Numbered from the stretch's first letter, positions 1 to 64,000 are shown. The stretch: 64,000 bases of DNA from an uncultured bacterium (GCA_963729625.1 CAVSOU010000011.1:544001-608000); one strand, 5' to 3'. Notes: a model not told the origin generated them from the sequence alone. Numbers and translations are program-made.

Positions 1-1
1 C

Positions 2-607
2 TCGGCATATGTGTTTAACGTGATCGCGCTCTTTCTCGGCCAGACGATCATCGCGACGCCGCTGTCTCATCCGGCCGGCTATTTCAACACCAGATATGGG
101 CTCGTGGCGCTTCCGGCAGCCGCGTTTATGTCGGGGTACGCCGTGGATTTCTTTATTCGACGGTATCGGCTCCTGCTAAGCGGAACGGTTCTCGCCGGCT
201 TGCTGGTGGTCCAGGCAGCCCTGTGGGCGCCTGCGTGGCCGATGCGCGTCGTGTCGATCGCTGACGGCCTGGATCAGACCTCCGCAGCGAGCGCACCGCT
301 TGCCTCAGCCCACTGGCTGCGCGCGCACTACCATGGCGGTGGGATTCTCTACAACGATGCCCATTCGCAGTTCATCGCCGTGGCCGGCATCAACATGGGC
401 GAGTATTATCTCATCGGTCCTCAGCAGACCGCCGCGCTCGCAGATCCGGCCCACTACGCGAAGTGGATGGTCCTTGAAGGCAAGAACTCAACAGACCCGG
501 TGGACACGGCGCTGTGGGGCACGCCCTATCTTCGACGACACTACACCCTGCAGTTCTCGGCTTCCGGCTATGAGATATATCTGCGCATTGGAGGAGCGAC
601 GAAATAG
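2..607 (+). CDS. C-terminal part of a membrane protein, likely GT-C/ArnT-like glycosyltransferase (truncated at window edge)
   Basis: Frame is open to the left edge. Hydrophobic helices with an NTRYG motif, followed by a small extracytoplasmic domain (WLRAHY..GGILY), as in GT-C fold enzymes. Confidence 0.5.
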   Translation, partial: SAYVFNVIALFLGQTIIATPLSHPAGYFNTRYGLVALPAAAFMSGYAVDFFIRRYRLLLSGTVLAGLLVVQAALWAPAWPMRVVSIADGLDQTSAASAPLASAHWLRAHYHGGGILYNDAHSQFIAVAGINMGEYYLIGPQQTAALADPAHYAKWMVLEGKNSTDPVDTALWGTPYLRRHYTLQFSASGYEIYLRIGGATK

Positions 608-799
608 AGCCGGCGAACGGTGCTCTCTGGAGGGCCTCGCGCGACACTCGCGTTTCGTCCGACCAATCGATACGGTACAGTCGCCGCGGCGCTGCGGCGA
701 CCGTACTGTCATTTCCAGCTGATTCGAGCGCAAGAGTGGGCGCCGCGGCGCTGAACGCGATGCGCGATACGAATACAAGTTCTTGCGATGGAGTCCACA

Positions 800-3700
800 A
801 TGCAGCGCTCGAGCCGTAGCCTTCCATTTAGCCGTGCCCTTGCCGTAGCCGCGATAGTAGCGGCCCCGCTCTTGACGACGGCGGGCGATTGGCCGACCTA
901 TCTGCATGACGCGAGCCGCAGTGCGGCCAGTCTGGGCGAGACGACGCTCTCGACGGCCAACGCCGGCCAGCTGGTCGAACACTGGGCGTACAAGACCGGG
1001 GGCATGATCGCGGCGTCGCCGACGGTGGTGGGCAACACGGTGTACGTGGGCGCCTGGGACGGCTACGAGTACGCGCTGAACGCCACGACCGGCGCCCTGG
1101 AGTGGAAGACCTTCCTGGGCATCACGGGACCGTACGCCACCTGCAATCCGCCATCGGCAGGGGTCACCTCGGGCGCGGCGGTGGTGAATGGGGTAGTGTA
1201 CGTGGGCGGCGGCGACCACACCGGTGGCACGAACACCTCCTTCTATGCGCTCGACGCCGGCAGCGGCGCCATCCTGTGGACGGTGAATACGGGGGATGGC
1301 AGCGCCGCGGGCGGGCACTACGACTGGGCCTCGCCGCTGATTGTCGGCAACTACGCCTACGTGGGCATTGCCAGCTTCGGCGATTGCCCGCTGGTGCAGG
1401 GCCAGTTGCTGAAAGTGGACCTCACGGCGCACACCGTCGTGGCCACGGCGAACCTGGTGTCGAACGGTGAGCTGGGCGCTGGGGTGTGGACGTCGCCCAC
1501 CTACGACGCGGCCACCAACACGGTCTACGTGACCACCGGCACGAAGTTCGCCACGGACCAGACGATGTCGCAGGCGGTGGTGGCGCTGGCGGGGACGGAC
1601 CTGACGATCGAGAGTGCCTGGCAGATCCCGGAGGACCAGGCGCTGAGCGACGCGGACTTTGGCACCACGCCGATCCTGGTGACCGACAGTGGCGGGCACC
1701 GGCTGGTGGTGGCGATGAACAAGAACGGCTATCTGTACGCCTTCAGCCAGCCGGCCAGCGCGACCACGGCCATCGACCTGGCGGCGGGACCGACGTGGGA
1801 GGAACAGCTGGACCCGGGCGGGTCCAACCCGTCGGCGGGGGACGGCACGGTGTCCAGCGCCGCCTTCGCCAACGGCACGCTGTACCAGGCGAGCGGCAAT
1901 ATCGTGGTGAACGGGGTGGGCTACGGCGGCGCGGTGAGCGCGATCAATCCGGCGAACGGGGCCATCGCATGGCAGCACCCGACCGCCTACCCCATCGTGC
2001 CGGCCATTGCCTACGGCAACGGGTTCATCGTGGACGGGGAGGGGCCGACGGTGGAGGTGCTCGACGCCGGCACCGGCACCCGACTGTACAGCTACACGAC
2101 CGGGGCGCCGCTCTACGGGCCGCCGGTGGTGGCCAACGGGCAGATCGTGATCGGCGGCACCGACCACAGCGTCTACGCGTTCGGGCTGCCGGCCAGCACG
2201 CCCCCGACCCCGCCCGCGGATGGGAACTGCCCGAGCGGCTGGACCTGCCAGGACGTCGGCTCGCCGGCGCCGGCGGGCTCGGAGTCGGTGGTGAGCGGCG
2301 CCTGGACCGTGCTCGCGGGCGGCGGCGGTCTGGCCGGCGCTGCGGATGCCTTCCGATTGCTGACCGAACCGGCTACCGGTGACGCGCAGGTCACGGCCAG
2401 GATACCCGCGCTGCCCACCGGCACGAGCAACGCCCTGGCCGGTCTGATCGTGCGACAGAGCAACGACCCCGCAGCACCGTACTACGCGGCATTCATGGCG
2501 GCGTCGGGCACGCTCGTCGTGCAGTATCGCGCCACGCCCGGGGCGGCTCCGGCCATAGTGACCCAGCAGGCCCGATCGGCGCCGGTCTATCTCGAGATAC
2601 AGCGGGTAGGCGACCACTTCTCCGCCGCGACGTCCACCGACGGCTCCAGCTATGCGCTGGTGCCGGGTACGACCGTTACGGCAGCCATGCCGGCCACGGT
2701 GCTGGCGGGGCTGGCCGCCGGAGCCGGATTGGGCGCGAACGGCGCCGCTGCCACCGCCACGTTCAGCCAGGTGGTCGTCGGTCCCCGCACGAACGCGCCC
2801 GCTGCCGCGTCCGGGGGCACCTGCCCGAGCGGCTGGACCTGCGGCGATATCGGCAATCCGTCGCAGGTCGGCACCCAGTCACTCAGCGCGGGAACCTGGA
2901 CGGTGCAGGGCGGCGGTACCTATATTGCCAACCAGTCCGACCAGTTTCACTCTGTCTGGCAAAGCCTGAACGGCGACGGCACGATGGTCGCGCGGGTAGC
3001 CAGTCAGTCAAACACGGACCCCAACGCGGAAGCGGGCATCATGTTCCGCCAGAGCACGGCGGCCGACTCGCCGATGTACGGGCTGCTGGTGACCCCGGGG
3101 AATGGGGTGGTGGCGCTCTACCGCTCGAACGGCTCGTTCAACACGCTGGGGCTGGCGTCGCCTTCCGGCACGGCGCCCGTGTACCTGAAGGTGACCCGCG
3201 TGGGCGCCGTCTTCACCGCGTACACCTCAAGCGATGGCAGTACCTGGACCGCGCTGGGGACCAGCCAGCAGATCGCGCGCTTCCCCAGCACCCTGCTGGT
3301 CGGGCTGGCCGTCAGCGCGCACAATACCGGTACCCTGGGCAGCGCGCAGTTCAGCAACGTGTCCATTACCCCGACCACCCCCCTGTTCTGCCCAGCGGGC
3401 TGGACGTGCGCGGACCTGGGCGGTCCTAACACGCAGGGCAGCGACGCGGCCAGCGGCAGCACCTGGACGGTGCAGGGCGGCGGCGGCGACATCTGGGGAG
3501 CCAGCGACCAGTTCCACTTCGACTGGCAGACCCTGCCGGCCGGGGACGGCAGCGTGAGCGCCAAGGTGGTGGCGCAGTCCAACTCGAACGGTTGGGCCAA
3601 GGCGGGTCTGATGGTCCGCAGTGCAAACACCGCGTACGCGGCGTTCTACGCTGTCCTGGTGACCCCGAGCAACGGCATCGTCGTGCAGTACCGGGGCTAC

Positions 3701-6085
3701 ACCGGCGAAGGGGCAAATGCCGTGCAGGCGGCGTCCAGCACCGGCACCGTGCCGACCTACTTGAAGGTAGCCAGGGCGGGAACCACGTATAGTGCGTACA
3801 CCGCGAGCGATGGGGTCACCTGGACGCTGCTACCCGGCTCCAGCATCACCTTGCCCGCATTTGCCGGGCCACTCCTGGCCGGCGTCGCGGTCACCGCCCA
3901 TACCGCGACCGGACTGAGCACGGTGACCTTCACCGCGGTAACTGTCGCGAGCGGCGGCGCGCCTCCACCAACGGCGACAGCCACGGTGACAAGTACGAGC
4001 GTCCCCGGAGCCACCGCTACGAGCACGCCGGTGAGCGCGAGCGGCTGCCCCGCGGGGTGGCTCTGCACGGACATCGGAGCGCCGACCGTACCCGGCTCCG
4101 AGTCGGTAGCCAACGGCACCTGGACGGTCGTCGGGGGCGGCGGCGATATCTGGGGCACCGGAGACCAGTTCCGCTTCGACTACCAACCATTGACCGGCGA
4201 CGGCAGCGTCAGCGCCCGCGTCGTGACCCAGACCGAGAGCGACCCCTGGGCCAAGGCCGGCGTCATGCTGCGCGGCAACACCGGTCCGGGTGCCGCGTTC
4301 TACGACGCTCTGGTCACGCCCGCTAACGGCATCACTATCCAGTATCGCTCGCCACAGGGCGTCGCCGCGGCCGTGCTGGCCTCGCTGGCCGGCACCGTGC
4401 CCGTATACCTGCAGGTGACGCGCACCGGCACCTCGTTCAGCGCCTATACTTCCAGCAATGGAACTACGTGGTCCCTCGTTCCAGGCTCGACCGTCACGCT
4501 GACCGGCCTCACCGGCTCGCTGCTGGCCGGCCTCGCAGTGACCGCCCACAACCTGAGCGGCTCCAGTACCGTGACCTTCACCGCGGTGAGCGTAGCAGCG
4601 GGAAGCACGCCCACGCCCACCGCACCACTCACCGCTACGTCTACGCCGCTACCGGCGACACAGACGGCGACAGCCACGGTGACAAGTACGAGCGTCCCCG
4701 GAGCCACCGCTACGAGCACGCCGGTGAGCGCGAGCGGCTGCCCCGCGGGGTGGCTCTGCACGGACATCGGAGCGCCGACCGTACCCGGCTCCGAGTCGGT
4801 AGCCAACGGCACCTGGACGGTCGTCGGGGGCGGCGGCGATATCTGGGGCACCGGAGACCAGTTCCGCTTCGACTACCAACCATTGACCGGCGACGGCAGC
4901 GTCAGCGCCCGCGTCGTGACCCAGACCGAGAGCGACCCCTGGGCCAAGGCCGGCGTCATGCTGCGCGGCAACACCGGTCCGGGTGCCGCGTTCTACGACG
5001 CTCTGGTCACGCCCGCTAACGGCATCACTATCCAGTATCGCTCGCCACAGGGCGTCGCCGCGGCCGTGCTGGCCTCGCTGGCCGGCACCGTGCCCGTATA
5101 CCTGCAGGTGACGCGCACCGGCACCTCGTTCAGCGCCTATACTTCCAGCAATGGAACTACGTGGTCCCTCGTTCCAGGCTCGACCGTCATGCTGACCGGC
5201 CTCACCGGCTCGCTGCTCGCCGGCCTCGCAGTGACCGCCCACAGCCTGAGCGGCTCCAGTACCGTGACCTTCACCGCGGTGAGCGTAGCAGCGGGAAGCA
5301 CGCCCACGCCCACCGCACCACTCACCGCTACGTCTACGCCGCTACCGGCGACACAGACGGCGACGGCAACCGCCACCCAGACTGCGACGCCCACGAGCAC
5401 GCAGACGGCAGTGGCCACCAGCACATCGTCAGCGACGGCCACGAACACACATGTGCCGACCACAACGGCTGTTCCGACGAGCACAAGCGCACCCACAGCA
5501 ACGAACACCAGCACGCCGGTGGCCGTGGCCGGCTGCCCCGCGGGGTGGCTCTGCACGGACATCGGAGCGCCGACCGTACCCGGCTCCGAGTCGGTAGCCA
5601 ACGGCACCTGGACGGTCGTCGGGGGCGGCGGCGATATCTGGGGCACCGGAGACCAGTTCCGCTTCGACTACCAACCATTGACCGGCGACGGCAGCGTCAG
5701 CGCCCGCGTCGTGACCCAGACCGAGAGCGACCCCTGGGCCAAGGCCGGCGTCATGCTGCGCGGCAACACCGGTCCGGGTGCCGCGTTCTACGACGCTCTG
5801 GTCACGCCCGCTAACGGCATCACTATCCAGTATCGCTCGCCACAGGGCGTCGCCGCGGCCGTGCTGGCCTCGCTGGCCGGCACCGTGCCCGTATACCTGC
5901 AGGTGACGCGCACCGGCACCTCGTTCAGCGCCTATACTTCCAGCAATGGAACTACGTGGTCCCTCGTTCCAGGCTCGACCGTCACGCTGACCGGCCTCAC
6001 CGGCTCGCTGCTGGCCGGCCTCGCAGTGACCGCCCACAACCTGAGCGGCTCCAGTACCGTGACCTTCACCGCCGTACTTGCCTGA
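800..6085 (+). CDS. Large secreted protein: PQQ-like (BamB-type) beta-propeller plus six ConA-like/DUF1349-type beta-sandwich modules with Thr/Pro linkers
   Basis: GGAG RBS before ATG 800; signal peptide; DWPTY..D..RS start; repeated ALNA.TG...W propeller motifs; six modules each starting CPxGWxCxDxGxP and containing AKAG.M.R. Confidence 0.85.
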   Translation: MQRSSRSLPFSRALAVAAIVAAPLLTTAGDWPTYLHDASRSAASLGETTLSTANAGQLVEHWAYKTGGMIAASPTVVGNTVYVGAWDGYEYALNATTGALEWKTFLGITGPYATCNPPSAGVTSGAAVVNGVVYVGGGDHTGGTNTSFYALDAGSGAILWTVNTGDGSAAGGHYDWASPLIVGNYAYVGIASFGDCPLVQGQLLKVDLTAHTVVATANLVSNGELGAGVWTSPTYDAATNTVYVTTGTKFATDQTMSQAVVALAGTDLTIESAWQIPEDQALSDADFGTTPILVTDSGGHRLVVAMNKNGYLYAFSQPASATTAIDLAAGPTWEEQLDPGGSNPSAGDGTVSSAAFANGTLYQASGNIVVNGVGYGGAVSAINPANGAIAWQHPTAYPIVPAIAYGNGFIVDGEGPTVEVLDAGTGTRLYSYTTGAPLYGPPVVANGQIVIGGTDHSVYAFGLPASTPPTPPADGNCPSGWTCQDVGSPAPAGSESVVSGAWTVLAGGGGLAGAADAFRLLTEPATGDAQVTARIPALPTGTSNALAGLIVRQSNDPAAPYYAAFMAASGTLVVQYRATPGAAPAIVTQQARSAPVYLEIQRVGDHFSAATSTDGSSYALVPGTTVTAAMPATVLAGLAAGAGLGANGAAATATFSQVVVGPRTNAPAAASGGTCPSGWTCGDIGNPSQVGTQSLSAGTWTVQGGGTYIANQSDQFHSVWQSLNGDGTMVARVASQSNTDPNAEAGIMFRQSTAADSPMYGLLVTPGNGVVALYRSNGSFNTLGLASPSGTAPVYLKVTRVGAVFTAYTSSDGSTWTALGTSQQIARFPSTLLVGLAVSAHNTGTLGSAQFSNVSITPTTPLFCPAGWTCADLGGPNTQGSDAASGSTWTVQGGGGDIWGASDQFHFDWQTLPAGDGSVSAKVVAQSNSNGWAKAGLMVRSANTAYAAFYAVLVTPSNGIVVQYRGYTGEGANAVQAASSTGTVPTYLKVARAGTTYSAYTASDGVTWTLLPGSSITLPAFAGPLLAGVAVTAHTATGLSTVTFTAVTVASGGAPPPTATATVTSTSVPGATATSTPVSASGCPAGWLCTDIGAPTVPGSESVANGTWTVVGGGGDIWGTGDQFRFDYQPLTGDGSVSARVVTQTESDPWAKAGVMLRGNTGPGAAFYDALVTPANGITIQYRSPQGVAAAVLASLAGTVPVYLQVTRTGTSFSAYTSSNGTTWSLVPGSTVTLTGLTGSLLAGLAVTAHNLSGSSTVTFTAVSVAAGSTPTPTAPLTATSTPLPATQTATATVTSTSVPGATATSTPVSASGCPAGWLCTDIGAPTVPGSESVANGTWTVVGGGGDIWGTGDQFRFDYQPLTGDGSVSARVVTQTESDPWAKAGVMLRGNTGPGAAFYDALVTPANGITIQYRSPQGVAAAVLASLAGTVPVYLQVTRTGTSFSAYTSSNGTTWSLVPGSTVMLTGLTGSLLAGLAVTAHSLSGSSTVTFTAVSVAAGSTPTPTAPLTATSTPLPATQTATATATQTATPTSTQTAVATSTSSATATNTHVPTTTAVPTSTSAPTATNTSTPVAVAGCPAGWLCTDIGAPTVPGSESVANGTWTVVGGGGDIWGTGDQFRFDYQPLTGDGSVSARVVTQTESDPWAKAGVMLRGNTGPGAAFYDALVTPANGITIQYRSPQGVAAAVLASLAGTVPVYLQVTRTGTSFSAYTSSNGTTWSLVPGSTVTLTGLTGSLLAGLAVTAHNLSGSSTVTFTAVLA
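3971..5364 (+). repeat. Intragenic 693-bp tandem duplication (231 codons)
   Basis: 3971-4663 repeats at 4664-5356. I could see only three substitutions by eye (5190, 5218, 5244). Confidence 0.95.
5530..6072 (+). repeat. Third copy of the ConA-like module
   Basis: Appears identical to 4042-4584 (offset 1488), carrying the copy-1 alleles at the three variant sites. Confidence 0.9.
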
Positions 6086-6372
6086 CATGTGGGGATACGC
6101 ATCTCGAGGATTCGTGTCCCCGACGCAGTCTTCTGCCCGACAAGTGGGAATTCCAGCGCGGGTGAATAGCGCCGGACAACTACGCGGTCGCACGCCGTTG
6201 GACCGCCGATGCGAGAAACCGTACCGGTTGTGCGGCAGTGTTGAAGATGTTCGCTGCTGGCGGCGGCAGGCAACGCAGGGATTGTGCCTGCCTCGGCGCA
6301 TGACGAAGCCAACACGCATGGTATCCGGTGGATCGATCGATACAAGTCCGCACGCACCGGTGCCGTGGGTAC

Positions 6373-7911
6373 CTAGCTGGAAGTACTCGAATCGAGTCGA
6401 CCCGCTGGTGTTATCTCGTGTGTTTGCACATCGCCAGGGATCTGGAAGGAGAGATCCCCGTTCCGTCCGCCTAGCGCAGTGATCGACGTTGCACCGGGAA
6501 GCCTGATGGTGTACGCGTGAAACTGCCCGCTGGGATCGTACAATACGACGCTGTTCGTCTGTCCCGTGAGCCAGATGTAGTCGCCCTGAGTGGCGTCCGG
6601 GCCGCTGATTGGCGTTACCGTGTCCACCTGCCGAACGGAAACCGGCACCGCGGCTATGCCGGTCACGCTGCCGTCAAACGCGACGTGTGTGAGAACGCCC
6701 CGCTGCGTATCGAGCAGCCAGGCGCTGCCGTCGCTGCTGCAGCCCATAATAAACGACGACAAGCTGCTGCTCAAATAGTCGCCACCACATTGAGATGCAG
6801 GTGTGCTTCGCACATTCACGGACGGCATAGAGGTGATGCCGGGCCCCCCAACCACCGAGCTTCGCCAGTCCTGGTCCGGTGGCGTCGTGACAAAGGCGGC
6901 GATGCGCGAGAGCAGAGAGATGCCGACCAGCGCCGCGGCGACCGCCATCCAGGTACTGTCAAACAGCGATGCCCGATTCCTCCGGTACGCCGGCACATGC
7001 AATGCCGGCGGCGCAAGCTTGCATAACGCGGCGTGCATGTCGTGCGCCGTACTGAAACGCTCCGACGGATTGAGCGCCGTCGCCCGGGCGACGACCGCTG
7101 CCAGACCGCTCGGCACGCTGGGGTTCAGCGACTGCACGGGTGGGAATGCGAAGGGCGTGCCGAGCTCCGGATCGTACCCGGTGAGCAGCCGGTGCAACGT
7201 GACTCCAAGGGCATAGATATCGCTCTGCGGCGTAGCCAGTCCCTGGTATTGCTCTGGTGGGGCATATCCCGGAGTTCCGATAACAGTACCTACAGTATCA
7301 CGCAGGAACGAGCGCGCAATGCCGAAGTCAACCACCGCAAGCCGCCGATCCGGGGAGCTCCACATTGAGCGCAGCACTATGTTCGAAGGCTTAAGGTCGC
7401 GAAAGACCACCGGCTCCGGCAGATCGTGAAGGTACTGCAACATCTGGGAAAGCGCGATGCCCCAGCTGACCACCAGGTCGGGCTCGATCGGCCCCTGCCG
7501 CTTCACGAGATCTTCCAGATTCTCACCCGCCACGTACTCCTGGGCAATGTAGCTGCGGCCCTCTTCGCGGAAGACGCTGTAGAACACGGGAATCAAGGGA
7601 TGGCGCAACATGCTCAAGAGCGCGGACTCACGCGCAAACCAAGCCTCGGCTTCTTGCACGTCATCCTCGGATGCGCCGTCTGGGAGTCTCAGCTCCTTGA
7701 GCGCAATCTCGCGGCCATTAAGCTTCCTGTCTTCGGCCAGATAGATCACGCTCATCCCGCCGCGGTGGACTGCACGGCTGATCTGGTACCGGCCGGCCAG
7801 CAGTGTGCCGGGTTGCAGAATGCTCTGCTGCTCGCCGACGCCGAGATTCATGGAGATACAGGGCGCGGTCGCGGGATGAAACAGGCCGCAACGCTCGCAG
7901 GTTTCATGCAT
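6373..7911 (-). CDS. Hanks-type Ser/Thr protein kinase with N-terminal Cys/His knuckle, TM helix and extracellular domain
   Basis: GGMSVIYLA, ALKE, FRDLKPSN, DFG, GTPGYAPPEQ and SDIYALG motifs; TM segment WMAVAAALVGISLL. Confidence 0.95.
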   Translation of the reverse strand: MHETCERCGLFHPATAPCISMNLGVGEQQSILQPGTLLAGRYQISRAVHRGGMSVIYLAEDRKLNGREIALKELRLPDGASEDDVQEAEAWFARESALLSMLRHPLIPVFYSVFREEGRSYIAQEYVAGENLEDLVKRQGPIEPDLVVSWGIALSQMLQYLHDLPEPVVFRDLKPSNIVLRSMWSSPDRRLAVVDFGIARSFLRDTVGTVIGTPGYAPPEQYQGLATPQSDIYALGVTLHRLLTGYDPELGTPFAFPPVQSLNPSVPSGLAAVVARATALNPSERFSTAHDMHAALCKLAPPALHVPAYRRNRASLFDSTWMAVAAALVGISLLSRIAAFVTTPPDQDWRSSVVGGPGITSMPSVNVRSTPASQCGGDYLSSSLSSFIMGCSSDGSAWLLDTQRGVLTHVAFDGSVTGIAAVPVSVRQVDTVTPISGPDATQGDYIWLTGQTNSVVLYDPSGQFHAYTIRLPGATSITALGGRNGDLSFQIPGDVQTHEITPAGRLDSSTSS

Positions 7912-8090
7912 GGGGTTCCTCCCCTTGGCTGGAGAAGCGAGATGGACCGTGCAGAGACTATCTGTGTTCTAGCGTATCGCATCTCGCTGTATGGAGGAAA
8001 AGTGAGGTACGAATTTACGAATTCCGGACTTCAGACCCTTTGCCTCAATGTGCGCCAAAGGTGGCGCCCGTCGTCGGCGCGGCCCTGTAG

Positions 8091-9458
8091 TCAGAGGCGT
8101 GGTCCGGATAACTCGTAGTCACCGCGTGGCGGCGGTGGCTCGATCGTAACCGAGGCGGACCGCGTCGTGATGCCATTGCTCCCGCGCGATGTGACGGTCA
8201 GTTGAGCTTTTGCCGAGCTCTTGGGGCGATAGGTGATGCGCAGCGGGGCGTCCGCCACGCCCTTTGCCGTCGCGACTCCATTCCAGGCTGCCTGGTACAC
8301 GATCTTCTTCACAGTGAGGCGCTTGCGCCGTGCGCCCGTGCCGACATACGAGACCGTCGTCACCTGTACCACCACCGCAGCGCGAATACGCGCCTTCGGG
8401 CTGGTAGTAATGTGTACTTTCAGCACGTCGCCACTGATGATTTGGGGCGCGACGCGCAGGGTGAGCGGTGTGGCCGGCTTCGTCGCATGCGTTGCCGCAG
8501 GGGTTACGGCATGTGCTGAGCCTGCCGCTGCCGGAGTCCGGCTCGGCAGGCTGGTCAGGGTAGCCGTGGGTGTTCGCGTTGCGCTTCTGGTCGGTGTTCG
8601 CGTTACGGTTCTTGTCGGCGTGAGCGTGGGGGTCTTGGTGGGGGTAAGGGTTGCGCTTGCGGTCCTGGTCGGCGAGGCCGTAGATGTAACGCTCGCAGTC
8701 TTTGTGGCTGTCAGGGTCGGCGAGTTGCTCGGCGTGGCGGTCACCGTCGCGGTCTTCGTCGCCGTTGGGGTGGCCGAGGGGGTCGCGGTCCTGGTGGGCG
8801 TGGCCGTCGGCGTGTTGGTCGGGGTGGCGGTGAATGTCCTGGTGGGCGAGCTTGTCGGCGAATCGGTTGGGGACCTCGTCATGGTCGGCGTAAGTGTGTT
8901 CGTAGGGGTCTTTGAGGGAGTCGGTGAGATCGTCGCCGTGGACGTCCGCGTGGGCGATTGAGTTGGCGTGCTTGTGAGCGTTATTGTCGGGGAGTTGACC
9001 GGCGTATTTGTAATGGTTGCCGTGGGCAACGGTGACGAGATCGTGGCAAGGGGATAGAACTTTGTGGCGGAGAGCTCTGTGCCGGCAGGCACGTAGCTGA
9101 CGGTGACCACCATGGCGTATGATCCGGCGAGCGCATACCTGTGGGAACCGCTTATTACGAAGCCTCCCGGCTGGCCAGTATTGACCGTCGCGCTGCCTGC
9201 CGAGGTCGAGCCGTCGCCCCAATCGATCACTGTGGCCAGGGCAGACGGAGGAATCGAGGTGTCGTCGGTCATTACCGTGCCGATAGCCTCAGAAAAATAC
9301 ACGTCCGCCGCCTCTGTGATATTCGTGCAAGTTGCTCCGGTGAGTTCCGCCGCAACAGCGGGCCGCACGCGGGTGAAAGCGGAAATGGAAAGGGCGCTTG
9401 CCACACTAGCCAGGAGCAGGCACAAGGCGATGCGGTATGGAATCGATCTCGAACGCAT
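8091..9458 (-). CDS. Secreted protein: PKD-like domain, long Thr/Pro/Ser linker, basic C-terminal Ig-like domain
   Basis: GGAG RBS, signal peptide, IDWGDG PKD-type motif, TPT repeats. Confidence 0.75.
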
Positions 9459-9632
9459 CGCCGCTCTCCAAAACGACTTGTCTCCTGCCTGTCACGGAAT
9501 GCCACTATCAACACGAGCTCTACCCGACGTGATGGCAAAGCCATGAACGGCGTTCCGCGCAGGCATCCACGCTCTCGCGGTTCCAGTATGATATGGTCGG
9601 TTTCTTGCCGCAAGGACACGATTTGGCTACTG

Positions 9633-9641
9633 TGCTATACT
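9633..9641 (+). promoter_or_regulatory. Extended -10 promoter (TGcTATACT) upstream of the DEAD-box helicase
   Basis: TG-n-TATACT match about 285 nt before the helicase start; no consensus -35. Confidence 0.45.
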
Positions 9642-9925
9642 GCAGAGGTCTGGCGCCAATCGCGCTCCGCGCGCTGGCGCTTGGTACTGACGCTGTTTTC
9701 TGGTGTCCGCTCCCCGCGCAGTGCTTGTCGCTGCCAGATCGGGTTTGCCAGTCGGACCCATTCAGCTAGATCCAGAGTGCAGCCGGTGGTCACGCCGTGC
9801 CCGGCGGCAATTCGTTCCCGCCGTGAGCAGCGATACGCGTATGCCACAGTTGGTCGACGCTGTTCTGCGATCGCACGATATTGAGCGGCCAAGTGATGGC
9901 CGCATGAAAGTATGGAGAACTCATA

Positions 9926-11155
9926 GTGACAACAGAGGTACTTGCTGCTGAGCAAGATCTACGTTTCGGCAGCATACCTGTCGACGCTCGCATCGCCCGA
10001 GCGCTGAGCGCGCTTGGCTACACGAGCCCAACGCCGATCCAGGAACAGACGATTCCGCTGATGCGTCAGGGTCGAGACGTCATCGGCCTTGCGAAGACTG
10101 GATCGGGCAAGACGGCCGGCTTTGGTATTCCACTGATCGAAGGCATTAGGACGCACGACCGGTACGTGCAGGCTATCGTGCTGACGCCGACACGAGAGTT
10201 GGCGTCGCAGGTGGCGGCGGCGCTCAGTGCACTTGGACATGCGTCGGGCGTGCGCATCGTGGCAATCTACGGGGGAGTCAGCATGCTGCCGCAGCTTCAA
10301 GCCTTACGCGGCGGAGCCCAGGTCGTGGTCGGCACTCCCGGCCGCGTGCTCGATCATGTAGCACGTGGAACGCTGGACCTGAGCCGTACGCGGCTTGTCA
10401 TTCTGGACGAAGCCGATCGCATGCTCGATGTGGGCTTCGTGCCCGACATCGACAGGATCTTGCGCGCAGTGCCCGCCGGTCGGCAAACCGGCTTGTTCAG
10501 CGCCACGTTTCCCGCCGAGGTGGAGGCGCTTGGCGCCCGCCATACGCGCGACGCCGCGCGAATCTCGCCTGCTGCTGAGGATGCTCAGCTCGACACCCTG
10601 GACGAGCGGTTTCTTCGCGTCGGCGCGGTGGGCGAGAAAGTTGACAAGCTGCACGACATTCTCATCGGCTCGGAATGCCGGCTGGCGCTGGTGTTTCGCC
10701 GAACGACCCACAAGGCGGACCGGCTCGCGAAGGATCTGGAGCAACGCGGCTTCAAGGTGGCAGCTCTGCATGGTCGGCGCTCTCAGGCTCAGAGGGAGAA
10801 GGCACTCGGCGCGCTGCGATCCGGGCAGCTCAAGGTCCTTGTCGCCACGGATATTGCCAGCCGAGGCATCGACATTACCGGCCTGACGCACGTGGTCAAC
10901 TATGACTTGCCGGATACGGCCGAGGCCTACACGCATCGCGTTGGCCGCACCGCGCGCATGGGCGCCAACGGCATCGCCATCACGCTGGTGGCGCCGGAGG
11001 ATGAGGTCGATTTGCGCAGCATCCAGCGGAAGCTTTCGCCCCAGCCAGCCCGCGTTCAGGCAACACAGGCGCCTCGCCGCGGCCGCGACATGACATTCCG
11101 GCGGCGAGCAGGTGGGGCCGGTGCGCCGTACCGCCTTAGCAGAGCACCCAGTTGA
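9926..11155 (+). CDS. DEAD-box RNA helicase
   Basis: Q motif PTPIQ, AKTGSGKT, PTRELA, TPGR, DEAD, SAT, HRVGRTAR. Confidence 0.97.
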   Translation: MTTEVLAAEQDLRFGSIPVDARIARALSALGYTSPTPIQEQTIPLMRQGRDVIGLAKTGSGKTAGFGIPLIEGIRTHDRYVQAIVLTPTRELASQVAAALSALGHASGVRIVAIYGGVSMLPQLQALRGGAQVVVGTPGRVLDHVARGTLDLSRTRLVILDEADRMLDVGFVPDIDRILRAVPAGRQTGLFSATFPAEVEALGARHTRDAARISPAAEDAQLDTLDERFLRVGAVGEKVDKLHDILIGSECRLALVFRRTTHKADRLAKDLEQRGFKVAALHGRRSQAQREKALGALRSGQLKVLVATDIASRGIDITGLTHVVNYDLPDTAEAYTHRVGRTARMGANGIAITLVAPEDEVDLRSIQRKLSPQPARVQATQAPRRGRDMTFRRRAGGAGAPYRLSRAPS

Positions 11156-11348
11156 GACTCTCGCGGCGCACGTCACGCTCACGCCGCCGCGCATAGCACG
11201 AGGCCAGCGCCTGCTGCCGGCCGTCAGTGCCCTGCAACACCTGTCGTTGCAGGGACCGGATCTCGGCAGAGATGGCGCTGAGGCGCGCGCCAGTTTCGCC
11301 CAGTTGCGCCACGGTGACTCGCTCACTCACTATCACCATGTCACTCAC
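11136..11348 (-). CDS. Small hypothetical helical protein
   Basis: 70-aa ORF with coiled-coil-like composition filling the gap; weak RBS spacing. Confidence 0.3.
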   Translation of the reverse strand: MSDMVIVSERVTVAQLGETGARLSAISAEIRSLQRQVLQGTDGRQQALASCYARRRERDVRRESLNWVLC

Positions 11349-11423
11349 TGCGTGTCCAGACGGGTTCCCTCCTGATGGGCCACCTCATGACATGGAAAGT
11401 TCCGCGAGTAACTAGGATGTGAT

Positions 11424-12545
11424 TCACAGTGTGCTCTTAAGTTTCTGAGGAATCGCTGGGCGCCGCAGGCGCGCCCGTATATCCGCAGCGCGGTCCTGGA
11501 TCTCCTGCCGTGAGATCGAGGCCGCCTCGTACATCGCGAATATGTTTTCGTCAGGCGTCTCCGGGGAGATCGTGTGCGAGGCTGCCAGGATGTACCCGCC
11601 TCCATCTGCCGTCATGCCCGCCAGCAGGCGCTCGGTCTCGCGACGTACGTCGAGCGCCGACCCATTCGGCAGAAGTTCTTGCGTGTCCACCCCGCCCATG
11701 AAGGCGAGCCGATCACCGTACTCACGCTTCAGCTCCAGAGGCTCCATACCCGGACAATTGCTCTGCACCGGGTTGAGCACGCTCAGTCCAATCTCGATCA
11801 GGTCGGGGATGATGGAACGCAACGCTCCGCAGCAGTGGTAGGCCACCGGCAGGCCGTGCGCGTGGCCCACCTCGAACACGCGCGCGAGATGCGGCTTCAC
11901 CAGGGCGCGCCACGATCGCGGGCTGAACATCATATTCTGCTGGGATGCGACGTCGTCCCCGGTCCAGAACCAGTCCAGATCGAAGCGCTCGCAGGCCAGC
12001 CGGCCCAGCTCGCACGAGAAGTCCGCGCAGCGTCCGAACATCTCGCTCGCCAGATCGGGATCGCCGGCCATGTCCAGCATGGCGTCCTCCATGCCGCGCA
12101 GGCGCCAGTACATCTCAAAGACGCATGGCGATACGTCGCAGCCGATGTACGCGCCGTCGTGCATGCCCACTATCGGGTCCATGTTGGCCAGCAAATCGTT
12201 CACGTGCTCCCGCGGAAAGGCGTAGCCCAGCACCATGTCGCGCGATGCGCCGGCCAGTGGGTAGTTCGCGATCTGGTTGAAGCCGTAGCGCCTCTCCCAG
12301 GTGATGCCCCACCAATCGCAGTGTCTGTCGCCGTCCGAGTCGTGCACGATCCCTTCCATAGCATAGTTATTGTTCACCCACGCCTGGCGGATATCGTTGC
12401 CCATCGCTTCGCCGACATACCCTGCAGGTACATCGAGTAGGCGCGCCAGGCGCTCGTTGGTCGAAGGATGAAACCACATGTACACCGGCACCCTGTCGAC
12501 CGGCTGCTTCTTGAGAGCCCTGACTACCCTTTCACGCGATTTCAC
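11424..12545 (-). CDS. Uroporphyrinogen decarboxylase family protein (MtaA/CmuA-like corrinoid methyltransferase)
   Basis: MKSRERV...PVDRVP start; D.WG..W; GDDVASQ; Zn-type YHCCG; NPVQ; FMGGVDTQ; GGGYILAASH. Confidence 0.9.
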   Translation of the reverse strand: MKSRERVVRALKKQPVDRVPVYMWFHPSTNERLARLLDVPAGYVGEAMGNDIRQAWVNNNYAMEGIVHDSDGDRHCDWWGITWERRYGFNQIANYPLAGASRDMVLGYAFPREHVNDLLANMDPIVGMHDGAYIGCDVSPCVFEMYWRLRGMEDAMLDMAGDPDLASEMFGRCADFSCELGRLACERFDLDWFWTGDDVASQQNMMFSPRSWRALVKPHLARVFEVGHAHGLPVAYHCCGALRSIIPDLIEIGLSVLNPVQSNCPGMEPLELKREYGDRLAFMGGVDTQELLPNGSALDVRRETERLLAGMTADGGGYILAASHTISPETPDENIFAMYEAASISRQEIQDRAADIRARLRRPAIPQKLKSTL

Positions 12546-12675
12546 GGCACGCCCCCATCGTCCTGCGAGGCTGGTCGTCCTGACCGCGCCTCTTGCATGC
12601 TGTCCGTCCTAAACCATTGGCCCGTGTGTCGCAGCACACAGTGCGCCGCCTGCGGAGCGGGTCGAATGGATTCTC

Positions 12676-13779
12676 CTATATCTCCCCGTCCAGGCCCGAG
12701 GGCAGTGCTGACGGGCGGAGGCACATGCTCGTGAGCTCGACGTGGCTACCAGTGCGAGCCGCATCGTCGATCGACGTCATAATGTCCAGTACGTGATACG
12801 TGAGATCGCCGCTGGCCCGATGCGGCCTCCCCCTGCGGAGTGCGTCGGCCATGTCTGCCACTCCGATGCCGCGACTATTGGTCGTGTAGCCATGCGTCAG
12901 GGGAATTTCGCTCCAGCCGGCGGAGCCGGCCCGCCTGAGGCTCACGGGACCGCCATACGTGTTGGGATCGGGAACGCCGAGCGAGCCCTCGGTACCGTAA
13001 ATCTCAATGGTCGGCACGTTCGCGGCCCAGACATCAAAGCTGGTGACCAGGGTGGCGATGGCGCCCGTGGCGAACTCAAGTATCCCTGCCACGTGCGTCG
13101 GCACCTCGACACCGATCGTGGCGCCGTACTGTGGGGCGCTGGTAATCGTCCGTTCCGGGAATGTGATGCGCGCGGCGCCGGTGACGCGCCTGACCGGCCC
13201 GATCAGCGAGACAAGGGCACTCAAGTAGTATGGTCCCATATCCAGCATCGGCCCTCCGCCGCGCTTGTAGTAGAAGGCCGGGTCGGGGTGCCAGCTTTCG
13301 TGACCGTGGCAGAGCATAAAGGCAGTGGCCGCGACCGGCGTCCCGATCCATCCATCGTCGATCAACTTCCGGCACGTCTGCAGGCCGCCGCCCAGGAAGG
13401 TGTCCGGCGCCCCGCCTAGCAGCAGGCTGCGTTGGTGAGCCAATTCCACCAGGTCCTTCGCATCGTCGCGCGACACCGCCAGAGGCTTCTCATTGTACAC
13501 GTGCTTCCCGGCCTGGAGTGCCTTGCGCGCAACCTCGGCGTGTGCTGCTGGGATTGTCAGGTTGATGATTAGCTCGATCGACGGATCCGCCAGCATGGCG
13601 TCGACGCTGACGGCCGAGATGCCGAACTGAGCCGCCCGTGACTCAGCACGGCTCATATCGAGGTCGGCGCAAGCCAACAGGTTGAGAGATTTCAGGCGCT
13701 TGGCGTTTTCTAGATAGATGCTGCTGATGTTGCCGCAGCCGACGACTCCGACCCCTACCGCGTTCTGCACACCATTCAT
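12676..13779 (-). CDS. Gfo/Idh/MocA family NAD(P)-dependent oxidoreductase
   Basis: [30 protein letters not shown]. Confidence 0.95.
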
Positions 13780-14498
13780 GCCAGCGCCCTCCCCTGCACC
13801 GCGGCAGGGCCGCCGTTTGGAAACGCGGATGCCACGTCCTCAGCGCGCGCCGCCCAGAGCAATCCACGCAGGCAAAGTGCATGCACCTCGGCAATGGCTA
13901 CGACATCTGCGTGGTGCCCGAGCGAACAATAGAACACCCGGCCCCGGCCCCAGAGACGTGTCCAGATCACCGGGACGTCGACCGGGCCGTTGGCGCTATG
14001 CGGGCCATCCACGACAGGGAAGCGGGTAGTCGCCAGCACATGGTTCGCGGGATCCACATGCATGTAGTACTGCTCGGTGACTACCTCGAAGTCGCTCGCC
14101 CCGGACGTGATGAAATGTTCGTGATCGACGATGGTTATGCCGTGCCGGATGCCGTCCCCTCCCGGGTGAGCCACCCATTGACCACCGACCATGAATTGAT
14201 AGTCCGTGGCCTGGCGGAAGGAGTCGCCCATACCGCCGTGGCAGCCGCCAAGGCCTGCACCGCTCTCCACGGCGGCCAGGAGATTCTCAAGCTGGACCTG
14301 CGTGATCTCACCCATGGTCCAGACCGGGCAGATCAGGTCCAGCCCCATCAGCTTCTCGCGGTCCAGCAACGAATCAAGCGTGTCCGACACGGCAACGTCG
14401 AAGCCCGCCACGCGTAGGCTATCGGCAAAGACGGCGGCGACTTGCCGCGGTTCATGTCCGTCCCAGCCACCCCATACGATCAACGCTTTCTTGTCCAC
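13776..14498 (-). CDS. ThuA domain protein
   Basis: [41 protein letters not shown]; overlaps the Gfo start by 4 nt. Confidence 0.93.
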
Positions 14499-14779
14499 CT
14501 GGACCTATACCTCTCTACTAGACTTCAGCGCATTTGAGCCTCACCGGCGCTCCACTCAAATCGGGACTCGCTCGACCGCGCGCCAGCATGAGCGGTCCAT
14601 CGGCCGAACGCGCACTGCATGGTCGGCATTCACATCCCCTGACAGGAACGGATCACCAGCTCTCAGCTGTTCGGGAATCAGATTACCATGAACGGGTCGT
14701 GACCTATTCCCCTGGTGGGTCGGTTGTCACGCTCGTGGCCATTGGCCCAGCACCGTTCTGACACCGCACTGTCGGGTAC

Positions 14780-14801
14780 CGGGTACCCACAAGAGTGGGT
14801 G
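14780..14801. repeat. REP-like palindrome CGGGTACCCAC-AAGA-GTGGGTG
   Basis: Identical 22-mer recurs at 38504-38525. Confidence 0.6.
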
Positions 14802-15248
14802 ATGAGTGGGTGATGCTGCCATGATGGTAGAGTCGAGGACGAGCGCGGTGGCCTCCTCGTGGTGGCTCCGTTTCCCGTCCCCGCTCATCAAGTCGGGTAG
14901 GCCGCCGGCGAGCCACGACCTCGGCCAGTCCCGCGAGCGTCCGTCATTGCCGGCCGGGTTGATATGCGCCGGGATCGCCTCGGACGCAAGGAGCGGGAAG
15001 CGCACCACGCCAGGCAGGAGGAAGCCGGTCCTCGCCGGTGCGCCAAAAGCGTGGAACGGGGCGTTCGGGTCGCCTGCGCACCGCGTGAGCATGCCCTCGA
15101 CGGTGGTATTGCTGCATCGAAATGCATCAGCCTGCTGATCGGTTCGGCGCTTGCTGACCCACTCTTGGCACTGGCCGACTGTGAAAAAAGAACAAGAGAG
15201 ATGGGCGCATGTCGAATATCGCGTGTCGCCATGTGCTATATCCAGGCA

Positions 15249-15284
15249 TCCCACTTGACAGAGAAAGTGGGAGACTGGTAGACT
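15249..15284 (+). promoter_or_regulatory. vapBC promoter (TTGACA -35, TAGACT -10) overlapped by inverted-repeat operator TCCCACTT-N8-AAGTGGGA
   Basis: TTGACA 15255-15260, TAGACT 15279-15284, palindrome 15249-15272; typical of TA autorepression. Confidence 0.75.
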
Positions 15285-15291
15285 TGCCCAT

Positions 15292-15567
15292 ATGAAAGGC
15301 GTGAGTGGGACAGCACGTTTGGACGAGCGTGGGCGCTTGGTGGTGCCGGCAGAGCTGCGTCGCCGGCTTGGCCTCCGTGCCGGCGATGAGATGAAGATCA
15401 GCGAGGAGGCCGACGGCGTCCTCCGCGTAGAAAGCCACCGCGCTGCTGCCCGCGCGCTGATCGGCTCGGCCGGGCACATGAAGGGCTCAGCCGTCGAGGA
15501 GTTGCGGGCTGAGCGTCGCCGACAGGCGGCGGCAGAAGACCAGGCTGCACAGCGCGGATCTCGATGA
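15292..15567 (+). CDS. vapB: AbrB/MazE/SpoVT-family antitoxin (VapB-type)
   Basis: LDERGRLVVPAELRRRLGL..GD motif; ATGA overlap with the PIN gene. Confidence 0.9.
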   Translation: MKGVSGTARLDERGRLVVPAELRRRLGLRAGDEMKISEEADGVLRVESHRAAARALIGSAGHMKGSAVEELRAERRRQAAAEDQAAQRGSR

Positions 15568-15974
15568 CCGTCGCGATCGACGCGTCGGCGCTGTTGGCGC
15601 TGCTGTTCGCTGAGCCCGGTGCCGAGTTGGTCGCCGACGCGATCGCCGGCAGAGCAGCGACGAGCGCCGTCAATCTCAGTGAAGTGGCAACCGTCCTTGT
15701 GCGCCACAAGAAGGATCCCGCGACGGTTCTTGGCCCTGTCCGCGAGCTTCTCGCAGTAGAGCCGTTCACGGACGCGGATGCGATGGCGGCCGCTGCGCTC
15801 TATCCGAAGACGACAAGCAAGGGTCTGTCGCTCGGCGATCGCGCTTGCCTCGCGCTCGCGCAGCGACTAGGGGCTCCAACACTGACGGCCGAGCGTGTCT
15901 GGGCCGAGCTTGACCTCGACATCGACGTGCAGCTGATCAGGGGGTCTGTGGAGGACGAGGCGGTGGAGCGATGA
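15564..15974 (+). CDS. vapC: PIN-domain toxin VapC
   Basis: IDASALLA...EPG, SAVNLSE, GLSLGDRACLALA, LTAE. Confidence 0.93.
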   Translation: MTVAIDASALLALLFAEPGAELVADAIAGRAATSAVNLSEVATVLVRHKKDPATVLGPVRELLAVEPFTDADAMAAAALYPKTTSKGLSLGDRACLALAQRLGAPTLTAERVWAELDLDIDVQLIRGSVEDEAVER

Positions 15975-16264
15975 AGAAGACCAACGACACCTACTGTGTG
16001 ACCTTCACGGGCAAGCGGACGACGGAACGCTACTACCGCGACAGGCAGGGTTGGGTGAAGGTGTCGAACCGGGGTCGCGTGTTCAGGGCGAGCGCCGAGC
16101 AGGTACTCAACCACCTGCTGCCGGCGCTCGCGTTCGCGGAACGACTCGGCCTGGCCGTGACCGTCGGCCATACCGAGACTCCGTACTGGCAGACCCCCGC
16201 CGCACAGGCGGACTCTCCCTGCCCGCCTGGAGAGATGCGCTCGACAACGCTTCACAATGAGTGA
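15971..16264 (+). CDS. Hypothetical protein translationally coupled to vapC
   Basis: ATGA overlap with vapC stop, GGAG RBS, GC3-biased codons. Confidence 0.65.
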   Translation: MKKTNDTYCVTFTGKRTTERYYRDRQGWVKVSNRGRVFRASAEQVLNHLLPALAFAERLGLAVTVGHTETPYWQTPAAQADSPCPPGEMRSTTLHNE

Positions 16265-16508
16265 TGACTGATCGATGCTGTTGGCGAACCGGGCCAGCAA
16301 CGCACGATCCTGGGAGCGCGGGCCTCTCGCCCAATACGCCTTAGATAAGCGAGATACAGGTTCAGCCTAAGGGCCGGCCTCGGCGGCGACCGCTATGGAC
16401 GTGATCATCGTGCGGTCATGTGGGCAAGCAATAATGGGACTATGTGACTGAAGTCGCCCAGTGCCACCACAGACAATCCGTGCGCTGGGCGCGACACGAG
16501 GGAACAGG

Positions 16509-17927
16509 ATGCACTGGATCCCGGTCAAGCGACCGATTGGAATTGGCCTCGCTGTCTTGGTCGTGGCCACTGGCTTTCTCACGCGCGGCGGCATGCACAC
16601 ACTTGCAGCGAGCATGCTGTCGGCGCTGATCCACGTCCGGCCGGCTACGATCCTCGAGATCGTGGCGCTTGGGAGTGCCGCTGCCCTCCTGAGCGGCGTT
16701 GAGTGGTGGCGGCTGCTGCATCGTCTCGGTTACTCGGTACCGTTTCGCGCGGGGTTCACGGCATATCTCAGCGCCGGTCTTGGCGGCTACGTGGTGAATT
16801 CGGTCGGTCCTGCCCTGGGATCGGCCGCGAGCTTGCGCCAGCACGGCGTCACGCCGGGCAGGGCTGCGCTTCTCACCTTGATTGCCAACGCCCTTGGCTT
16901 TTGCGGCATCCTGGTCTGGACGCCGCTGGGGCTGGTCGTGTTGGCTCGTACCGGCGTGGACCGCTCGCTGCCGATCATCGGCGGCAGGGGACCAATCGCG
17001 GCGGCCCTGGCGCTGCTGAGCCTTGCGCTTATCATGCTGTTCGTGCTCAGAGCGTTGGCTTCGGCGTCGACGTCGCGCAACCGGTTGGCGCGCCGGCTGT
17101 TGGGTAGCGTGCCCAATGGTGATGGGGATGCGCGACCGCTGTCAAGTCGCCAGTTGATCGCGCTGGTCCCCTGGAGTGCCGCTTCATGGGTCGTGGGTAT
17201 TGGCGCCCTGTACGTTGCCCTTTCCACGATGAGTCCCGGTATCGCAGTCAGCTTCGGCACGGTTATTGGCGCGGCAGCGCTCGCAGCGGGGCTCGGATCG
17301 CTGGCTTTCATCGTGCCCGAGGGCGTGGGGGTAAGCGAGAGCGCGGTGGCTGTCCTGCTCGCGCACGCAAGTGGCGTGCCCGTTACCACGGGTCTTGCCG
17401 CGGCACTCGCCGTGCGCGCGCTCGACCCATTGACCAAGCTGTGTCTGCTTGGCGCGCTGGCGCTCAGCGGCGCCCCAGCCACGAGGCTGGTTGCCCGCGT
17501 GCACCCTTGGTCGCCACGATTTGACCTGCGCGGCACTGCTTCGTCACTTGTAGCCACGCGGCAGGCCTTCCTCGCGTTGCCTCGCCAGGCATCTTTCCAT
17601 AGTTCTGCGCTGCTTGCCGACGTTCTTCCCCTGGCACGTGCGCTTGCGAAAGCACTGGGCAGCCGCGGCGGTCGATTCCTCGACGATATTCTGGGAAGCA
17701 AGCGGACAGCGTTCAGCACGTTGCGTGCGCGCGGCGTCGCCTTGCTCGCTTGCGGAATGCTGCTCTTGGGCGTCGCCGGATCGTTGCCGCGCACCGCGCA
17801 GGCACATGCAACGCGCGATTGGCACCTACGCGGCTATGTTCGCGCCGGTGACGACCGCCAACACGCTGCCACGTCCATCACTTTCGACCGCTCCATCCCG
17901 CGCAATGGCTCGATTACTGCGCTCTGA
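16509..17927 (+). CDS. Lysylphosphatidylglycerol synthase TM-domain / flippase-like (UPF0104) membrane protein
   Basis: Multiple TM helices, W..LL..LG motif, P.GVGV.E motif; RBS GAGGG before ATG 16509. Confidence 0.8.
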   Translation: MHWIPVKRPIGIGLAVLVVATGFLTRGGMHTLAASMLSALIHVRPATILEIVALGSAAALLSGVEWWRLLHRLGYSVPFRAGFTAYLSAGLGGYVVNSVGPALGSAASLRQHGVTPGRAALLTLIANALGFCGILVWTPLGLVVLARTGVDRSLPIIGGRGPIAAALALLSLALIMLFVLRALASASTSRNRLARRLLGSVPNGDGDARPLSSRQLIALVPWSAASWVVGIGALYVALSTMSPGIAVSFGTVIGAAALAAGLGSLAFIVPEGVGVSESAVAVLLAHASGVPVTTGLAAALAVRALDPLTKLCLLGALALSGAPATRLVARVHPWSPRFDLRGTASSLVATRQAFLALPRQASFHSSALLADVLPLARALAKALGSRGGRFLDDILGSKRTAFSTLRARGVALLACGMLLLGVAGSLPRTAQAHATRDWHLRGYVRAGDDRQHAATSITFDRSIPRNGSITAL

Positions 17928-18013
17928 GGACTCCTCGACACGCTGCTCGCGGTCGATCGCACGACCGGAAGCTTGGCCCTCTGGCGCGCTGCTGGTGGCG
18001 TTGGGACTGTTCG

Positions 18014-18742
18014 TCATTGATGCGCACCGTGAGCTTCCGATTCAGAGACGGCCCCATATCTGGTGCCATAGAGTGCCGGTTCGAATGGCGCTCGTCGGCC
18101 GGGGCAATTCTCCCGCGGACAAAGCTGGCAACTCTCGAAGTGTTCGGTTGTCGGGAATCGGATACCTGAGACCGTCTTGGTCGGTACCATCAGCAGGCTT
18201 TCGGTTAGGCGCACGCCGATCGTCCGAGCGCCTGTCCCAAACAGACCAAACAGGACTTGCTGCTGCTGAATCTGCCAATCGGCAAGCGATCCGGGATTCA
18301 TAACACTCGTCTCGCCTGGGTTATATGTCGCGGCAATGTGTTCCGACAGTGCCTGACTTGCTGCCACCAGGGCGAGCTGCTTCACTATCTCTGCCCAGAA
18401 GCGGTGCAGCGGATCCGCGATGCGTTCACCCCACTCCTGCAACTCCGCCCCGCACGTGGCAAGGTACGGAAACACCCGATACGCTTTGGCAAGATTCACG
18501 CTCAGGACGCGACTGGAGAAGCGTTGACTCTCGACCTCGACGAAATCCTCGCCCCGATCGGTAACATACGCCACCAGGTAGAGGGCTTTGGGCCGGGCAA
18601 GCCGTGCTCCGTCCGCTGCCAACGGCAACAATTCCTGAGCAAGTGCGCTGCCCTCTTCGATTCGAGCCTCCCTGAACAAGGCCGGTGCATCCAGATCGAA
18701 GGCAATGTTCTCCAGCACATGAGACACCACTGCGGCCGTCAT
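18014..18742 (-). CDS. Stand-alone vitamin B12-dependent methionine synthase activation-domain protein
   Basis: YLATCG, NPGSLADW, IGVRLTESLLMVPTKTVSG, C-terminal CQLCPRENCPGRR; RBS before ATG 18742. Confidence 0.85.
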   Translation of the reverse strand: MTAAVVSHVLENIAFDLDAPALFREARIEEGSALAQELLPLAADGARLARPKALYLVAYVTDRGEDFVEVESQRFSSRVLSVNLAKAYRVFPYLATCGAELQEWGERIADPLHRFWAEIVKQLALVAASQALSEHIAATYNPGETSVMNPGSLADWQIQQQQVLFGLFGTGARTIGVRLTESLLMVPTKTVSGIRFPTTEHFESCQLCPRENCPGRRAPFEPALYGTRYGAVSESEAHGAHQ

Positions 18743-19105
18743 ACTGTGGCCCCCTCTACTAGGAAACTTCCTCCACGCCGCCTGCACGTGGTGTCGCCGC
18801 CTGAAGTGAAGCCGGCAACCCCTGCATGTTGCCGCGCTGCCGGCGAACGATTCAGGCAAGCCGCGCCGATCACAGATCGATCCATCGTCGCTCCGCATCC
18901 GACCTGACCGCCGCATCGATCACCTGCTGACAACGCACGCCGTCCTCGAAGCTCGGGGACATTTGGCGTCTCTCAAGAGCAGCGTCAACCAACAACATCG
19001 GCGGCATAGAAACAGTCCTTGCAAATGTAGCGTATAAGCGTCGAGCTGACGCCTTAAATCCCTGGCGTGCATTGACTCACTGAGTGAACCAGACTCTGCG
19101 GGCGA

Positions 19106-19825
19106 TCAGCGAGATGTCTCGCTTTCAGCCCTGGCCAGACCGGCGAGGAAAGCATCCAGCCCTGCCGCAAACGCCAGATCGTTGTCGATTCCCTCCGTCT
19201 CCATTCCAGCGGCAACAGCGGCGACAAGAGGATACTCATGTGGCTGAGCGTCCTGTAGACGGGCAGCCAGACCGCCGGCCGGGATCCCGTTCACCTCCGC
19301 CGGCGTGTTTCCCACTTCGAGCAGGACGTAGCCCAGCACGTACGCGGTCAGCGCGGTGGCGATGTTCCAGGCACCGGTCGGACCAAGACCGCCACGTCGC
19401 ATCACGGCGAGAAGAGTCTCGGTTACCCGCAAGCTGCGCGCGCGCGACGGTCGCGACACGACGATCGGCAGCGCCTTTGGATGGCGAAGCAACGCCGACC
19501 GGTACGCGCAGGCGACGTCGCGCACGCGATCGAGCCACGAAGATCCCGTCACAAGGGGTGGAAGCGCTATCTCCGCCAGCACTGCATCGACGACGCTGTC
19601 AAGCAGCTCGTCTTTGCCTCCGGTGTGGTAGTGCACCACGGAAGGCACGACCCCGAGCTCGACGCTCAGGCGACGAAGCGACAGACTGCCGGCGCCTTCA
19701 CGGTCGATCAGGCTCAGCGCCACACGCAGAGCGGTCGCACGTGTGATCGCGGCGGATGGCGAGTCACCCGCTCGGCGCTCGTCTTCAGCTCGACTGACAA
19801 TGCTCGCATCGTCTGATGTAGCCAC
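19106..19825 (-). CDS. TetR family transcriptional regulator (TetR_C domain)
   Basis: ALSLIDREG...LSLRRL..ELGV....HYH..GKDELL HTH; AGGAGG RBS before GTG 19825. Confidence 0.92.
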   Translation of the reverse strand: MATSDDASIVSRAEDERRAGDSPSAAITRATALRVALSLIDREGAGSLSLRRLSVELGVVPSVVHYHTGGKDELLDSVVDAVLAEIALPPLVTGSSWLDRVRDVACAYRSALLRHPKALPIVVSRPSRARSLRVTETLLAVMRRGGLGPTGAWNIATALTAYVLGYVLLEVGNTPAEVNGIPAGGLAARLQDAQPHEYPLVAAVAAGMETEGIDNDLAFAAGLDAFLAGLARAESETSR

Positions 19826-20958
19826 GCCGCACTCCTCCTGGCCGCGAGAGATGTGGGCGCCGGTAGCGTTGCTGGCGCGGCGCCCTACACCCATCCTACC
19901 CTGCACGGCTGGTCCTGTCTTTGGTGCTCGGCCATCAACCTCGGCATCCAATTCTACGGTAGCGCCTCTTCCTGCCCTATGGTTTGCCGGTGGCGTGACC
20001 GTGAACGGCCATAGCAGGCGGGCAGCCTGTCAAGGAGCGTTCGCCTTTGCGGCCCACCATGCGCCTTCATGTGCGGGCTACAAGCTCGGGCGGCCTGATT
20101 TCGCACACAGCAACGCGCCGACATCTGTGGCACCTGAGCCGCATCTGTGACATCTGCGCTTCTGGAACACGTCGAACGCAGCGCGTGAAGTAAGCAGGAA
20201 TCGCCCCGCTCGCCTGCGATCAATTGCCGATCATTTGCCCCCGGCCGGACTCTGAGCCGTTGAGGCCGGGTTTCGCGTAGGAGGGGCACGATATGCGCCA
20301 CGGGGCCGTCTTCGCACGCATTAGCGGCGGCATCGACCTGTATATGCTCCCCCAGTAACACTAATCTGCGGTAGGAGAATGGGAGCGGGGTCACTGCCGT
20401 GCCGCTACTATTGACCTGATGGTGCCGAAGCCGGCACTTGCAGAGTGTCCGAAACGGGCTAGCCTCTGCCGAGTTTGGAAGCCGTTCGGCCCCCTCCCCA
20501 CGCTAGTGCTAGGCGATCTCGATGAGAGACCACGCTTTCCTCCATCTGCATGGCGCGCTGCGAGCGTGCAACGCCGTAACCATCAGCTTGACGCGATCGT
20601 TCAGGCGTGAGATGGGGTGCTTTGGGGTTGGCAGGCGAGCCGGCGAAGAGGCAGACGACGCAGGAATCCTCAGGAGGTGGGCAACCACTTTTCTGTCCCG
20701 CAGGCTGGAGAAAAGGCGTGATGTCGGGTAGATGGACGGCAGGCGATAGGGTAGGATGATGGAACCGAGCCACATCTCCATGGACTTTGGCTGCGGTCTT
20801 GTTCTCCCACCCGTGCCTGTGCGGCAGCGGCGCGCTGCAGCTCCGGCCTAGCGTCTTCTGGCTGGATGTGTGCCTAAGGGGTGCCGAAATACATGCACAC
20901 AGGATCAAACTTCAGATTGCCTGGAAGTGAGAAACCCAGAATGGGCCGAGGCTAGCCA

Positions 20959-22377
20959 TTGATCTTCCCGACCATTCAGTTCGCGGCGTTCTTCGCCATC
21001 GTTCTTCCGATCTCCTGGCTCCTCATGCCGCGGGCCAGACTCTGGAAGCTGTTCATCATTGCCGCGAGCTATGTCTTCTACGGCTATGCGGATTGGCACT
21101 TCGTCTTTCTGCTGGCGAGTTGCACGATTTGGAACCAGGCGATGGGCGTCGCGCTGGGCCGTCCAAATGTGCCCGAGCGTGCGCGTACTTTGCTGCTTGG
21201 CCTGGCCCTGGCGGGCGATCTCGGATTGCTCGGATGGTTCAAGTATTACGGGTTCTTTGCCAGCAACTTCGCTACGCTGAGTGCTAAGTTCGGCCTGGCG
21301 GCGCCGCTGCCGCTTCTCCAGGTGGTCCTCCCCGTGGGCATCTCCTTCTACACGTTCCAGGCGATGTCCTATGTCATCGATATCCGCAGGGGGCGAGCAA
21401 AGCCGGCCGGCTGGCTGGACTTCGCTGTGTACGCGTCGTTCTTCCCGCACCTGATCGCCGGACCTATCGTGCGCGCCAGCGAGCTCGTGCCGCAATTTGC
21501 CTCGCCGCGCGACCCCACCAAGATTGAGGCGGCACGCGCGTTTGAGCTCATCGCGGGAGGCCTTCTCAAGAAGGTCGTCCTCGCGGACATGATCGCCTCC
21601 AAACTCGTCGACCCCGTGTTCGGCTCGCCTAACGCGCACTCTCGCATTGACATCATCGCCGCGGTCTATGGCTATGCTATTCAAATCTATTGCGACTTCT
21701 CGGCGTACTCCGACATGGCAATCGGCCTGGCGCTGCTGCTTGGCTTCCAGTTCCCTGCCAACTTCAACAAACCCTACGCGGCGTTGACGCTGCAGGAATT
21801 CTGGCACCGGTGGCATATGAGCCTCTCGCGCTGGCTGCGTGACTACCTCTACATCGGGCTCGGCGGCAATCGAAAGGGACGTGGCCGGACATACATCAAC
21901 CTCATGCTGACGATGCTCTTGGGCGGGCTGTGGCACGGGGCTGCGTGGAACTTCGTGCTTTGGGGCGGAATCCATGGCGGTGGGCTGGCGACCGAGCGGT
22001 GGATTGAGGAGCGACAAGGAACCCGGAAGAGCGGCAGGCCGGTACGCCGACCCGTTCTCCGCTGGCTGATCACGTTTAACGTGGTATGCCTCTCATGGAT
22101 CTTCTTCCGCGCCTACAGCCTGGACACGATCGGCGAGATGTTCAATCGCGTCGCGTACGGCGGCGGTGTCACGACCCTGACAACACCCGTTCTGGCGGCC
22201 ATTCTGGCCGGACTCGCCCTGCAGTTCGTGCCAACCGCTCCCGTGCTCCAGGCGCGGCTGCTGTTCGCCCGCATCGGCCCCGTGCCCCAGGGCATCGTTC
22301 TGGCATCGATTCTGCTCATCAGCGGTGCACTGGTCAGTGGCCAGGGTGTCGCGCCATTTATCTACTACCAGTTCTGA
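20959..22377 (+). CDS. MBOAT family O-acyltransferase (AlgI/PatA-like)
   Basis: LPVGISFYTFQAMSY, FFPHLIAGPIVR, YCDFSAYSDMA, FWHRWHMSLS, GLWHGA catalytic His. Confidence 0.96.
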   Translation: MIFPTIQFAAFFAIVLPISWLLMPRARLWKLFIIAASYVFYGYADWHFVFLLASCTIWNQAMGVALGRPNVPERARTLLLGLALAGDLGLLGWFKYYGFFASNFATLSAKFGLAAPLPLLQVVLPVGISFYTFQAMSYVIDIRRGRAKPAGWLDFAVYASFFPHLIAGPIVRASELVPQFASPRDPTKIEAARAFELIAGGLLKKVVLADMIASKLVDPVFGSPNAHSRIDIIAAVYGYAIQIYCDFSAYSDMAIGLALLLGFQFPANFNKPYAALTLQEFWHRWHMSLSRWLRDYLYIGLGGNRKGRGRTYINLMLTMLLGGLWHGAAWNFVLWGGIHGGGLATERWIEERQGTRKSGRPVRRPVLRWLITFNVVCLSWIFFRAYSLDTIGEMFNRVAYGGGVTTLTTPVLAAILAGLALQFVPTAPVLQARLLFARIGPVPQGIVLASILLISGALVSGQGVAPFIYYQF

Positions 22378-22387
22378 GGGAGTACAG

Positions 22388-23956
22388 GTGTCCGCGCTAC
22401 CCGACACCGAGTTCAAGCAGATACCGCCGATGGTGATGGCCCGCAGAGAGCGGGTCCGCATCGCGCCTGCCCGACCGGTAGCCATAGACTACAGTGCGGC
22501 GCGGGCGCTCTCGCCAACTACCTCGATCCAGAAGGTGTTGCTGACGGTCGGCATCGCCCTTGTATTGGGGCTGCTGCTCAATGCCCGTTCCATCAGACAC
22601 GACGCCGACGGCATGAATGACGGTATCTTTCGGGATGCGACAATCCGCGTGGGAGACACTGCCCTGTGGATCTCCGAGCATACCGGCCTCACTTGGCCGC
22701 GCGACCAGGTGGATGCCGCACTGGGTAACACAATCCAGCCCTCGATACCTCCGCTCCTGCAGATGGACGGCAACGGGGCCCAGACAGAGCTCGATATTCC
22801 CGCCGCCGATCCGCCCATGCAGCAATTCGGCACTCTTGGTGGCGACCCGCGCTTCGGCCCTCCTGTGACTGCAGGGCTCGTCGCCGTCGTCGCGAGGCCG
22901 AGCGCAACACGCGCGCCTCCCACGCCGTCGCAAACACCGCTCCCGACGACCACCGCCGTACCCACCTTCCCGACGAGCACTCCCATACCGAGCGCCACGC
23001 GTGCGACCACCTGCGCCAGGACGCCCGCCTCGACAACATGCGGACGATCCGCGACCAAGGGCCCACTGAGCGCTATCCGGGAACAAAGCGCCGCGCATCC
23101 GGCTTTGAACGGGACGCACCTGGACGAGTCGGCCTGCGCGCGCTTGCCCGCCAGCCCATGCCGGCCCTGGCCGAAATTGCCGGCGGTACCGATCCGCACG
23201 AGCACGCCGCGACCCTCCGCCACGATTCGCGCAACTGCCACCTCGACAATACTGCCGACTGCCACTGCCACCGCCCGGCCTACGATCACCCCGACGGCCG
23301 GACCGCCGCCTCGCGTGGTAACGAGCAACGCCCCACTTCGCCTGTTGGTTACCGGAGACTCGCTCTCGGGCTATCTTGCGCCTGAGCTGGTAGATAGGGC
23401 CGTGGCGATCGCGCCCGTAACCGGCTTCGTGGATACGCACAACGGCACCGGGCTCACGCGTCCGGACTTCGTCGACTGGTCGATCGTCGCGGCACAGCAG
23501 GTTGCCTCTGACAACCCGGACGCGGTGGTGGTAATCATGGGTGGGAATGACTTCCAGAACATGACCATGCCGAACGGCCAGATCTTCCTGGCGGGTACTC
23601 CGGCATGGAGGCGCGAGTACGAGCGTAGGGCCGAGATCTGCATGCGTATATGGACGCAAGGCGGCAGCAAGCGGGTCTACTGGCTGTCTATGCCACCTGC
23701 TCGCAACAGCACGTGGGCGTTCGATGACCATCAGATCAACGCTGCCCTGCAGGCCGCGGCGGCAGCCGTGCCTGGCGCGCGGTTCCTCAATGTTCTGGGT
23801 CCGGTCACCGACCACGGCAAGTATGTCGACTACGTTCACTGGCACGGGAGCTGGCTGCTGATCCGCGAGCCGGACGGCGTGCATCTCAACCAAGATGGCT
23901 CGCTCATCGTCGCGGGCGAAGTCTTGAGTGTGATCGAGCGCGAGTGGCACCTGTAG
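22388..23956 (+). CDS. Membrane-anchored SGNH/GDSL protein (DUF459, PatB-like) with Pro/Thr linker
   Basis: GDSL, TGLTRPD..DW, GGND and DGVH SGNH blocks; directly downstream of the MBOAT gene. Confidence 0.88.
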   Translation: MSALPDTEFKQIPPMVMARRERVRIAPARPVAIDYSAARALSPTTSIQKVLLTVGIALVLGLLLNARSIRHDADGMNDGIFRDATIRVGDTALWISEHTGLTWPRDQVDAALGNTIQPSIPPLLQMDGNGAQTELDIPAADPPMQQFGTLGGDPRFGPPVTAGLVAVVARPSATRAPPTPSQTPLPTTTAVPTFPTSTPIPSATRATTCARTPASTTCGRSATKGPLSAIREQSAAHPALNGTHLDESACARLPASPCRPWPKLPAVPIRTSTPRPSATIRATATSTILPTATATARPTITPTAGPPPRVVTSNAPLRLLVTGDSLSGYLAPELVDRAVAIAPVTGFVDTHNGTGLTRPDFVDWSIVAAQQVASDNPDAVVVIMGGNDFQNMTMPNGQIFLAGTPAWRREYERRAEICMRIWTQGGSKRVYWLSMPPARNSTWAFDDHQINAALQAAAAAVPGARFLNVLGPVTDHGKYVDYVHWHGSWLLIREPDGVHLNQDGSLIVAGEVLSVIEREWHL

Positions 23957-23964
23957 GTTTTGTA

Positions 23965-25122
23965 ATGTCTGGACCTTTGCCCGACCTCTATCCACTTCGT
24001 ACCGATCCCGTCTATCGATACTACGTGTGGGGCGGCACTCGGCTGAGCGATCTCATGCGGAAGCCCACCGGACCGGAAGGTACGCTGGCCGAATCCTGGG
24101 AGATCGGCGACGACGCGCGCATCGCGGAAGGCGACTGGCGAGGCAAGACCTTACGCGAGGTCGACGAAGCGACCGACGGTGGTATCTCGGACGGGGCTCC
24201 CCACTATCCCAATGCCCGCCTGCCGCTCCTCATAAAGCTCTCGGGATCGTCGCAGGATCTGTCCGTCCAGATCCATCCGAACGACGAACAGGCGCTGCGC
24301 GACGATCCCGGGCGCGGTTTTCCCGGCAAGACCGAGATGTACCTGATCCTGGATGCCGAGCCGGGCGCCGGGGTCTACTGGGGGCTGCGCTCCGGCGTCA
24401 CGGCCGAGCAGCTGCGGGAGGCATGTCGCACCGGCCGCGGCGTGCCCGAGCTGATCAACTTCGTGCCGGTGAAGGCAGGCGACGTGCTCTTCTCGCCAGC
24501 GGGCGTCGTGCATGCCCTGGGAAAAGGTATCGTCTTCTGCGAGGTGCAGCAGAACTCGGACATAACCTACCGCCTCTACGATTGGGGCCGCGCCGGGACA
24601 GACGGCAAGCCGAGACCGCTGCACCTGGACCGGGGTATCGCAGTTCTTGACATAAGTCAGCAGCCTCGTGCCGCAATTCGGCCGCTATCGTTGCCTGTAT
24701 CCGACGCCACTGTGCGGCGCACGATGCTTTGCGCTTGCCGCTACTTCGCCGTCGAGCTCCTGGAGTTTTCCGGTGAGGCCGCCGTTGCTGGGAGAGCGCC
24801 GCACGCCGGTGCGGAGCACGCCGATCTGGCCGCGGCCGGAATCGTGCATGCGTTTGGCTTGCGCCGCGCGCGGCAGTCCATGCGCGGCATTGTCGTGCTC
24901 GACGGTGAAGTGGCCGTCGCCGCCAACAGGCGAGTCGTCGTTGCCGGCAAAGGTCGCAGCATTGTGGTCCCGGCGTCTCTCGCAGATGCGGCTCTGGGCT
25001 CAAGCGGCCGGGCTCGCGTGGTGCTGGTGTACGAACCGGACCTCGCGGCCGACGTCGTCGCTCCCCTGCGCAGCCAGGGGCATGCCGCCGAGCTGATAGC
25101 TCAGCTGGGCGAATTGGGCTGA
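23965..25122 (+). CDS. manA: Class I mannose-6-phosphate isomerase
   Basis: VWGG, AESWE, PLLIK, LSVQIHP, GKTE, HALG, EVQQNSDITYRLYDW. Confidence 0.9.
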   Translation: MSGPLPDLYPLRTDPVYRYYVWGGTRLSDLMRKPTGPEGTLAESWEIGDDARIAEGDWRGKTLREVDEATDGGISDGAPHYPNARLPLLIKLSGSSQDLSVQIHPNDEQALRDDPGRGFPGKTEMYLILDAEPGAGVYWGLRSGVTAEQLREACRTGRGVPELINFVPVKAGDVLFSPAGVVHALGKGIVFCEVQQNSDITYRLYDWGRAGTDGKPRPLHLDRGIAVLDISQQPRAAIRPLSLPVSDATVRRTMLCACRYFAVELLEFSGEAAVAGRAPHAGAEHADLAAAGIVHAFGLRRARQSMRGIVVLDGEVAVAANRRVVVAGKGRSIVVPASLADAALGSSGRARVVLVYEPDLAADVVAPLRSQGHAAELIAQLGELG

Positions 25123-26030
25123 GACGGCAGATCCCGAGCCAGGGCACGCCGCGCCAACTCGATTGCGCCGAGCATGCCGCACTGCGATCCGAGGTCGGGA
25201 GGAACAATGTACGAATCGATGGCGCCTGGATTCACGGCGGAGTGCCGCAGGTAGCCGTTAGTAATCCGGGTCACACGATCGCGGATGCGCGGGAACAGGT
25301 GCCGCTGCTCCATGACACCGCCGCCGAGCACGACGCGCCGCGGCGACAGCGTGTACATGATATCGGCGACCGCTGTGGCGAGATAGAATGCCTCCAGATC
25401 CCAGAGCGGATCGTCTGGCGCCAGCTCCTGAGCCGGCTTCCCGGCGCGAGCGCCCAGTGCCGGTCCGCTCGCCACACCTTCCAGACAGCGGTCGTGAAAC
25501 GGGCAGACGCCGCGGAACGTATCGCCGGCCACTGCCGGCATGACCAGATGCCCCATCTCGGGGTGGATAAGCCCGTGGAGCGGCGCTCCGTTGACGTACG
25601 CTCCGCCGCCTATACCGGTCCCAACGGTGAGATACACGACCGGATCGACGCCCTGCGCCGCTCCCCACCGGTGCTCGGCCAGCGCGGCGGCATTGACATC
25701 GGTGTCAAAGCCGATTGTCACGCCGAGGCGATCCCGCAGCGCTCCCACGATGTTGAGCTGCTGCCAACCCGCTTTGGGCGTGGACGTGATATACCCGTAC
25801 GTCGGCGACGTTGCATCGAGATCGATCGGACCGAATGACGCGAGGCCGACCGCTGCCAAGCGCCTGTCCGCACCGGCCGTCTGGAAGAAGTCGAACACAG
25901 CCTCCAGCGTGGTCTCAGGGTCCGCGGTAGGAATCGTGGCGACCGCCAGGATATCGAGCGGACCCGTGCCGAGCATGCACTTGAACTTGGTGCCACCGCC
26001 CTCGATGCCGCCATATATGCTGCTCTCCAT
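25101..26030 (-). CDS. ROK family kinase (fructokinase-like)
   Basis: GGIEGGGTKF, TPK.GW, DTDVNAAA, TVGTGIGGG, HPEMGH, CPFH..CLEG. Confidence 0.93.
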   Translation of the reverse strand: MESSIYGGIEGGGTKFKCMLGTGPLDILAVATIPTADPETTLEAVFDFFQTAGADRRLAAVGLASFGPIDLDATSPTYGYITSTPKAGWQQLNIVGALRDRLGVTIGFDTDVNAAALAEHRWGAAQGVDPVVYLTVGTGIGGGAYVNGAPLHGLIHPEMGHLVMPAVAGDTFRGVCPFHDRCLEGVASGPALGARAGKPAQELAPDDPLWDLEAFYLATAVADIMYTLSPRRVVLGGGVMEQRHLFPRIRDRVTRITNGYLRHSAVNPGAIDSYIVPPDLGSQCGMLGAIELARRALARDLPSQPNSPS

Positions 26031-26060
26031 CGTTCTCCCCGTCACGGTACCCGTAACCCT

Positions 26061-27023
26061 CTAGTACACAACCAGCTTGGTAGGCAGCACGACCGTCTGC
26101 TGTGGGCCGCTGTCACCGGCCAAGCGCGCCAGGAGTAGGCGCGCGCCAACGCGACCCATCTCCGCGGGATCGTGCACGATCAGCGCATCGATCGCGGAGA
26201 TCATGTCTGCCAGTTCCAGCTCGTCAAACCCGAGCACCGCGATCTGGGCCTTGCGCGCGATCACGGCGCGGAGCACGCCCACACACGCCCTGTTGTTCAT
26301 GGCGAACACAGCAGAGGGAGGCCTGGCCATCGCCAACAACTGGTGAGCGCATGCTTCCGCCCCGGCCACAGTCCAAGCGCCAAGCTTGATCAGCGACTCG
26401 TCGCACGAGAGGCCGACAGTGGAAAAAGCCGTTCGGTAGCCGGCCAGGCGCTCGCCCGCCGTGTAGAGCGAGAGGTCGTCTCCCACCACTCCGATGCGCC
26501 GGTGGCCTTGCATGACCAGGTACGAGATGCCTTGCTGCGCGCCACCTCGGTTGTCGAGAAGCACGCAGTCGGAAAGCCTGTCCGGCGCTGGGCGATCGAG
26601 AAACACTTTCGGGATGCGACTCTCGGAGCCTGGCCCTGCGCGACCGCTGGCTGGCACGACCAGGAGTCCGGCAATATGCTGCCTGCACAATGCCTTTACC
26701 AGGTCGTCTTCACGCCTGGCATGCTCCTCCGAGCTGCCCGAAACGACCAGGAACCCCGCCTGGGCAGCAACGTCTTCCACGCCACGGGCAATCCCGGAGT
26801 AGAAGGGATTCGCCAAGTCGCCGATGACGAGCCCAAGCAGCGGCTGCGAGTGGCCTCCTCGCAGGCTTCGCGCCACCGCGCTGGGGTGGAACTGCAGCGC
26901 CGTGACTGCCGCCTGTACTCGTTCAGAGGTCTCCGCGCGCACGCCGGGCTCGCCGTTGACCACGCGCGAGACGGTCTTCAGGCTTACGCCTGCCATGGCA
27001 GCCACGTCGCGCATAGTTGCCAT
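26061..27023 (-). CDS. LacI family transcriptional regulator
   Basis: TMRDVA..AGVS.KTVSRVVN HTH plus sugar-binding domain. Confidence 0.96.
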   Translation of the reverse strand: MATMRDVAAMAGVSLKTVSRVVNGEPGVRAETSERVQAAVTALQFHPSAVARSLRGGHSQPLLGLVIGDLANPFYSGIARGVEDVAAQAGFLVVSGSSEEHARREDDLVKALCRQHIAGLLVVPASGRAGPGSESRIPKVFLDRPAPDRLSDCVLLDNRGGAQQGISYLVMQGHRRIGVVGDDLSLYTAGERLAGYRTAFSTVGLSCDESLIKLGAWTVAGAEACAHQLLAMARPPSAVFAMNNRACVGVLRAVIARKAQIAVLGFDELELADMISAIDALIVHDPAEMGRVGARLLLARLAGDSGPQQTVVLPTKLVVY

Positions 27024-27142
27024 ACAGCCCTCATCCCCGGTCCGACCTGCAGCGAACCCACGTGGGCAGAACGAACAAGCCAGTCCGCGACATATCCCAC
27101 CTCGGGACAGCGCGGCTGCCCATCCTCTAGTCTACACCACGT

Positions 27143-27156
27143 TGACAACGTTGTCA
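27143..27156. promoter_or_regulatory. LacI-type operator O1 (TGACAACGTTGTCA)
   Basis: Perfect 14-bp palindrome with central CG, in the divergent lacI/ABC intergenic region. Confidence 0.85.
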
Positions 27157-27174
27157 CCATGCTGCCGCAGCCAG

Positions 27175-27203
27175 TTGACAACGCCCGGGATGGGTGCCAT
27201 AAT
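27175..27203 (+). promoter_or_regulatory. Sigma70-type promoter for the sugar ABC operon
   Basis: TTGACA, 17 bp, CATAAT with extended TG at 27195-27196. Confidence 0.85.
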
Positions 27204-27219
27204 AGGGCGCAGTCGTGCA

Positions 27220-27233
27220 GGACAACGTTGTCA
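27220..27233. promoter_or_regulatory. LacI-type operator O2 (GGACAACGTTGTCA)
   Basis: 13/14 match to O1, just downstream of the predicted TSS. Confidence 0.85.
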
Positions 27234-27344
27234 TGCCGCGTGAGCGCGTGACGGCAGCGCGATTGGCCGCATCGTTGCCCAACACTACTGGCAAACTATC
27301 GACGGCCGGAGGTCGTCTCGCCACGAGCGTCGCGGAGGACTCGG

Positions 27345-28124
27345 GTGGTAGAAGACAATCAACCGATTTTGGAGGCGCGCGGCATCACCCGCAGCTTTGG
27401 GCGGGTGGTGGCCCTGCGCGGGGCGGACTTCTCAGCCAGGCTCGGCGAGGTGTCGGCGTTGGTCGGCGATAACGGGGCCGGGAAGTCGACATTGATCAAG
27501 ATGTTCTCGGGTGCCCTGCAGCCGGACGCCGGGACCATGCTGCTGGAAGGAAAACCAATCACCTTCCACTCGCCGCAGGATGCTCGCCGGCACGGCATCG
27601 AGACGGTCTATCAGGACCTCGCTCTTGCGCCGCACCTCGACGTGACGTCGAACCTCTTTCTTGGTCGTGAAGCGCGTGTCCCCGGACCCCTGGGCAAGAT
27701 AGGCTTTCTCAACGACGGCGCCATGCGCAGGCGCGCTGCCCAGGAAATGGCAAGCCTGCAGATCGGTTTGTCGACCGTGCGGCAGCCGGTTTTCACGCTT
27801 TCCGGCGGCCAGCGCCAGGCCATCGCCGTCGCGCGCGCCACGGCCTGGGGCAACAAAGTCGTGATCATGGATGAGCCCACCGCCGCTCTCGGGGTGAGGG
27901 AATCGAAGATGGTGCTCGAGTTGATCTTGCGCGTTCGTGAGTCTGGAGCCGCCGTGATCATGATCAGCCACAGCATGCCTGAGGTCTTCGAGGTGGCCGA
28001 TCGGATCACCATTCTCAGGCTGGGCCGCACGGTCCGCCAAGTAAAACGCAGCGATTCGACGATGACCGAGGTCGTGGCATTCATGACCGGTGCTGCCGTT
28101 GAGCGACTGGCGGAGATCGAGTAA
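27345..28124 (+). CDS. Monosaccharide ABC transporter ATP-binding protein (FrcA-like)
   Basis: GDNGAGKST, LSGGQRQ, MDEPTAALG, ISH. Confidence 0.95.
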   Translation: MVEDNQPILEARGITRSFGRVVALRGADFSARLGEVSALVGDNGAGKSTLIKMFSGALQPDAGTMLLEGKPITFHSPQDARRHGIETVYQDLALAPHLDVTSNLFLGREARVPGPLGKIGFLNDGAMRRRAAQEMASLQIGLSTVRQPVFTLSGGQRQAIAVARATAWGNKVVIMDEPTAALGVRESKMVLELILRVRESGAAVIMISHSMPEVFEVADRITILRLGRTVRQVKRSDSTMTEVVAFMTGAAVERLAEIE

Positions 28125-29213
28125 ATGAGCGTATCAGCTGAGCGAGAAGCAAGCAGTCCCGATCCGGCTCCGCCGGGACCTTTAGCTGGCTACCGTCGCG
28201 CGATTCGACTCGTCGTTCGCGCCAGCAACCTGTATATATTCCTTGTATTGGTCATACTTCTAGGCCTGTTTAGCCTGATCAGTCCCGGTCATTCGTTCTG
28301 GGGCATCACGAACTTCAAGAACATCGCCTGGGACAGCGCGGAAACGCTCTTGCTGGCCATCGGCGAGACCTTCGTGATCATCACCGCCGGCATCGACCTT
28401 TCCGTCGGCACGGTGCTGATGCTCTCAGCCATCGTCGCCTCGTGGGTGATGGCGGAAACCGGCGGCACGTCCCAGCAGGTTGCCAACGGCGTGTTTCCTC
28501 ACGCCGGCCTGGCGATCGCGCTCGGCATTCTGGCTGGACTCGTGGTCGGGATCTTGGCAGGCGCGCTCAATGGGCTGCTGGTGACCCGACTGAAGCTGCC
28601 TGCATTCATCGTCACCCTGGGCACGTACAGCATCGCCTATGGCTTTGCCGAGCTGATCTTCTCGGAAGGCGCGGCGGGCCAGAATGCGATTCCGGTCGGC
28701 CCAAGCTCGTTTGCCAACTCCTTTGGTGCCGACAGCTTGGTCTGGGGTATACCCACGTTGGTGTTCGCGGCGGCAGTGGCGGCGCTGATCGCGCACGTCA
28801 TTCTGACCCGCACGATTTTCGGCCGCCGTACGTTTGCCGTGGGCAGCAATCTCGAGGCATCTCGCCTGGCTGGCGTGCCGGTAAACGTACATGTCTGGAT
28901 GGTCTACGCACTCTGCGGCGGCATGTCGAGCCTCGCCGGCATCTTCGACCTGGCTCGGTACCAGACCATCGATATTTCGGGCCACACGACTGACAACCTG
29001 AACGCTATTGCCGCGGTGGTGATCGGAGGCACCAGTCTCTTTGGCGGCGTCGGCTCCGTGCTCGGCACGGTGATCGGCGCCTTTATCCCGACCACGCTCC
29101 GGTATGGATTCACAATTCAGGGCGTCTCGTCGTTCTGGCAAGACGTTGCCGTAGGAACGATCATTATCTTCGCCGTGTTGGTCGATCAGGTCAGACGATC
29201 GCGCGCTACCTGA
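28125..29213 (+). CDS. Monosaccharide ABC transporter permease (RbsC/FrcC-like)
   Basis: GIDLSVG, FIVTLG, FGR..FAVGSN.EA, IAAVVIGGTSLFGG. Confidence 0.95.
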   Translation: MSVSAEREASSPDPAPPGPLAGYRRAIRLVVRASNLYIFLVLVILLGLFSLISPGHSFWGITNFKNIAWDSAETLLLAIGETFVIITAGIDLSVGTVLMLSAIVASWVMAETGGTSQQVANGVFPHAGLAIALGILAGLVVGILAGALNGLLVTRLKLPAFIVTLGTYSIAYGFAELIFSEGAAGQNAIPVGPSSFANSFGADSLVWGIPTLVFAAAVAALIAHVILTRTIFGRRTFAVGSNLEASRLAGVPVNVHVWMVYALCGGMSSLAGIFDLARYQTIDISGHTTDNLNAIAAVVIGGTSLFGGVGSVLGTVIGAFIPTTLRYGFTIQGVSSFWQDVAVGTIIIFAVLVDQVRRSRAT

Positions 29214-29348
29214 CGAGTAGCCTCCGGCCCACAGCCGAAGGCCCAGTCGCTGCCCCGGAAGGAGGTGGAAGCCGGCGCATGGGATCGCCGAACCGTGCAG
29301 GAACTGTTATTGTGACGACATCCGAGTAATCGCGAAAGAGGGTCACGC

Positions 29349-30326
29349 ATGCTGAAGCGAGCGCTAATCGGCGGCCTGCTCACCGCCGCACTACTCCTCA
29401 CGACCGCCCCTGTCATGCAGTCGACGCATGTGCAGGCCGCCAAGCAGTATAAGATTATCTTCGTCGCCGGCATTGCTTCCGATGCCTTCTACATCACCAT
29501 GAACCATGGCATCCAGGCCGAGGCGAAGGCGGAAGGCCTTCCGGCCCCGCAGTTCACCGGCTCTACGGCCGCCTGGGGCCCGAGCTACCAGACCCCCTTC
29601 CTCAATGCCGCCATCGCCAGGCACCCGGATCTCATCATCACCGCGCCGACCGATACCGTCGCCATGCGTGCTCCGATTCTGGCCGCGGTAAAAGCGGGAG
29701 TGCCGGTTCTCTTTGTCGACACTACCCTCAACGACCCGTCCATGGCTGTAACCACCATCTCTACCGACAACATCGCCGGTGGCAAGGCCGCGGCCGACGC
29801 CCTGGCGAAGGCGATCGGCGCGAAGGGCGGCAAGGTCGCGGGCGTAAACACGGTGCCCGGCGTCAGCACGACCGACCAGCGCATGCAGGGTTTCAACGCT
29901 GAGCTGAAGAAGTATTCTCAGCTCACCAATCTCGGCACGACCTTCACCGGCGACGTTTCGACGCGCGCTGGCATAGCGCTCAAGGCACTCGTGACTGCTC
30001 ACCCGGACCTCTCCGGCGTCTTTGCCATGAACGTGGTGACCGGTGACGGCGTCACCGCCGCGGCCAAGGAAGCAGGCGTCAAGGGCCTCAAGCTGGTTGA
30101 GTTCGATGCCGGACCGGCCCAGGTTGCAGCGCTCAAGAAGGGGCAGATCTCTGCTCTCATCGCGCAGTACCCCTATGGAATCGGCCAGATGGCCGTCAAG
30201 CTGGGCGTCCAGTACCTCAACAACCCCAAGATCAAACTGCTGCGGCACTACGGCACGCCGACCGGGATCATCACCCCGGCCAACGTGAGTAGCCCGTCGA
30301 TGGCGAACTTCCTGTACACGCAGTAA
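29349..30326 (+). CDS. Monosaccharide ABC transporter substrate-binding protein
   Basis: Signal peptide; DAFY, DN..GG, FD, LIAQYP type I periplasmic binding fold motifs. Confidence 0.93.
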   Translation: MLKRALIGGLLTAALLLTTAPVMQSTHVQAAKQYKIIFVAGIASDAFYITMNHGIQAEAKAEGLPAPQFTGSTAAWGPSYQTPFLNAAIARHPDLIITAPTDTVAMRAPILAAVKAGVPVLFVDTTLNDPSMAVTTISTDNIAGGKAAADALAKAIGAKGGKVAGVNTVPGVSTTDQRMQGFNAELKKYSQLTNLGTTFTGDVSTRAGIALKALVTAHPDLSGVFAMNVVTGDGVTAAAKEAGVKGLKLVEFDAGPAQVAALKKGQISALIAQYPYGIGQMAVKLGVQYLNNPKIKLLRHYGTPTGIITPANVSSPSMANFLYTQ

Positions 30327-30360
30327 TCGTTCACTGACCGGGCACGGACCCGGCAAGATG

Positions 30361-30400
30361 CGGGGGATGGGCGCAAAGGCGCCCATCCCCCGTTACTTTA
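30361..30400 (+). terminator. Rho-independent terminator of the ABC operon
   Basis: 14-bp stem CGGGGGATGGGCGC-AAAG-GCGCCCATCCCCCG followed by TTACTTTA. Confidence 0.8.
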
Positions 30401-30448
30401 CCGCGAGCATGAGCGCGCAAAATGTGACGGGCGATGTGTGGGCGTCTC

Positions 30449-30583
30449 GTAGGGCCGCGGACATCCTGTCCGCCTGCTCGTAGGGTCGCAACTTGCCGCG
30501 ACGGGCTGCCGGGCGGACGGCGGCACCGGGGCCCGCGCGCGCACCGGTCGGGACGGGCACAATGTCCGCATGCGGGTACCCGC
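30449..30583. repeat. Cluster of GTAG-type REP-like palindromes
   Basis: GTAG..GCGGACA-TCC-TGTCCGC (30449-30473), second GTAG-led hairpin at 30480, degenerate copy near 30555-30569, GCGGGTACCCGC 30572-30583. Confidence 0.5.
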
Positions 30584-30692
30584 GATCCCAGCAAGCCGGC
30601 GATCACACGATGCAGGTGCGCCCGTTACAGAAGCGGGTCAGTTTCCGAACAGCGCGATCTCGGGTACAGTGCATGCCAAGTGGAGGATCTGT

Positions 30693-31589
30693 ATGCAGGA
30701 TATGCGCTGCGTGATCGCCAATCCGGTGGCGGGCAGTGGCCGGGTTGCGCGGCTCCTGCCGCGAGTGCTGGCGCGACTGCGCGACCGCGGTTGCGATCCG
30801 AATATCCAGCTGACTGAAGGCGCGGGCGACGCGCGCCGCCATGCTGAGCGAATCCCCCCCGGCGCTCTCGTCGGCGTGTTCGGCGGCGATGGAACGCTCA
30901 ACGAGGTGGTCAACGGCCTGCGCGGAAAGAATTGCTGTGTGCTATTGCTTCCGGGAGGCAGTGGGAACGATTTGGCTCGCGGGCTCGGGATGCCGAGGGA
31001 TCCTCTCGCGCTGCTCGCGGTTCAGGATTGGCAAGAGCGTAGCATCGACCTGGGCGAGATCTTGGGCCGTCTGTTTGCCAACAACGCGGGTGTGGGCCTC
31101 GACGGTGAAGTCTGCCGGCTGATCGAGAACTGCGACCGGGCCTTCCAGGGACATCTCGGCTATGTACGGGCCACGGTTTCCTGCTCGCTCAACCTTCGCG
31201 CCACGCCGGTGCGCGTGGAATGCGCCGGAACTATCCATCAATTTGACATGCTGATGCTGACCTTCGCGAACGGCGAGTTCTACGGACGCGGCATGCGTAT
31301 CGCTCCACATGCCAGACTCGACGATGGAGAGCTTGATGCCTGCGCGATTCTTCGCCTTGGTCGCATTTCGCTGCTGAGCGCGTTTCCGCGCGTCTATGCC
31401 GGGGGTCACGTGCGTCACCGCGCCTTCCGGCTCTGGCGAGCTCGTTCACTGGCCCTGTCCGGCGTGCGACCGCTCAGCGTACACACCGACGGCGAAGTCG
31501 TGGGAAGGCTCAGTACGGACCCGCTCGCGCCAACGCGCGTGCGGATCGCAGCCGATCGGCAGCGATTCCTTGTTCCCCGGAGCCCGTAG
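30693..31589 (+). CDS. Diacylglycerol/lipid kinase family (YegS/BmrU/Rv2252)
   Basis: NPVAG, GGDGTLNEVVNG, PGGSGND.AR, NGEFYG.G, DGE; GGAGG RBS. Confidence 0.93.
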   Translation: MQDMRCVIANPVAGSGRVARLLPRVLARLRDRGCDPNIQLTEGAGDARRHAERIPPGALVGVFGGDGTLNEVVNGLRGKNCCVLLLPGGSGNDLARGLGMPRDPLALLAVQDWQERSIDLGEILGRLFANNAGVGLDGEVCRLIENCDRAFQGHLGYVRATVSCSLNLRATPVRVECAGTIHQFDMLMLTFANGEFYGRGMRIAPHARLDDGELDACAILRLGRISLLSAFPRVYAGGHVRHRAFRLWRARSLALSGVRPLSVHTDGEVVGRLSTDPLAPTRVRIAADRQRFLVPRSP

Positions 31590-31699
31590 ACAACGAACGG
31601 CCTCGATCGCCGCGACCGCGGTCGCCGCTGGTCCCTCCCATCCAGCCGCAACTGGAGTTCACTTTCAAGCGAGCGAGAGAGTCATGGTAACCGCTCGCG

Positions 31700-31894
31700 T
31701 CATCCTTCGGCTTCGCCGGCAGGCTTGCTGGGGTTGCCCTCCTGGGCGTCGCGCGCGCGCTCCGCGGCCGCGCGCTCGGCTGCTTCCTTCTGACGCCGGC
31801 GGCGTATGCGTAGCAGCGCCACGGCCCCCAGACCTATTGCCAACGCCTCGTTGACCCCGATGGGAGATCTCTTGCCGGTCTCTTCACCGCTCAT
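31700..31894 (-). CDS. Small single-TM hypothetical protein
   Basis: GAGGAG RBS; hydrophobic ALAIGLGAVALL followed by an Arg cluster. Confidence 0.55.
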   Translation of the reverse strand: MSGEETGKRSPIGVNEALAIGLGAVALLRIRRRRQKEAAERAAAERARDAQEGNPSKPAGEAEG

Positions 31895-31959
31895 GGTGCT
31901 GCTCCTCGCGATTCGTTGCGCGTTCCGCGCCATGACGTAATGGTACCGCGCTACGGTCT

Positions 31960-33105
31960 TCAGATCTCCCAATCCGCCTTGGTCTGTGCGACCTCACGTA
32001 CGGGCACCGGCCGGCGGCCTGGGCCTCGCTGCGCTATCAATGCGCTCAAGAGATCGAGATCGAACCGCAGCCTCAGCATCACCGCGTTCCGACATGTCAG
32101 GCTATACGCACTCATGCGGTCGAACGCGCCGCACGCGACCAGCAGCACGATGCCGAGCTTCGAGAGCGGGTCGAGCGCGCGCAGTGTTAGCACCGCCGCC
32201 GCGCACGATGGCATCGGCACGCCGGTGGAGCGAGACAACAGCACGATCAGCGCGCCGTCGCGAACTCCAACGCCCGAAGGTATGAAGAAAGCCAGGGATC
32301 CAAGTGCCGCTGCCACGGCCGAAGCGCCTACCACATCCATGAGATTGATGGCGCTGGCCGGTTCAAGTCCAGCGAGCATGGCATACAGAACCATCGTCCC
32401 GACCAGCCATGCGGCCGCGGACCACGGTACCAAGCGAAGCATGCCCATCAGCCGAAGCCGCGAACCGCCCGCGGAGGCCGCGAGCTGCAGATTCCAGACC
32501 GCCTTGCCGCGGACGCGGTGTGTGAGCCTCCAGGCGGTGCGGTCGGCCGAGGCCAGCAACCACAGGCTTACTAGCATGCAGACGCCAAGCCCGGCGAAGG
32601 CCCAGGCCACGGCCGCCAGATCATGGCTGCCGACCAGGGGAAGTGCGTCGCGCATATCCGGTCGAGAGACAAGCATCAGCCCTATGGGCGCCCACACGAG
32701 CACGCCGCATAGCCCTAACGCGTTGGCCATCAAGACAACTATCGCCGCGCGCCCGGGCTGCAGACCCTGGCGGCGCAAGTATACGACGCCGCCTACCGTG
32801 GAACCAGCAGCGTTACCAACATAGCTTGCCAGGCCGGTTCCGGCGAACGCGCTCAAGCCCGTGCTGAGTGGCAGCGCGTGGCCCACCTGCCCCAGAAGCC
32901 TGCACCACATGATGCCGCTCAAGATGGCTGACAGCATGGTCAACGAGAGCACTGCGATAACCGCTCCCGGACGAAGGCGGCGGAACGTCTCGGCCGTCGG
33001 GAGCGCGTACGATTGCAGGATCCCGCTCCGAAGCATTGCCACGGCTGCCACGAGGGCCAGGGATGCCAATACCATGCGGTACAATGCGCGCCGGGACATG
33101 GTCAA
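31960..33105 (-). CDS. Lysylphosphatidylglycerol synthase TM-domain / flippase-like protein (paralog of 16509-17927)
   Basis: Shares PGRAA..L.ANALG.CG.LVW.P.GL, LGSLAF..P.GVGV and RALDPL.KL with the other copy. Confidence 0.8.
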   Translation of the reverse strand: MTMSRRALYRMVLASLALVAAVAMLRSGILQSYALPTAETFRRLRPGAVIAVLSLTMLSAILSGIMWCRLLGQVGHALPLSTGLSAFAGTGLASYVGNAAGSTVGGVVYLRRQGLQPGRAAIVVLMANALGLCGVLVWAPIGLMLVSRPDMRDALPLVGSHDLAAVAWAFAGLGVCMLVSLWLLASADRTAWRLTHRVRGKAVWNLQLAASAGGSRLRLMGMLRLVPWSAAAWLVGTMVLYAMLAGLEPASAINLMDVVGASAVAAALGSLAFFIPSGVGVRDGALIVLLSRSTGVPMPSCAAAVLTLRALDPLSKLGIVLLVACGAFDRMSAYSLTCRNAVMLRLRFDLDLLSALIAQRGPGRRPVPVREVAQTKADWEI

Positions 33106-33606
33106 ATCTCCGAATCAATGCGCGTCGGCGGCCGGAGCACAACGCTTGGTCAACGTGCGGCTGTGAGGAGCTCTACAGCCCAACCGTAACACAGCAGGTG
33201 TTAATCGCCGGTGAACGTCGCCTGACTCTACGGTGAATACACGCGGCTGCGCGCGGCGTGGCCTCGTCCGGCACGCGCTCCTTGATTTGCGGGGGGTGTT
33301 GTCCACTGGATCCCCATCCAGCATCCTCCCCCGGCAAAGTACAATGGTGCCTGCTTGAGCTCTCGTCCTGAGACGTCCAGGGCTCGCGGCTCATCGTGGC
33401 GCCCCGGCCTGCCGCGGGCGCGCTCAGGCACAGCTCAATGGCAGATCGCTGGAGGCAGGGATGGCGCTCGACGTTGGAGCGATATGCGGTATGGCAGCTC
33501 TTGCGGAACCGCATGCCCGGGAAAACAGGAGGCTGCACCGGTCCGCTCACATGTGCTGCCCGATATCCCGGGCTGGAACCGGGTCTCGAGGGTTGGAGGA
33601 GGGATC

Positions 33607-36501
33607 GTGGCCGTCGCCCCACCGACCTATTCGCCGGGCTGCGTGATCTGCGGCTCAGAAGCGCGCTGCGATCAGCCGTTCCTTGAGGGCGTGGTCACGA
33701 GGACCGAACGCCGCGTGCACACCGGGAGCAAAGGCAGCGTGAACGGGGTGCGCATCACGCTTGAGACCGCGTACGGCACCTGCCGGATCGACCTGGGCGA
33801 GCGATTTGAGTACCTGCACGACGGTCTTGCCGCCGCGCCTGAGGGCTTGTGCCTTCGTGCGTACCATCTCCGCCGCGCACGATCTTCCGCCGCGCAGAAA
33901 GGGACACGCCAGACAGACGTAGCAACCTTCCTGAGCGGCACGTCGAGCCTCGTCGTGCTCGAGCCGGATTCGCTGCTGGACGTGACTGCTCTCGCGGGAA
34001 TCGACTACTGCCTGCGCCAGTGGCTCGCCAATCGTCTTGCCGCTCGCCCTGCCACGCTGCCACAGCTCCGAGGAACGGCGGTACACGGCGTTTTTCAGGC
34101 CCTATGCCGCGAGGGATCCGTGCCGGAGGACATGGTCGAATCGCTCATCACCGGGGCATCGTACGGGCTCGCACTCGCGGGTGTCTCGGCGCAGGCGCTG
34201 ATCGACGATGTGCGGCCGCACCTGGTTCGGCTTGCGCGATGGCACGCCACCTTTGGCGCGGACCTCTTTGGCGGGCAATACGGTGTCCCGGTTTTTGAGA
34301 GCACGCTGCTCTGTCCCGAGCTCGGACTCCGCGGCCGAACCGACCTGGTCTTTCGGCGAGCGGATGGTGGTGGCCGTCCCCTCGTCACGCGCATCGTCGA
34401 GCTGAAGACAAGCGCCTATAAGGAGCAGTGGCCGGACCCGGAATTCCAGGTCCGCGGCTACTACGCGATTCTCGCCAGCCAACAACGTCTGGCGCCTGAG
34501 TTTCGTGCACAGGTCATTTATACCGGGGGCGCGGCCGCGGCCTACCGCGAGGTTCAATGTGGACCAGGCGATCTCGACCACATTGTCACCAGGCGAAATC
34601 AGGCCGTACTGGCGTCGCTCTCGGGCTTCGCCCCGCCGTCAGACTCCATCAGTCGTTGTCGGCGCAGCGCGAATCGCGACGTGTGCGTGCGCCTCAGCGC
34701 GCTGCTAAACCTCGATCATTGCCGAGGTCGCGACCTGCAGGACGCCGCGAACGGTGGAGTCGATTCTCGAGATTCCGACTTCTATTCCACGCAATATCGC
34801 CTGCTGCGACTGGAGTCGCAGGCAACGAGCGGCACGCTGGCGGCGCTCTGGCGGATGTCGACGGCCGATAGAGAAGCTAACGGCACGGCTATCGTCGTGG
34901 CCGAAGAACTGGGTCGCGAGGGTTGTGCCGGCGGCGAGTGGAGTTATCGGTTGCGCTGCCACAACGGCTCCGAGCTACGGCTGGGTGAAACGGTTCTACT
35001 GAGCGACGGCGACCCTATTCGGGGCGAGGTAGCCATCGGCACGTTGAAGGCAGCGGGGACAGACTGCATTGACGTACTGACCAGAGAGCCTGTCACAGTC
35101 CCGAGGTTAGTCGATCGCTATGATTCCGGAGAGGCGCTGGATCGCACGGTGAGGGCGCTGCATGCGTGGATTGACGCCCCGAAGCGGACCCGTGCTCTGC
35201 TCTACGCTCAGCAGATTCCCGAGTTTTCGGCGCCGGACCGTCGTCAGCGCACCTCGAGCCACACCCCCAAGCTCAACAGGTCACAGGCAGCCGCGCTCGA
35301 CCTCGCGCTGAGGATGCGCGACTATCTCCTGGTGCAGGGACCTCCCGGCACCGGCAAGACGTACCTCGTTGCCTGCATGGTCAAGGCGTTGGCAGCGCGT
35401 GGCGAACGAATCATCATAGCAGCCTGGACGAACCAGGCTGTAGACACCATGCTCCGTGCATTGCTCGAGCAGGGGTTTGAGCAGTTTGCCAGGGTGGGCT
35501 CGGCGCGCGCGATGGACCCTGCGTTACAGCCATACGCGATAGCGGCCGCGTCGCTTGCACCCCCCGAATCGCTCGGCCCAGAAGCAATCGCCGAGCGCTT
35601 GAAGACGATACCAGTGCTCGCCGGCACGGTGAGCGGGTTAGCGGATTCCCGCATGAGCAGTGGCTCTATTCGACGCGACATGGCCATTATCGACGAGGCG
35701 GCACAGCTCAGCGTTGCAGCTGTTGCCGGAGTGCTTCGACACGTTTCGCGCTTCATATTGGTCGGCGACGACCAGCAGTTGCCGCCGGTGGTGCAAAGCG
35801 AGGAGGCGGCGCGCGAAGGACTCTCACTCTCTCCGTTCGCGTTGCTACGGCCCGAAGCGCAGGCACACGGCGCATTTGCACGCCTGCATGAGCAGTTCCG
35901 CATGCACTCCGCGGTCGCGGCCTGGCCCAATGAAGCCTTTTATGATGGGGCGCTCAGCGCACACAGTGCCGTGGCAGCACGGCGCCTTCCGCCGGCGACA
36001 GGTCCCGATCTCGACCCGATAGTGGCCCGGGACGTGCCACTCGTCGTAGTCGATTCGGGTCCGCTGGCCGCGACCGAGATAGAAGCTGCTGCGCGCGCGG
36101 CCGTGCTCCTGGTGCGCAGCGGCGTGCCGGCGGATCAGGTAGGTGTGGTGGCGCCATTCCGGGCCACGGTGGCCGCGGTCAGGCGGTTGCTCGAGAGCGC
36201 GCCTGATGCTGCAGGATGTACGGTGGATACCGTCGACCGTTTCCAGGGTGGCCAGCGCGAGGCGATGGTCGTCTGCCTCGGCCTTTCAGGTATCGAACGA
36301 CGGACTCACGCCTTCGTTGATGATCCTCGCCGACTGAATGTTGCGTTCACCCGCGCCCGTGCAAAGCTGGTGGTGATCGGTGACCTGACGAGAGCCCGCA
36401 CGCTGCCCACGATGGCCGGTTTTCTCCACCATTGTCTTGACCATGGAATGCCCGTTGTTGGCGCCGAACAGGCTATTGCAGCTTTGCCGCGTCTGTGCTA
36501 G
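33607..36501 (+). CDS. Dna2-like nuclease-helicase (PD-(D/E)xK/Cas4-like nuclease plus SF1 Upf1-like helicase)
   Basis: RGTAVH, GLRGRTD, VELKT, Q...Y nuclease motifs; QGPPGTGKT, IIDEAAQ, VGDDQQLPP, QFRM, TVDRFQG.Q, RLNVAFTRAR helicase motifs; GGAGG RBS before GTG 33607. Confidence 0.92.
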   Translation: MAVAPPTYSPGCVICGSEARCDQPFLEGVVTRTERRVHTGSKGSVNGVRITLETAYGTCRIDLGERFEYLHDGLAAAPEGLCLRAYHLRRARSSAAQKGTRQTDVATFLSGTSSLVVLEPDSLLDVTALAGIDYCLRQWLANRLAARPATLPQLRGTAVHGVFQALCREGSVPEDMVESLITGASYGLALAGVSAQALIDDVRPHLVRLARWHATFGADLFGGQYGVPVFESTLLCPELGLRGRTDLVFRRADGGGRPLVTRIVELKTSAYKEQWPDPEFQVRGYYAILASQQRLAPEFRAQVIYTGGAAAAYREVQCGPGDLDHIVTRRNQAVLASLSGFAPPSDSISRCRRSANRDVCVRLSALLNLDHCRGRDLQDAANGGVDSRDSDFYSTQYRLLRLESQATSGTLAALWRMSTADREANGTAIVVAEELGREGCAGGEWSYRLRCHNGSELRLGETVLLSDGDPIRGEVAIGTLKAAGTDCIDVLTREPVTVPRLVDRYDSGEALDRTVRALHAWIDAPKRTRALLYAQQIPEFSAPDRRQRTSSHTPKLNRSQAAALDLALRMRDYLLVQGPPGTGKTYLVACMVKALAARGERIIIAAWTNQAVDTMLRALLEQGFEQFARVGSARAMDPALQPYAIAAASLAPPESLGPEAIAERLKTIPVLAGTVSGLADSRMSSGSIRRDMAIIDEAAQLSVAAVAGVLRHVSRFILVGDDQQLPPVVQSEEAAREGLSLSPFALLRPEAQAHGAFARLHEQFRMHSAVAAWPNEAFYDGALSAHSAVAARRLPPATGPDLDPIVARDVPLVVVDSGPLAATEIEAAARAAVLLVRSGVPADQVGVVAPFRATVAAVRRLLESAPDAAGCTVDTVDRFQGGQREAMVVCLGLSGIERRTHAFVDDPRRLNVAFTRARAKLVVIGDLTRARTLPTMAGFLHHCLDHGMPVVGAEQAIAALPRLC

Positions 36502-36544
36502 GTAGTCATCTTCCGTTCATCTGGGCGGGACTATACTTCCATTG

Positions 36545-36687
36545 CTGGTATCGAGCGTGCGCTGAATGCCGGCGGTAGTCTTGCTCGAAGGTATCGCGGC
36601 GACAGCTTATTTATAGATACATGCTTATCACCGCCGTCGGTACCGAACCTTTGTGGGAGGCCCGGGGTCTATGCCCCGGGCCTTTTC
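36545..36687 (+). ncRNA. Candidate small RNA with its own -10 box and terminator
   Basis: TATACT at 36532-36537; stems GGTATCGA/TCGGTACC and CGGCGGT/ACCGCCG enclosing an AU-rich loop; terminator at 36658-36687. Confidence 0.45.
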
Positions 36688-36690
36688 GTT
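36658..36690 (+). terminator. Rho-independent terminator
   Basis: AGGCCCGGGG-TCTATG-CCCCGGGCCT followed by TTTCGTT. Confidence 0.8.
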
Positions 36691-36693
36691 GCC

Positions 36694-36878
36694 GTCACGG
36701 TTTGCGAACAGTTCTAGACGGCCCCCGGATAAACGGGGTACCCGCCAGCCGGTCGAGAAGCAACGACAGGCCGGAGACATCCGATTGGGCTCGCAATCGC
36801 CACACCTGAATTCATCCGGCGGAACTCTTGCCATCCGCGACCCGCTTCGGCGGGTGCCCCGAGCGGAGGCTCCATGAC
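36694..36878. other. Nested inverted-repeat element (structured RNA or REP/MITE-like)
   Basis: Three nested arms (36694-700/36872-878; 36721-727/36864-870; 36734-746/36849-861), inner hairpins, and a C(UUCG)G hairpin at 36840-36855. Confidence 0.4.
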
Positions 36879-36996
36879 CATTTGCAGACCCTGCCGTGGC
36901 GCCGGTTCGATCTTGTCAGAACAACCGGCACATGCTACAGTATCCGTTGCCCCCGGCAATGGAGGGGTTGTTTTCTGGCTGTGAGGTTGTTGCGAG

Positions 36997-37218
36997 TTGA
37001 AGACCTCCCTTCGCGTTATCCAGGCGATTCTGGCTATCTTTCTCATGATCTTGATCCTTATGCAATCGAGGGGCACTGGGCTAGGCAGCGTGTTTGGCGG
37101 AGACGCCAGCGTCTTTCAGACGCGACGTGGAATCGAGTTGACACTGTTCAAGTTCACCATTGGCGTTGCCGCGGTGTTCTTGCTCGTGTCTGTTGTCGTG
37201 ACCTCGAGGGCTGTCTGA
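36997..37218 (+). CDS. secG: Preprotein translocase subunit SecG
   Basis: Two TMs, LILMQSRGTGLGSVFGG, TRRGIE..L...T; followed by tRNA-Leu as is common. Confidence 0.92.
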   Translation: MKTSLRVIQAILAIFLMILILMQSRGTGLGSVFGGDASVFQTRRGIELTLFKFTIGVAAVFLLVSVVVTSRAV

Positions 37219-37240
37219 TCACTGGACGACCTGGAACGCA

Positions 37241-37378
37241 TGGTGTTGAGCCCGGACGGACCTGGATGGGTGGGGAGGAGTACACATCGACGGTTACCGC
37301 TTGTTGAGGCGCTGTGCCGGCGTCGGCCAATAAGCCCCGAGAGCGGGTGCGGCCCTGGTGGGCTAGCAGGCAGCACTA
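37241..37378 (+). ncRNA. Candidate rod-shaped structured RNA (6S-like?) between secG and tRNA-Leu
   Basis: End-to-end pairing TGGTGTTG/CAGCACTA, AGCCC/GGGCT, GGGG/CCCC, TCGACG/CGTCGG, CGCTT/AGGCG with purine-rich internal bubbles. Confidence 0.3.
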
Positions 37379-37381
37379 CTT

Positions 37382-37465
37382 GCCGAAGTGGTGAAATTGG
37401 CAGACACGCGGTGTTCAGGACGCCGTGAGCTTATGCTCGTGTGGGTTCGAGTCCCTCCTTCGGCA
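37382..37465 (+). tRNA. tRNA-Leu (anticodon CAG)
   Basis: Acceptor GCCGAAG/CTTCGGC, D-loop TGGTGAAATTGGCAGAC, anticodon arm CGGTG-TTCAGGA-CGCCG, long variable arm, GGTTCGAGTCC; CCA not encoded. Confidence 0.97.
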
Positions 37466-37471
37466 CTACCC

Positions 37472-37510
37472 CGCAAGACCTCTGACCGGTATGTCCGGCA
37501 GGGGTCTTGC
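37472..37510 (+). terminator. Hairpin downstream of the tRNA (terminator or processing stem)
   Basis: GCAAGACCTCTG...CAGGGGTCTTGC inverted repeat; weak U-tract. Confidence 0.5.
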
Positions 37511-37552
37511 GCATTGTAAGCTCTTCCCGCCCGGGAACCAAGAGGGGATCGC

Positions 37553-38431
37553 ATGAAGAGCGTGATCAGTGCGTCGAGGCGTACCGACATACCAGCGTTC
37601 TACATGCGCTGGCTCGTGAAGCGGGTCGCGGCGGGATTCGTCGAGGTCGCTAACCCGCTCTTCCGGGAAAAGGTGACTCGCGTTTCTCTCCTGCCGGACA
37701 GTGTGGCATGGATTGTCTTCTGGTCCAAGAACTACGCGGTCTTCCGGAATTGGGCCGGCCGCTTTGACGACTACAACCTGTTCTTTCATTTCACGATCAA
37801 CACTCCGGATGCGTTTCTTGAGCCGGGCGTGCCGACAACTGAACAGGCCCTGCGCCAGGTCGAGTTCCTGGCGGGTCGCTACGGCGGGTGCCGTGTGACC
37901 TGGCGCTACGACCCGCTCGTCTGCTGGCGCGATGATGGCGTGATGCACACCAACTATAGTCCAGACTGGTTCGCGGGAATGTGCCGCCAGATCGCTCAGC
38001 TTGGCGTTGTGCGTTGCACGACGAGCTTTGTTACCCCATACGACAAAATCATGCAGCGGATGAGCAGACTGTGCCCGCGGATCTCCCTGGTCGATCCCCC
38101 GCCGGAGCAGAAGCGCGCCTGGGCGGTCACCCTCAGAGGCATTGCCGAGGCACACGGCATACGTCTCACGACCTGTTCGGACGCCACGCTCGACGGTACG
38201 CTGCCGAAGGGCTCGTGCGTGGATGGGAGCTTGCTCAACGCGCTTGGCACACCGCGTGTAAGTTGCGCGAGGGCGCCTGGACGGGGCGCTTGCGGCTGCA
38301 CACGCTCGATCGACATCGGTGACTACGAGGGACAGGAATGTGGCTACGCCTGTCTCTACTGCTATGCCAACCCAAACCACCGGCGGTTTGCCGTGGAACG
38401 AGCACCGCTCGCCGCTTCGCGCAAACCCTGA
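37553..38431 (+). CDS. DUF1848 domain protein (SPL/radical SAM-related)
   Basis: VISASRRTDIPAFY..W, IVFWSKN, WRYDP, C-terminal CGC..SIDIG.Y...C...C.YCYAN. Confidence 0.92.
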   Translation: MKSVISASRRTDIPAFYMRWLVKRVAAGFVEVANPLFREKVTRVSLLPDSVAWIVFWSKNYAVFRNWAGRFDDYNLFFHFTINTPDAFLEPGVPTTEQALRQVEFLAGRYGGCRVTWRYDPLVCWRDDGVMHTNYSPDWFAGMCRQIAQLGVVRCTTSFVTPYDKIMQRMSRLCPRISLVDPPPEQKRAWAVTLRGIAEAHGIRLTTCSDATLDGTLPKGSCVDGSLLNALGTPRVSCARAPGRGACGCTRSIDIGDYEGQECGYACLYCYANPNHRRFAVERAPLAASRKP

Positions 38432-38486
38432 CGATCCGCTAGTGGGTCAGTTGTGTTGCCTATGGCTATTGCCGGCGCGCTTGAGA

Positions 38487-38562
38487 CTCCGGCCTTCAGG
38501 CCGCGGGTACCCACAAGAGTGGGTGTGCTCACCTGCTCGCCTAGCCGTGGCCTTCAGGCCGC
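38487..38562. repeat. Intergenic palindrome cluster (two GGCCTTCAGGCC copies plus the REP-like 22-mer)
   Basis: GGCCTTCAGGCCGC at 38491 and 38549; CGGGTACCCACAAGAGTGGGTG at 38504-38525. Confidence 0.5.
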
Positions 38563-38610
38563 CTCGTCGCGCGGGCATCCCGAACGGCAACGACCTGGTC
38601 AACCGACCCA

Positions 38611-40927
38611 CTAGCTTCCGGCGCTGTAGTGCCGAGGATCGAGGGCAGGCACGTAGATGTCAAATGGGCTGCCGGCGTCGTTCACACCCGAAAGCTGATA
38701 GACAGGCTCGTAGAAGATACCCGCGGTGCCGTCCACCGGCACATAGACGATCGATACTGCCTTGATCGGGGTACCCACCTTCGGATAGGCACCGGAGGCA
38801 GTGATGAGCGCGCCGCCTCCCTGCACGATGGCGACAGCCTGTTCAAACGGAATCGCCTGGATGGCGGGAGCCAGCGATGTGTCGACCCACTGAATGTCCA
38901 GAGACGTCAGTACACCGAGCGCATTGAAAGAAAACGTCGCGTAGGCGCCGATAACGGGAAGCGGCTCGTTTTCGGTGCACGAGACCACCACGCTCCCATT
39001 TGGCAGAGGTGTCGCGCCGACGCACTGCGGAGTGGCCGAGGGATCCGTCAATTGATGCTTGTTCAAGAAGAGGTTGGCGGACGCAATTGCGTCGAAGCCT
39101 GCCGGCTGTCCCCCCTGAGCAGGTACCGGAGATACGATCGTGAGCTTGAGGTGGTAGCCGAAGCTCTTCGCCAGGTAGTCGGCATAATACGACCGATTGT
39201 CGGCAGTGACGAGCGCCACCAGGTGCGATTGTCCCGACGATCTGATGACCTTGGCGAGCTTGAGGTTGAATGCCGCTAGCGCGTCGAGCGCCGGCGTCGG
39301 GTGCGCCAGAGGTCTGTACACCGCGAGCTCACCTGCGTCAGGCGGTGGCACCGCCGGCATGACGAGCGACACCACCGGCGTGAATGCCTGCGTATGCGCC
39401 AGGATCGAATCCGCGGGTGCATTCTTCGTAGTGACTGCTGGGAATATTTGAGACGGATCCACCCTGGGCGTCGCCGAGCCGCCACTCGAGCCCGCGGGAT
39501 TCACCAGGGTACCGAACGTGCCCGTGGGAGAGGCCATTGCCAGCATCGTGCCGGCACTGGTCGGCGCCGGTTCAGGCGTGTCCGTCACGGTGGCAGCCAG
39601 CGATACAGTGTTGGCCGGCACGGCGGTAGCGGTCGCCTGCGTATCCGAGGGTCGCGCCGTCGGAGTCGCCTTCGGCGCGGTAACCGTCGCCGACGCCCGC
39701 GGAGTGGGACTCATGGTCACGGCGATGGTGCTGGTGGGCCGTACTGCGGTGCTCGTAGGCGGCGTCGTTGGTACGGCCGTGGCAGGCACGGTCGGTGTAG
39801 CGGTGGGTGGCAAAGGAGTAGCTGTATCCGTAGGAGCAGGCGTATCGGTATTCACCGCCGGGACCGGCGTGCTCGTTGGCACCGCTACAGTGCGCGTCGG
39901 TGACGCTGCGATCGCATTGTCGGCGGTAGCTGCGCCTCGTGCCGAGGTAGGCGTGGCCGCGACCTGTGCGTGCTGCACCACCCTGGCAGTGGCGGTGGGC
40001 GCCACACTCACGGTTGCGGTCGGAGTCGGCGGCACGACAATGGTCGCGGTTCGCGTTGGTGGCACGACAATGGTCGCGGTTCGCGTTGGTGGCACGACAA
40101 TGGTCGCGGTTCGCGTTGGTGGCACGACAATGGTCGCGGTTCGCGTTGGTGGCACGACAATGGTTGGAGTCGCGGTCGGTGGCACGATGATGGTCGGAGT
40201 CGCGGTCGGTGGCACGATGATGGTTGGAGTCGCGGTCGGTCGCACGAGTGATGGTTGGAGTCGCGGTCGGCGGCGGAGCGAGGGTTGCGGCGACCTGTGC
40301 ATGCTTGGTCACCACCGTACTTGTCGGCGGCCGTTCGCTCGGCGACGCAGCAGGCATTACCACGCGCGGAGTGGCGATTACGCGGTGGATCGGAACGTGC
40401 GTAGCAGTGCGCTTCGGCGTGGCGGCCACTGGATGCGCGCGCGTGCTCGTAGGTACGACAGGCGAAGCGGTATCGGACGGCTGCGGCGTGTCCGTTGGGA
40501 GCGAGCGCACGCCCTGCGGCGTTGCACCGTGGGGCGTCGCGGAGGGTCCCGCCACCTGCGCCAGCTTCGAACCCGACGTATCGACGTGGGCGCGCAGATC
40601 TGTATACCCGACAACCAGGGCTATGGAGGCTGCGGTGGCCAGCACCGCGGCTATCGCCGCACGGCGAACGCGGCGCCACCGGCCGATCGGCGTCACGGTC
40701 GCAGCCTGCGCGGGGAAGGGCCGCACATTGTCGGCAAACTTCTCAAGCAACTCCGCCTTGAGGCGCGCGCGAAACTCGGGATCGGGCGCGGCGCCCGGAG
40801 CCAGCCGGTCACGAAGCTCGAGCGATAGGCGCAGCAACGGGTCCTGCATCCTGTCTGGCGACGCGTCCGCGTCACCCACCAGGAGACGTTCGAGATCTTC
40901 GTCAAACCGATCCGAGCTATTTGGCAT
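38611..40927 (-). CDS. Putative anti-sigma-like membrane protein with long Thr/Pro-rich extracellular region; split by a 1-nt insertion at about 40248
   Basis: N-terminal PDPEFRARLKAELL plus TM helix directly after the ECF sigma; the IVVPPT repeat continues only in the other frame (ORF 38611-40302); one repeat unit is 31 bp rather than 30. Confidence 0.7.
40031..40271. repeat. 30-bp tandem repeat x8 (coding minisatellite, TIVVPPTRTA / TIIVPPTATP)
   Basis: Four identical GGCACGACAATGGTCGCGGTTCGCGTTGGT units plus four variants; no spacers. Confidence 0.95.
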
Positions 40928-40936
40928 TGCCGCCGG

Positions 40937-41500
40937 CTATTCCTCGGGGGAAACCAGCCGCCGGTGCAAAGAAGCCAGCGCTCGATGCAGCAGAGCTTTG
41001 ACCGCGCCCTCGCTACGCTGCATTATTCGAGCAATCTCCTTGTTTCGCAGGTCCTGGCCAAATCGCAGCAGAATCACTTGCTGTTGTTCGGCCGGAAGCG
41101 CGCGCACCGCAGCCAGCATATCCGATTTCCACTCTAGCGCCGTCACGACTTGCTCGGGCCCGGGGTCCGGCTCCAGAATCTGATCGAGATCGTCGTCAGT
41201 CGTGGTGGCCGGATCGCGCCTGAACTTCGCCGCGATGGCATTGCTCGCGATGCGATACAGCCAAGCTGAGAATGCCACCCCGCGCCACTCGAACCCATGG
41301 ATGTTCTCGAGCGCGCGATGGAAAGTCTCGGACACAATATCTTCAGCCATCGCCCTATCGCCCACTCGATTGAAAGCGTAGCTGTACATCGCATCCACAT
41401 ATCGCTCGTACAGGGCGCCAAAGGCGACCGGGTTCGAACGAGCGGCCTCGACCAGTTTCCGTTCAGCTTCGAGCTGCTGTGGCGACGGTGGCAGACTCAT
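40937..41500 (-). CDS. ECF RNA polymerase sigma factor
   Basis: AFGALYERY, AEDIVSETF, FSAWLYRIA.N, LPAEQQQV..LR, EIA..M.RSEGAVK..LHRA. Confidence 0.95.
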   Translation of the reverse strand: MSLPPSPQQLEAERKLVEAARSNPVAFGALYERYVDAMYSYAFNRVGDRAMAEDIVSETFHRALENIHGFEWRGVAFSAWLYRIASNAIAAKFRRDPATTTDDDLDQILEPDPGPEQVVTALEWKSDMLAAVRALPAEQQQVILLRFGQDLRNKEIARIMQRSEGAVKALLHRALASLHRRLVSPEE

Positions 41501-41825
41501 GCCCTCCGCGCCGGATGCATCGCACACATCCTACTAGTACAACGCACCGGCATCACTTTAGATACGCACCTGGCTCGACGTCTTTCAGCCAAATGATCGA
41601 TCGCTGATCGCACGCAACCTCTACGTGAGTCGAGCGCCGCAACCACTGCATCCGAGGCCCGGTAGAGACACCTGTGTCCGGCATATCCACGCACGACTGC
41701 TCAGGCAAGCCAACGACAGATCCACTCTTGCTTTGACTGGCTCTTCAGGCCCGCGGTATGCTACAAGCCGTTACACTGACCAATGCGGGACGAGCATCCC
41801 CGACTCGGAAGGAACAGAAGTCAGC

Positions 41826-42233
41826 ATGCGAACCGTGGTCACCGTCCTGCTGAGTGGGTTGTTTGCCTACGGCCTTGCGCTCTGGTTCAGCCTGGTGATC
41901 TGGACGTTCAACGACGTGAGGGCACGGTCTCAAAACATTGTCACGCAACTCGTGGGCACCACGATCGTGCTCATGTTCAACGTGTTCGGGCTCCTCCTAT
42001 ATTACATTATTCGCCCCAAGCAAACGCTTGCGGAAGCGTATGAAAAGTCACTGGAGGAGGAAACTCTTCTCCAGGAGATCGAGAACCGGCATCTCTGCCC
42101 CACCTGCAGCCAGCGCATCGAAGACGACTATATGATCTGTCCGACCTGCTTCACAAAGCTGCGCAACCAGTGTCACTTCTGCAGCCATCTGCTCGCGCCT
42201 GAATGGAGCCTCTGTCCGTTCTGCGGCCGGTAG
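41826..42233 (+). CDS. Membrane protein with double zinc ribbon (DZR)
   Basis: Two TMs, YYIIRP..TL, four CxxC pairs; ATG 41826. Confidence 0.85.
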   Translation: MRTVVTVLLSGLFAYGLALWFSLVIWTFNDVRARSQNIVTQLVGTTIVLMFNVFGLLLYYIIRPKQTLAEAYEKSLEEETLLQEIENRHLCPTCSQRIEDDYMICPTCFTKLRNQCHFCSHLLAPEWSLCPFCGR

Positions 42234-42250
42234 TCCGGTAGGACTGTACG

Positions 42251-42945
42251 ATGGCTGAATATCGCCTGACGGTTCGCGAGTGGCCGGCTAGCGAACAGCC
42301 ACGTGAGAAGCTGCAGCTGTACGGCCCCGGCGCCCTTTCCAATGCAGAGCTGATTGCGATTCTGCTCCGCGTGGGCAGCACGCGGGAAGACGTGGTGGCG
42401 CTATCGCAGCGTTTGCTCGTACAGTATGGCGGTCTCGCGGGTCTGCACAGGGCAACCGTGATCACGCTGACCGACGAGCACGGCATGGGCCTGGCAAAGA
42501 CGTGCGCGCTGAAAGCGGCCCTCGAGCTTGGCCGTCGCCTGCTGCTGGATCCCGGTCAGGAGCGCATGCGCATCGCCTCTCCCGACGACGTGGCCCAGCT
42601 GTTGATGATGGAGATGCATGGCCTCGAGCAGGAGTGCATGCGCACCGTGCTCTTGAACACCAAGAACATGGTGCTCGGTGCGCCGACGATCTATCAGGGA
42701 TCGATGAACAGCACGTCATTTCGGGTGGGCGAGCTATTCAGGGAAGCCATCCGCCAGAACGCCGCTTCCATGATTCTCGTGCACAACCACCCCAGCGGCG
42801 ATCCCACACCAAGCCCCGAGGACATCCAGGTCACTCGCGTCGTGGTCGAGGCGGGCAAGATGCTCGACGTCGAGGTGCTCGACCACCTGGTGATCGGCAA
42901 CGGCAAGTACGTCAGCCTCAAGGAGCGCTGCTGGGCTTCGTGTGA
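42251..42945 (+). CDS. radC: RadC / JAB-domain protein (UPF0758); apparent 1-nt deletion in the last codons
   Basis: PREKL...G..ALSNAELIAILLR.G, HNHPSGDPTPSPED, VLDHLVIG. The expected end SLKER-LLGF* is reached only after a frameshift near 42926; the uncorrected frame runs to 43315. Confidence 0.88.
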
Positions 42946-43059
42946 GCCCGTTCTCGAGCGGAACTACTCGAAAGCGCTTGCGGTACCCGCGCCAGGCGCG
43001 ATAGGCTGCCGTCGGCCTAGCCGAGCGGGACAAGCGGCTGAGCTGGTAGAAGATTTCAG

Positions 43060-43590
43060 CCCTGCACCACGCCGGCTCTGCAGGTTGGTGCCAACGCCTG
43101 GCCAGTGCCCGGCCCGCGCCATGAGGTACAACTCTGCGAGCACATGGCGGCGCTCAGGCTCGTGGCGCACGGCGGACTCGCGGAGTTCCGCCTGGCTCCG
43201 GCGCGAATGTGCGCGCCTGTACCTGACAGTGGCGCCGCTCGATCACGCGGCGCTGGCAGAGCCGCTCTACGTCGGCATCCACGCCCTGGCGTCGGGGACG
43301 CCCGGCGCCCGTTGAGACCGTAGCCGTGGTGGGCGCCGGTACGGTGGGTCTTTGCACGCTCCAGGCAGCGCTGCACGCCGGTGCTCGCCGCGTCGTGGCG
43401 ATCGAACCGGAGCCGCAACGGCGTCGCCTGGCGCTATCGCTCGGCGCGTCGGCCGCCCAAGACCCGATCATCGCCTGATTCCTGCATGATGCGTCGCGAA
43501 ACGGTCTGGCATGCTGCAGGCTGCGGCACCTTTGACCAGTGGGGCGCTTCCGAGCAGGCCCTCGACCTGCTATGTTCGTACTTGCCAGGG
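43060..43590 (+). pseudogene. Decayed Zn-dependent (MDR) alcohol/polyol dehydrogenase fragment
   Basis: GQCPA...RYN, LCEHMAAL..VAHGGLAEF, AALAEPL.VGIHAL, VAVVGAGTVGLCTLQAA..AGARRVVAIE spread over different frames with stops. Confidence 0.75.
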
Positions 43591-43634
43591 AACCGTCGGA
43601 TTGCAGCGCTATAGAATGAGGTGAAAGCAGCGCG

Positions 43635-43856
43635 ATGCCTCGCAAAGTGCGACAGCTCAAGGCGGAACTCCGGCTGGCAGGCGCGAGCATCGTGCGACAA
43701 CGTGGTTCCCATTCGACCTGGCAGCACCCAGGAATCCCCGGGGTCTTGGTCGAATTGGCCGGGAACGATGGCGACGACGCCCGGTCCTATCAGGAGCGTG
43801 ATGTGCGCGAAGCGCTGGCGAGGATCGCCGCAGCGTCCAAAGAGGAGGAGTCGTGA
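43635..43856 (+). CDS. hicA: HicA family toxin
   Basis: RQRGSH...HP motif; 73 aa; GTGA overlap with hicB. Confidence 0.88.
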   Translation: MPRKVRQLKAELRLAGASIVRQRGSHSTWQHPGIPGVLVELAGNDGDDARSYQERDVREALARIAAASKEEES

Positions 43857-44089
43857 ACGCGCAGTCCCAGTACTCCATGGTCATTCAATGGTCTGCCCAG
43901 GATGAGGCCTATGTCGTCAGCTTTCCTGAATGGGAGGCTGCTGGACACATCGCCCACACCCACGGCACCACCTACGAGGAAGCCGTGGGCCGCGGCCGCG
44001 AGGCGCTTGAGTTGCTGATCGAGAGCGCAGCTGATGCCGGTGCTCAGCTACCCCCGCCACGTACGTTCGCGGCCGACAGGGCCGTATAA
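43853..44089 (+). CDS. hicB: HicB family antitoxin (short form, no DNA-binding domain)
   Basis: YSMVIQWS..DEAYVVSFPE, THG.TYEEA....EALE, LP.P. Confidence 0.9.
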   Translation: MNAQSQYSMVIQWSAQDEAYVVSFPEWEAAGHIAHTHGTTYEEAVGRGREALELLIESAADAGAQLPPPRTFAADRAV

Positions 44090-44183
44090 TAACCCGAGAT
44101 CAGCCCGGCGTCTGTGGCTCCCAAACCAGGCGCGACGCTGCGGCGCCCCTGCCGGCTGACAGCCAGACCAAGAGCCTCCGGCA

Positions 44184-44636
44184 TCAGATGGGTACGGTCA
44201 GCCTTGCCGTCCCACTGAAATGCCTGCCCGCGACCACGAAATCCATCGCTGCGTTGTACGTGCCAATCATGGTCAGGCGGACCGGTCCCGTGTAGTCGGC
44301 TCCGTGAGACGTCAGCCTGGCGCGCACAGGCGCCATGAGCATGCCCGGCATCGACACCGAGACGTCGATCTGGCGGACGCCGGCGAACAACGAAGATACG
44401 CTAGCTGCCGGGCTCAGTCGAAGGGTGTTCAACCCAGGCAAGCTCGGGCTGAGCGTCCCGCGCAGGCTCACAGCGTGCGCCGCTTCCGCTGCCAGCGTTG
44501 CTGTAACTGCAAGCGTCTGAGGTCGAAGAATGAATCGGGGATCGATCGTCGGAGTGGCGCCGGCCTGCTGCCGGGCAGTGCTCTGGGCGCTTGACTGGGA
44601 AGACACGGCGACGAATCCGGCGATGCCGAGGCACAA
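44184..44636 (-). CDS. Exported YtkA/CopD-C-terminal-like protein; N-terminus probably lies upstream in another frame
   Basis: LSP..PG.N, SMPGM, YTG...LTM.GTY; hydrophobic segment PLIIGGVMLL/CLGIAGF is split by a 1-nt shift near 44635. Confidence 0.6.
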   Translation of the reverse strand: MCLGIAGFVAVSSQSSAQSTARQQAGATPTIDPRFILRPQTLAVTATLAAEAAHAVSLRGTLSPSLPGLNTLRLSPAASVSSLFAGVRQIDVSVSMPGMLMAPVRARLTSHGADYTGPVRLTMIGTYNAAMDFVVAGRHFSGTARLTVPI

Positions 44637-44886
44637 GCAACATCACGCCCCCGATGATCAGCGGCCTCAGCCGGCGTGGCGTTAAGCGACGGGAAGGGAC
44701 ACGAGAACGTCGACGCTTGGACACTGAAATCCAGACCCCCATCGGAGCAAGTGGATCGCACCGAAGTAAAGGTTCGCGCGGGCGGACAATCCGGACTGCC
44801 TGCTCCTGGCCGTCATACGATCGCACGTACGCGTCCAGCCCTTCGCCGCACGCGCGATGACCGAGTGCGCCAACAGGCTGAGCGGC

Positions 44887-44927
44887 CGAAGGGGGGCATC
44901 ACGGAGTCGACGGGATGCCCCCCTTCG
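44887..44927 (-). terminator. Strong hairpin after the cupredoxin gene
   Basis: CGAAGGGGGGCATC ... GATGCCCCCCTTCG 14-bp stem; no clear U-tract. Confidence 0.55.
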
Positions 44928-44956
44928 CCTTCAGGCGCGCGCGGACACGGAAGGGC

Positions 44957-45931
44957 CTACTGCACGACGGTCACCGTGCCGTCCATGTCAGGATGCATCA
45001 GGCAGTCGTAGGCGAACGTGCCGGCCGCGGTGAACGTCAGCTTGAATGACGGAGGAGCCTTGGAGTTCGGAGGCGCCTCGAAGACCAGGACGCCGGAGTT
45101 GACGAAACCCGTGCCGTCGTAGGTTGGGCCGCCGGCAGGAGTGGTGATTTTGGGGTTCAACATGAGCTTCGGCGGTCCGTTGGGCTGTGGCACCGGCACG
45201 ACCAGATTCTTCTCGATCTGGGTGAGCATGGAGTCGGGACCGAAGGTGACGGTGTGGATAATGCCGATCCACTCCACCGTGTCGCCCACGTGAATGGTGA
45301 GGTGACGGGGATAGAACTGGTCCTCCATCGTCGTATTGGCCTGGTCGTTCCCGGCCAGTTGCCCGTCACCGGCCTGTACGATCCAGGTCTTGCCCATCGG
45401 AGCCGCGGCAGGGTGCACGACGACCGTGCCGTTCATGGCCGGGCCGTGCACGAGGCAGATGTATTGGAAGTTGCCGGCCTTGGTGAAAGTCAGCTTCCAG
45501 GTCTGGCCCGGCTTCGCCATGAATCCCGAATTCGCCAGGCCCGTTCCGTCGTAGGTGTGACCGGCAGTCGGCATCGCAGCTTGTGAGCTGACCTGGATGA
45601 GCGGCGGACCGTTCTTCTGCATGACCGGCACCAGGAAGTCCTGGTTCAGCTTCTTGAGCTCGGCCATCGGTCCGAAGGAGACGGTATGTGGCTCGAGCGA
45701 GTCGTTCATCTTGAAGACCACGGTGTCGCCAACGGTGATGTCGATGTACTTGGGGGAGAAGCCGAGCCACGAGCCGCTGGAGACTCCGGCCTGGCCTGAA
45801 CCCACGAGTACGGTCACCGTCGCCGGCTTCGCGCCGGTCATGGCCTGGGCATGTGACCCGGTCACAGCGTGGAATGGGGCAATACCGGCCAGTATCAGGC
45901 CGGTGACGGCAAGCGCCATTATGCGTTTCAC
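44957..45931 (-). CDS. Secreted two-domain cupredoxin (plastocyanin/azurin family)
   Basis: Signal peptide; two type-1 Cu sites: PHTV...YICLVHGPAM and IHTV...YDCLMHPDM. Confidence 0.9.
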   Translation of the reverse strand: MKRIMALAVTGLILAGIAPFHAVTGSHAQAMTGAKPATVTVLVGSGQAGVSSGSWLGFSPKYIDITVGDTVVFKMNDSLEPHTVSFGPMAELKKLNQDFLVPVMQKNGPPLIQVSSQAAMPTAGHTYDGTGLANSGFMAKPGQTWKLTFTKAGNFQYICLVHGPAMNGTVVVHPAAAPMGKTWIVQAGDGQLAGNDQANTTMEDQFYPRHLTIHVGDTVEWIGIIHTVTFGPDSMLTQIEKNLVVPVPQPNGPPKLMLNPKITTPAGGPTYDGTGFVNSGVLVFEAPPNSKAPPSFKLTFTAAGTFAYDCLMHPDMDGTVTVVQ

Positions 45932-46464
45932 TGCGAGCGCACTCCTTACTACTCACATTGTTCGACGATCGAGCATGACGATAAGAAGGCCGCCAAGGCG
46001 GCCGCCCTGCTTCTTCGGGGCACTGCGGCAACCGGCTAGACGACCTTCATGACCCCTGTGTTGCTGAGATTCCTGGATGTTGCGCCGATGACTCCCACCT
46101 CCTCCTGGCTAGTGTCAGACCGTTGAGCCCGCAGGCCTCTAATTCAGTGTAGGCAGCCAAATTCTAAGAAACAAGATTTAGCTGTTTATTATTTGGTATC
46201 GATGCAATTGGGGCTTGCACAGCGGACTGGACAGGGGGAATCCCGCCGCTTTCAGGGCTGAACCTGTCACGCGGCCTGTGTCAGTCTGGTTGATCGCGCC
46301 ATACTCCGGACTGCCCAGGACAGTGATCCGCTCCCAATATGCGCGCCGGCATGCGCGCGGACCTGCCTGGATGGGGTCTTCCAAATGAGCGCGTTGACAC
46401 GATCCGCGCCACAGGTATCACGAGCCCATCGGCTACGACGCCGGCCCTTTCCAGAGCCTGCGCT

Positions 46465-47202
46465 TCAGACGGCGCCGGCTATGACCTGGCGGTCATGAGT
46501 CGCGACGATGCGCTGGCCCGGCTGTACGACGAGGAAGTCGTCGTCCCAGTCACCTGCCAACAGCCGGCGGACGAGCGTCATGTTCCCCACAAGCTGCTCA
46601 AAGCGCCAGCCGTATTTGGCGGCATCCTCCTGAGCCTGAGCGCGATAGCGGCCGTCTGTCTCGGATCCTGTCTCGATGTACGCTGCTCGCTGGTAGTGCT
46701 GTTGCCACCCGCCCATCACTTCCAGCAGATACTGCGCATTGTCCTCGCCGTACTTGGCCACCAGCGCCTCGTAATCGTCCTCAATACCCGTGCCCACACC
46801 CATGCTGATGCGTCTGCCCTTCGCGCTGCTGACGCTCTGGCGTTCGAGGTAGTCGTCCGAGTAGTAATACGTGCCCGGCGTCGCCGAGAACTCGGCGTTG
46901 TAGCGGTCCCGCGAGCCCAGGTAAATGGTGATGCAATCGTGCGCGCGCGGTATCGCGATGGGAATGTCCCGTGCCTGCAGACCTTCCAGGGATCGGTTGC
47001 ATAACCCGAAGGCCAGCACGATGGCCTGGTATGCAGCTGCGTCGACGGCGTCGATCTGGCGCTGCAATTCCGTCCTGAGCACGCGCGCATTGTCATGCAG
47101 GCCCTGGTCGACCAGTTCCACGTCGACTATGTGCGGTGAGCTCGCGGCCTGCAGGTACACCAGGCGCGCAAATACACTGCAGGATAGTACCTTGATACGC
47201 AC
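46465..47202 (-). CDS. DUF1638 domain protein (corrinoid-system associated)
   Basis: LSC.VF.R, GLH....LR..LQ..ID, FGLC, PRAHDCI..YLGS, PGTYY. Confidence 0.85.
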   Translation of the reverse strand: MRIKVLSCSVFARLVYLQAASSPHIVDVELVDQGLHDNARVLRTELQRQIDAVDAAAYQAIVLAFGLCNRSLEGLQARDIPIAIPRAHDCITIYLGSRDRYNAEFSATPGTYYYSDDYLERQSVSSAKGRRISMGVGTGIEDDYEALVAKYGEDNAQYLLEVMGGWQQHYQRAAYIETGSETDGRYRAQAQEDAAKYGWRFEQLVGNMTLVRRLLAGDWDDDFLVVQPGQRIVATHDRQVIAGAV

Positions 47203-47316
47203 GGATCATGTCCCCCATTCATCGGCATGCAGCATGGATGATATGTACCGGTAAGAGCAGCCAATTCTACTTCCCGCGGGGAAGTCTCGCCCAAGTCGCT
47301 TGGAGACCTCGACACG

Positions 47317-49170
47317 TCAGTCCTCTCCAGCATGCTCGAAACTCAGGGCTCGCACAAACGCGTCGACGAACTGCGCGTGTGCCGTGAGCTCCACATAGTG
47401 CACTGTTCGGGCCAGGTCTCGTGCTGTCGCTCGCCGCTCCCTCGACAGCAGCAAATGCTGCGCTCCCTGGCCCGCCGCGTTACCCACCTGACGAAACCGC
47501 TCACGCGGCAGGGCCGGCAGCATGCCGACTCGCATGGCGCTGTCCAGATCGAGGTACGTACCAAAGGCGCCGGCCACGATCACGTCCTGCAGCGCCTCGG
47601 AACGTATGTGAGCCGCGTCGAGGAGCAGCTCGGTGCCTGCCCGAATCGCGCCCTTGGCCAGTTGAATCTCGTTCACGTCGGACCGCGTGAGTATGAGATC
47701 GCGATCGTGCCCGGTTCGCGCCGCGGGGACGAGAAGGCAGAAGAACCCGGCCGCTCCTCGGTGCACCAGCGGATGGCTCTTGCTCAACGCGCCGCGAGCA
47801 TCGATGATTCCGGCGTTCAGTCCTTCCGCCACGGCATCCAGAATGCCTGATCCACAGATGCCGACCGGTGGCAGGCCGCCGATGGTGTGCACGAGGAATC
47901 CGCCGTTCTGAAACCGCACGCGCTCGATTGCTCCGGGGACGGCCCGCATCCCGTCGCGAATGTGGGCGCCCTCGAATGCGGGGCCTGAGGCGGTGGAGCA
48001 GCTCCAAAGCCGCCCATCGTGGGCAAGGGTGATCTCCGTGTTGGTGCCGATATCGAGCAGAAGCTTCGTGCGAACGCCTTTGCCGATATCGCTAGCCAGC
48101 AAGGCTGACACATGGTCCGCCCCCACATAACCTGCGATGTTGGGCGGCAGGTACAGCGTGGCGCCAGCCGCCAGCTGAAGCCCCACATCCGAAGCGTGTA
48201 TGTCCAGCGCCGCGGTCACCGTCGCAATGTAGGGCGCCTCGCCCAGCGGTCGCACCGGCAGTCCCACGAAGAGATGGTGCATGGCGGTATTGCCAACCAC
48301 CACCGCGTCGACAATGCTCGCGCGGTCGGCGCCAATCTGGGCGCAGAGCTCCTCGACCAGCTTGTTCACGGTATCGACGATACGCTCGTGCAGCACGCCG
48401 GCAGCGGCAGCCGAGGTGTTCGCATGGGTGATACGGCTGACGACGTCTTCGCCGTATGCGATCTGCGGGTTCATCGCTCCGGCACGGGCCACCGTTTGCC
48501 CCGTGGCGAGATCCACGAGATAACCCGCGACTTTGGTCGTGCCAACATCCACTGCGAGGCCCAGCAATCGTGCCTCGATCGGCAGCACTGCCACGATCTC
48601 GTTTGGCGCACTGGCCCGGTGAACCGCTAGCCGAGCAGACCACTGCTGAGCACGGAGAACGTGCGAACCCTCTTGCAGCGCCGACAAGCTCAGACGCACG
48701 TCCCGCACGCCCGCGGCCTGGACCGCGTCGGCCAGACGCGTGCCATCTGCCCGCAGGTCGTCGAGCGCAGGCTGGGCCAGGACCACGTCAATCCCAAACA
48801 CCGGGGGGTCAAGAGCGACTCCGTCCGACTGCCCCTCGACCTGGAGACGCTGCGTGGTCGACAGTGAGTCGGGTGGAATCTCGATACGCACATCGCTCAA
48901 CACAGCGGCCTGGCAAGCCAGGCGCAAACCAGATCGTATCTCCGGATCGGTGAATAGGTCTTCCTCTATGGGAGTCGGGTCGGACAACATGCCATCGACA
49001 TGGCGGACTCTGCAGGTGCCGCACGTGCCCTGGCCACCGCAGACAGCCACCAACTCCACACCCGAGGCCTGTGCAGCCGCGAGAATGGTGGTCTCCCTGG
49101 GCACGCGCGCTCTACGGCCTACAGGCTGCAGATCCACGCTCACAAAGTCCGTGCCGGCGGGATCAGCCAT
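47317..49170 (-). CDS. ASKHA-type reductive activator of corrinoid proteins (RACo/RamA-like, DUF4445) with N-terminal 2Fe-2S
   Basis: CGGQGTCGTC...RLACQ; DVGTT, NPQ..YGEDVVSRI, DIGTNTE, GPAFEG, GICGSG, AGAFG, GNAA. Confidence 0.93.
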   Translation of the reverse strand: MADPAGTDFVSVDLQPVGRRARVPRETTILAAAQASGVELVAVCGGQGTCGTCRVRHVDGMLSDPTPIEEDLFTDPEIRSGLRLACQAAVLSDVRIEIPPDSLSTTQRLQVEGQSDGVALDPPVFGIDVVLAQPALDDLRADGTRLADAVQAAGVRDVRLSLSALQEGSHVLRAQQWSARLAVHRASAPNEIVAVLPIEARLLGLAVDVGTTKVAGYLVDLATGQTVARAGAMNPQIAYGEDVVSRITHANTSAAAAGVLHERIVDTVNKLVEELCAQIGADRASIVDAVVVGNTAMHHLFVGLPVRPLGEAPYIATVTAALDIHASDVGLQLAAGATLYLPPNIAGYVGADHVSALLASDIGKGVRTKLLLDIGTNTEITLAHDGRLWSCSTASGPAFEGAHIRDGMRAVPGAIERVRFQNGGFLVHTIGGLPPVGICGSGILDAVAEGLNAGIIDARGALSKSHPLVHRGAAGFFCLLVPAARTGHDRDLILTRSDVNEIQLAKGAIRAGTELLLDAAHIRSEALQDVIVAGAFGTYLDLDSAMRVGMLPALPRERFRQVGNAAGQGAQHLLLSRERRATARDLARTVHYVELTAHAQFVDAFVRALSFEHAGED

Positions 49171-49242
49171 CACGTGCCATCCACCGGCTCACCGCTCAGC
49201 CGGGGCGTCACGCGTTCGAGCGAACTCATCAGTGCCTCCGTG

Positions 49243-50475
49243 CTACGACCGATATGCGCCGACGGCCGGCATCATGGCACTACTCCCAGGCCCGAAATAC
49301 CGCAGCAGGACGAGCGGTTCGTGGCCGGTGTTCGCAACCGTGAAGCCGGCGCGTGCGCGCTCATTGCTGACAAAGAATTCGTCCCAGGTATCCTCGCCGT
49401 AGCGCGTGGAGGTGAGCGCTTCCACGGCAAATGGCCCGACGGTCCCGTGTCCCTGGATGACGATCACGCCGCTCGCCCCGGTATCACGCAAGGTTACTGA
49501 CGCTCCCGCCTGAACGCGCAGCTCGCGTGCCGAGAAGAGATCCTGTCCCTCGATCAGGCCATAGATCACCCAGCAATCCTCGAAGCCATCCCTGCCGGTG
49601 TCGCCGATGGTAATGGGTTCGAGGTAGTGGTGTTGCTTGAACGCCGGGTCGAGATTCGCGCTCCAGTCGATCATGCTGACCAGGAAGTCCAGGTCGCGGT
49701 GCTTCTCCGGCGACACGCTTTTGACCAGCGAGCTCCACGGGTTCACACGCCCGTCGACCAGGGATTGGAACTCCGCGCTCACATCCGAGCCCCACTGTAC
49801 CTCGTAGGTGCACAGCGAACCCGGGGCATGCATGATGCCCGGAGGAATGATCCAGCCCGTGCCGGGCCTCAAGCGGTAGGCTCGCGACAGATCCAGGATG
49901 CCGTTGTCACCCTGGTCCCAGCGCTCGAGGCAACGGTAGATATCCTTCTCCGTCGTGCCCGATTCCAGCCCGAAGAACGTGTACGGAAACAAGTTGGTGG
50001 CAGCGTTCAGCTGTGTGGGAAAGTAATAGGCTTCCGGTTTCTGTTGCTGCCCGACGAGGCTGGCGTGCTCCTGCTTCTGGTGCAGATGCAGGGGGATCGC
50101 GCCCAGGTTGTCGAAGAACTTGCAGAGCGCCGGCCAGCGACCCCAGGCGGCCATCATGTCCTTGCCGATCAGCGCTGCACCTGCCGCGGAGACGGCTTCG
50201 CGCAACAGGAAGCGCCGAGCGTCGACGCCGACCACGTGGCTCAAACCCTCCTCCGCCGGCGTATTCGGTCCGTTGTCTGCCTCGGTCGTCGAGGCAATCC
50301 AGCGCTCGTTGATGCCGCCACGTGATGCGCCGAGCGCATAGAGGTCCTGCTCGGCCAGGCGCAGCCGTCTCCCAGGGATCATGCCGACCCGCGGTACCCA
50401 CGTGGGCGCCAGGTGGAGGATGCCGTCGCCGGCTTCCAGTGCGTCCTCGACACACCGCGAGATGTTTGGCTCCAT
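49243..50475 (-). CDS. Cupin-fold sugar(-phosphate) isomerase-like protein (PMI-related)
   Basis: ERW..STT, KFFDN...IPLHLHQ, KPEAYYF, HAPGSLCTYE metal-ligand pattern. Confidence 0.7.
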   Translation of the reverse strand: MEPNISRCVEDALEAGDGILHLAPTWVPRVGMIPGRRLRLAEQDLYALGASRGGINERWIASTTEADNGPNTPAEEGLSHVVGVDARRFLLREAVSAAGAALIGKDMMAAWGRWPALCKFFDNLGAIPLHLHQKQEHASLVGQQQKPEAYYFPTQLNAATNLFPYTFFGLESGTTEKDIYRCLERWDQGDNGILDLSRAYRLRPGTGWIIPPGIMHAPGSLCTYEVQWGSDVSAEFQSLVDGRVNPWSSLVKSVSPEKHRDLDFLVSMIDWSANLDPAFKQHHYLEPITIGDTGRDGFEDCWVIYGLIEGQDLFSARELRVQAGASVTLRDTGASGVIVIQGHGTVGPFAVEALTSTRYGEDTWDEFFVSNERARAGFTVANTGHEPLVLLRYFGPGSSAMMPAVGAYRS

Positions 50476-50493
50476 TGCGGCCCTCCTTCTCCG

Positions 50494-51438
50494 TCAGCCG
50501 CGCTCGGGACCGACCGGCGCTGCGCCCGCCCCTACGGCGGTGCTGTACACGTCGATGGCTCGGCAATATTGGTCGGCAATCTGACGCGCCGCTGCCGGCC
50601 GGTCAAGCGATCCGGCCAGGTAGCCCTTGATAGCCTCCCACCAGAGTGTCCGGCCGATGGCGAACCCGATATAGCCCGGAACACCCGCCGCCTGCCGCAG
50701 CCAGTGCTCTACACGTGGCTGATCCGCCGCGCGGCCGAGTACGACGCACCCCACGTGCGCACGTCCCTCGCCCCGAATTGCGGCCGCCACGCGCGCGCAA
50801 TCCGCGCGCTGCTCGAGGCCTTCTATTTTCCAGACATCGGTCTCCACGCCCGCCTCCTGGAGCGCATCGATCATCCGCAGCGTCAACGCCGGCCGCACTT
50901 CGGCGTCAAAGCGAAAGGCGTCACCGCCAACTGTTGCCAGCTGCGGAGCGGTGGGCGGGATGACCACCTCAAGAAGCAGCTTGCGATCGTGATCGTGCAG
51001 CCAGTCCGCCAGAAGCCGGAGACGAGAGGCCTGGCGCGCGTTGAGGGCCGCATCCCCGTCCGGATTGTAGCGCACGAGGACCTTGGCGAAGGGTGTCCCC
51101 ACCGCGGCTAGATGCTCGCCGAATTCGTCTCCGTACGCGAACTCCAACTCCGCTCCCCCGCTCTTCTCCACGCAAACCGCGGAGATCTCACCCGCGGCCA
51201 CTGCTCGCTTCGCGATACCGATGCCAAACTGCTCGTCCACCAGAATGCCGGCCTCATCCTTCGAGACACCCCGCGCCAGCGCGAGGTGGAACCCGTCGTA
51301 GATGACCTCTTTCGCGTCGAGCATGCGTGCGCTAACGTCAGGCGTGGCCTCGCCCGTGCTGTTGAGAAGTCCTTTCTGCAGCGTCCCGCGATGGTCGAAC
51401 GCAAGAATATACAGCGGACGGTCGTACCCAAGGGTCAT
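50494..51438 (-). CDS. DUF2090 class I aldolase-like protein (IolC C-terminal / LacD-like)
   Basis: LAFDHR, GILVDEQFG, KVLVRYNP, LLEV, DVWKIEG (Schiff-base Lys), VLGR, GFAIGRT. Confidence 0.88.
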   Translation of the reverse strand: MTLGYDRPLYILAFDHRGTLQKGLLNSTGEATPDVSARMLDAKEVIYDGFHLALARGVSKDEAGILVDEQFGIGIAKRAVAAGEISAVCVEKSGGAELEFAYGDEFGEHLAAVGTPFAKVLVRYNPDGDAALNARQASRLRLLADWLHDHDRKLLLEVVIPPTAPQLATVGGDAFRFDAEVRPALTLRMIDALQEAGVETDVWKIEGLEQRADCARVAAAIRGEGRAHVGCVVLGRAADQPRVEHWLRQAAGVPGYIGFAIGRTLWWEAIKGYLAGSLDRPAAARQIADQYCRAIDVYSTAVGAGAAPVGPERG

Positions 51439-51502
51439 GAACTCGTTCTCCTACTCAACTACGTGCCATGGATGCGCTCTGTTCCGACTCGACCAGCCGC
51501 AC

Positions 51503-52033
51503 TCATGCCTCTACCAGTCCGCGCAGGTACGCAATGCACTGCGCCACACAGTCGGCGAAAGGTGCCTCGGTGTCGACGACCAGCCGCTCCTCCTGCAGTG
51601 GTTCAAGGTTTGCCTTGAGCCGCAAATACAACTCGAAATTCCGATTTCCGGCCGGGTGCCGCGCATCGCTTTCGTCCTGATCCAGCCGTAGTCTCGCGGA
51701 CTGCTCAGAGCAGACACACTCTATGAAACGCAGCGGTAGCGCATGTTTCGTAGCGAACGACACGACGTCCTGGCGCTGATAGCGCCAGATAAACGGCCGG
51801 CCGTCGAGAATGATGCGCTTCTCTGGATCCTTGGCAGACAAGTAGCCTGCTACCTGGAGCATGATCGACAGGCAGAAATCGTCCTGGGGCGTCGAATACT
51901 CGATCTCGCCCGGTGGGAACAAAGCAGCACGGATCGCGTCTTTGTCAAGCAGGACGGCCGGCAGTTGTTTGGCCAGCTCGCGCCCCAGCGCGCTCTTCCC
52001 GGCTCCCGGCAGTCCTGCCATCGCAATGAGCAT
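51503..52033 (-). CDS. Small P-loop kinase (AAA_33 / gluconokinase-like)
   Basis: GLPGAGKS, DKDAIR, IILDG, R.R lid. Confidence 0.85.
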   Translation of the reverse strand: MLIAMAGLPGAGKSALGRELAKQLPAVLLDKDAIRAALFPPGEIEYSTPQDDFCLSIMLQVAGYLSAKDPEKRIILDGRPFIWRYQRQDVVSFATKHALPLRFIECVCSEQSARLRLDQDESDARHPAGNRNFELYLRLKANLEPLQEERLVVDTEAPFADCVAQCIAYLRGLVEA

Positions 52034-52110
52034 GTCCGTCTTCTCCCGCTATCGGGTTGGCTTGGCGCTGATTCCGCCTACCGGACCGTCAGCTCGCCTG
52101 TCTCGCCGGT

Positions 52111-53079
52111 TCACTTGCGTATCTCCCGCCCTGCCGGGTTGCGCGCGTCAAGAAAGGCCTCGACGTCCGAACGGCCCGGTATCCCCGCCTGGCCGCCGGG
52201 GCGCGTAGCCTTCAGCGCGGCGGCAGCCGAGGCGAAGTGAATTCGGTCGCCCACGGGCGCGCCGCGGGCCAACGCCGAAGCATAGGCGCCGTGAAAGACA
52301 TCGCCGCACCCGGTCGTGTCCACGGCGCTCACGGGGTATGCCGGCACATGTTCAACATGAGGATACAGGGCACGCGACGTATACCAGCAGCCGTCGACGC
52401 CGCAGGTTACGACGACCACGTCGCACGCGTCGGCCCACAGAGCGGAAACCGCGCGGCTGGGGTCGGATTCGCCTGTGAGCTTCTCGGCATAGTCACGTGA
52501 CACAATGAGATGGTTCACCAGCGCTTGCAGAGCCGGCAATCCGGAGGCGACCACGTCGCCCTCGAAATCGGCGACCACGGGGATACCCGCGTCTCGCGCG
52601 ATCGTTGCCGCGCCGACCATCCCTTCCAGGCCATACGGATCGACGAAGAGCACCCGCGACGAACGGACAGCCTCAGCCACATGGGTCGCGTCTGGAGCGC
52701 CGAGGGCGCCGGCCGGATCAAAGAACAGGGTGCGCGTCGCGCGCCCGATCTCCACGATGACGGTCGAGTGGATTGGCCGCGCGTCTGTCAAGCGCACCAA
52801 GCGCGTGAGATCGATGCCTTCCGCGGCCAGCCTCGCGACGACGAACGACGACAGATCGTCATAGCCCAGGATGCCCGCATACATGCAGCGAGAGCCGAGT
52901 CGGGCAGCGGCCACCAACGCGGTTGCCGTCAGCCCGCCACAGTGCCGCTCCTGACGTTGCACCCGTATCTTCGAATCGACAGGCGGATATGCCTCGACGT
53001 AGAGCAGGTCGTCGACCGCAGCGGAGCCCAGACCAAGCACATCGATCATGCCATCGGGCGAAAGAGAGATGTCAGTCAT
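52111..53079 (-). CDS. PfkB family carbohydrate kinase
   Basis: GG..ATALVAAARLG, VVVTCG..G, VDTTGCGDVFHGA. Confidence 0.95.
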   Translation of the reverse strand: MTDISLSPDGMIDVLGLGSAAVDDLLYVEAYPPVDSKIRVQRQERHCGGLTATALVAAARLGSRCMYAGILGYDDLSSFVVARLAAEGIDLTRLVRLTDARPIHSTVIVEIGRATRTLFFDPAGALGAPDATHVAEAVRSSRVLFVDPYGLEGMVGAATIARDAGIPVVADFEGDVVASGLPALQALVNHLIVSRDYAEKLTGESDPSRAVSALWADACDVVVVTCGVDGCWYTSRALYPHVEHVPAYPVSAVDTTGCGDVFHGAYASALARGAPVGDRIHFASAAAALKATRPGGQAGIPGRSDVEAFLDARNPAGREIRK

Positions 53080-53109
53080 GATGTGTGTCCCACGACGTAC
53101 TGAGTTCTG

Positions 53110-54537
53110 TCATCCCAATTTCCCCGGATAGCGCTGGTTGAGGGCAATGACCAACGCAGCCAGGCCCCGGCGGCGTGCCGTCTCCGCGAAGCGCGTCACA
53201 TAGCTTTCCAGCGGTGCCACCGAGACTTCGCCTGTGCGATGCAGGTCGATGGCCTGCAGCATCGCCTCGGCGCCAAGCTGCGAATCGGGATGGCCCTCGG
53301 CATTCCTGATCGAGTTAATGGCCGATCCGGCCAGGAAGAGAACGCTCTCGGCCAGACCGTGCTCTTCGGCGTCAGCCAGGTTCGGTCCGATATTGCCCTG
53401 GTCGAGAGCGCCTGCACGGGCCACCATGGTCGGCCGAATCCCGGGCACCGCGTGCGTAAGCGCATGCTCGGAGGCCCGCCATTCGGCGCCATAGGGGCGG
53501 ATGTACGGCGCACCCGGGCGCACCGGCGCCGTCTGGCGGAGATCGATGCCGTCCAGACGCGCCAGGTAATCTATTATCTCGCGCCACATGCCGCGGGTCT
53601 TGACGCAGATACCGGCGTTGTGCCCGTAGATGACCGGCGGGTGCTCCATGTGCCGCGTGGCGTCACGGACCATGCGCACGGTTCCACCCGCGAAGGATTC
53701 GCTGAACATCACGCCGGTGGCCCCCGCGGCGCATACCGCGTGTACCGTCTCCAGAATCTCGTGGGGCGCGCCGGTGATATGAGGCGCGAAGATCAGCCCG
53801 TGACCACCCCTGGCGTCCCGTGTTCGCTCGATGGCCGCGACGGCACGTCGCGTCCGTTCCGCCACCGGGGAGTATGGAAGATCGGGATAAAGGTTCTCAT
53901 CTTCCTTGACGAAGATGAAGAGCGGACAGGCGGCAACATCGTCCATCAGGGCCCCGACGTCCTCGGCCGTAATCCCCGCGGTCGGCTTGAGGATGGTGCC
54001 AAAGGCCGGCTGTTCGGGCGCTATACCGGTCAGTTTGCGGATGCCCCCTGGACCGTATGCCGGGCCGGGGAAGCTGGAGAGGACCTGCTGCGGGATCTGC
54101 AACCCGACCAGGCGAGCGTCCATGTGCTCGTAGAAATCGAAAATGACGGCGTTGCAGACCGTGTGCAGCACGTCAACAGAGGTGAGATGACCATCGGGGT
54201 GCAGCAGCATCTTGAGCGGAAACGCCATGTGCACGACGCCAATGCGCCCGCTGGGGTCGAATGCATCGATGCCGACCCCGCGCCCGGTGCACTGCTCCAA
54301 CAGCGAGCCCGGTGGCACATGCCGCGTGCCGCTGGTCGCGTGGTAGCTGATCTCCGGAACGGCCTCGGCGAGCGTTATCGACCGCAAAGCGAAGAAATAG
54401 GTCGCTACGATCGCATCGTCCAGCTTGGGCGCGGGCTGAGCGTCCAGGCTCGCCTGCACAACCTGCCGAAGCTGGGACTCGGAAGCGTCGAAATCGTGTG
54501 ACAGTGCCTCGATCGTCTGTGTGTTCAGCGATGTCAC
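53110..54537 (-). CDS. RuBisCO-like protein (form IV), divergent
   Basis: FPGP.YG..GIR, GTILKP..G, carbamylation motif KEDEN, IYGH, LARL.G.D, AG.AI....HP; no rbcS or prk in the window. Confidence 0.85.
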   Translation of the reverse strand: MTSLNTQTIEALSHDFDASESQLRQVVQASLDAQPAPKLDDAIVATYFFALRSITLAEAVPEISYHATSGTRHVPPGSLLEQCTGRGVGIDAFDPSGRIGVVHMAFPLKMLLHPDGHLTSVDVLHTVCNAVIFDFYEHMDARLVGLQIPQQVLSSFPGPAYGPGGIRKLTGIAPEQPAFGTILKPTAGITAEDVGALMDDVAACPLFIFVKEDENLYPDLPYSPVAERTRRAVAAIERTRDARGGHGLIFAPHITGAPHEILETVHAVCAAGATGVMFSESFAGGTVRMVRDATRHMEHPPVIYGHNAGICVKTRGMWREIIDYLARLDGIDLRQTAPVRPGAPYIRPYGAEWRASEHALTHAVPGIRPTMVARAGALDQGNIGPNLADAEEHGLAESVLFLAGSAINSIRNAEGHPDSQLGAEAMLQAIDLHRTGEVSVAPLESYVTRFAETARRRGLAALVIALNQRYPGKLG

Positions 54538-54609
54538 TCTGTCCCTCTTTTCTCTGTCAACAATGTGCTGGCTGCCTCACACACCGGGCATCCTTGTTCC
54601 CGAGACACG

Positions 54610-54640
54610 ATTCATGAAACGGAAGCTTGTATTCATGAAA
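54610..54640. promoter_or_regulatory. Paired operator ATTCATGAAA x2, 21-bp period, upstream of the RLP gene
   Basis: Identical 10-mers at 54610-54619 and 54631-54640, each with palindromic core TTCATGAA. Confidence 0.6.
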
Positions 54641-54696
54641 ATACCGGCATAACCACCTATTGCCCCGCCAACGAGAATGTCGGCTCCGCGGGCATG

Positions 54697-55329
54697 TCAT
54701 GCGGCGAGCACCTGGCGTGCCACCCGCACCGCACTGGAAGCATCCGTCGCGTAGCCGTCCGCCCCAATCTCATCCGCGTAGGCCTTGGTGATCGGCGCCC
54801 CACCTACCAGAATCCGCACCTGCCCCCGCAGCCCCGCCGCCTCAATCGCCGCGATGATCACCTTCATGTTCGTCATCGTGGTCGTCAGCAACGCCGACAT
54901 CGCCACCACGTTGGCCCCGTCGTGGATGGCTTGCACGAACTTCTCCGGCGCCACGTCCACCCCCAGGTCCATAATCTCAAAGCCCGAGCCTTCCAGCATC
55001 ATGGCGACCAGGTTCTTGCCAATGTCGTGCAAGTCCCCCTGCACCGTGCCGATGGCCACTTTGCCGCTCGATGCCACCCCTTCCTCCACCAGGTGCGGCT
55101 TGAGCACCGCCAACGCCCCGCTCATGGCCCGTGCGGCCACCAGCATCTCGGGCACGAAGACTTCTCCCTCTTCGTACAACTGGCCGACCTTGGCCATGGC
55201 CGCGATCAGCCCCTCGCGCAGCAGCGTGCCTGCATCGATGCCCTCGGCCAGTCCCTGCGTGACCTTGGCCACGGCGACCTTCGCCTGTCCCTCGACGACC
55301 GCCTCACGTAGCTCCTCGAGTACTGCCAT
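54697..55329 (-). CDS. Corrinoid (B12-binding) methyl-carrier protein, MtbC/MttC/MetH-cap type
   Basis: M..VG.LYE.GE.FVPEML.AARAM; GDLHDIGKNLV (DxHxxG); DLGVDV; SALLTTT; VGGAP; IGADGY. Confidence 0.96.
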   Translation of the reverse strand: MAVLEELREAVVEGQAKVAVAKVTQGLAEGIDAGTLLREGLIAAMAKVGQLYEEGEVFVPEMLVAARAMSGALAVLKPHLVEEGVASSGKVAIGTVQGDLHDIGKNLVAMMLEGSGFEIMDLGVDVAPEKFVQAIHDGANVVAMSALLTTTMTNMKVIIAAIEAAGLRGQVRILVGGAPITKAYADEIGADGYATDASSAVRVARQVLAA

Positions 55330-55521
55330 GATGTTTCAACTCCACCTTCTACGCTTCATAATCCCGATCCGATAGGAACGGCCACAAGCAGCCGCGACCA
55401 TCTCACGATCGCCAAATGCCTGAGGACCGTTCCTGGTTCGAAGTATATTGTAGTCACCGCCGCCTCACTTCCTCCAGTTTCTCCACCTGCTGTCGTGACG
55501 AGGAATCCGCGCACATGCTGG

Positions 55522-56301
55522 TCACGTTCCGTCCGCCAGCACCAGCACGCACTGGCGACGCGGATGCGTCGTCACATAGATCGGAGTTCGGTAGATCTCC
55601 GAGAGCAGGGGCGCGGTGAGTGTCTCGGCGGGCGATCCCACCGCCGCCAGACGGCCGTGGTGCATGAGGGCAATGTCGTCCGCATAGGCCGAAGCAAGGT
55701 TGAGGTCATGCAGGATCACCAGGATCGCTTTGCCGTGCTCGGCCAGCTTGCGGCTCAAACGCATCACCAGTTCCTGGTGCCCGATGTCCAGGCTTGCCGT
55801 GGGCTCGTCGAGCAGCAACACGCCAGTCTCCTGAGCCAGGGCGCGGGCCAGCAACGTACGCGAGGCCTCGCCGCCGGAGAGCGTCGGATAGGCGCGCGCT
55901 CGGAACGGCTCCATTTCCGTGCTTGCCAGTGCCTGCCGGACGATCCGCCGATCTTCAACGGGCGAGATATCGCGGCGGGCAGCATGGGGATAGCGCCCCA
56001 TGCCCACCACATGCTCTACCTGGAAGGCGAAATAGATCAGCGCGTGCTGGGTCATTACAGCCCGCAGGCGCGCCAAATGGAGCGCGGAGTACGACCGTAG
56101 CGGACGACCCTCGAGCAGAATCTTTCCCGCGGTCGGCTGCAAATCGCCGGCCAGCAGGCGGAGCAGTGTCGATTTGCCGGCGCCGTTCGGCCCTACAAGC
56201 GCCAGGACACGGCCGGGCGTGAGCGAGAGGCTCACGTCACTGACCAGCGGGCTCGGCCCCGCGTGATAGGTGACGTGGTCGGCAGCCAATGCTGGCATCA
56301 T
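55522..56301 (-). CDS. Heme/cobalamin-type ABC transporter ATP-binding protein (HmuV-like)
   Basis: GPNGAGKST, YPTLSGGE..R..LARALAQ, LDEPT..LD..HQ, LHDLNLA. Confidence 0.92.
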   Translation of the reverse strand: MMPALAADHVTYHAGPSPLVSDVSLSLTPGRVLALVGPNGAGKSTLLRLLAGDLQPTAGKILLEGRPLRSYSALHLARLRAVMTQHALIYFAFQVEHVVGMGRYPHAARRDISPVEDRRIVRQALASTEMEPFRARAYPTLSGGEASRTLLARALAQETGVLLLDEPTASLDIGHQELVMRLSRKLAEHGKAILVILHDLNLASAYADDIALMHHGRLAAVGSPAETLTAPLLSEIYRTPIYVTTHPRRQCVLVLADGT

Positions 56302-57398
56302 ATCCGGCGACCGCTGAGTGTGCTCTTGTGACGGACGAGCCAGAGGAAATAGGGACAGCCGGCCAGTGCGGTCAGCGATCCAACCGGTATCTCCGCGGGC
56401 GAGGCAATGGTGCGTGCCAGCACATCGGCGAGCACCACCAGCAGCGCCCCGACCAATGCGCTCGCTGGTAGAACTACGGCATGGTCGGGCCCCAGCAGCA
56501 TGCGCATGAGGTGCGGGACAAGCAATCCGACGAACCCCACGATACCGACAACGGCCACTGCGGTCGCCGTGAGCAGCGAGGTGGCAGCAAGGAGGATGAG
56601 CCGTGACCGCGCCACGTGGACGCCGAGGTAGTACGCGTCACGATCGCCGAGAGAAAGGAGATCCAGTGCCCGTGTCCAGCGCGACAAGAAGAGTATGCCA
56701 ATCAAGGCAAGTGGCGCCGCGACAGCCACGTCATTCCAGACTGCCCCGCTCAGACTGCCGAGCTCCCAGAACGATACGCTGTTGAGCGCGGCGTTGTTTG
56801 TAGCGGCGATGAGCAGCCCAACCGCCCCGGCGACGATTGCGTTGACCGCAATGCCGGCAAGCACCATGGTCAGCATGTCGGCCTGGCCATCGTGGACCGC
56901 CAGCATGTAGACGATGCCGGTTGCCGCCAGACTGCCGCAGGCAGCCGCCGGCAACATAGCCACCAGGCCAAGGCTTGATCCGCCGATCCACAGCATCAGC
57001 ACAGTGCCCAGAGAGGCGCCGGCCGAGCTGCCAAGCACCGCGGGATCTGCCAGGGGATTGCGCAGGAGACCCTGCAGCGTCGCCCCGGATAGGCCCAGAC
57101 AACAGCCGACTAACGCGCCGAGCAGCACCCGCGGCAGGCGAAGGGACCACAGCACGCCGTCCTGAATGCCATCGGGTGAGGCGATGCCCGGCCACCCCGC
57201 GTGGCGCAGAAGAATGCCGGCAACCTGAGGCACGCTGATCGCCACATCTCCTATGCAGAGGCTCAGGAGCATTGCGAACAGCAGGGCGGCAACCAGCGCA
57301 ATGAATGTGAGCCAACGCCTTGACGTCGAGACCGCGCTGTGCGGTGGGTCCAGGCGTTGGCTCATCTCTCCCGCGTCGTCGCCGGCCAATGCGGGCAC
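56298..57398 (-). CDS. FecCD/BtuC-family permease (HmuU-like); alternative start 57365
   Basis: RLPRVL, LQGLLRNPLADP..LG.S.GA, GIVGFVGLLVPH, EIPVG.LTAL.G.PYF. Confidence 0.93.
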   Translation of the reverse strand: MPALAGDDAGEMSQRLDPPHSAVSTSRRWLTFIALVAALLFAMLLSLCIGDVAISVPQVAGILLRHAGWPGIASPDGIQDGVLWSLRLPRVLLGALVGCCLGLSGATLQGLLRNPLADPAVLGSSAGASLGTVLMLWIGGSSLGLVAMLPAAACGSLAATGIVYMLAVHDGQADMLTMVLAGIAVNAIVAGAVGLLIAATNNAALNSVSFWELGSLSGAVWNDVAVAAPLALIGILFLSRWTRALDLLSLGDRDAYYLGVHVARSRLILLAATSLLTATAVAVVGIVGFVGLLVPHLMRMLLGPDHAVVLPASALVGALLVVLADVLARTIASPAEIPVGSLTALAGCPYFLWLVRHKSTLSGRRI

Positions 57399-58402
57399 TA
57401 CTTCAACTCGGGATGCAGTCCATGGACCAGCTGGGCGAGAGCCTGGCCGGTTCGCGGGCCCATGTTGCCCAGGAAGTCATCCTCATAAATGAGCACGCGA
57501 TGTGCGCGACCGGCCGGAGTCAGAGAGACCCCCGGCAATTTGAGCAGCCCCGCCATGCCGCCGACAGAAGCGGCACCGGACTTGAAGACCAGCAGGATGT
57601 CGGGACGGGCCTTCACGAGCGCTTCGGGGGTGAGAGGGACGTAGCCGAAGATGCCGGATGCGCCGGCGGAATCCACGCCGCCGGCGGCGGTAATCAGCGT
57701 GCTAAAGCTGCTGCCCTTTCCCGCGATCAGGTACGTGTTGGCCTGCGCTTGCACGAGCATGAACACGACGCGCGGCCTGCTCGTGGCCCGTTTGGCGAGG
57801 GCTTCCGCGGCGGCGATCTGGGCGCCGACCACTTTGTCCAATCGCTGTCCCGCCGCGACAACGCCGAGTGCCGCTGCCACCTCGGCTATGCGCCCTTGCA
57901 CTGCCTGTATCAGGTTGCCGGTGATCGTCGTATCGCCTGACTTGATGATCACGACTCGCACGCCGGAGCTGCGCAACTGGGAGATCACGGACGGTGGTCC
58001 GGCGTCGGGAGTGCCGATGATTATGGAGGGCTTGAGCGCAAGAATAGGCTCTGCCGTGAGCTGGCGCTGATAGCCGATGTTGTGGAGCCGCGCCGCCGCG
58101 GCCGGGTAGGTCGCGCTGAGATCGGTACCCACCACGTCGTTGCCCAGGCCAAGTGCCCAGATGATTTCCGCCACATCCCCATTCAGAGCTACGATGCGCA
58201 TTGGGCTCGGCGCCACCGCGACAGCATCACTGTGGGACGCGTGGGCCGCGGGCGCGGGGTTATATATGGGGGCGGCAGCGCCAAGAGCCAGCAGCACCAG
58301 GAGCGTGCCGATAGCACTTGCCCGTCCGACGCCGCCCAACTTCGAGAAGCGCCGCGGCGTCTTTGCGATAGGGGACGGCACGCCAGAAATGGAGTAGTGC
58401 AT
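57398..58402 (-). CDS. Heme/cobalamin-type substrate-binding protein (HmuT/PhuT-like)
   Basis: RIVAL.G..AEIIWALG, VGTD.S.TYP, IGYQRQL..E.IL.L.P; AGGAGG RBS before ATG 58402. Confidence 0.88.
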   Translation of the reverse strand: MHYSISGVPSPIAKTPRRFSKLGGVGRASAIGTLLVLLALGAAAPIYNPAPAAHASHSDAVAVAPSPMRIVALNGDVAEIIWALGLGNDVVGTDLSATYPAAAARLHNIGYQRQLTAEPILALKPSIIIGTPDAGPPSVISQLRSSGVRVVIIKSGDTTITGNLIQAVQGRIAEVAAALGVVAAGQRLDKVVGAQIAAAEALAKRATSRPRVVFMLVQAQANTYLIAGKGSSFSTLITAAGGVDSAGASGIFGYVPLTPEALVKARPDILLVFKSGAASVGGMAGLLKLPGVSLTPAGRAHRVLIYEDDFLGNMGPRTGQALAQLVHGLHPELK

Positions 58403-58704
58403 GTGTTCCTCCTTTGCCATTCACGAGCCCTCACTCAGCTTCGACAACTCGAAATGCGAAGCCTGATTCCTCATTTCACATGGCGCCTGTCAACTCGAGG
58501 GCTACACGTATCGTATCCTGTCAGGGGGTCTGCGTGACGCGTCCGCCCGTGGAGACATTGTCCCGATGACTGAAGTGCTACTCCAGAGCAGACAGTCCCC
58601 GCCCGTGAGAAAATGAGCACGTCCGCACTCGTTGTCGGTCCGAACTCACGATGGACCGGTGACGAACGGTTGAGGCGCGAATCTGTTTTTCGTGGAGCGT
58701 AGAG

Positions 58705-59709
58705 TTGGGCTTCTGGCTTGTCGGCTTCTTCATCAGCTTGGCCGGCGTGCTCGTCGCCAGCGACCGGTTAGTCGCCGCTGTCGAAGCGGCTGGAGATCGA
58801 TATCGCTGGTCGACTGGCTTGGTTGGGCTGCTGGCGGCCGCCGGCGCCGATGGCCCTGAGGTCAGCGCAGCCATAATCGCACTGGCCGCCGGCGCCCACG
58901 AGGTCAGCCTGGGAGTGATTCTCGGCTCCAATCTGTTCAATCTCGCCGCGGTCCTTGCATTGCCCGTTCTGATAGTAGGCTTCGTCAAAGTGCGGCATTC
59001 CAGCCTTCAGGCAGATGGCAGTGCGCTGCTGATCGTAACTTGTCTGGTTGAAGCAATGCTTCTCCGGTTCGTTTCGGCCGTCGCCGGCCTCCTGGCCGTG
59101 GCCGCGGTGGTCGCGGCGTACCTGTACATCATTTCCCGCAAGGAGAAAGATGTGCCAACCGGCGCGTTAACCTGCAGTGATGACGCTGTGAGTCCACGTG
59201 GAGATGTGACCTGGGAGGAACGAGAACGAGAACGAGAGGAAGATATCAGGCAGGGACTCCCCGCCGGAATAGTCCTGCTGATGCGAGGACTGGCGGCGAC
59301 CGCCGTGATCATCGGCGGTTGCGACGTGCTTGTCAACGCCACGCTCTATCTGGGACCACATCTGAGCCTGCCCTCGACGTTCACCGGAACCTTTGTCCTG
59401 GCTGCTTTGACTAGTCTGCCGAACGTCTGGGTGGCGATGAGTCTGGCGCGCAGGCATCGCGGCGCGGTCCTGATGAGCGCTGTCTGCAACAGCAACCTGA
59501 TCAACCTGGTGTTTGGCGTGTGCGTGCCGATGCAGTTCAGCGCTCAGCGGCTGATTGGCGTGCAACGGACAGTTGATCTGCCGTGGCTGGCAATTCTCAC
59601 ATCGCTGGCGATCGCATTGGTTTGGACCCGTGAGGGAATGGGACGGCTAGGCGCCGGTGTCATTGTCGCGCTCTACACAGTATTTGCGATCGTGCGCCTT
59701 ACGTCCTGA
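58705..59709 (+). CDS. Ca2+/cation antiporter family (YrbG/NCX-like) membrane protein
   Basis: Two internal repeats with alpha-like motifs (GADGPE...GSNLFN; LTSLPN...NSNLIN) and an acidic central loop. Confidence 0.82.
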   Translation: MGFWLVGFFISLAGVLVASDRLVAAVEAAGDRYRWSTGLVGLLAAAGADGPEVSAAIIALAAGAHEVSLGVILGSNLFNLAAVLALPVLIVGFVKVRHSSLQADGSALLIVTCLVEAMLLRFVSAVAGLLAVAAVVAAYLYIISRKEKDVPTGALTCSDDAVSPRGDVTWEEREREREEDIRQGLPAGIVLLMRGLAATAVIIGGCDVLVNATLYLGPHLSLPSTFTGTFVLAALTSLPNVWVAMSLARRHRGAVLMSAVCNSNLINLVFGVCVPMQFSAQRLIGVQRTVDLPWLAILTSLAIALVWTREGMGRLGAGVIVALYTVFAIVRLTS

Positions 59710-59844
59710 CTGCGTGGCCCATCAGCTGCATGCGGCAGACCCGCGTGGCTATGCGATAACCGGCGAATGGGCTCGCTACCAGGTTCCATCGACCCGGCGC
59801 CTCGCTGATGGGTTCCCTGCGCTGCGGCGAGCCATCGGCGCTGC

Positions 59845-60321
59845 TCACACTTGCCTGGGAACCTTGCCCGTCAGCGTGCACACGAACCGGAAGGCTTTGT
59901 GAAAAGAGTCCGCGGCGGGATCAAACATCAAGGGACAGCCTCCGTCGATTACCGTTATGCCCTGGCTGCGGCCGTACTCGGTCGCTGCCGCGGAGAAGCT
60001 GCCGGCTCCGAAAGCGCGATGCATCCATACGTGCTTGATGCCCAGCGCGGCGCACTCGCGCATCGTGCTTTCCGCCGTGGCGGGCCTGGTTCCGATCACG
60101 ACCGCATCCACTCCGCCGGGGATCGCGCTGAGGTCTCGATAGCAGTCGTCACCTTCGACTTTATCCGCGTTCGGATTGACGGCAAAGACCGTGTAGCCAC
60201 GCGCTCGGAGGCGCTGATACACTGCGTTACTGCCGTGGCCTTTCGGGTTCCTGGATACCCCGGTCACCGCGATACGCTTCTTCGCCAGGAATTCCGCCGC
60301 GGCCATCTTTACGCTCGCCAT
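59845..60321 (-). CDS. CoA-binding domain protein
   Basis: IAVTGVSR, VFAVNP, VDAVVI, GIKHVW, VIDGGCP.M. Confidence 0.9.
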   Translation of the reverse strand: MASVKMAAAEFLAKKRIAVTGVSRNPKGHGSNAVYQRLRARGYTVFAVNPNADKVEGDDCYRDLSAIPGGVDAVVIGTRPATAESTMRECAALGIKHVWMHRAFGAGSFSAAATEYGRSQGITVIDGGCPLMFDPAADSFHKAFRFVCTLTGKVPRQV

Positions 60322-60361
60322 AGCTTACTCCTCGCTGCATTTGCCGGCACCACGACCAATT

Positions 60362-60393
60362 ATAGATGACGACGTGAATAGATGACGACGTGA
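60362..60393. repeat. Perfect 16-bp tandem duplication in a divergent promoter region
   Basis: ATAGATGACGACGTGA x2. Confidence 0.85.
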
Positions 60394-60527
60394 AACGCCA
60401 TGAACCCATATCGTCGCTGGGATTCCGCGGCGCGTTCCAGGCACCGCAACAGGGGATTGCGTCGCATCGCTCCATTGCACCAGAATGGGTCATTGAGGCG
60501 CCGCTAAATCTCGGAGAACCATGCATC

Positions 60528-62978
60528 GTGCCTGAAACGTGTAACCGAATACATCCGGTTATCGGCATGATCAGCCCACGGCTCGGCGACGAGTTCTTTG
60601 GCAACCTGGCCTTCGGTAGCCAGCGCGTGGCGCTCGAGGCCGGTGGTCAAGTCATCGGCCTGCAGACGCCGAGCCAGTGGCAGGACACGCCCTCGTTACC
60701 CGTTGCGGGTGCCGCGGTCTCGTTCGGACATGAGCTGGTCGATGCCTTCATAGTCGTCCTGGACGCCGTCAGCGCGCATGAGCTCCAGCACCTCGGGCGT
60801 TCTAGGAAGCCCATAGTCACCGTGTGCGCCGACCATGTCGATTTGGGCATACCCGCGGTCTTCCCTGATAATCGCGCCGGCATCACCGAGATGGTTCGGC
60901 ACCTTGTGCAGCACGGGCATGTGCGTATTGGCTTCGCGGGGTGCATGAAGTTCGCGGACACGCTCGAACGGCACGCCGCATATGAAGCGGCGTTGCGCGA
61001 TGCGGGCTTGGAACCCGATCCGCGCCTCATCTTCCACGCAACCGACATGGATCAGCCAGGCGGTGAGGCGGCGGCCGCGGAGTTGTTGGCCGCCGGGATG
61101 CCGTGTACCGCTCTGTGCGTGGCAACCGACCAAAACGCCATTAGTCTCGTCGACGCTATTCGGCGCGATGGCTACGCGGTGCCGAGGGATCTCGCCGTTA
61201 CTGCGTTCGACGACCTGGACATCTGTGCCCTGGTCGCCCCGTCCCTCACCACGGTCCAGCAGGACAACGCCGAGATTGGCGCGGCGGCCGCCAGACTGGT
61301 ACTGGCCATGCTCGAGGGCGAGGCTGTGCAGGTGCGTCGCTACTATGTTCCGACCGTGCCGGTGTTTCGGCAGTCGTGTGGGTGTTGGGTCTCCAAGGGT
61401 GCAGAAGCGACCGAGCTTACCGCGACGTCGTCACCCGAATCCTGGGCCACGAATCTGGGCGACGCGATGGTCCGAGCCGCACTTCAGGGCACGTCCACCT
61501 CGTCCGATCGCGACGCTGCTCGGTTACGCGACGGCATTGACCGGTGTATTGCCGTGCTCGATGCAGTGCTTGGCGGGTCCGTGCAGCCACCGCCCGGCGC
61601 CATGGCTGGCGCGCTGCGCGCGATATGTGTGGCCGCAAACAGTGTCGAGACTGTCAACCGCGCGTTTGGAGTGTTCCAAAGGGAAGCGGCGGGTCGCGCC
61701 TCCCAGACCAAGGATGCCGTGCTGGCGAGTCGAGTGGCCGACCTGATCGACGATCTGCGCGCCGAGCTGATCTATGCGGTCCGGTTGCCATACGTCAAGA
61801 GCTTCGTCGAGGCGCAGGACAGCGCTCGCTCCAATTACCACAGCACGCTGGCGTTGCTCGAGCCGCAGTATGGCAGCCCGCGCGATCTTGCGTGGCTGTG
61901 CCAGACACCGGTGCTGGCTGGCTATCTTGGCCTCTGGAGAGACGACGTCCCGGGCTCCGCGCTGACTGTCGTCGGCGGCTATCAGCGCCGGGCGACCGCG
62001 CGGACTCAACTGGGCGAAGTGCAGCGGCCCGAGGCCTTTCCAGCCCTGGAAATGTTTGGCGTGATACCGGACGATCCGAGCACCATGATCATGGTAATTC
62101 CGGTGCACACTGCTGAGCACGATTGGGGTGCGCTCGCCGTGCTTTGCGAGATTGAGCGGCAGTCGACATTGGATGCGTCTGCCGTGAGACAGTGGTCGGT
62201 CCTGCTGGCGGCCGCCCTGGAACGCGAACGGCTGCAATCAGTGCAGGTGGCGGCGCGGGAAGCCGCGGAGCGACTAGCCCAAACGCACACCGAGTTTCTG
62301 GCCTCGATCAGCCATGAGCTGCGCACACCTCTCACGATCATGCTCGGCTATTCGGACCTCCTCCTGGCGCGCTGGGATGCTCTGGCCGAGAATACGCGCC
62401 GGGACTATGTTCGGCGAGTCGTGGCATCAGCGACGCGTCAACAGCGGCTCGTCGAGGATCTGCTGTTGGTCAGCAAGGTCGAGGCCAACGCCCTCGACGT
62501 ACGCCGCGAGCTGGTGGATATTCCCGTACTGATTGCGCAGGCTGCCGATGACCTGCAGGTAGCCTACGCCGGGCAAACAGTGACGGCTCATGGACCCGAC
62601 GATCTGCACGTCATCGGCGATTCAATGCGCCTCGGCCAAATCATCACGAACCTCCTCGACAACGCGGCCAAGTACTCCGAAGAAGGTAGCCCTGTCGAAG
62701 TCACCTGGTCTCGAGAGGGCACTATGGTCGTGGTGCGTGTACGCGATCGCGGCAGGGGCGTGCCGCAGAGTGGCCGGGAACACCTCTTCAGCCGATTTGG
62801 ACGGATGCCGGGCAGCAAGATCCGCGGTGGCAGGGTGGGAACGGGCCTCGGCCTCTTCCTTGGCCGCCAGCTCGCCGAGCTCATGGGTGGCCGGCTCGAG
62901 CTCGAGGATACCGGACCGGATGGCAGCTGTTTTCGCCTTGCCATCCCGGCGATAGAGGACTTGGCCGCACGAAGCTGA
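60528..62978 (+). CDS. Soluble sensor histidine kinase with N-terminal LacI-type sugar-binding domain
   Basis: PDNRAG...HL..HGH.RI.F, D..A, VP.DLAV..FDD, PSLTTV.Q; H-box SHELRTPL; NLLDNA.KY, D.G.G, GTGLGL; no TM helix seen. Start codon uncertain. Confidence 0.9.
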   Translation: MPETCNRIHPVIGMISPRLGDEFFGNLAFGSQRVALEAGGQVIGLQTPSQWQDTPSLPVAGAAVSFGHELVDAFIVVLDAVSAHELQHLGRSRKPIVTVCADHVDLGIPAVFPDNRAGITEMVRHLVQHGHVRIGFAGCMKFADTLERHAAYEAALRDAGLEPDPRLIFHATDMDQPGGEAAAAELLAAGMPCTALCVATDQNAISLVDAIRRDGYAVPRDLAVTAFDDLDICALVAPSLTTVQQDNAEIGAAAARLVLAMLEGEAVQVRRYYVPTVPVFRQSCGCWVSKGAEATELTATSSPESWATNLGDAMVRAALQGTSTSSDRDAARLRDGIDRCIAVLDAVLGGSVQPPPGAMAGALRAICVAANSVETVNRAFGVFQREAAGRASQTKDAVLASRVADLIDDLRAELIYAVRLPYVKSFVEAQDSARSNYHSTLALLEPQYGSPRDLAWLCQTPVLAGYLGLWRDDVPGSALTVVGGYQRRATARTQLGEVQRPEAFPALEMFGVIPDDPSTMIMVIPVHTAEHDWGALAVLCEIERQSTLDASAVRQWSVLLAAALERERLQSVQVAAREAAERLAQTHTEFLASISHELRTPLTIMLGYSDLLLARWDALAENTRRDYVRRVVASATRQQRLVEDLLLVSKVEANALDVRRELVDIPVLIAQAADDLQVAYAGQTVTAHGPDDLHVIGDSMRLGQIITNLLDNAAKYSEEGSPVEVTWSREGTMVVVRVRDRGRGVPQSGREHLFSRFGRMPGSKIRGGRVGTGLGLFLGRQLAELMGGRLELEDTGPDGSCFRLAIPAIEDLAARS

Positions 62979-63176
62979 CCGCGTCAGCCCGCAAGCGCGG
63001 TACAGCCCAGCCCCTCCCGCTCACGCCGGCTGTCCGCGATCATCGGCAATCCGCCCGCCGACGCGTGGGTGCGTGCCCATGTCCACGCTACGCGCCGCGA
63101 CCCACGCAAGTGCCCCCCGGACAAGGAGGGCACATGCTGAGTCTTGGTGTTGACCGGAAGCGACAGCATCGTCGAC

Positions 63177-64000
63177 CTACTGAGCGATTACCCCAAAGCG
63201 AAGCGAAACCGGGCCAGCATGAAGCGTGCCCTTTACCCCTGTGGCGGAGACGTACGCTACCGTCGAGGGCTGCCCGTGTCTCGCGCTCAGAGGTGGGCGG
63301 TACGCCACGTTGAATAGGAAGTGTGCCAGTCCCTGGGAGTCCGTTGTACCGGTGAAGGTCAGGGTCGTGCCGCCGGGATATCTCACCGTGAAGGCAAGCG
63401 CAGCACCGGGCAGCCAGCCAACTGACACAAGCATGCAGCCCGGCAGCCTGCCTTTCAGGTTCTTGACAGCGCCGCATGAGCTCATCCTGCCGCCTACCAC
63501 GGTCAGGGGCTGATTCTGCATGATCAGCACGGGCGCCCTAGGTGCGAGTTCCGTGCCGCGCGTGGGGAGAGGAGGTATGCCGATAAACTGCCACGCCGCA
63601 TGAGTTCCCACTCCGGAGACCTTGTAGATAGAAAAGGTATGGCTGGTCGGGTCGCCGTTAGCGTCAAAGGTGATTGACCCGGCGGCGCCACCCGACGCGG
63701 CCTTGAAATCCTTTGTCACGCCGACAAACCTGGCGATGGCGCTGCGCGTGTTCATCGTCATGGGATCGCCCACGGTCACGAAGTGCGTGGTTACTGCTTC
63801 GGCATACGAAGCAAGCAAGATGTTGGCTGCGTCGTAGGCTTCGACGTCGAACGGTCCGATCTGCGAGCCGGGGAACTGCTGCAGCTCCGAAGCGCGAAAA
63901 CTCGCCGCCCCACTGAACGATATAGGGTCGGGGCCGAGATTACTGGCGTAAGCACCCTGCACGCCGCCGTTCACACTGCTTGTAATGAATCCGGACTCAT
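63177..64000 (-). CDS. C-terminal part of a branched-chain amino acid ABC-type substrate-binding protein with an extra C-terminal Ig-like domain (truncated at window edge)
   Basis: AYDAANILL, G..GSITFDANGD, LivJ-like tail; frame open to the edge. Confidence 0.7.
   Translation of the reverse strand, partial: ESGFITSSVNGGVQGAYASNLGPDPISFSGAASFRASELQQFPGSQIGPFDVEAYDAANILLASYAEAVTTHFVTVGDPMTMNTRSAIARFVGVTKDFKAASGGAAGSITFDANGDPTSHTFSIYKVSGVGTHAAWQFIGIPPLPTRGTELAPRAPVLIMQNQPLTVVGGRMSSCGAVKNLKGRLPGCMLVSVGWLPGAALAFTVRYPGGTTLTFTGTTDSQGLAHFLFNVAYRPPLSARHGQPSTVAYVSATGVKGTLHAGPVSLRFGVIAQ

Follow-up and report, generated by a model that had tools for sequence, protein, structure and literature searches.

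A co-oriented gene run in an uncultured bacterium that encloses two sugar modules, one with a form IV RuBisCO-like protein, within a corrinoid carrier and reactivation set

Known corrinoid methyltransferase systems combine a small His-on corrinoid protein with an activase of the RACo/RamA type, and draw their methyl groups from aryl methyl ethers, methanol, methylamines, methyl thiols and quaternary amines, not from sugars. Polymers of plants, algae and microbes commonly contain methylated sugars and cyclitols, such as 4-O-methylglucuronate, 2-O-methylfucose, methylrhamnoses and pinitol; the known demethylation of methylated sugars is oxygen-dependent. The characterised pathways of RuBisCO-like proteins (RLPs) are those of the MtnW enolase, of the Rhodospirillum rubrum RLP with its cupin, and of the apionate RLPs OiaC, OiaX and OiaT. 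The sulfo-EMP core (YihS, YihV, YihT) and the lower myo-inositol pathway (IolB, IolC, and IolJ or DUF2090) both follow an isomerase/PfkB kinase/class I aldolase logic. In Phaeobacter and Ruegeria, RamA-like and DUF1638 proteins are described, in the accessible parts of the reports, as B12 reactivation partners of a split methionine synthase or of glycine betaine demethylation (PMC5764234, PMC12478193), and DUF1638 is reported to be genetically linked to B12 reactivation in other bacteria (PMC5764234). The corrinoid systems that surfaced in a literature search for methylated sugars and cyclitols act on aryl ethers and chloromethane, and the accessible text of the papers retrieved held no description of corrinoid-dependent methyl removal from such compounds.

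The locus analysed here lies in a 64,000-nucleotide stretch of DNA (the window) from the genome of an uncultured soil or sediment bacterium (G000). ORF calling and Pfam searches agree with the preliminary description on eight genes, all on the minus strand, in the order corrinoid protein, RLP, PfkB, AAA_33, DUF2090, X410, RACo and DUF1638 (Table 1), separated by 159, 30, 77, 64, 18, 69 and 114 bp when the longest ORF starts are used. A BtuF/BtuC/BtuD-like ABC importer is encoded in the same orientation directly upstream (55522-58420), and with it the run comprises eleven co-oriented genes with no gap above 192 bp. From its profile matches, the importer may carry a corrinoid, heme or a siderophore. 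The locus is a mosaic, in which a corrinoid carrier/reactivation set encloses two sugar modules, one of RLP and bicupin and the other of PfkB, AAA_33 and DUF2090. The corrinoid and sugar genes may be co-transcribed; a scan of the locus for consensus promoters and terminators gave results no better than shuffled sequence.

Table 1. Coordinates of the genes discussed, counted from the first nucleotide of the window.
Feature	Coordinates	Strand	Basis
BtuF-like periplasmic binding protein	57398..58420	-	Pfam Peripla_BP_2; NCBIfam matches below cut-off
BtuC-like permease	56298..57398	-	Pfam FecCD 301 bits; NCBIfam BtuC NF007081 255.9 bits vs cut-off 461
BtuD-like or heme-type ABC ATPase	55522..56301	-	Pfam and NCBIfam profiles
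Corrinoid methyl-carrier protein	54697..55329	-	B12-binding_2 cap and B12-binding domain; D99-x-H101-x-x-G104
Form IV RuBisCO-like protein (RLP)	53110..54537	-	PF00016 37.8 bits vs cut-off 30.1
PfkB sugar kinase	52111..53079	-	Pfam; nearest solved relative sulfofructose kinase YihV
AAA_33 P-loop small-molecule kinase	51503..52033	-	Pfam
DUF2090, predicted class I (LacD-like) aldolase	50494..51438	-	Pfam 110.3 bits
X410, PMI-type-I-like bicupin, 410 aa	49243..50475	-	Fold match; no Pfam family
RACo/RamA-like ATP-dependent reductive activase of corrinoid proteins	47317..49173	-	Fer2 and RACo linker, middle and ASKHA domains
DUF1638 protein	46465..47202	-	Pfam
URO-D/MtaA-like protein	11424..12545	-	PF01208 87.5 bits
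GFO_IDH_MocA oxidoreductase, beside URO-D-like gene	12676..13779	-	Pfam
ThuA, beside URO-D-like gene	13776..14498	-	Pfam
Hybrid sensor kinase with LacI-type sugar-binding domain	60390..62978	+	Pfam
Na/Ca exchanger gene, beside btu genes	58705..59709		

Cap, domain and motif make the carrier a methyltransferase-type corrinoid protein of the MtaC/MtbC/MtgC kind, and the D, H and G of its D-x-H-x-x-G motif are invariant in 26/26 aligned sequences. It scores below the specific NCBIfam equivalog cut-offs (MtgC, 212.8 vs 370; MtbC, 173.5 vs 350). A carrier paralogue, 85% identical, is present in G000 at C10:939054-939683. The gene for this second corrinoid protein directly follows a URO-D-like gene that is frameshifted in the assembly, and the pair belongs to a sugar-acid locus with GntR, ABC sugar transporter and MR_MLE genes. 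The four Pfam domains of a RACo/RamA activase (2Fe-2S ferredoxin, RACo linker, middle and ASKHA C-terminal) are all above cut-off in the RACo protein, which at 425.8 against 800 for NF040756 is not an AcsV equivalog. A tblastn search found no further copy of full-length RACo or of DUF1638 in G000, so both are probably shared.

The accessible descriptions of the Phaeobacter and Ruegeria systems likewise have a B12-binding cap/domain protein, a ferredoxin-DUF4445/RACo protein and DUF1638 encoded together. However, sugar genes lie in between here, we could not find any MttB family gene in G000, and a full-length MetH is encoded elsewhere in the genome (a 1153-aa frame on C7), so that the carrier is not required for a split MetH. 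The preliminary description had spoken of a corrinoid methyltransferase locus, which overstates the case: among the eleven genes (46.4-58.4 kb) there are no Pfam matches to URO-D, MttB, MtaB-like or Pterin_bind families. Unlike a complete corrinoid O-demethylase/methyltransferase operon, the locus has neither a methyltransferase gene nor a pterin-binding methyltransferase II gene beside carrier and activase, and five sugar genes part these two. Nor could we find a dedicated methyl-corrinoid:tetrahydrofolate methyltransferase in G000, where the Pterin_bind matches are MetH and one 345-aa frame only.

As in known systems, the likely partners of the carrier belong to the URO-D superfamily, but here the candidates are 44 matches (PF01208) scattered over carbohydrate loci of the genome. 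Those in the stretches scanned sit among MR_MLE, 2-Hacid_dh, SDR, DHDPS, AP_endonuc_2, GFO_IDH_MocA, GntR/FCD and sugar ABC genes, and URO-D arrays next to sugar genes also occur in two other genomes (G022 and G031). Forty-four URO-D-like genes to two carriers is an unusual ratio, and many of these proteins may not use any corrinoid. In 41 relatives, B12-binding_2 matches in frames no longer than 300 aa were found in 5/5 genomes with at least 7 URO-D matches, against 5/36 of those with 4 or fewer, counts to which related genomes do not contribute independently.

The sole URO-D-like gene of the window lies 35 kb from the cluster. Its product has MtaA as best solved relative (4ay7, E 3.2e-5) and falls below the cut-off of all NCBIfam MtaA models. 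Of the positions that we take to be the Zn ligands of MtaA, the H-x-C is kept (H-C-C-G aligned with H-I-C-G) and a His stands in place of the second Cys; across 26 sequences, H237, C239 and H324 do not vary. A complex model of the carrier with this protein scored 0.68, against 0.00 for the best control, and passes a mark reached by 116/157 solved complexes and by 2/215 mismatched pairs. At least 98% of contacts are the same between runs, partner pLDDT is at least 88, and the modelled contact face takes in carrier residues 98-103, the B12 loop. The model supports binding between the two proteins, and its pass may reflect likeness to solved methyltransferase/corrinoid-protein complexes. This protein is the best candidate for a methyltransferase partner of the carrier.

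The sequence confirms that the RLP belongs to form IV, as had been proposed, and places it outside all characterised clades; its own clade is widespread (at least 1633 relatives, strongly conserved). Like characterised RLPs it has the large-subunit fold, and kinases and a cupin-fold protein are encoded next to it. In the alignment to 1geh and 8dht, the equivalents of K175, K201 (the carbamate), D203 and E204 are kept, together with that of H294. The carboxylase-specific residues that we take to be K177, R295 and H327 in RuBisCO numbering have become T, N and Q (alignment to 1geh). The RLP differs from characterised members in its gene partners, in having invariant motifs of its own, and in scoring far under every NCBIfam equivalog cut-off, which rejects an assignment as MtnW/YkrW enolase (TIGR03332, 27.7 vs 513.6; NF007095, 49.4 vs 409), OiaX decarboxylase (NF042437, 65.5 vs 700) or form III RuBisCO (TIGR03326, 75.1 vs 497.45). 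In 22 family members, K184, K211, D213 and E214 are invariant, as are the segment around K184 (GTILKP), the K211-E-D-E214 run, H306-N307 and Q335. The relatives of the RLP have as neighbours GFO_IDH_MocA, AP_endonuc_2, ribulose-phosphate epimerase, mannitol dehydrogenase, GH28 and sugar transporter genes. The GFO_IDH_MocA and ThuA families, found beside the URO-D-like gene in the window, adjoin RLP relatives in other loci (L007-L011, L010).

The remaining sugar genes bear out the EMP-like succession of isomerase, kinase and aldolase that had been suggested for them, to which the locus adds, in comparison with the sulfo-EMP and myo-inositol pathways, an extra P-loop kinase and the RLP. The postulated cupin isomerase was checked by fold alone. 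X410 has no Pfam or NCBIfam match and is thus not a PMI family member by sequence models. Its AlphaFold2 model (pLDDT 87.4) gives a Foldseek match to type I phosphomannose isomerases (E 1.3e-16), the matches to 5zvr, 1zx5 and 1qwr ranging from E 1e-16 to 1e-15 with TM 0.56-0.75. H130, H132, E148 and H216, to be compared with the Q/H-x-H, E and H metal site of type I PMIs, are invariant and align to the window's own PMI paralogue. The family of X410 is strongly conserved and has at least 7997 relatives. Judged from the model, X410 is probably a metal-dependent aldose-ketose isomerase, which sets it apart from the YihS and IolB types.

The PfkB protein has YihV as its nearest solved relative (E 9.5e-40). 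YihV is reported to recognise the sulfonate through the triad K27, N109 and R138 (PMC8006165), of which the PfkB protein keeps one residue in three, the K, with N109 replaced by F and R138 by Y (alignment to 7ag6); a role as sulfofructose kinase is rejected on this count. Since Phe and Tyr replace residues of the sulfonate pocket, the distal end of the substrate is probably uncharged, for instance a 6-deoxy or O-methyl group. DUF2090, reported as a predicted aldolase partner of IolC (PMC9007349), is predicted to be a class I (LacD-like) aldolase here. It is not fused to PfkB in this locus, where the IolC models stay below their cut-offs (IolC_N, TIGR04382, 76.5 vs 300; NF047869, 54.9 and 33.2 vs 600).

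In a congeneric genome (G001), the RLP (83%), X410 (75%) and a URO-D-like gene (77% to that of the window) are contiguous, and AAA_33, DUF2090 and PfkB are grouped. However, the corrinoid proteins, RACo, DUF1638 and the two modules lie there on different contigs or far apart, so that the fusion in G000 may be a rearrangement accident. Elsewhere, an AAA_33 orthologue (59%) adjoins an RLP (76%; L032), G298 has a PfkB orthologue (57%) at a distance of 3.5 kb from its RLP, weaker PfkB matches are found near the RLP in G007 and L034, and three URO-D genes lie within 6 kb of a cupin, a mannitol dehydrogenase and the RLP in L012. Corrinoid protein, RACo and DUF1638 are present in 0/31 other RLP loci, and G007 has the RLP with zero B12-binding_2 matches, no DUF1638 and no full-length RACo. 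The RLP therefore functions independently of B12, judged from these gene contexts. A conserved linkage of RLP and corrinoid genes is largely refuted by these counts. There is real evidence, in G000 and in G001, for an association of URO-D-like and corrinoid genes with sugar loci. In G038, a Na/Ca exchanger gene adjoins RACo, a 427-aa ORF without assignment, a carrier and a pterin-binding gene; sugar genes do not intervene among these, and URO-D matches lie in the same contig stretch. The exchanger gene adjoins the btu genes in the window, which hints that the sugar genes arrived later.

We see about an even chance that the locus is a lineage-specific mosaic in which corrinoid supply and one sugar-phosphate route share a co-oriented run and are coupled through sugar demethylation. 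The BtuFCD-like importer, one of the two carriers, and the sole RACo and DUF1638 found would keep a Co(I) carrier loaded and active for URO-D/MtaA-like methyltransferases encoded elsewhere, in sugar and sugar-acid loci. Methylated sugars or cyclitols would be demethylated by a URO-D-like enzyme with the carrier, and one resulting sugar would enter the route, where the PMI-like bicupin would turn the aldose into a ketose, the YihV-like PfkB would phosphorylate it, and DUF2090 would cleave the phosphorylated product in a class I aldol reaction. AAA_33 and the RLP would handle a second phosphorylated keto intermediate, through a Mg2+/carbamate-driven enolisation leading to isomerisation or beta-keto-acid decarboxylation, with no corrinoid used by the RLP. 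Gene content, folds, conserved residues, and the distribution and contexts of the families are observed; all substrates, the methyl donor and acceptor, co-transcription and the coupling itself we infer. More tentatively, a URO-D/MtaA-like family that has expanded to dozens of copies in some soil and sediment bacteria might, with a shared corrinoid carrier that RACo and DUF1638 keep active, demethylate O-methylated sugars, sugar acids or cyclitols independently of oxygen. The carrier machinery would here be co-expressed with a new RLP/PMI-like route that consumes the demethylated, probably 6-deoxy, sugar. It counts against the coupling through demethylation that nucleophilic cleavage by Co(I) is harder for aliphatic sugar methyl ethers than for the known aryl methyl ethers.

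The dispersal of all parts in G001, the RLP loci and the genome with no corrinoid genes, and the uninterrupted G038 stretch would also fit a pure juxtaposition, with the corrinoid set serving non-sugar methyl donors or B12 upkeep and the five sugar genes inserted or shuffled, uncoupled, between carrier and RACo. We hold this to be doubtful, as it sits poorly with eleven tightly spaced co-oriented genes, with the URO-D genes near the RLP in G001 and L012, and with a second carrier that likewise lies in a sugar-acid locus. The preliminary description had instead read the locus as one dedicated pathway, in which a methylated or branched sugar is first demethylated in a cobalamin-dependent step, then phosphorylated, rearranged by the RLP and split by aldol cleavage. 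The content and tight spacing of the eight-gene cluster speak for it, as does an RLP outside every characterised clade, but a single B12 and RLP pathway is unlikely given an RLP clade mostly without corrinoid genes, G007, the dispersal in G001 and the absence of a methyltransferase gene from the locus; a probably shared RACo and DUF1638 also argue against it. A looser coupling is plausible, in which one sugar route downstream of the corrinoid machinery may be transcribed together with it.

A salvage of methylthio or deoxy sugars seems to us highly improbable. Isomerase and 1-kinase would yield a 5-methylthio- or 5-deoxy-ketose 1-phosphate, which the RLP would isomerise, as in Rhodospirillum rubrum, or DUF2090 would cleave, while an MtsA-like URO-D enzyme with the carrier would recover the S-methyl group. 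The hydrophobic residues in place of the YihV sulfonate pocket agree with this, methylthio-pentulose phosphates are reported substrates of known RLPs (PMC4958253), and MtaA-type methyltransferase homologues have been proposed for methyl-sulfur metabolism, in the accessible text of one report (PMC10418091). However, the MtnW scores and the carbohydrate neighbours of the RLP relatives point away from it, MtnA-like frames lie elsewhere in G000, and the locus has no MTA nucleosidase/phosphorylase gene.

For the mosaic coupled through demethylation, the carrier, activase, DUF1638 and one specific URO-D-like partner form a concrete, testable protein set, alongside 44 URO-D-like matches of which those examined lie in sugar loci. 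Assigning either the RLP clade or the PMI-like family would add a new reaction to a well-studied superfamily. A sensor kinase gene like that of the window also occurs near the PfkB/AAA_33/DUF2090 module of G001 (L031:12970-15612).

The gene run consists of 11 ORFs extending from window position 58420 down to 46465 (ORF call, annotated with Pfam and NCBIfam; see the table). The same searches confirmed the eight genes of the preliminary description and their order, from the corrinoid protein (hereafter, the carrier) to the DUF1638 protein, a putative B12-reactivation partner. The gaps between these last eight ORFs are, in order, 159, 30, 77, 64, 18, 69, and 114 bp, and a gap of 192 bp lies upstream of the carrier ORF. 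The NCBIfam heme ATPase model matches the importer above its cut-off and the BtuC and corrinoid-ATPase models match below theirs, so corrinoid, heme, and siderophore are all candidate substrates. A Na/Ca exchanger gene adjoins the btu genes, and a distant member of the phylum (G038) also has one (L055:4277-5350) by its corrinoid set. The locus had been called a corrinoid methyltransferase locus; we could not find any methyltransferase gene among its eleven genes with Pfam or NCBIfam, and the sole URO-D-like gene of the window, which encodes an MtaA-like candidate methyltransferase, lies elsewhere, adjoining GFO_IDH_MocA oxidoreductase and ThuA genes. No cobalamin riboswitch was detected in the window at the gathering threshold, nor in 54400-58900 at E <= 1. 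A consensus scan for promoters and terminators was uninformative (2 and 7 sites versus 2.1 and 5.9 expected), the repeats around the sugar genes were just short, chance-sized matches, and the listed sequencing runs included no RNA runs and two DNA runs (shares 0.20 and 0.08).

Features of the window, with their coordinates, strand and the basis of the assignment
Feature	Window position	Strand	Basis
Eleven-ORF run	58420 down to 46465	-	ORF call; Pfam and NCBIfam
BtuF/BtuC/BtuD-like ABC importer	first three of the eleven ORFs	-	Peripla_BP_2, FecCD, ABC_tran
Corrinoid protein (carrier), 210 aa	54697-55329	-	B12-binding_2 and B12-binding
RuBisCO large-chain homolog (RLP), 475 aa	53110-54537	-	Pfam
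PfkB kinase		-	Pfam
AAA_33 P-loop kinase		-	Pfam
DUF2090 protein		-	Pfam
X410, 410 aa	49243-50475	-	without Pfam or NCBIfam match
RACo (putative reductive activase), four domains		-	Pfam
DUF1638 protein		-	Pfam
URO-D-like protein	11424-12545	-	
Na/Ca exchanger gene	58705-59709		
Second sugar locus (type I PMI, ROK kinase, LacI regulator, ribose-type ABC transporter)	23944-30326		

In an alignment to solved RuBisCOs, the RuBisCO-like protein (RLP) keeps the equivalents of K175, K201, D203, E204, and H294, and carries the substitutions K177 to T, R295 to N, and H327 to Q (RuBisCO residue numbering). By these residues, it is a form IV protein that has kept the enolisation machinery and lost the carboxylase residues. 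All NCBIfam equivalogs score far below their cut-offs (form III, 75.1 versus 497; OiaX, 65.5 versus 700; MtnW, 27.7 versus 513.6), and the best solved relative is 8dht (E 5.2e-19). The family is large: of 8000 candidates scored, at least 1633 proteins reach E <= 0.001. The top 120 of these are 64-75% identical and their source names are those of Planctomycetes and Verrucomicrobiota. Invariant in 22 aligned members (44-100% identity) are the segment around K184, the run K211-E-D-E214, H306-N307, and R334-Q335. The protein is rare in the phylum of the window, with matches at E <= 1e-60 in 4 out of 401 genomes.

We compared the gene contexts of RLP relatives in 12 species-representative loci, 16 metagenome loci, and the genomes G298, G007, and G001. 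The 12 species-representative loci fall into three groups. The first associates RLP with GFO_IDH_MocA, AP_endonuc_2, an alpha/beta hydrolase, and a ribulose-phosphate 3-epimerase (complete in L007 and L011, partial in L008-L010); the second with a small cupin and a mannitol dehydrogenase (L001, L006, and L012, to which L001 adds GH28 and an SSF transporter); and the third with E1 alpha and beta subunits and SIS (L004 and L005). Relatives of the carrier, RACo, DUF1638, X410, PfkB, AAA_33, and DUF2090 of the window are absent from all 12 at E <= 1e-5, and URO-D genes occur in L012 only, where three lie within 6 kb. Similarly, no carrier, RACo or DUF1638 was found in any of the 16 metagenome loci, one of which duplicates L007 and six of which are shorter than 4 kb. 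Individual sugar genes do recur: in L032 an AAA_33 ortholog (59%) immediately precedes RLP (76%), L034 has a PfkB (41%) at 9 kb from RLP, and in G298 a GFO_IDH_MocA gene comes after RLP (65%) and, after a further 3.5 kb, a PfkB that shares 57% identity with the PfkB of the window. In G007 (~94% complete), RLP (62%) is grouped with ROK, a sugar ABC transporter, AP_endonuc_2, an epimerase, and a PfkB-like frame; this genome has no B12-binding_2 or DUF1638 match, and its RACo match covers the ferredoxin domain only. Because G007 and the compared RLP loci are without the corrinoid set, RLP is independent of the corrinoid genes. The closest metagenome relatives of RLP, X410, and the URO-D-like protein are 65-87% identical.

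In the congeneric genome G001, RLP (83%), X410 (75%), and a gene 77% identical to the URO-D-like gene of the window are contiguous to each other and adjoin genes for DAGK, LPG-synthase, a helicase, and DUF1848 whose matches in the window lie at 30-38 kb. The position that the second sugar locus holds in the window, beside DAGK, is occupied in G001 by this trio. AAA_33, DUF2090, and PfkB (54-65%) lie together 420 kb from the trio, near a hybrid sensor kinase that shares its domain make-up with window 60390-62978; RACo (68%) is alone on a separate contig, and further contigs or distant sites hold DUF1638 (84%) and three corrinoid proteins (82-84%). Since these parts lie apart in G001, the window cluster is a lineage-specific assembly comprising three or more modules. 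The G001 layout is also independent evidence tying the RLP and X410 pair to one URO-D-like gene. Proteins of 455 and 452 aa without assigned function, found by the RLP clusters of G001 and L012, bear no relation to each other.

The preliminary description had read the eight co-oriented genes as one dedicated B12-dependent RLP sugar pathway. The gene run stands, and part of that reading holds, but a dedicated pathway is unsupported: most of the RLP clade occurs in the absence of corrinoid genes, and the cluster already breaks up between members of one genus. Our literature search retrieved no description of corrinoid-dependent sugar demethylation, and no RLP linked to corrinoid genes. A different possibility, that carrier, RACo, and DUF1638 make up the B12 part of a split methionine synthase, was rejected in view of a full-length MetH in the source genome, G000, a 1153-aa frame on contig C7 with Pterin_bind, B12-binding_2, and B12-binding domains.

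Concerning the sugar genes, X410 belongs to a very large and strongly conserved family (at least 7997 proteins at E <= 0.001 among 7999 scored candidates) that no Pfam or NCBIfam model matches. Its structural model (pLDDT 87.4, pTM 0.90) matches the bicupin fold of type I phosphomannose isomerases, and the invariant H130, H132, E148, and H216 align to metal-site positions of the PMI paralog of the window. Relatives at about 50% identity occur in 5 out of 401 genomes of the phylum, G000 and G001 included. In G200 such a relative adjoins an RbsD/FucU mutarotase and an SDR, and in G091 it has a weak alpha-L-fucosidase match on one side and an Fe-alcohol dehydrogenase on the other; these contexts give a faint hint of 6-deoxy sugars. 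A paralog on contig C17 of G000 is found with a sugar ABC transporter, an SDR, GFO_IDH_MocA, a hydrolase, and AP_endonuc_2.

The closest solved relative of PfkB is sulfofructose kinase (E 9.5e-40 versus 3.3e-26 for ribokinase), whose sulfonate triad is given as K27-N109-R138 (PMC8006165). A sulfoquinovose pathway was considered from the similarity of PfkB to this kinase (YihV), yet it is rejected, as only one of the three triad residues is kept, K, with F and Y at the other two positions. DUF2090 is a LacD-like predicted aldolase; fused to IolC, this domain has been proposed to be a 2-deoxy-5-keto-gluconate-6-phosphate aldolase (PMC9007349). The route would accordingly run from an isomerase (X410) through a 1-kinase (PfkB) to a class I aldolase (DUF2090), and its substrate would be a sugar with an uncharged distal end. 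A second, presumed phosphorylated keto intermediate would be the substrate of RLP and the P-loop kinase.

By tblastn, G000 (87% complete) has one RACo, one DUF1638, and two carriers, that of the window and an 85% identical paralog on contig C10. No MttB gene was found in G000, and Pterin_bind is limited to MetH and one 345-aa frame. Fused forms also exist, since many relatives of the carrier are C-terminal portions of 300-1000-aa proteins. The C10 carrier immediately follows a URO-D-like gene and lies opposite genes for GntR, a sugar ABC transporter, and MR_MLE. This URO-D-like gene (C10:~939,730-941,116; L021:11730-13116) is split into two frames just past its H-x-C-G motif, by either a frameshift or an assembly error.

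The G000 genome has 44 URO-D (PF01208) matches. In the ~130 kb annotated, their neighbours are genes of sugar and sugar-acid metabolism, namely MR_MLE dehydratases, 2-hydroxyacid dehydrogenases, SDRs, DHDPS-type aldolases, and AP_endonuc_2, as well as GFO_IDH_MocA, GntR/FCD regulators, and FGGY, PfkB, and Dak kinases; in an 86-kb stretch of C10 (1,104,000-1,190,000; L025-L029), no fewer than 11 URO-D-matching ORFs are interleaved with sugar-acid genes. Elsewhere, G001 has at least 38 matches, G031 30, and G038 14, and most relatives 0-4. In a tally of 41 relatives (including G018, on which no conclusion rests) whose kin are not independent, a small B12-binding_2 protein is present in 5/5 genomes with at least seven URO-D matches versus 5/36 with four or fewer. 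The URO-D arrays of G022 and G031 lie by sugar-type transporters, GH2, a GlcNAc 2-epimerase-family gene, DHDPS, and SIS, and in G038 RACo, a carrier, and a pterin-binding gene share a single locus by the Na/Ca exchanger gene, with URO-D matches in the same contig stretch. These data support a picture in which G000 combines a large URO-D/MtaA-like gene set, placed within carbohydrate loci where examined, with a carrier machinery (two carriers and, as found, one activase and one DUF1638) placed in the same gene run as an RLP sugar route that is uncharacterised. This diffuse arrangement is arguably more interesting than a dedicated pathway.

The URO-D-like protein of the window belongs to an ortholog group of at least 2744 relatives, the best 120 of which are 66-100% identical. 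In G337 and G076, its orthologs lie near a peptide-type ABC transporter and sulfur-carrier and Cys/Met genes, and no RLP genes were found in these two contexts. Its best solved relative is MtaA (E 3.2e-5); it keeps the H-x-C motif and has an invariant His at the position of the second Cys of MtaA. Modelled as a complex, the carrier and this protein score 0.68 (best control 0.00); among solved complexes 116 of 157 attain this mark, and among mismatched pairs 2 of 215. Contact agreement between runs is at least 98%, partner pLDDT is at least 88, and the modelled interface takes in residues 98-103 of the carrier, in its B12 loop. This makes binding of the URO-D-like protein by the carrier a supported prediction, and the pass may reflect likeness to solved methyltransferase/corrinoid-protein complexes.

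Other genes of G000 were observed in passing. Contig C10 encodes a glycyl-radical enzyme (PFL-like plus Gly_radical) with a radical-SAM activase (L028:644-3954), in a sugar-rich region that also has GFO_IDH_MocA, a 3-keto-disaccharide hydrolase, and a PLP decarboxylase. MtnA-like (methylthioribose-1-phosphate isomerase) matches occur in several broken frames on small contigs (C19:3527-4511, C18:25745-26647). Finally, a cytochrome P450 gene on C10 (L025:621-1862), which may be an oxygen-dependent counterpart, is separated from a URO-D-like gene by ~1.4 kb that hold a 2-hydroxyacid dehydrogenase gene.
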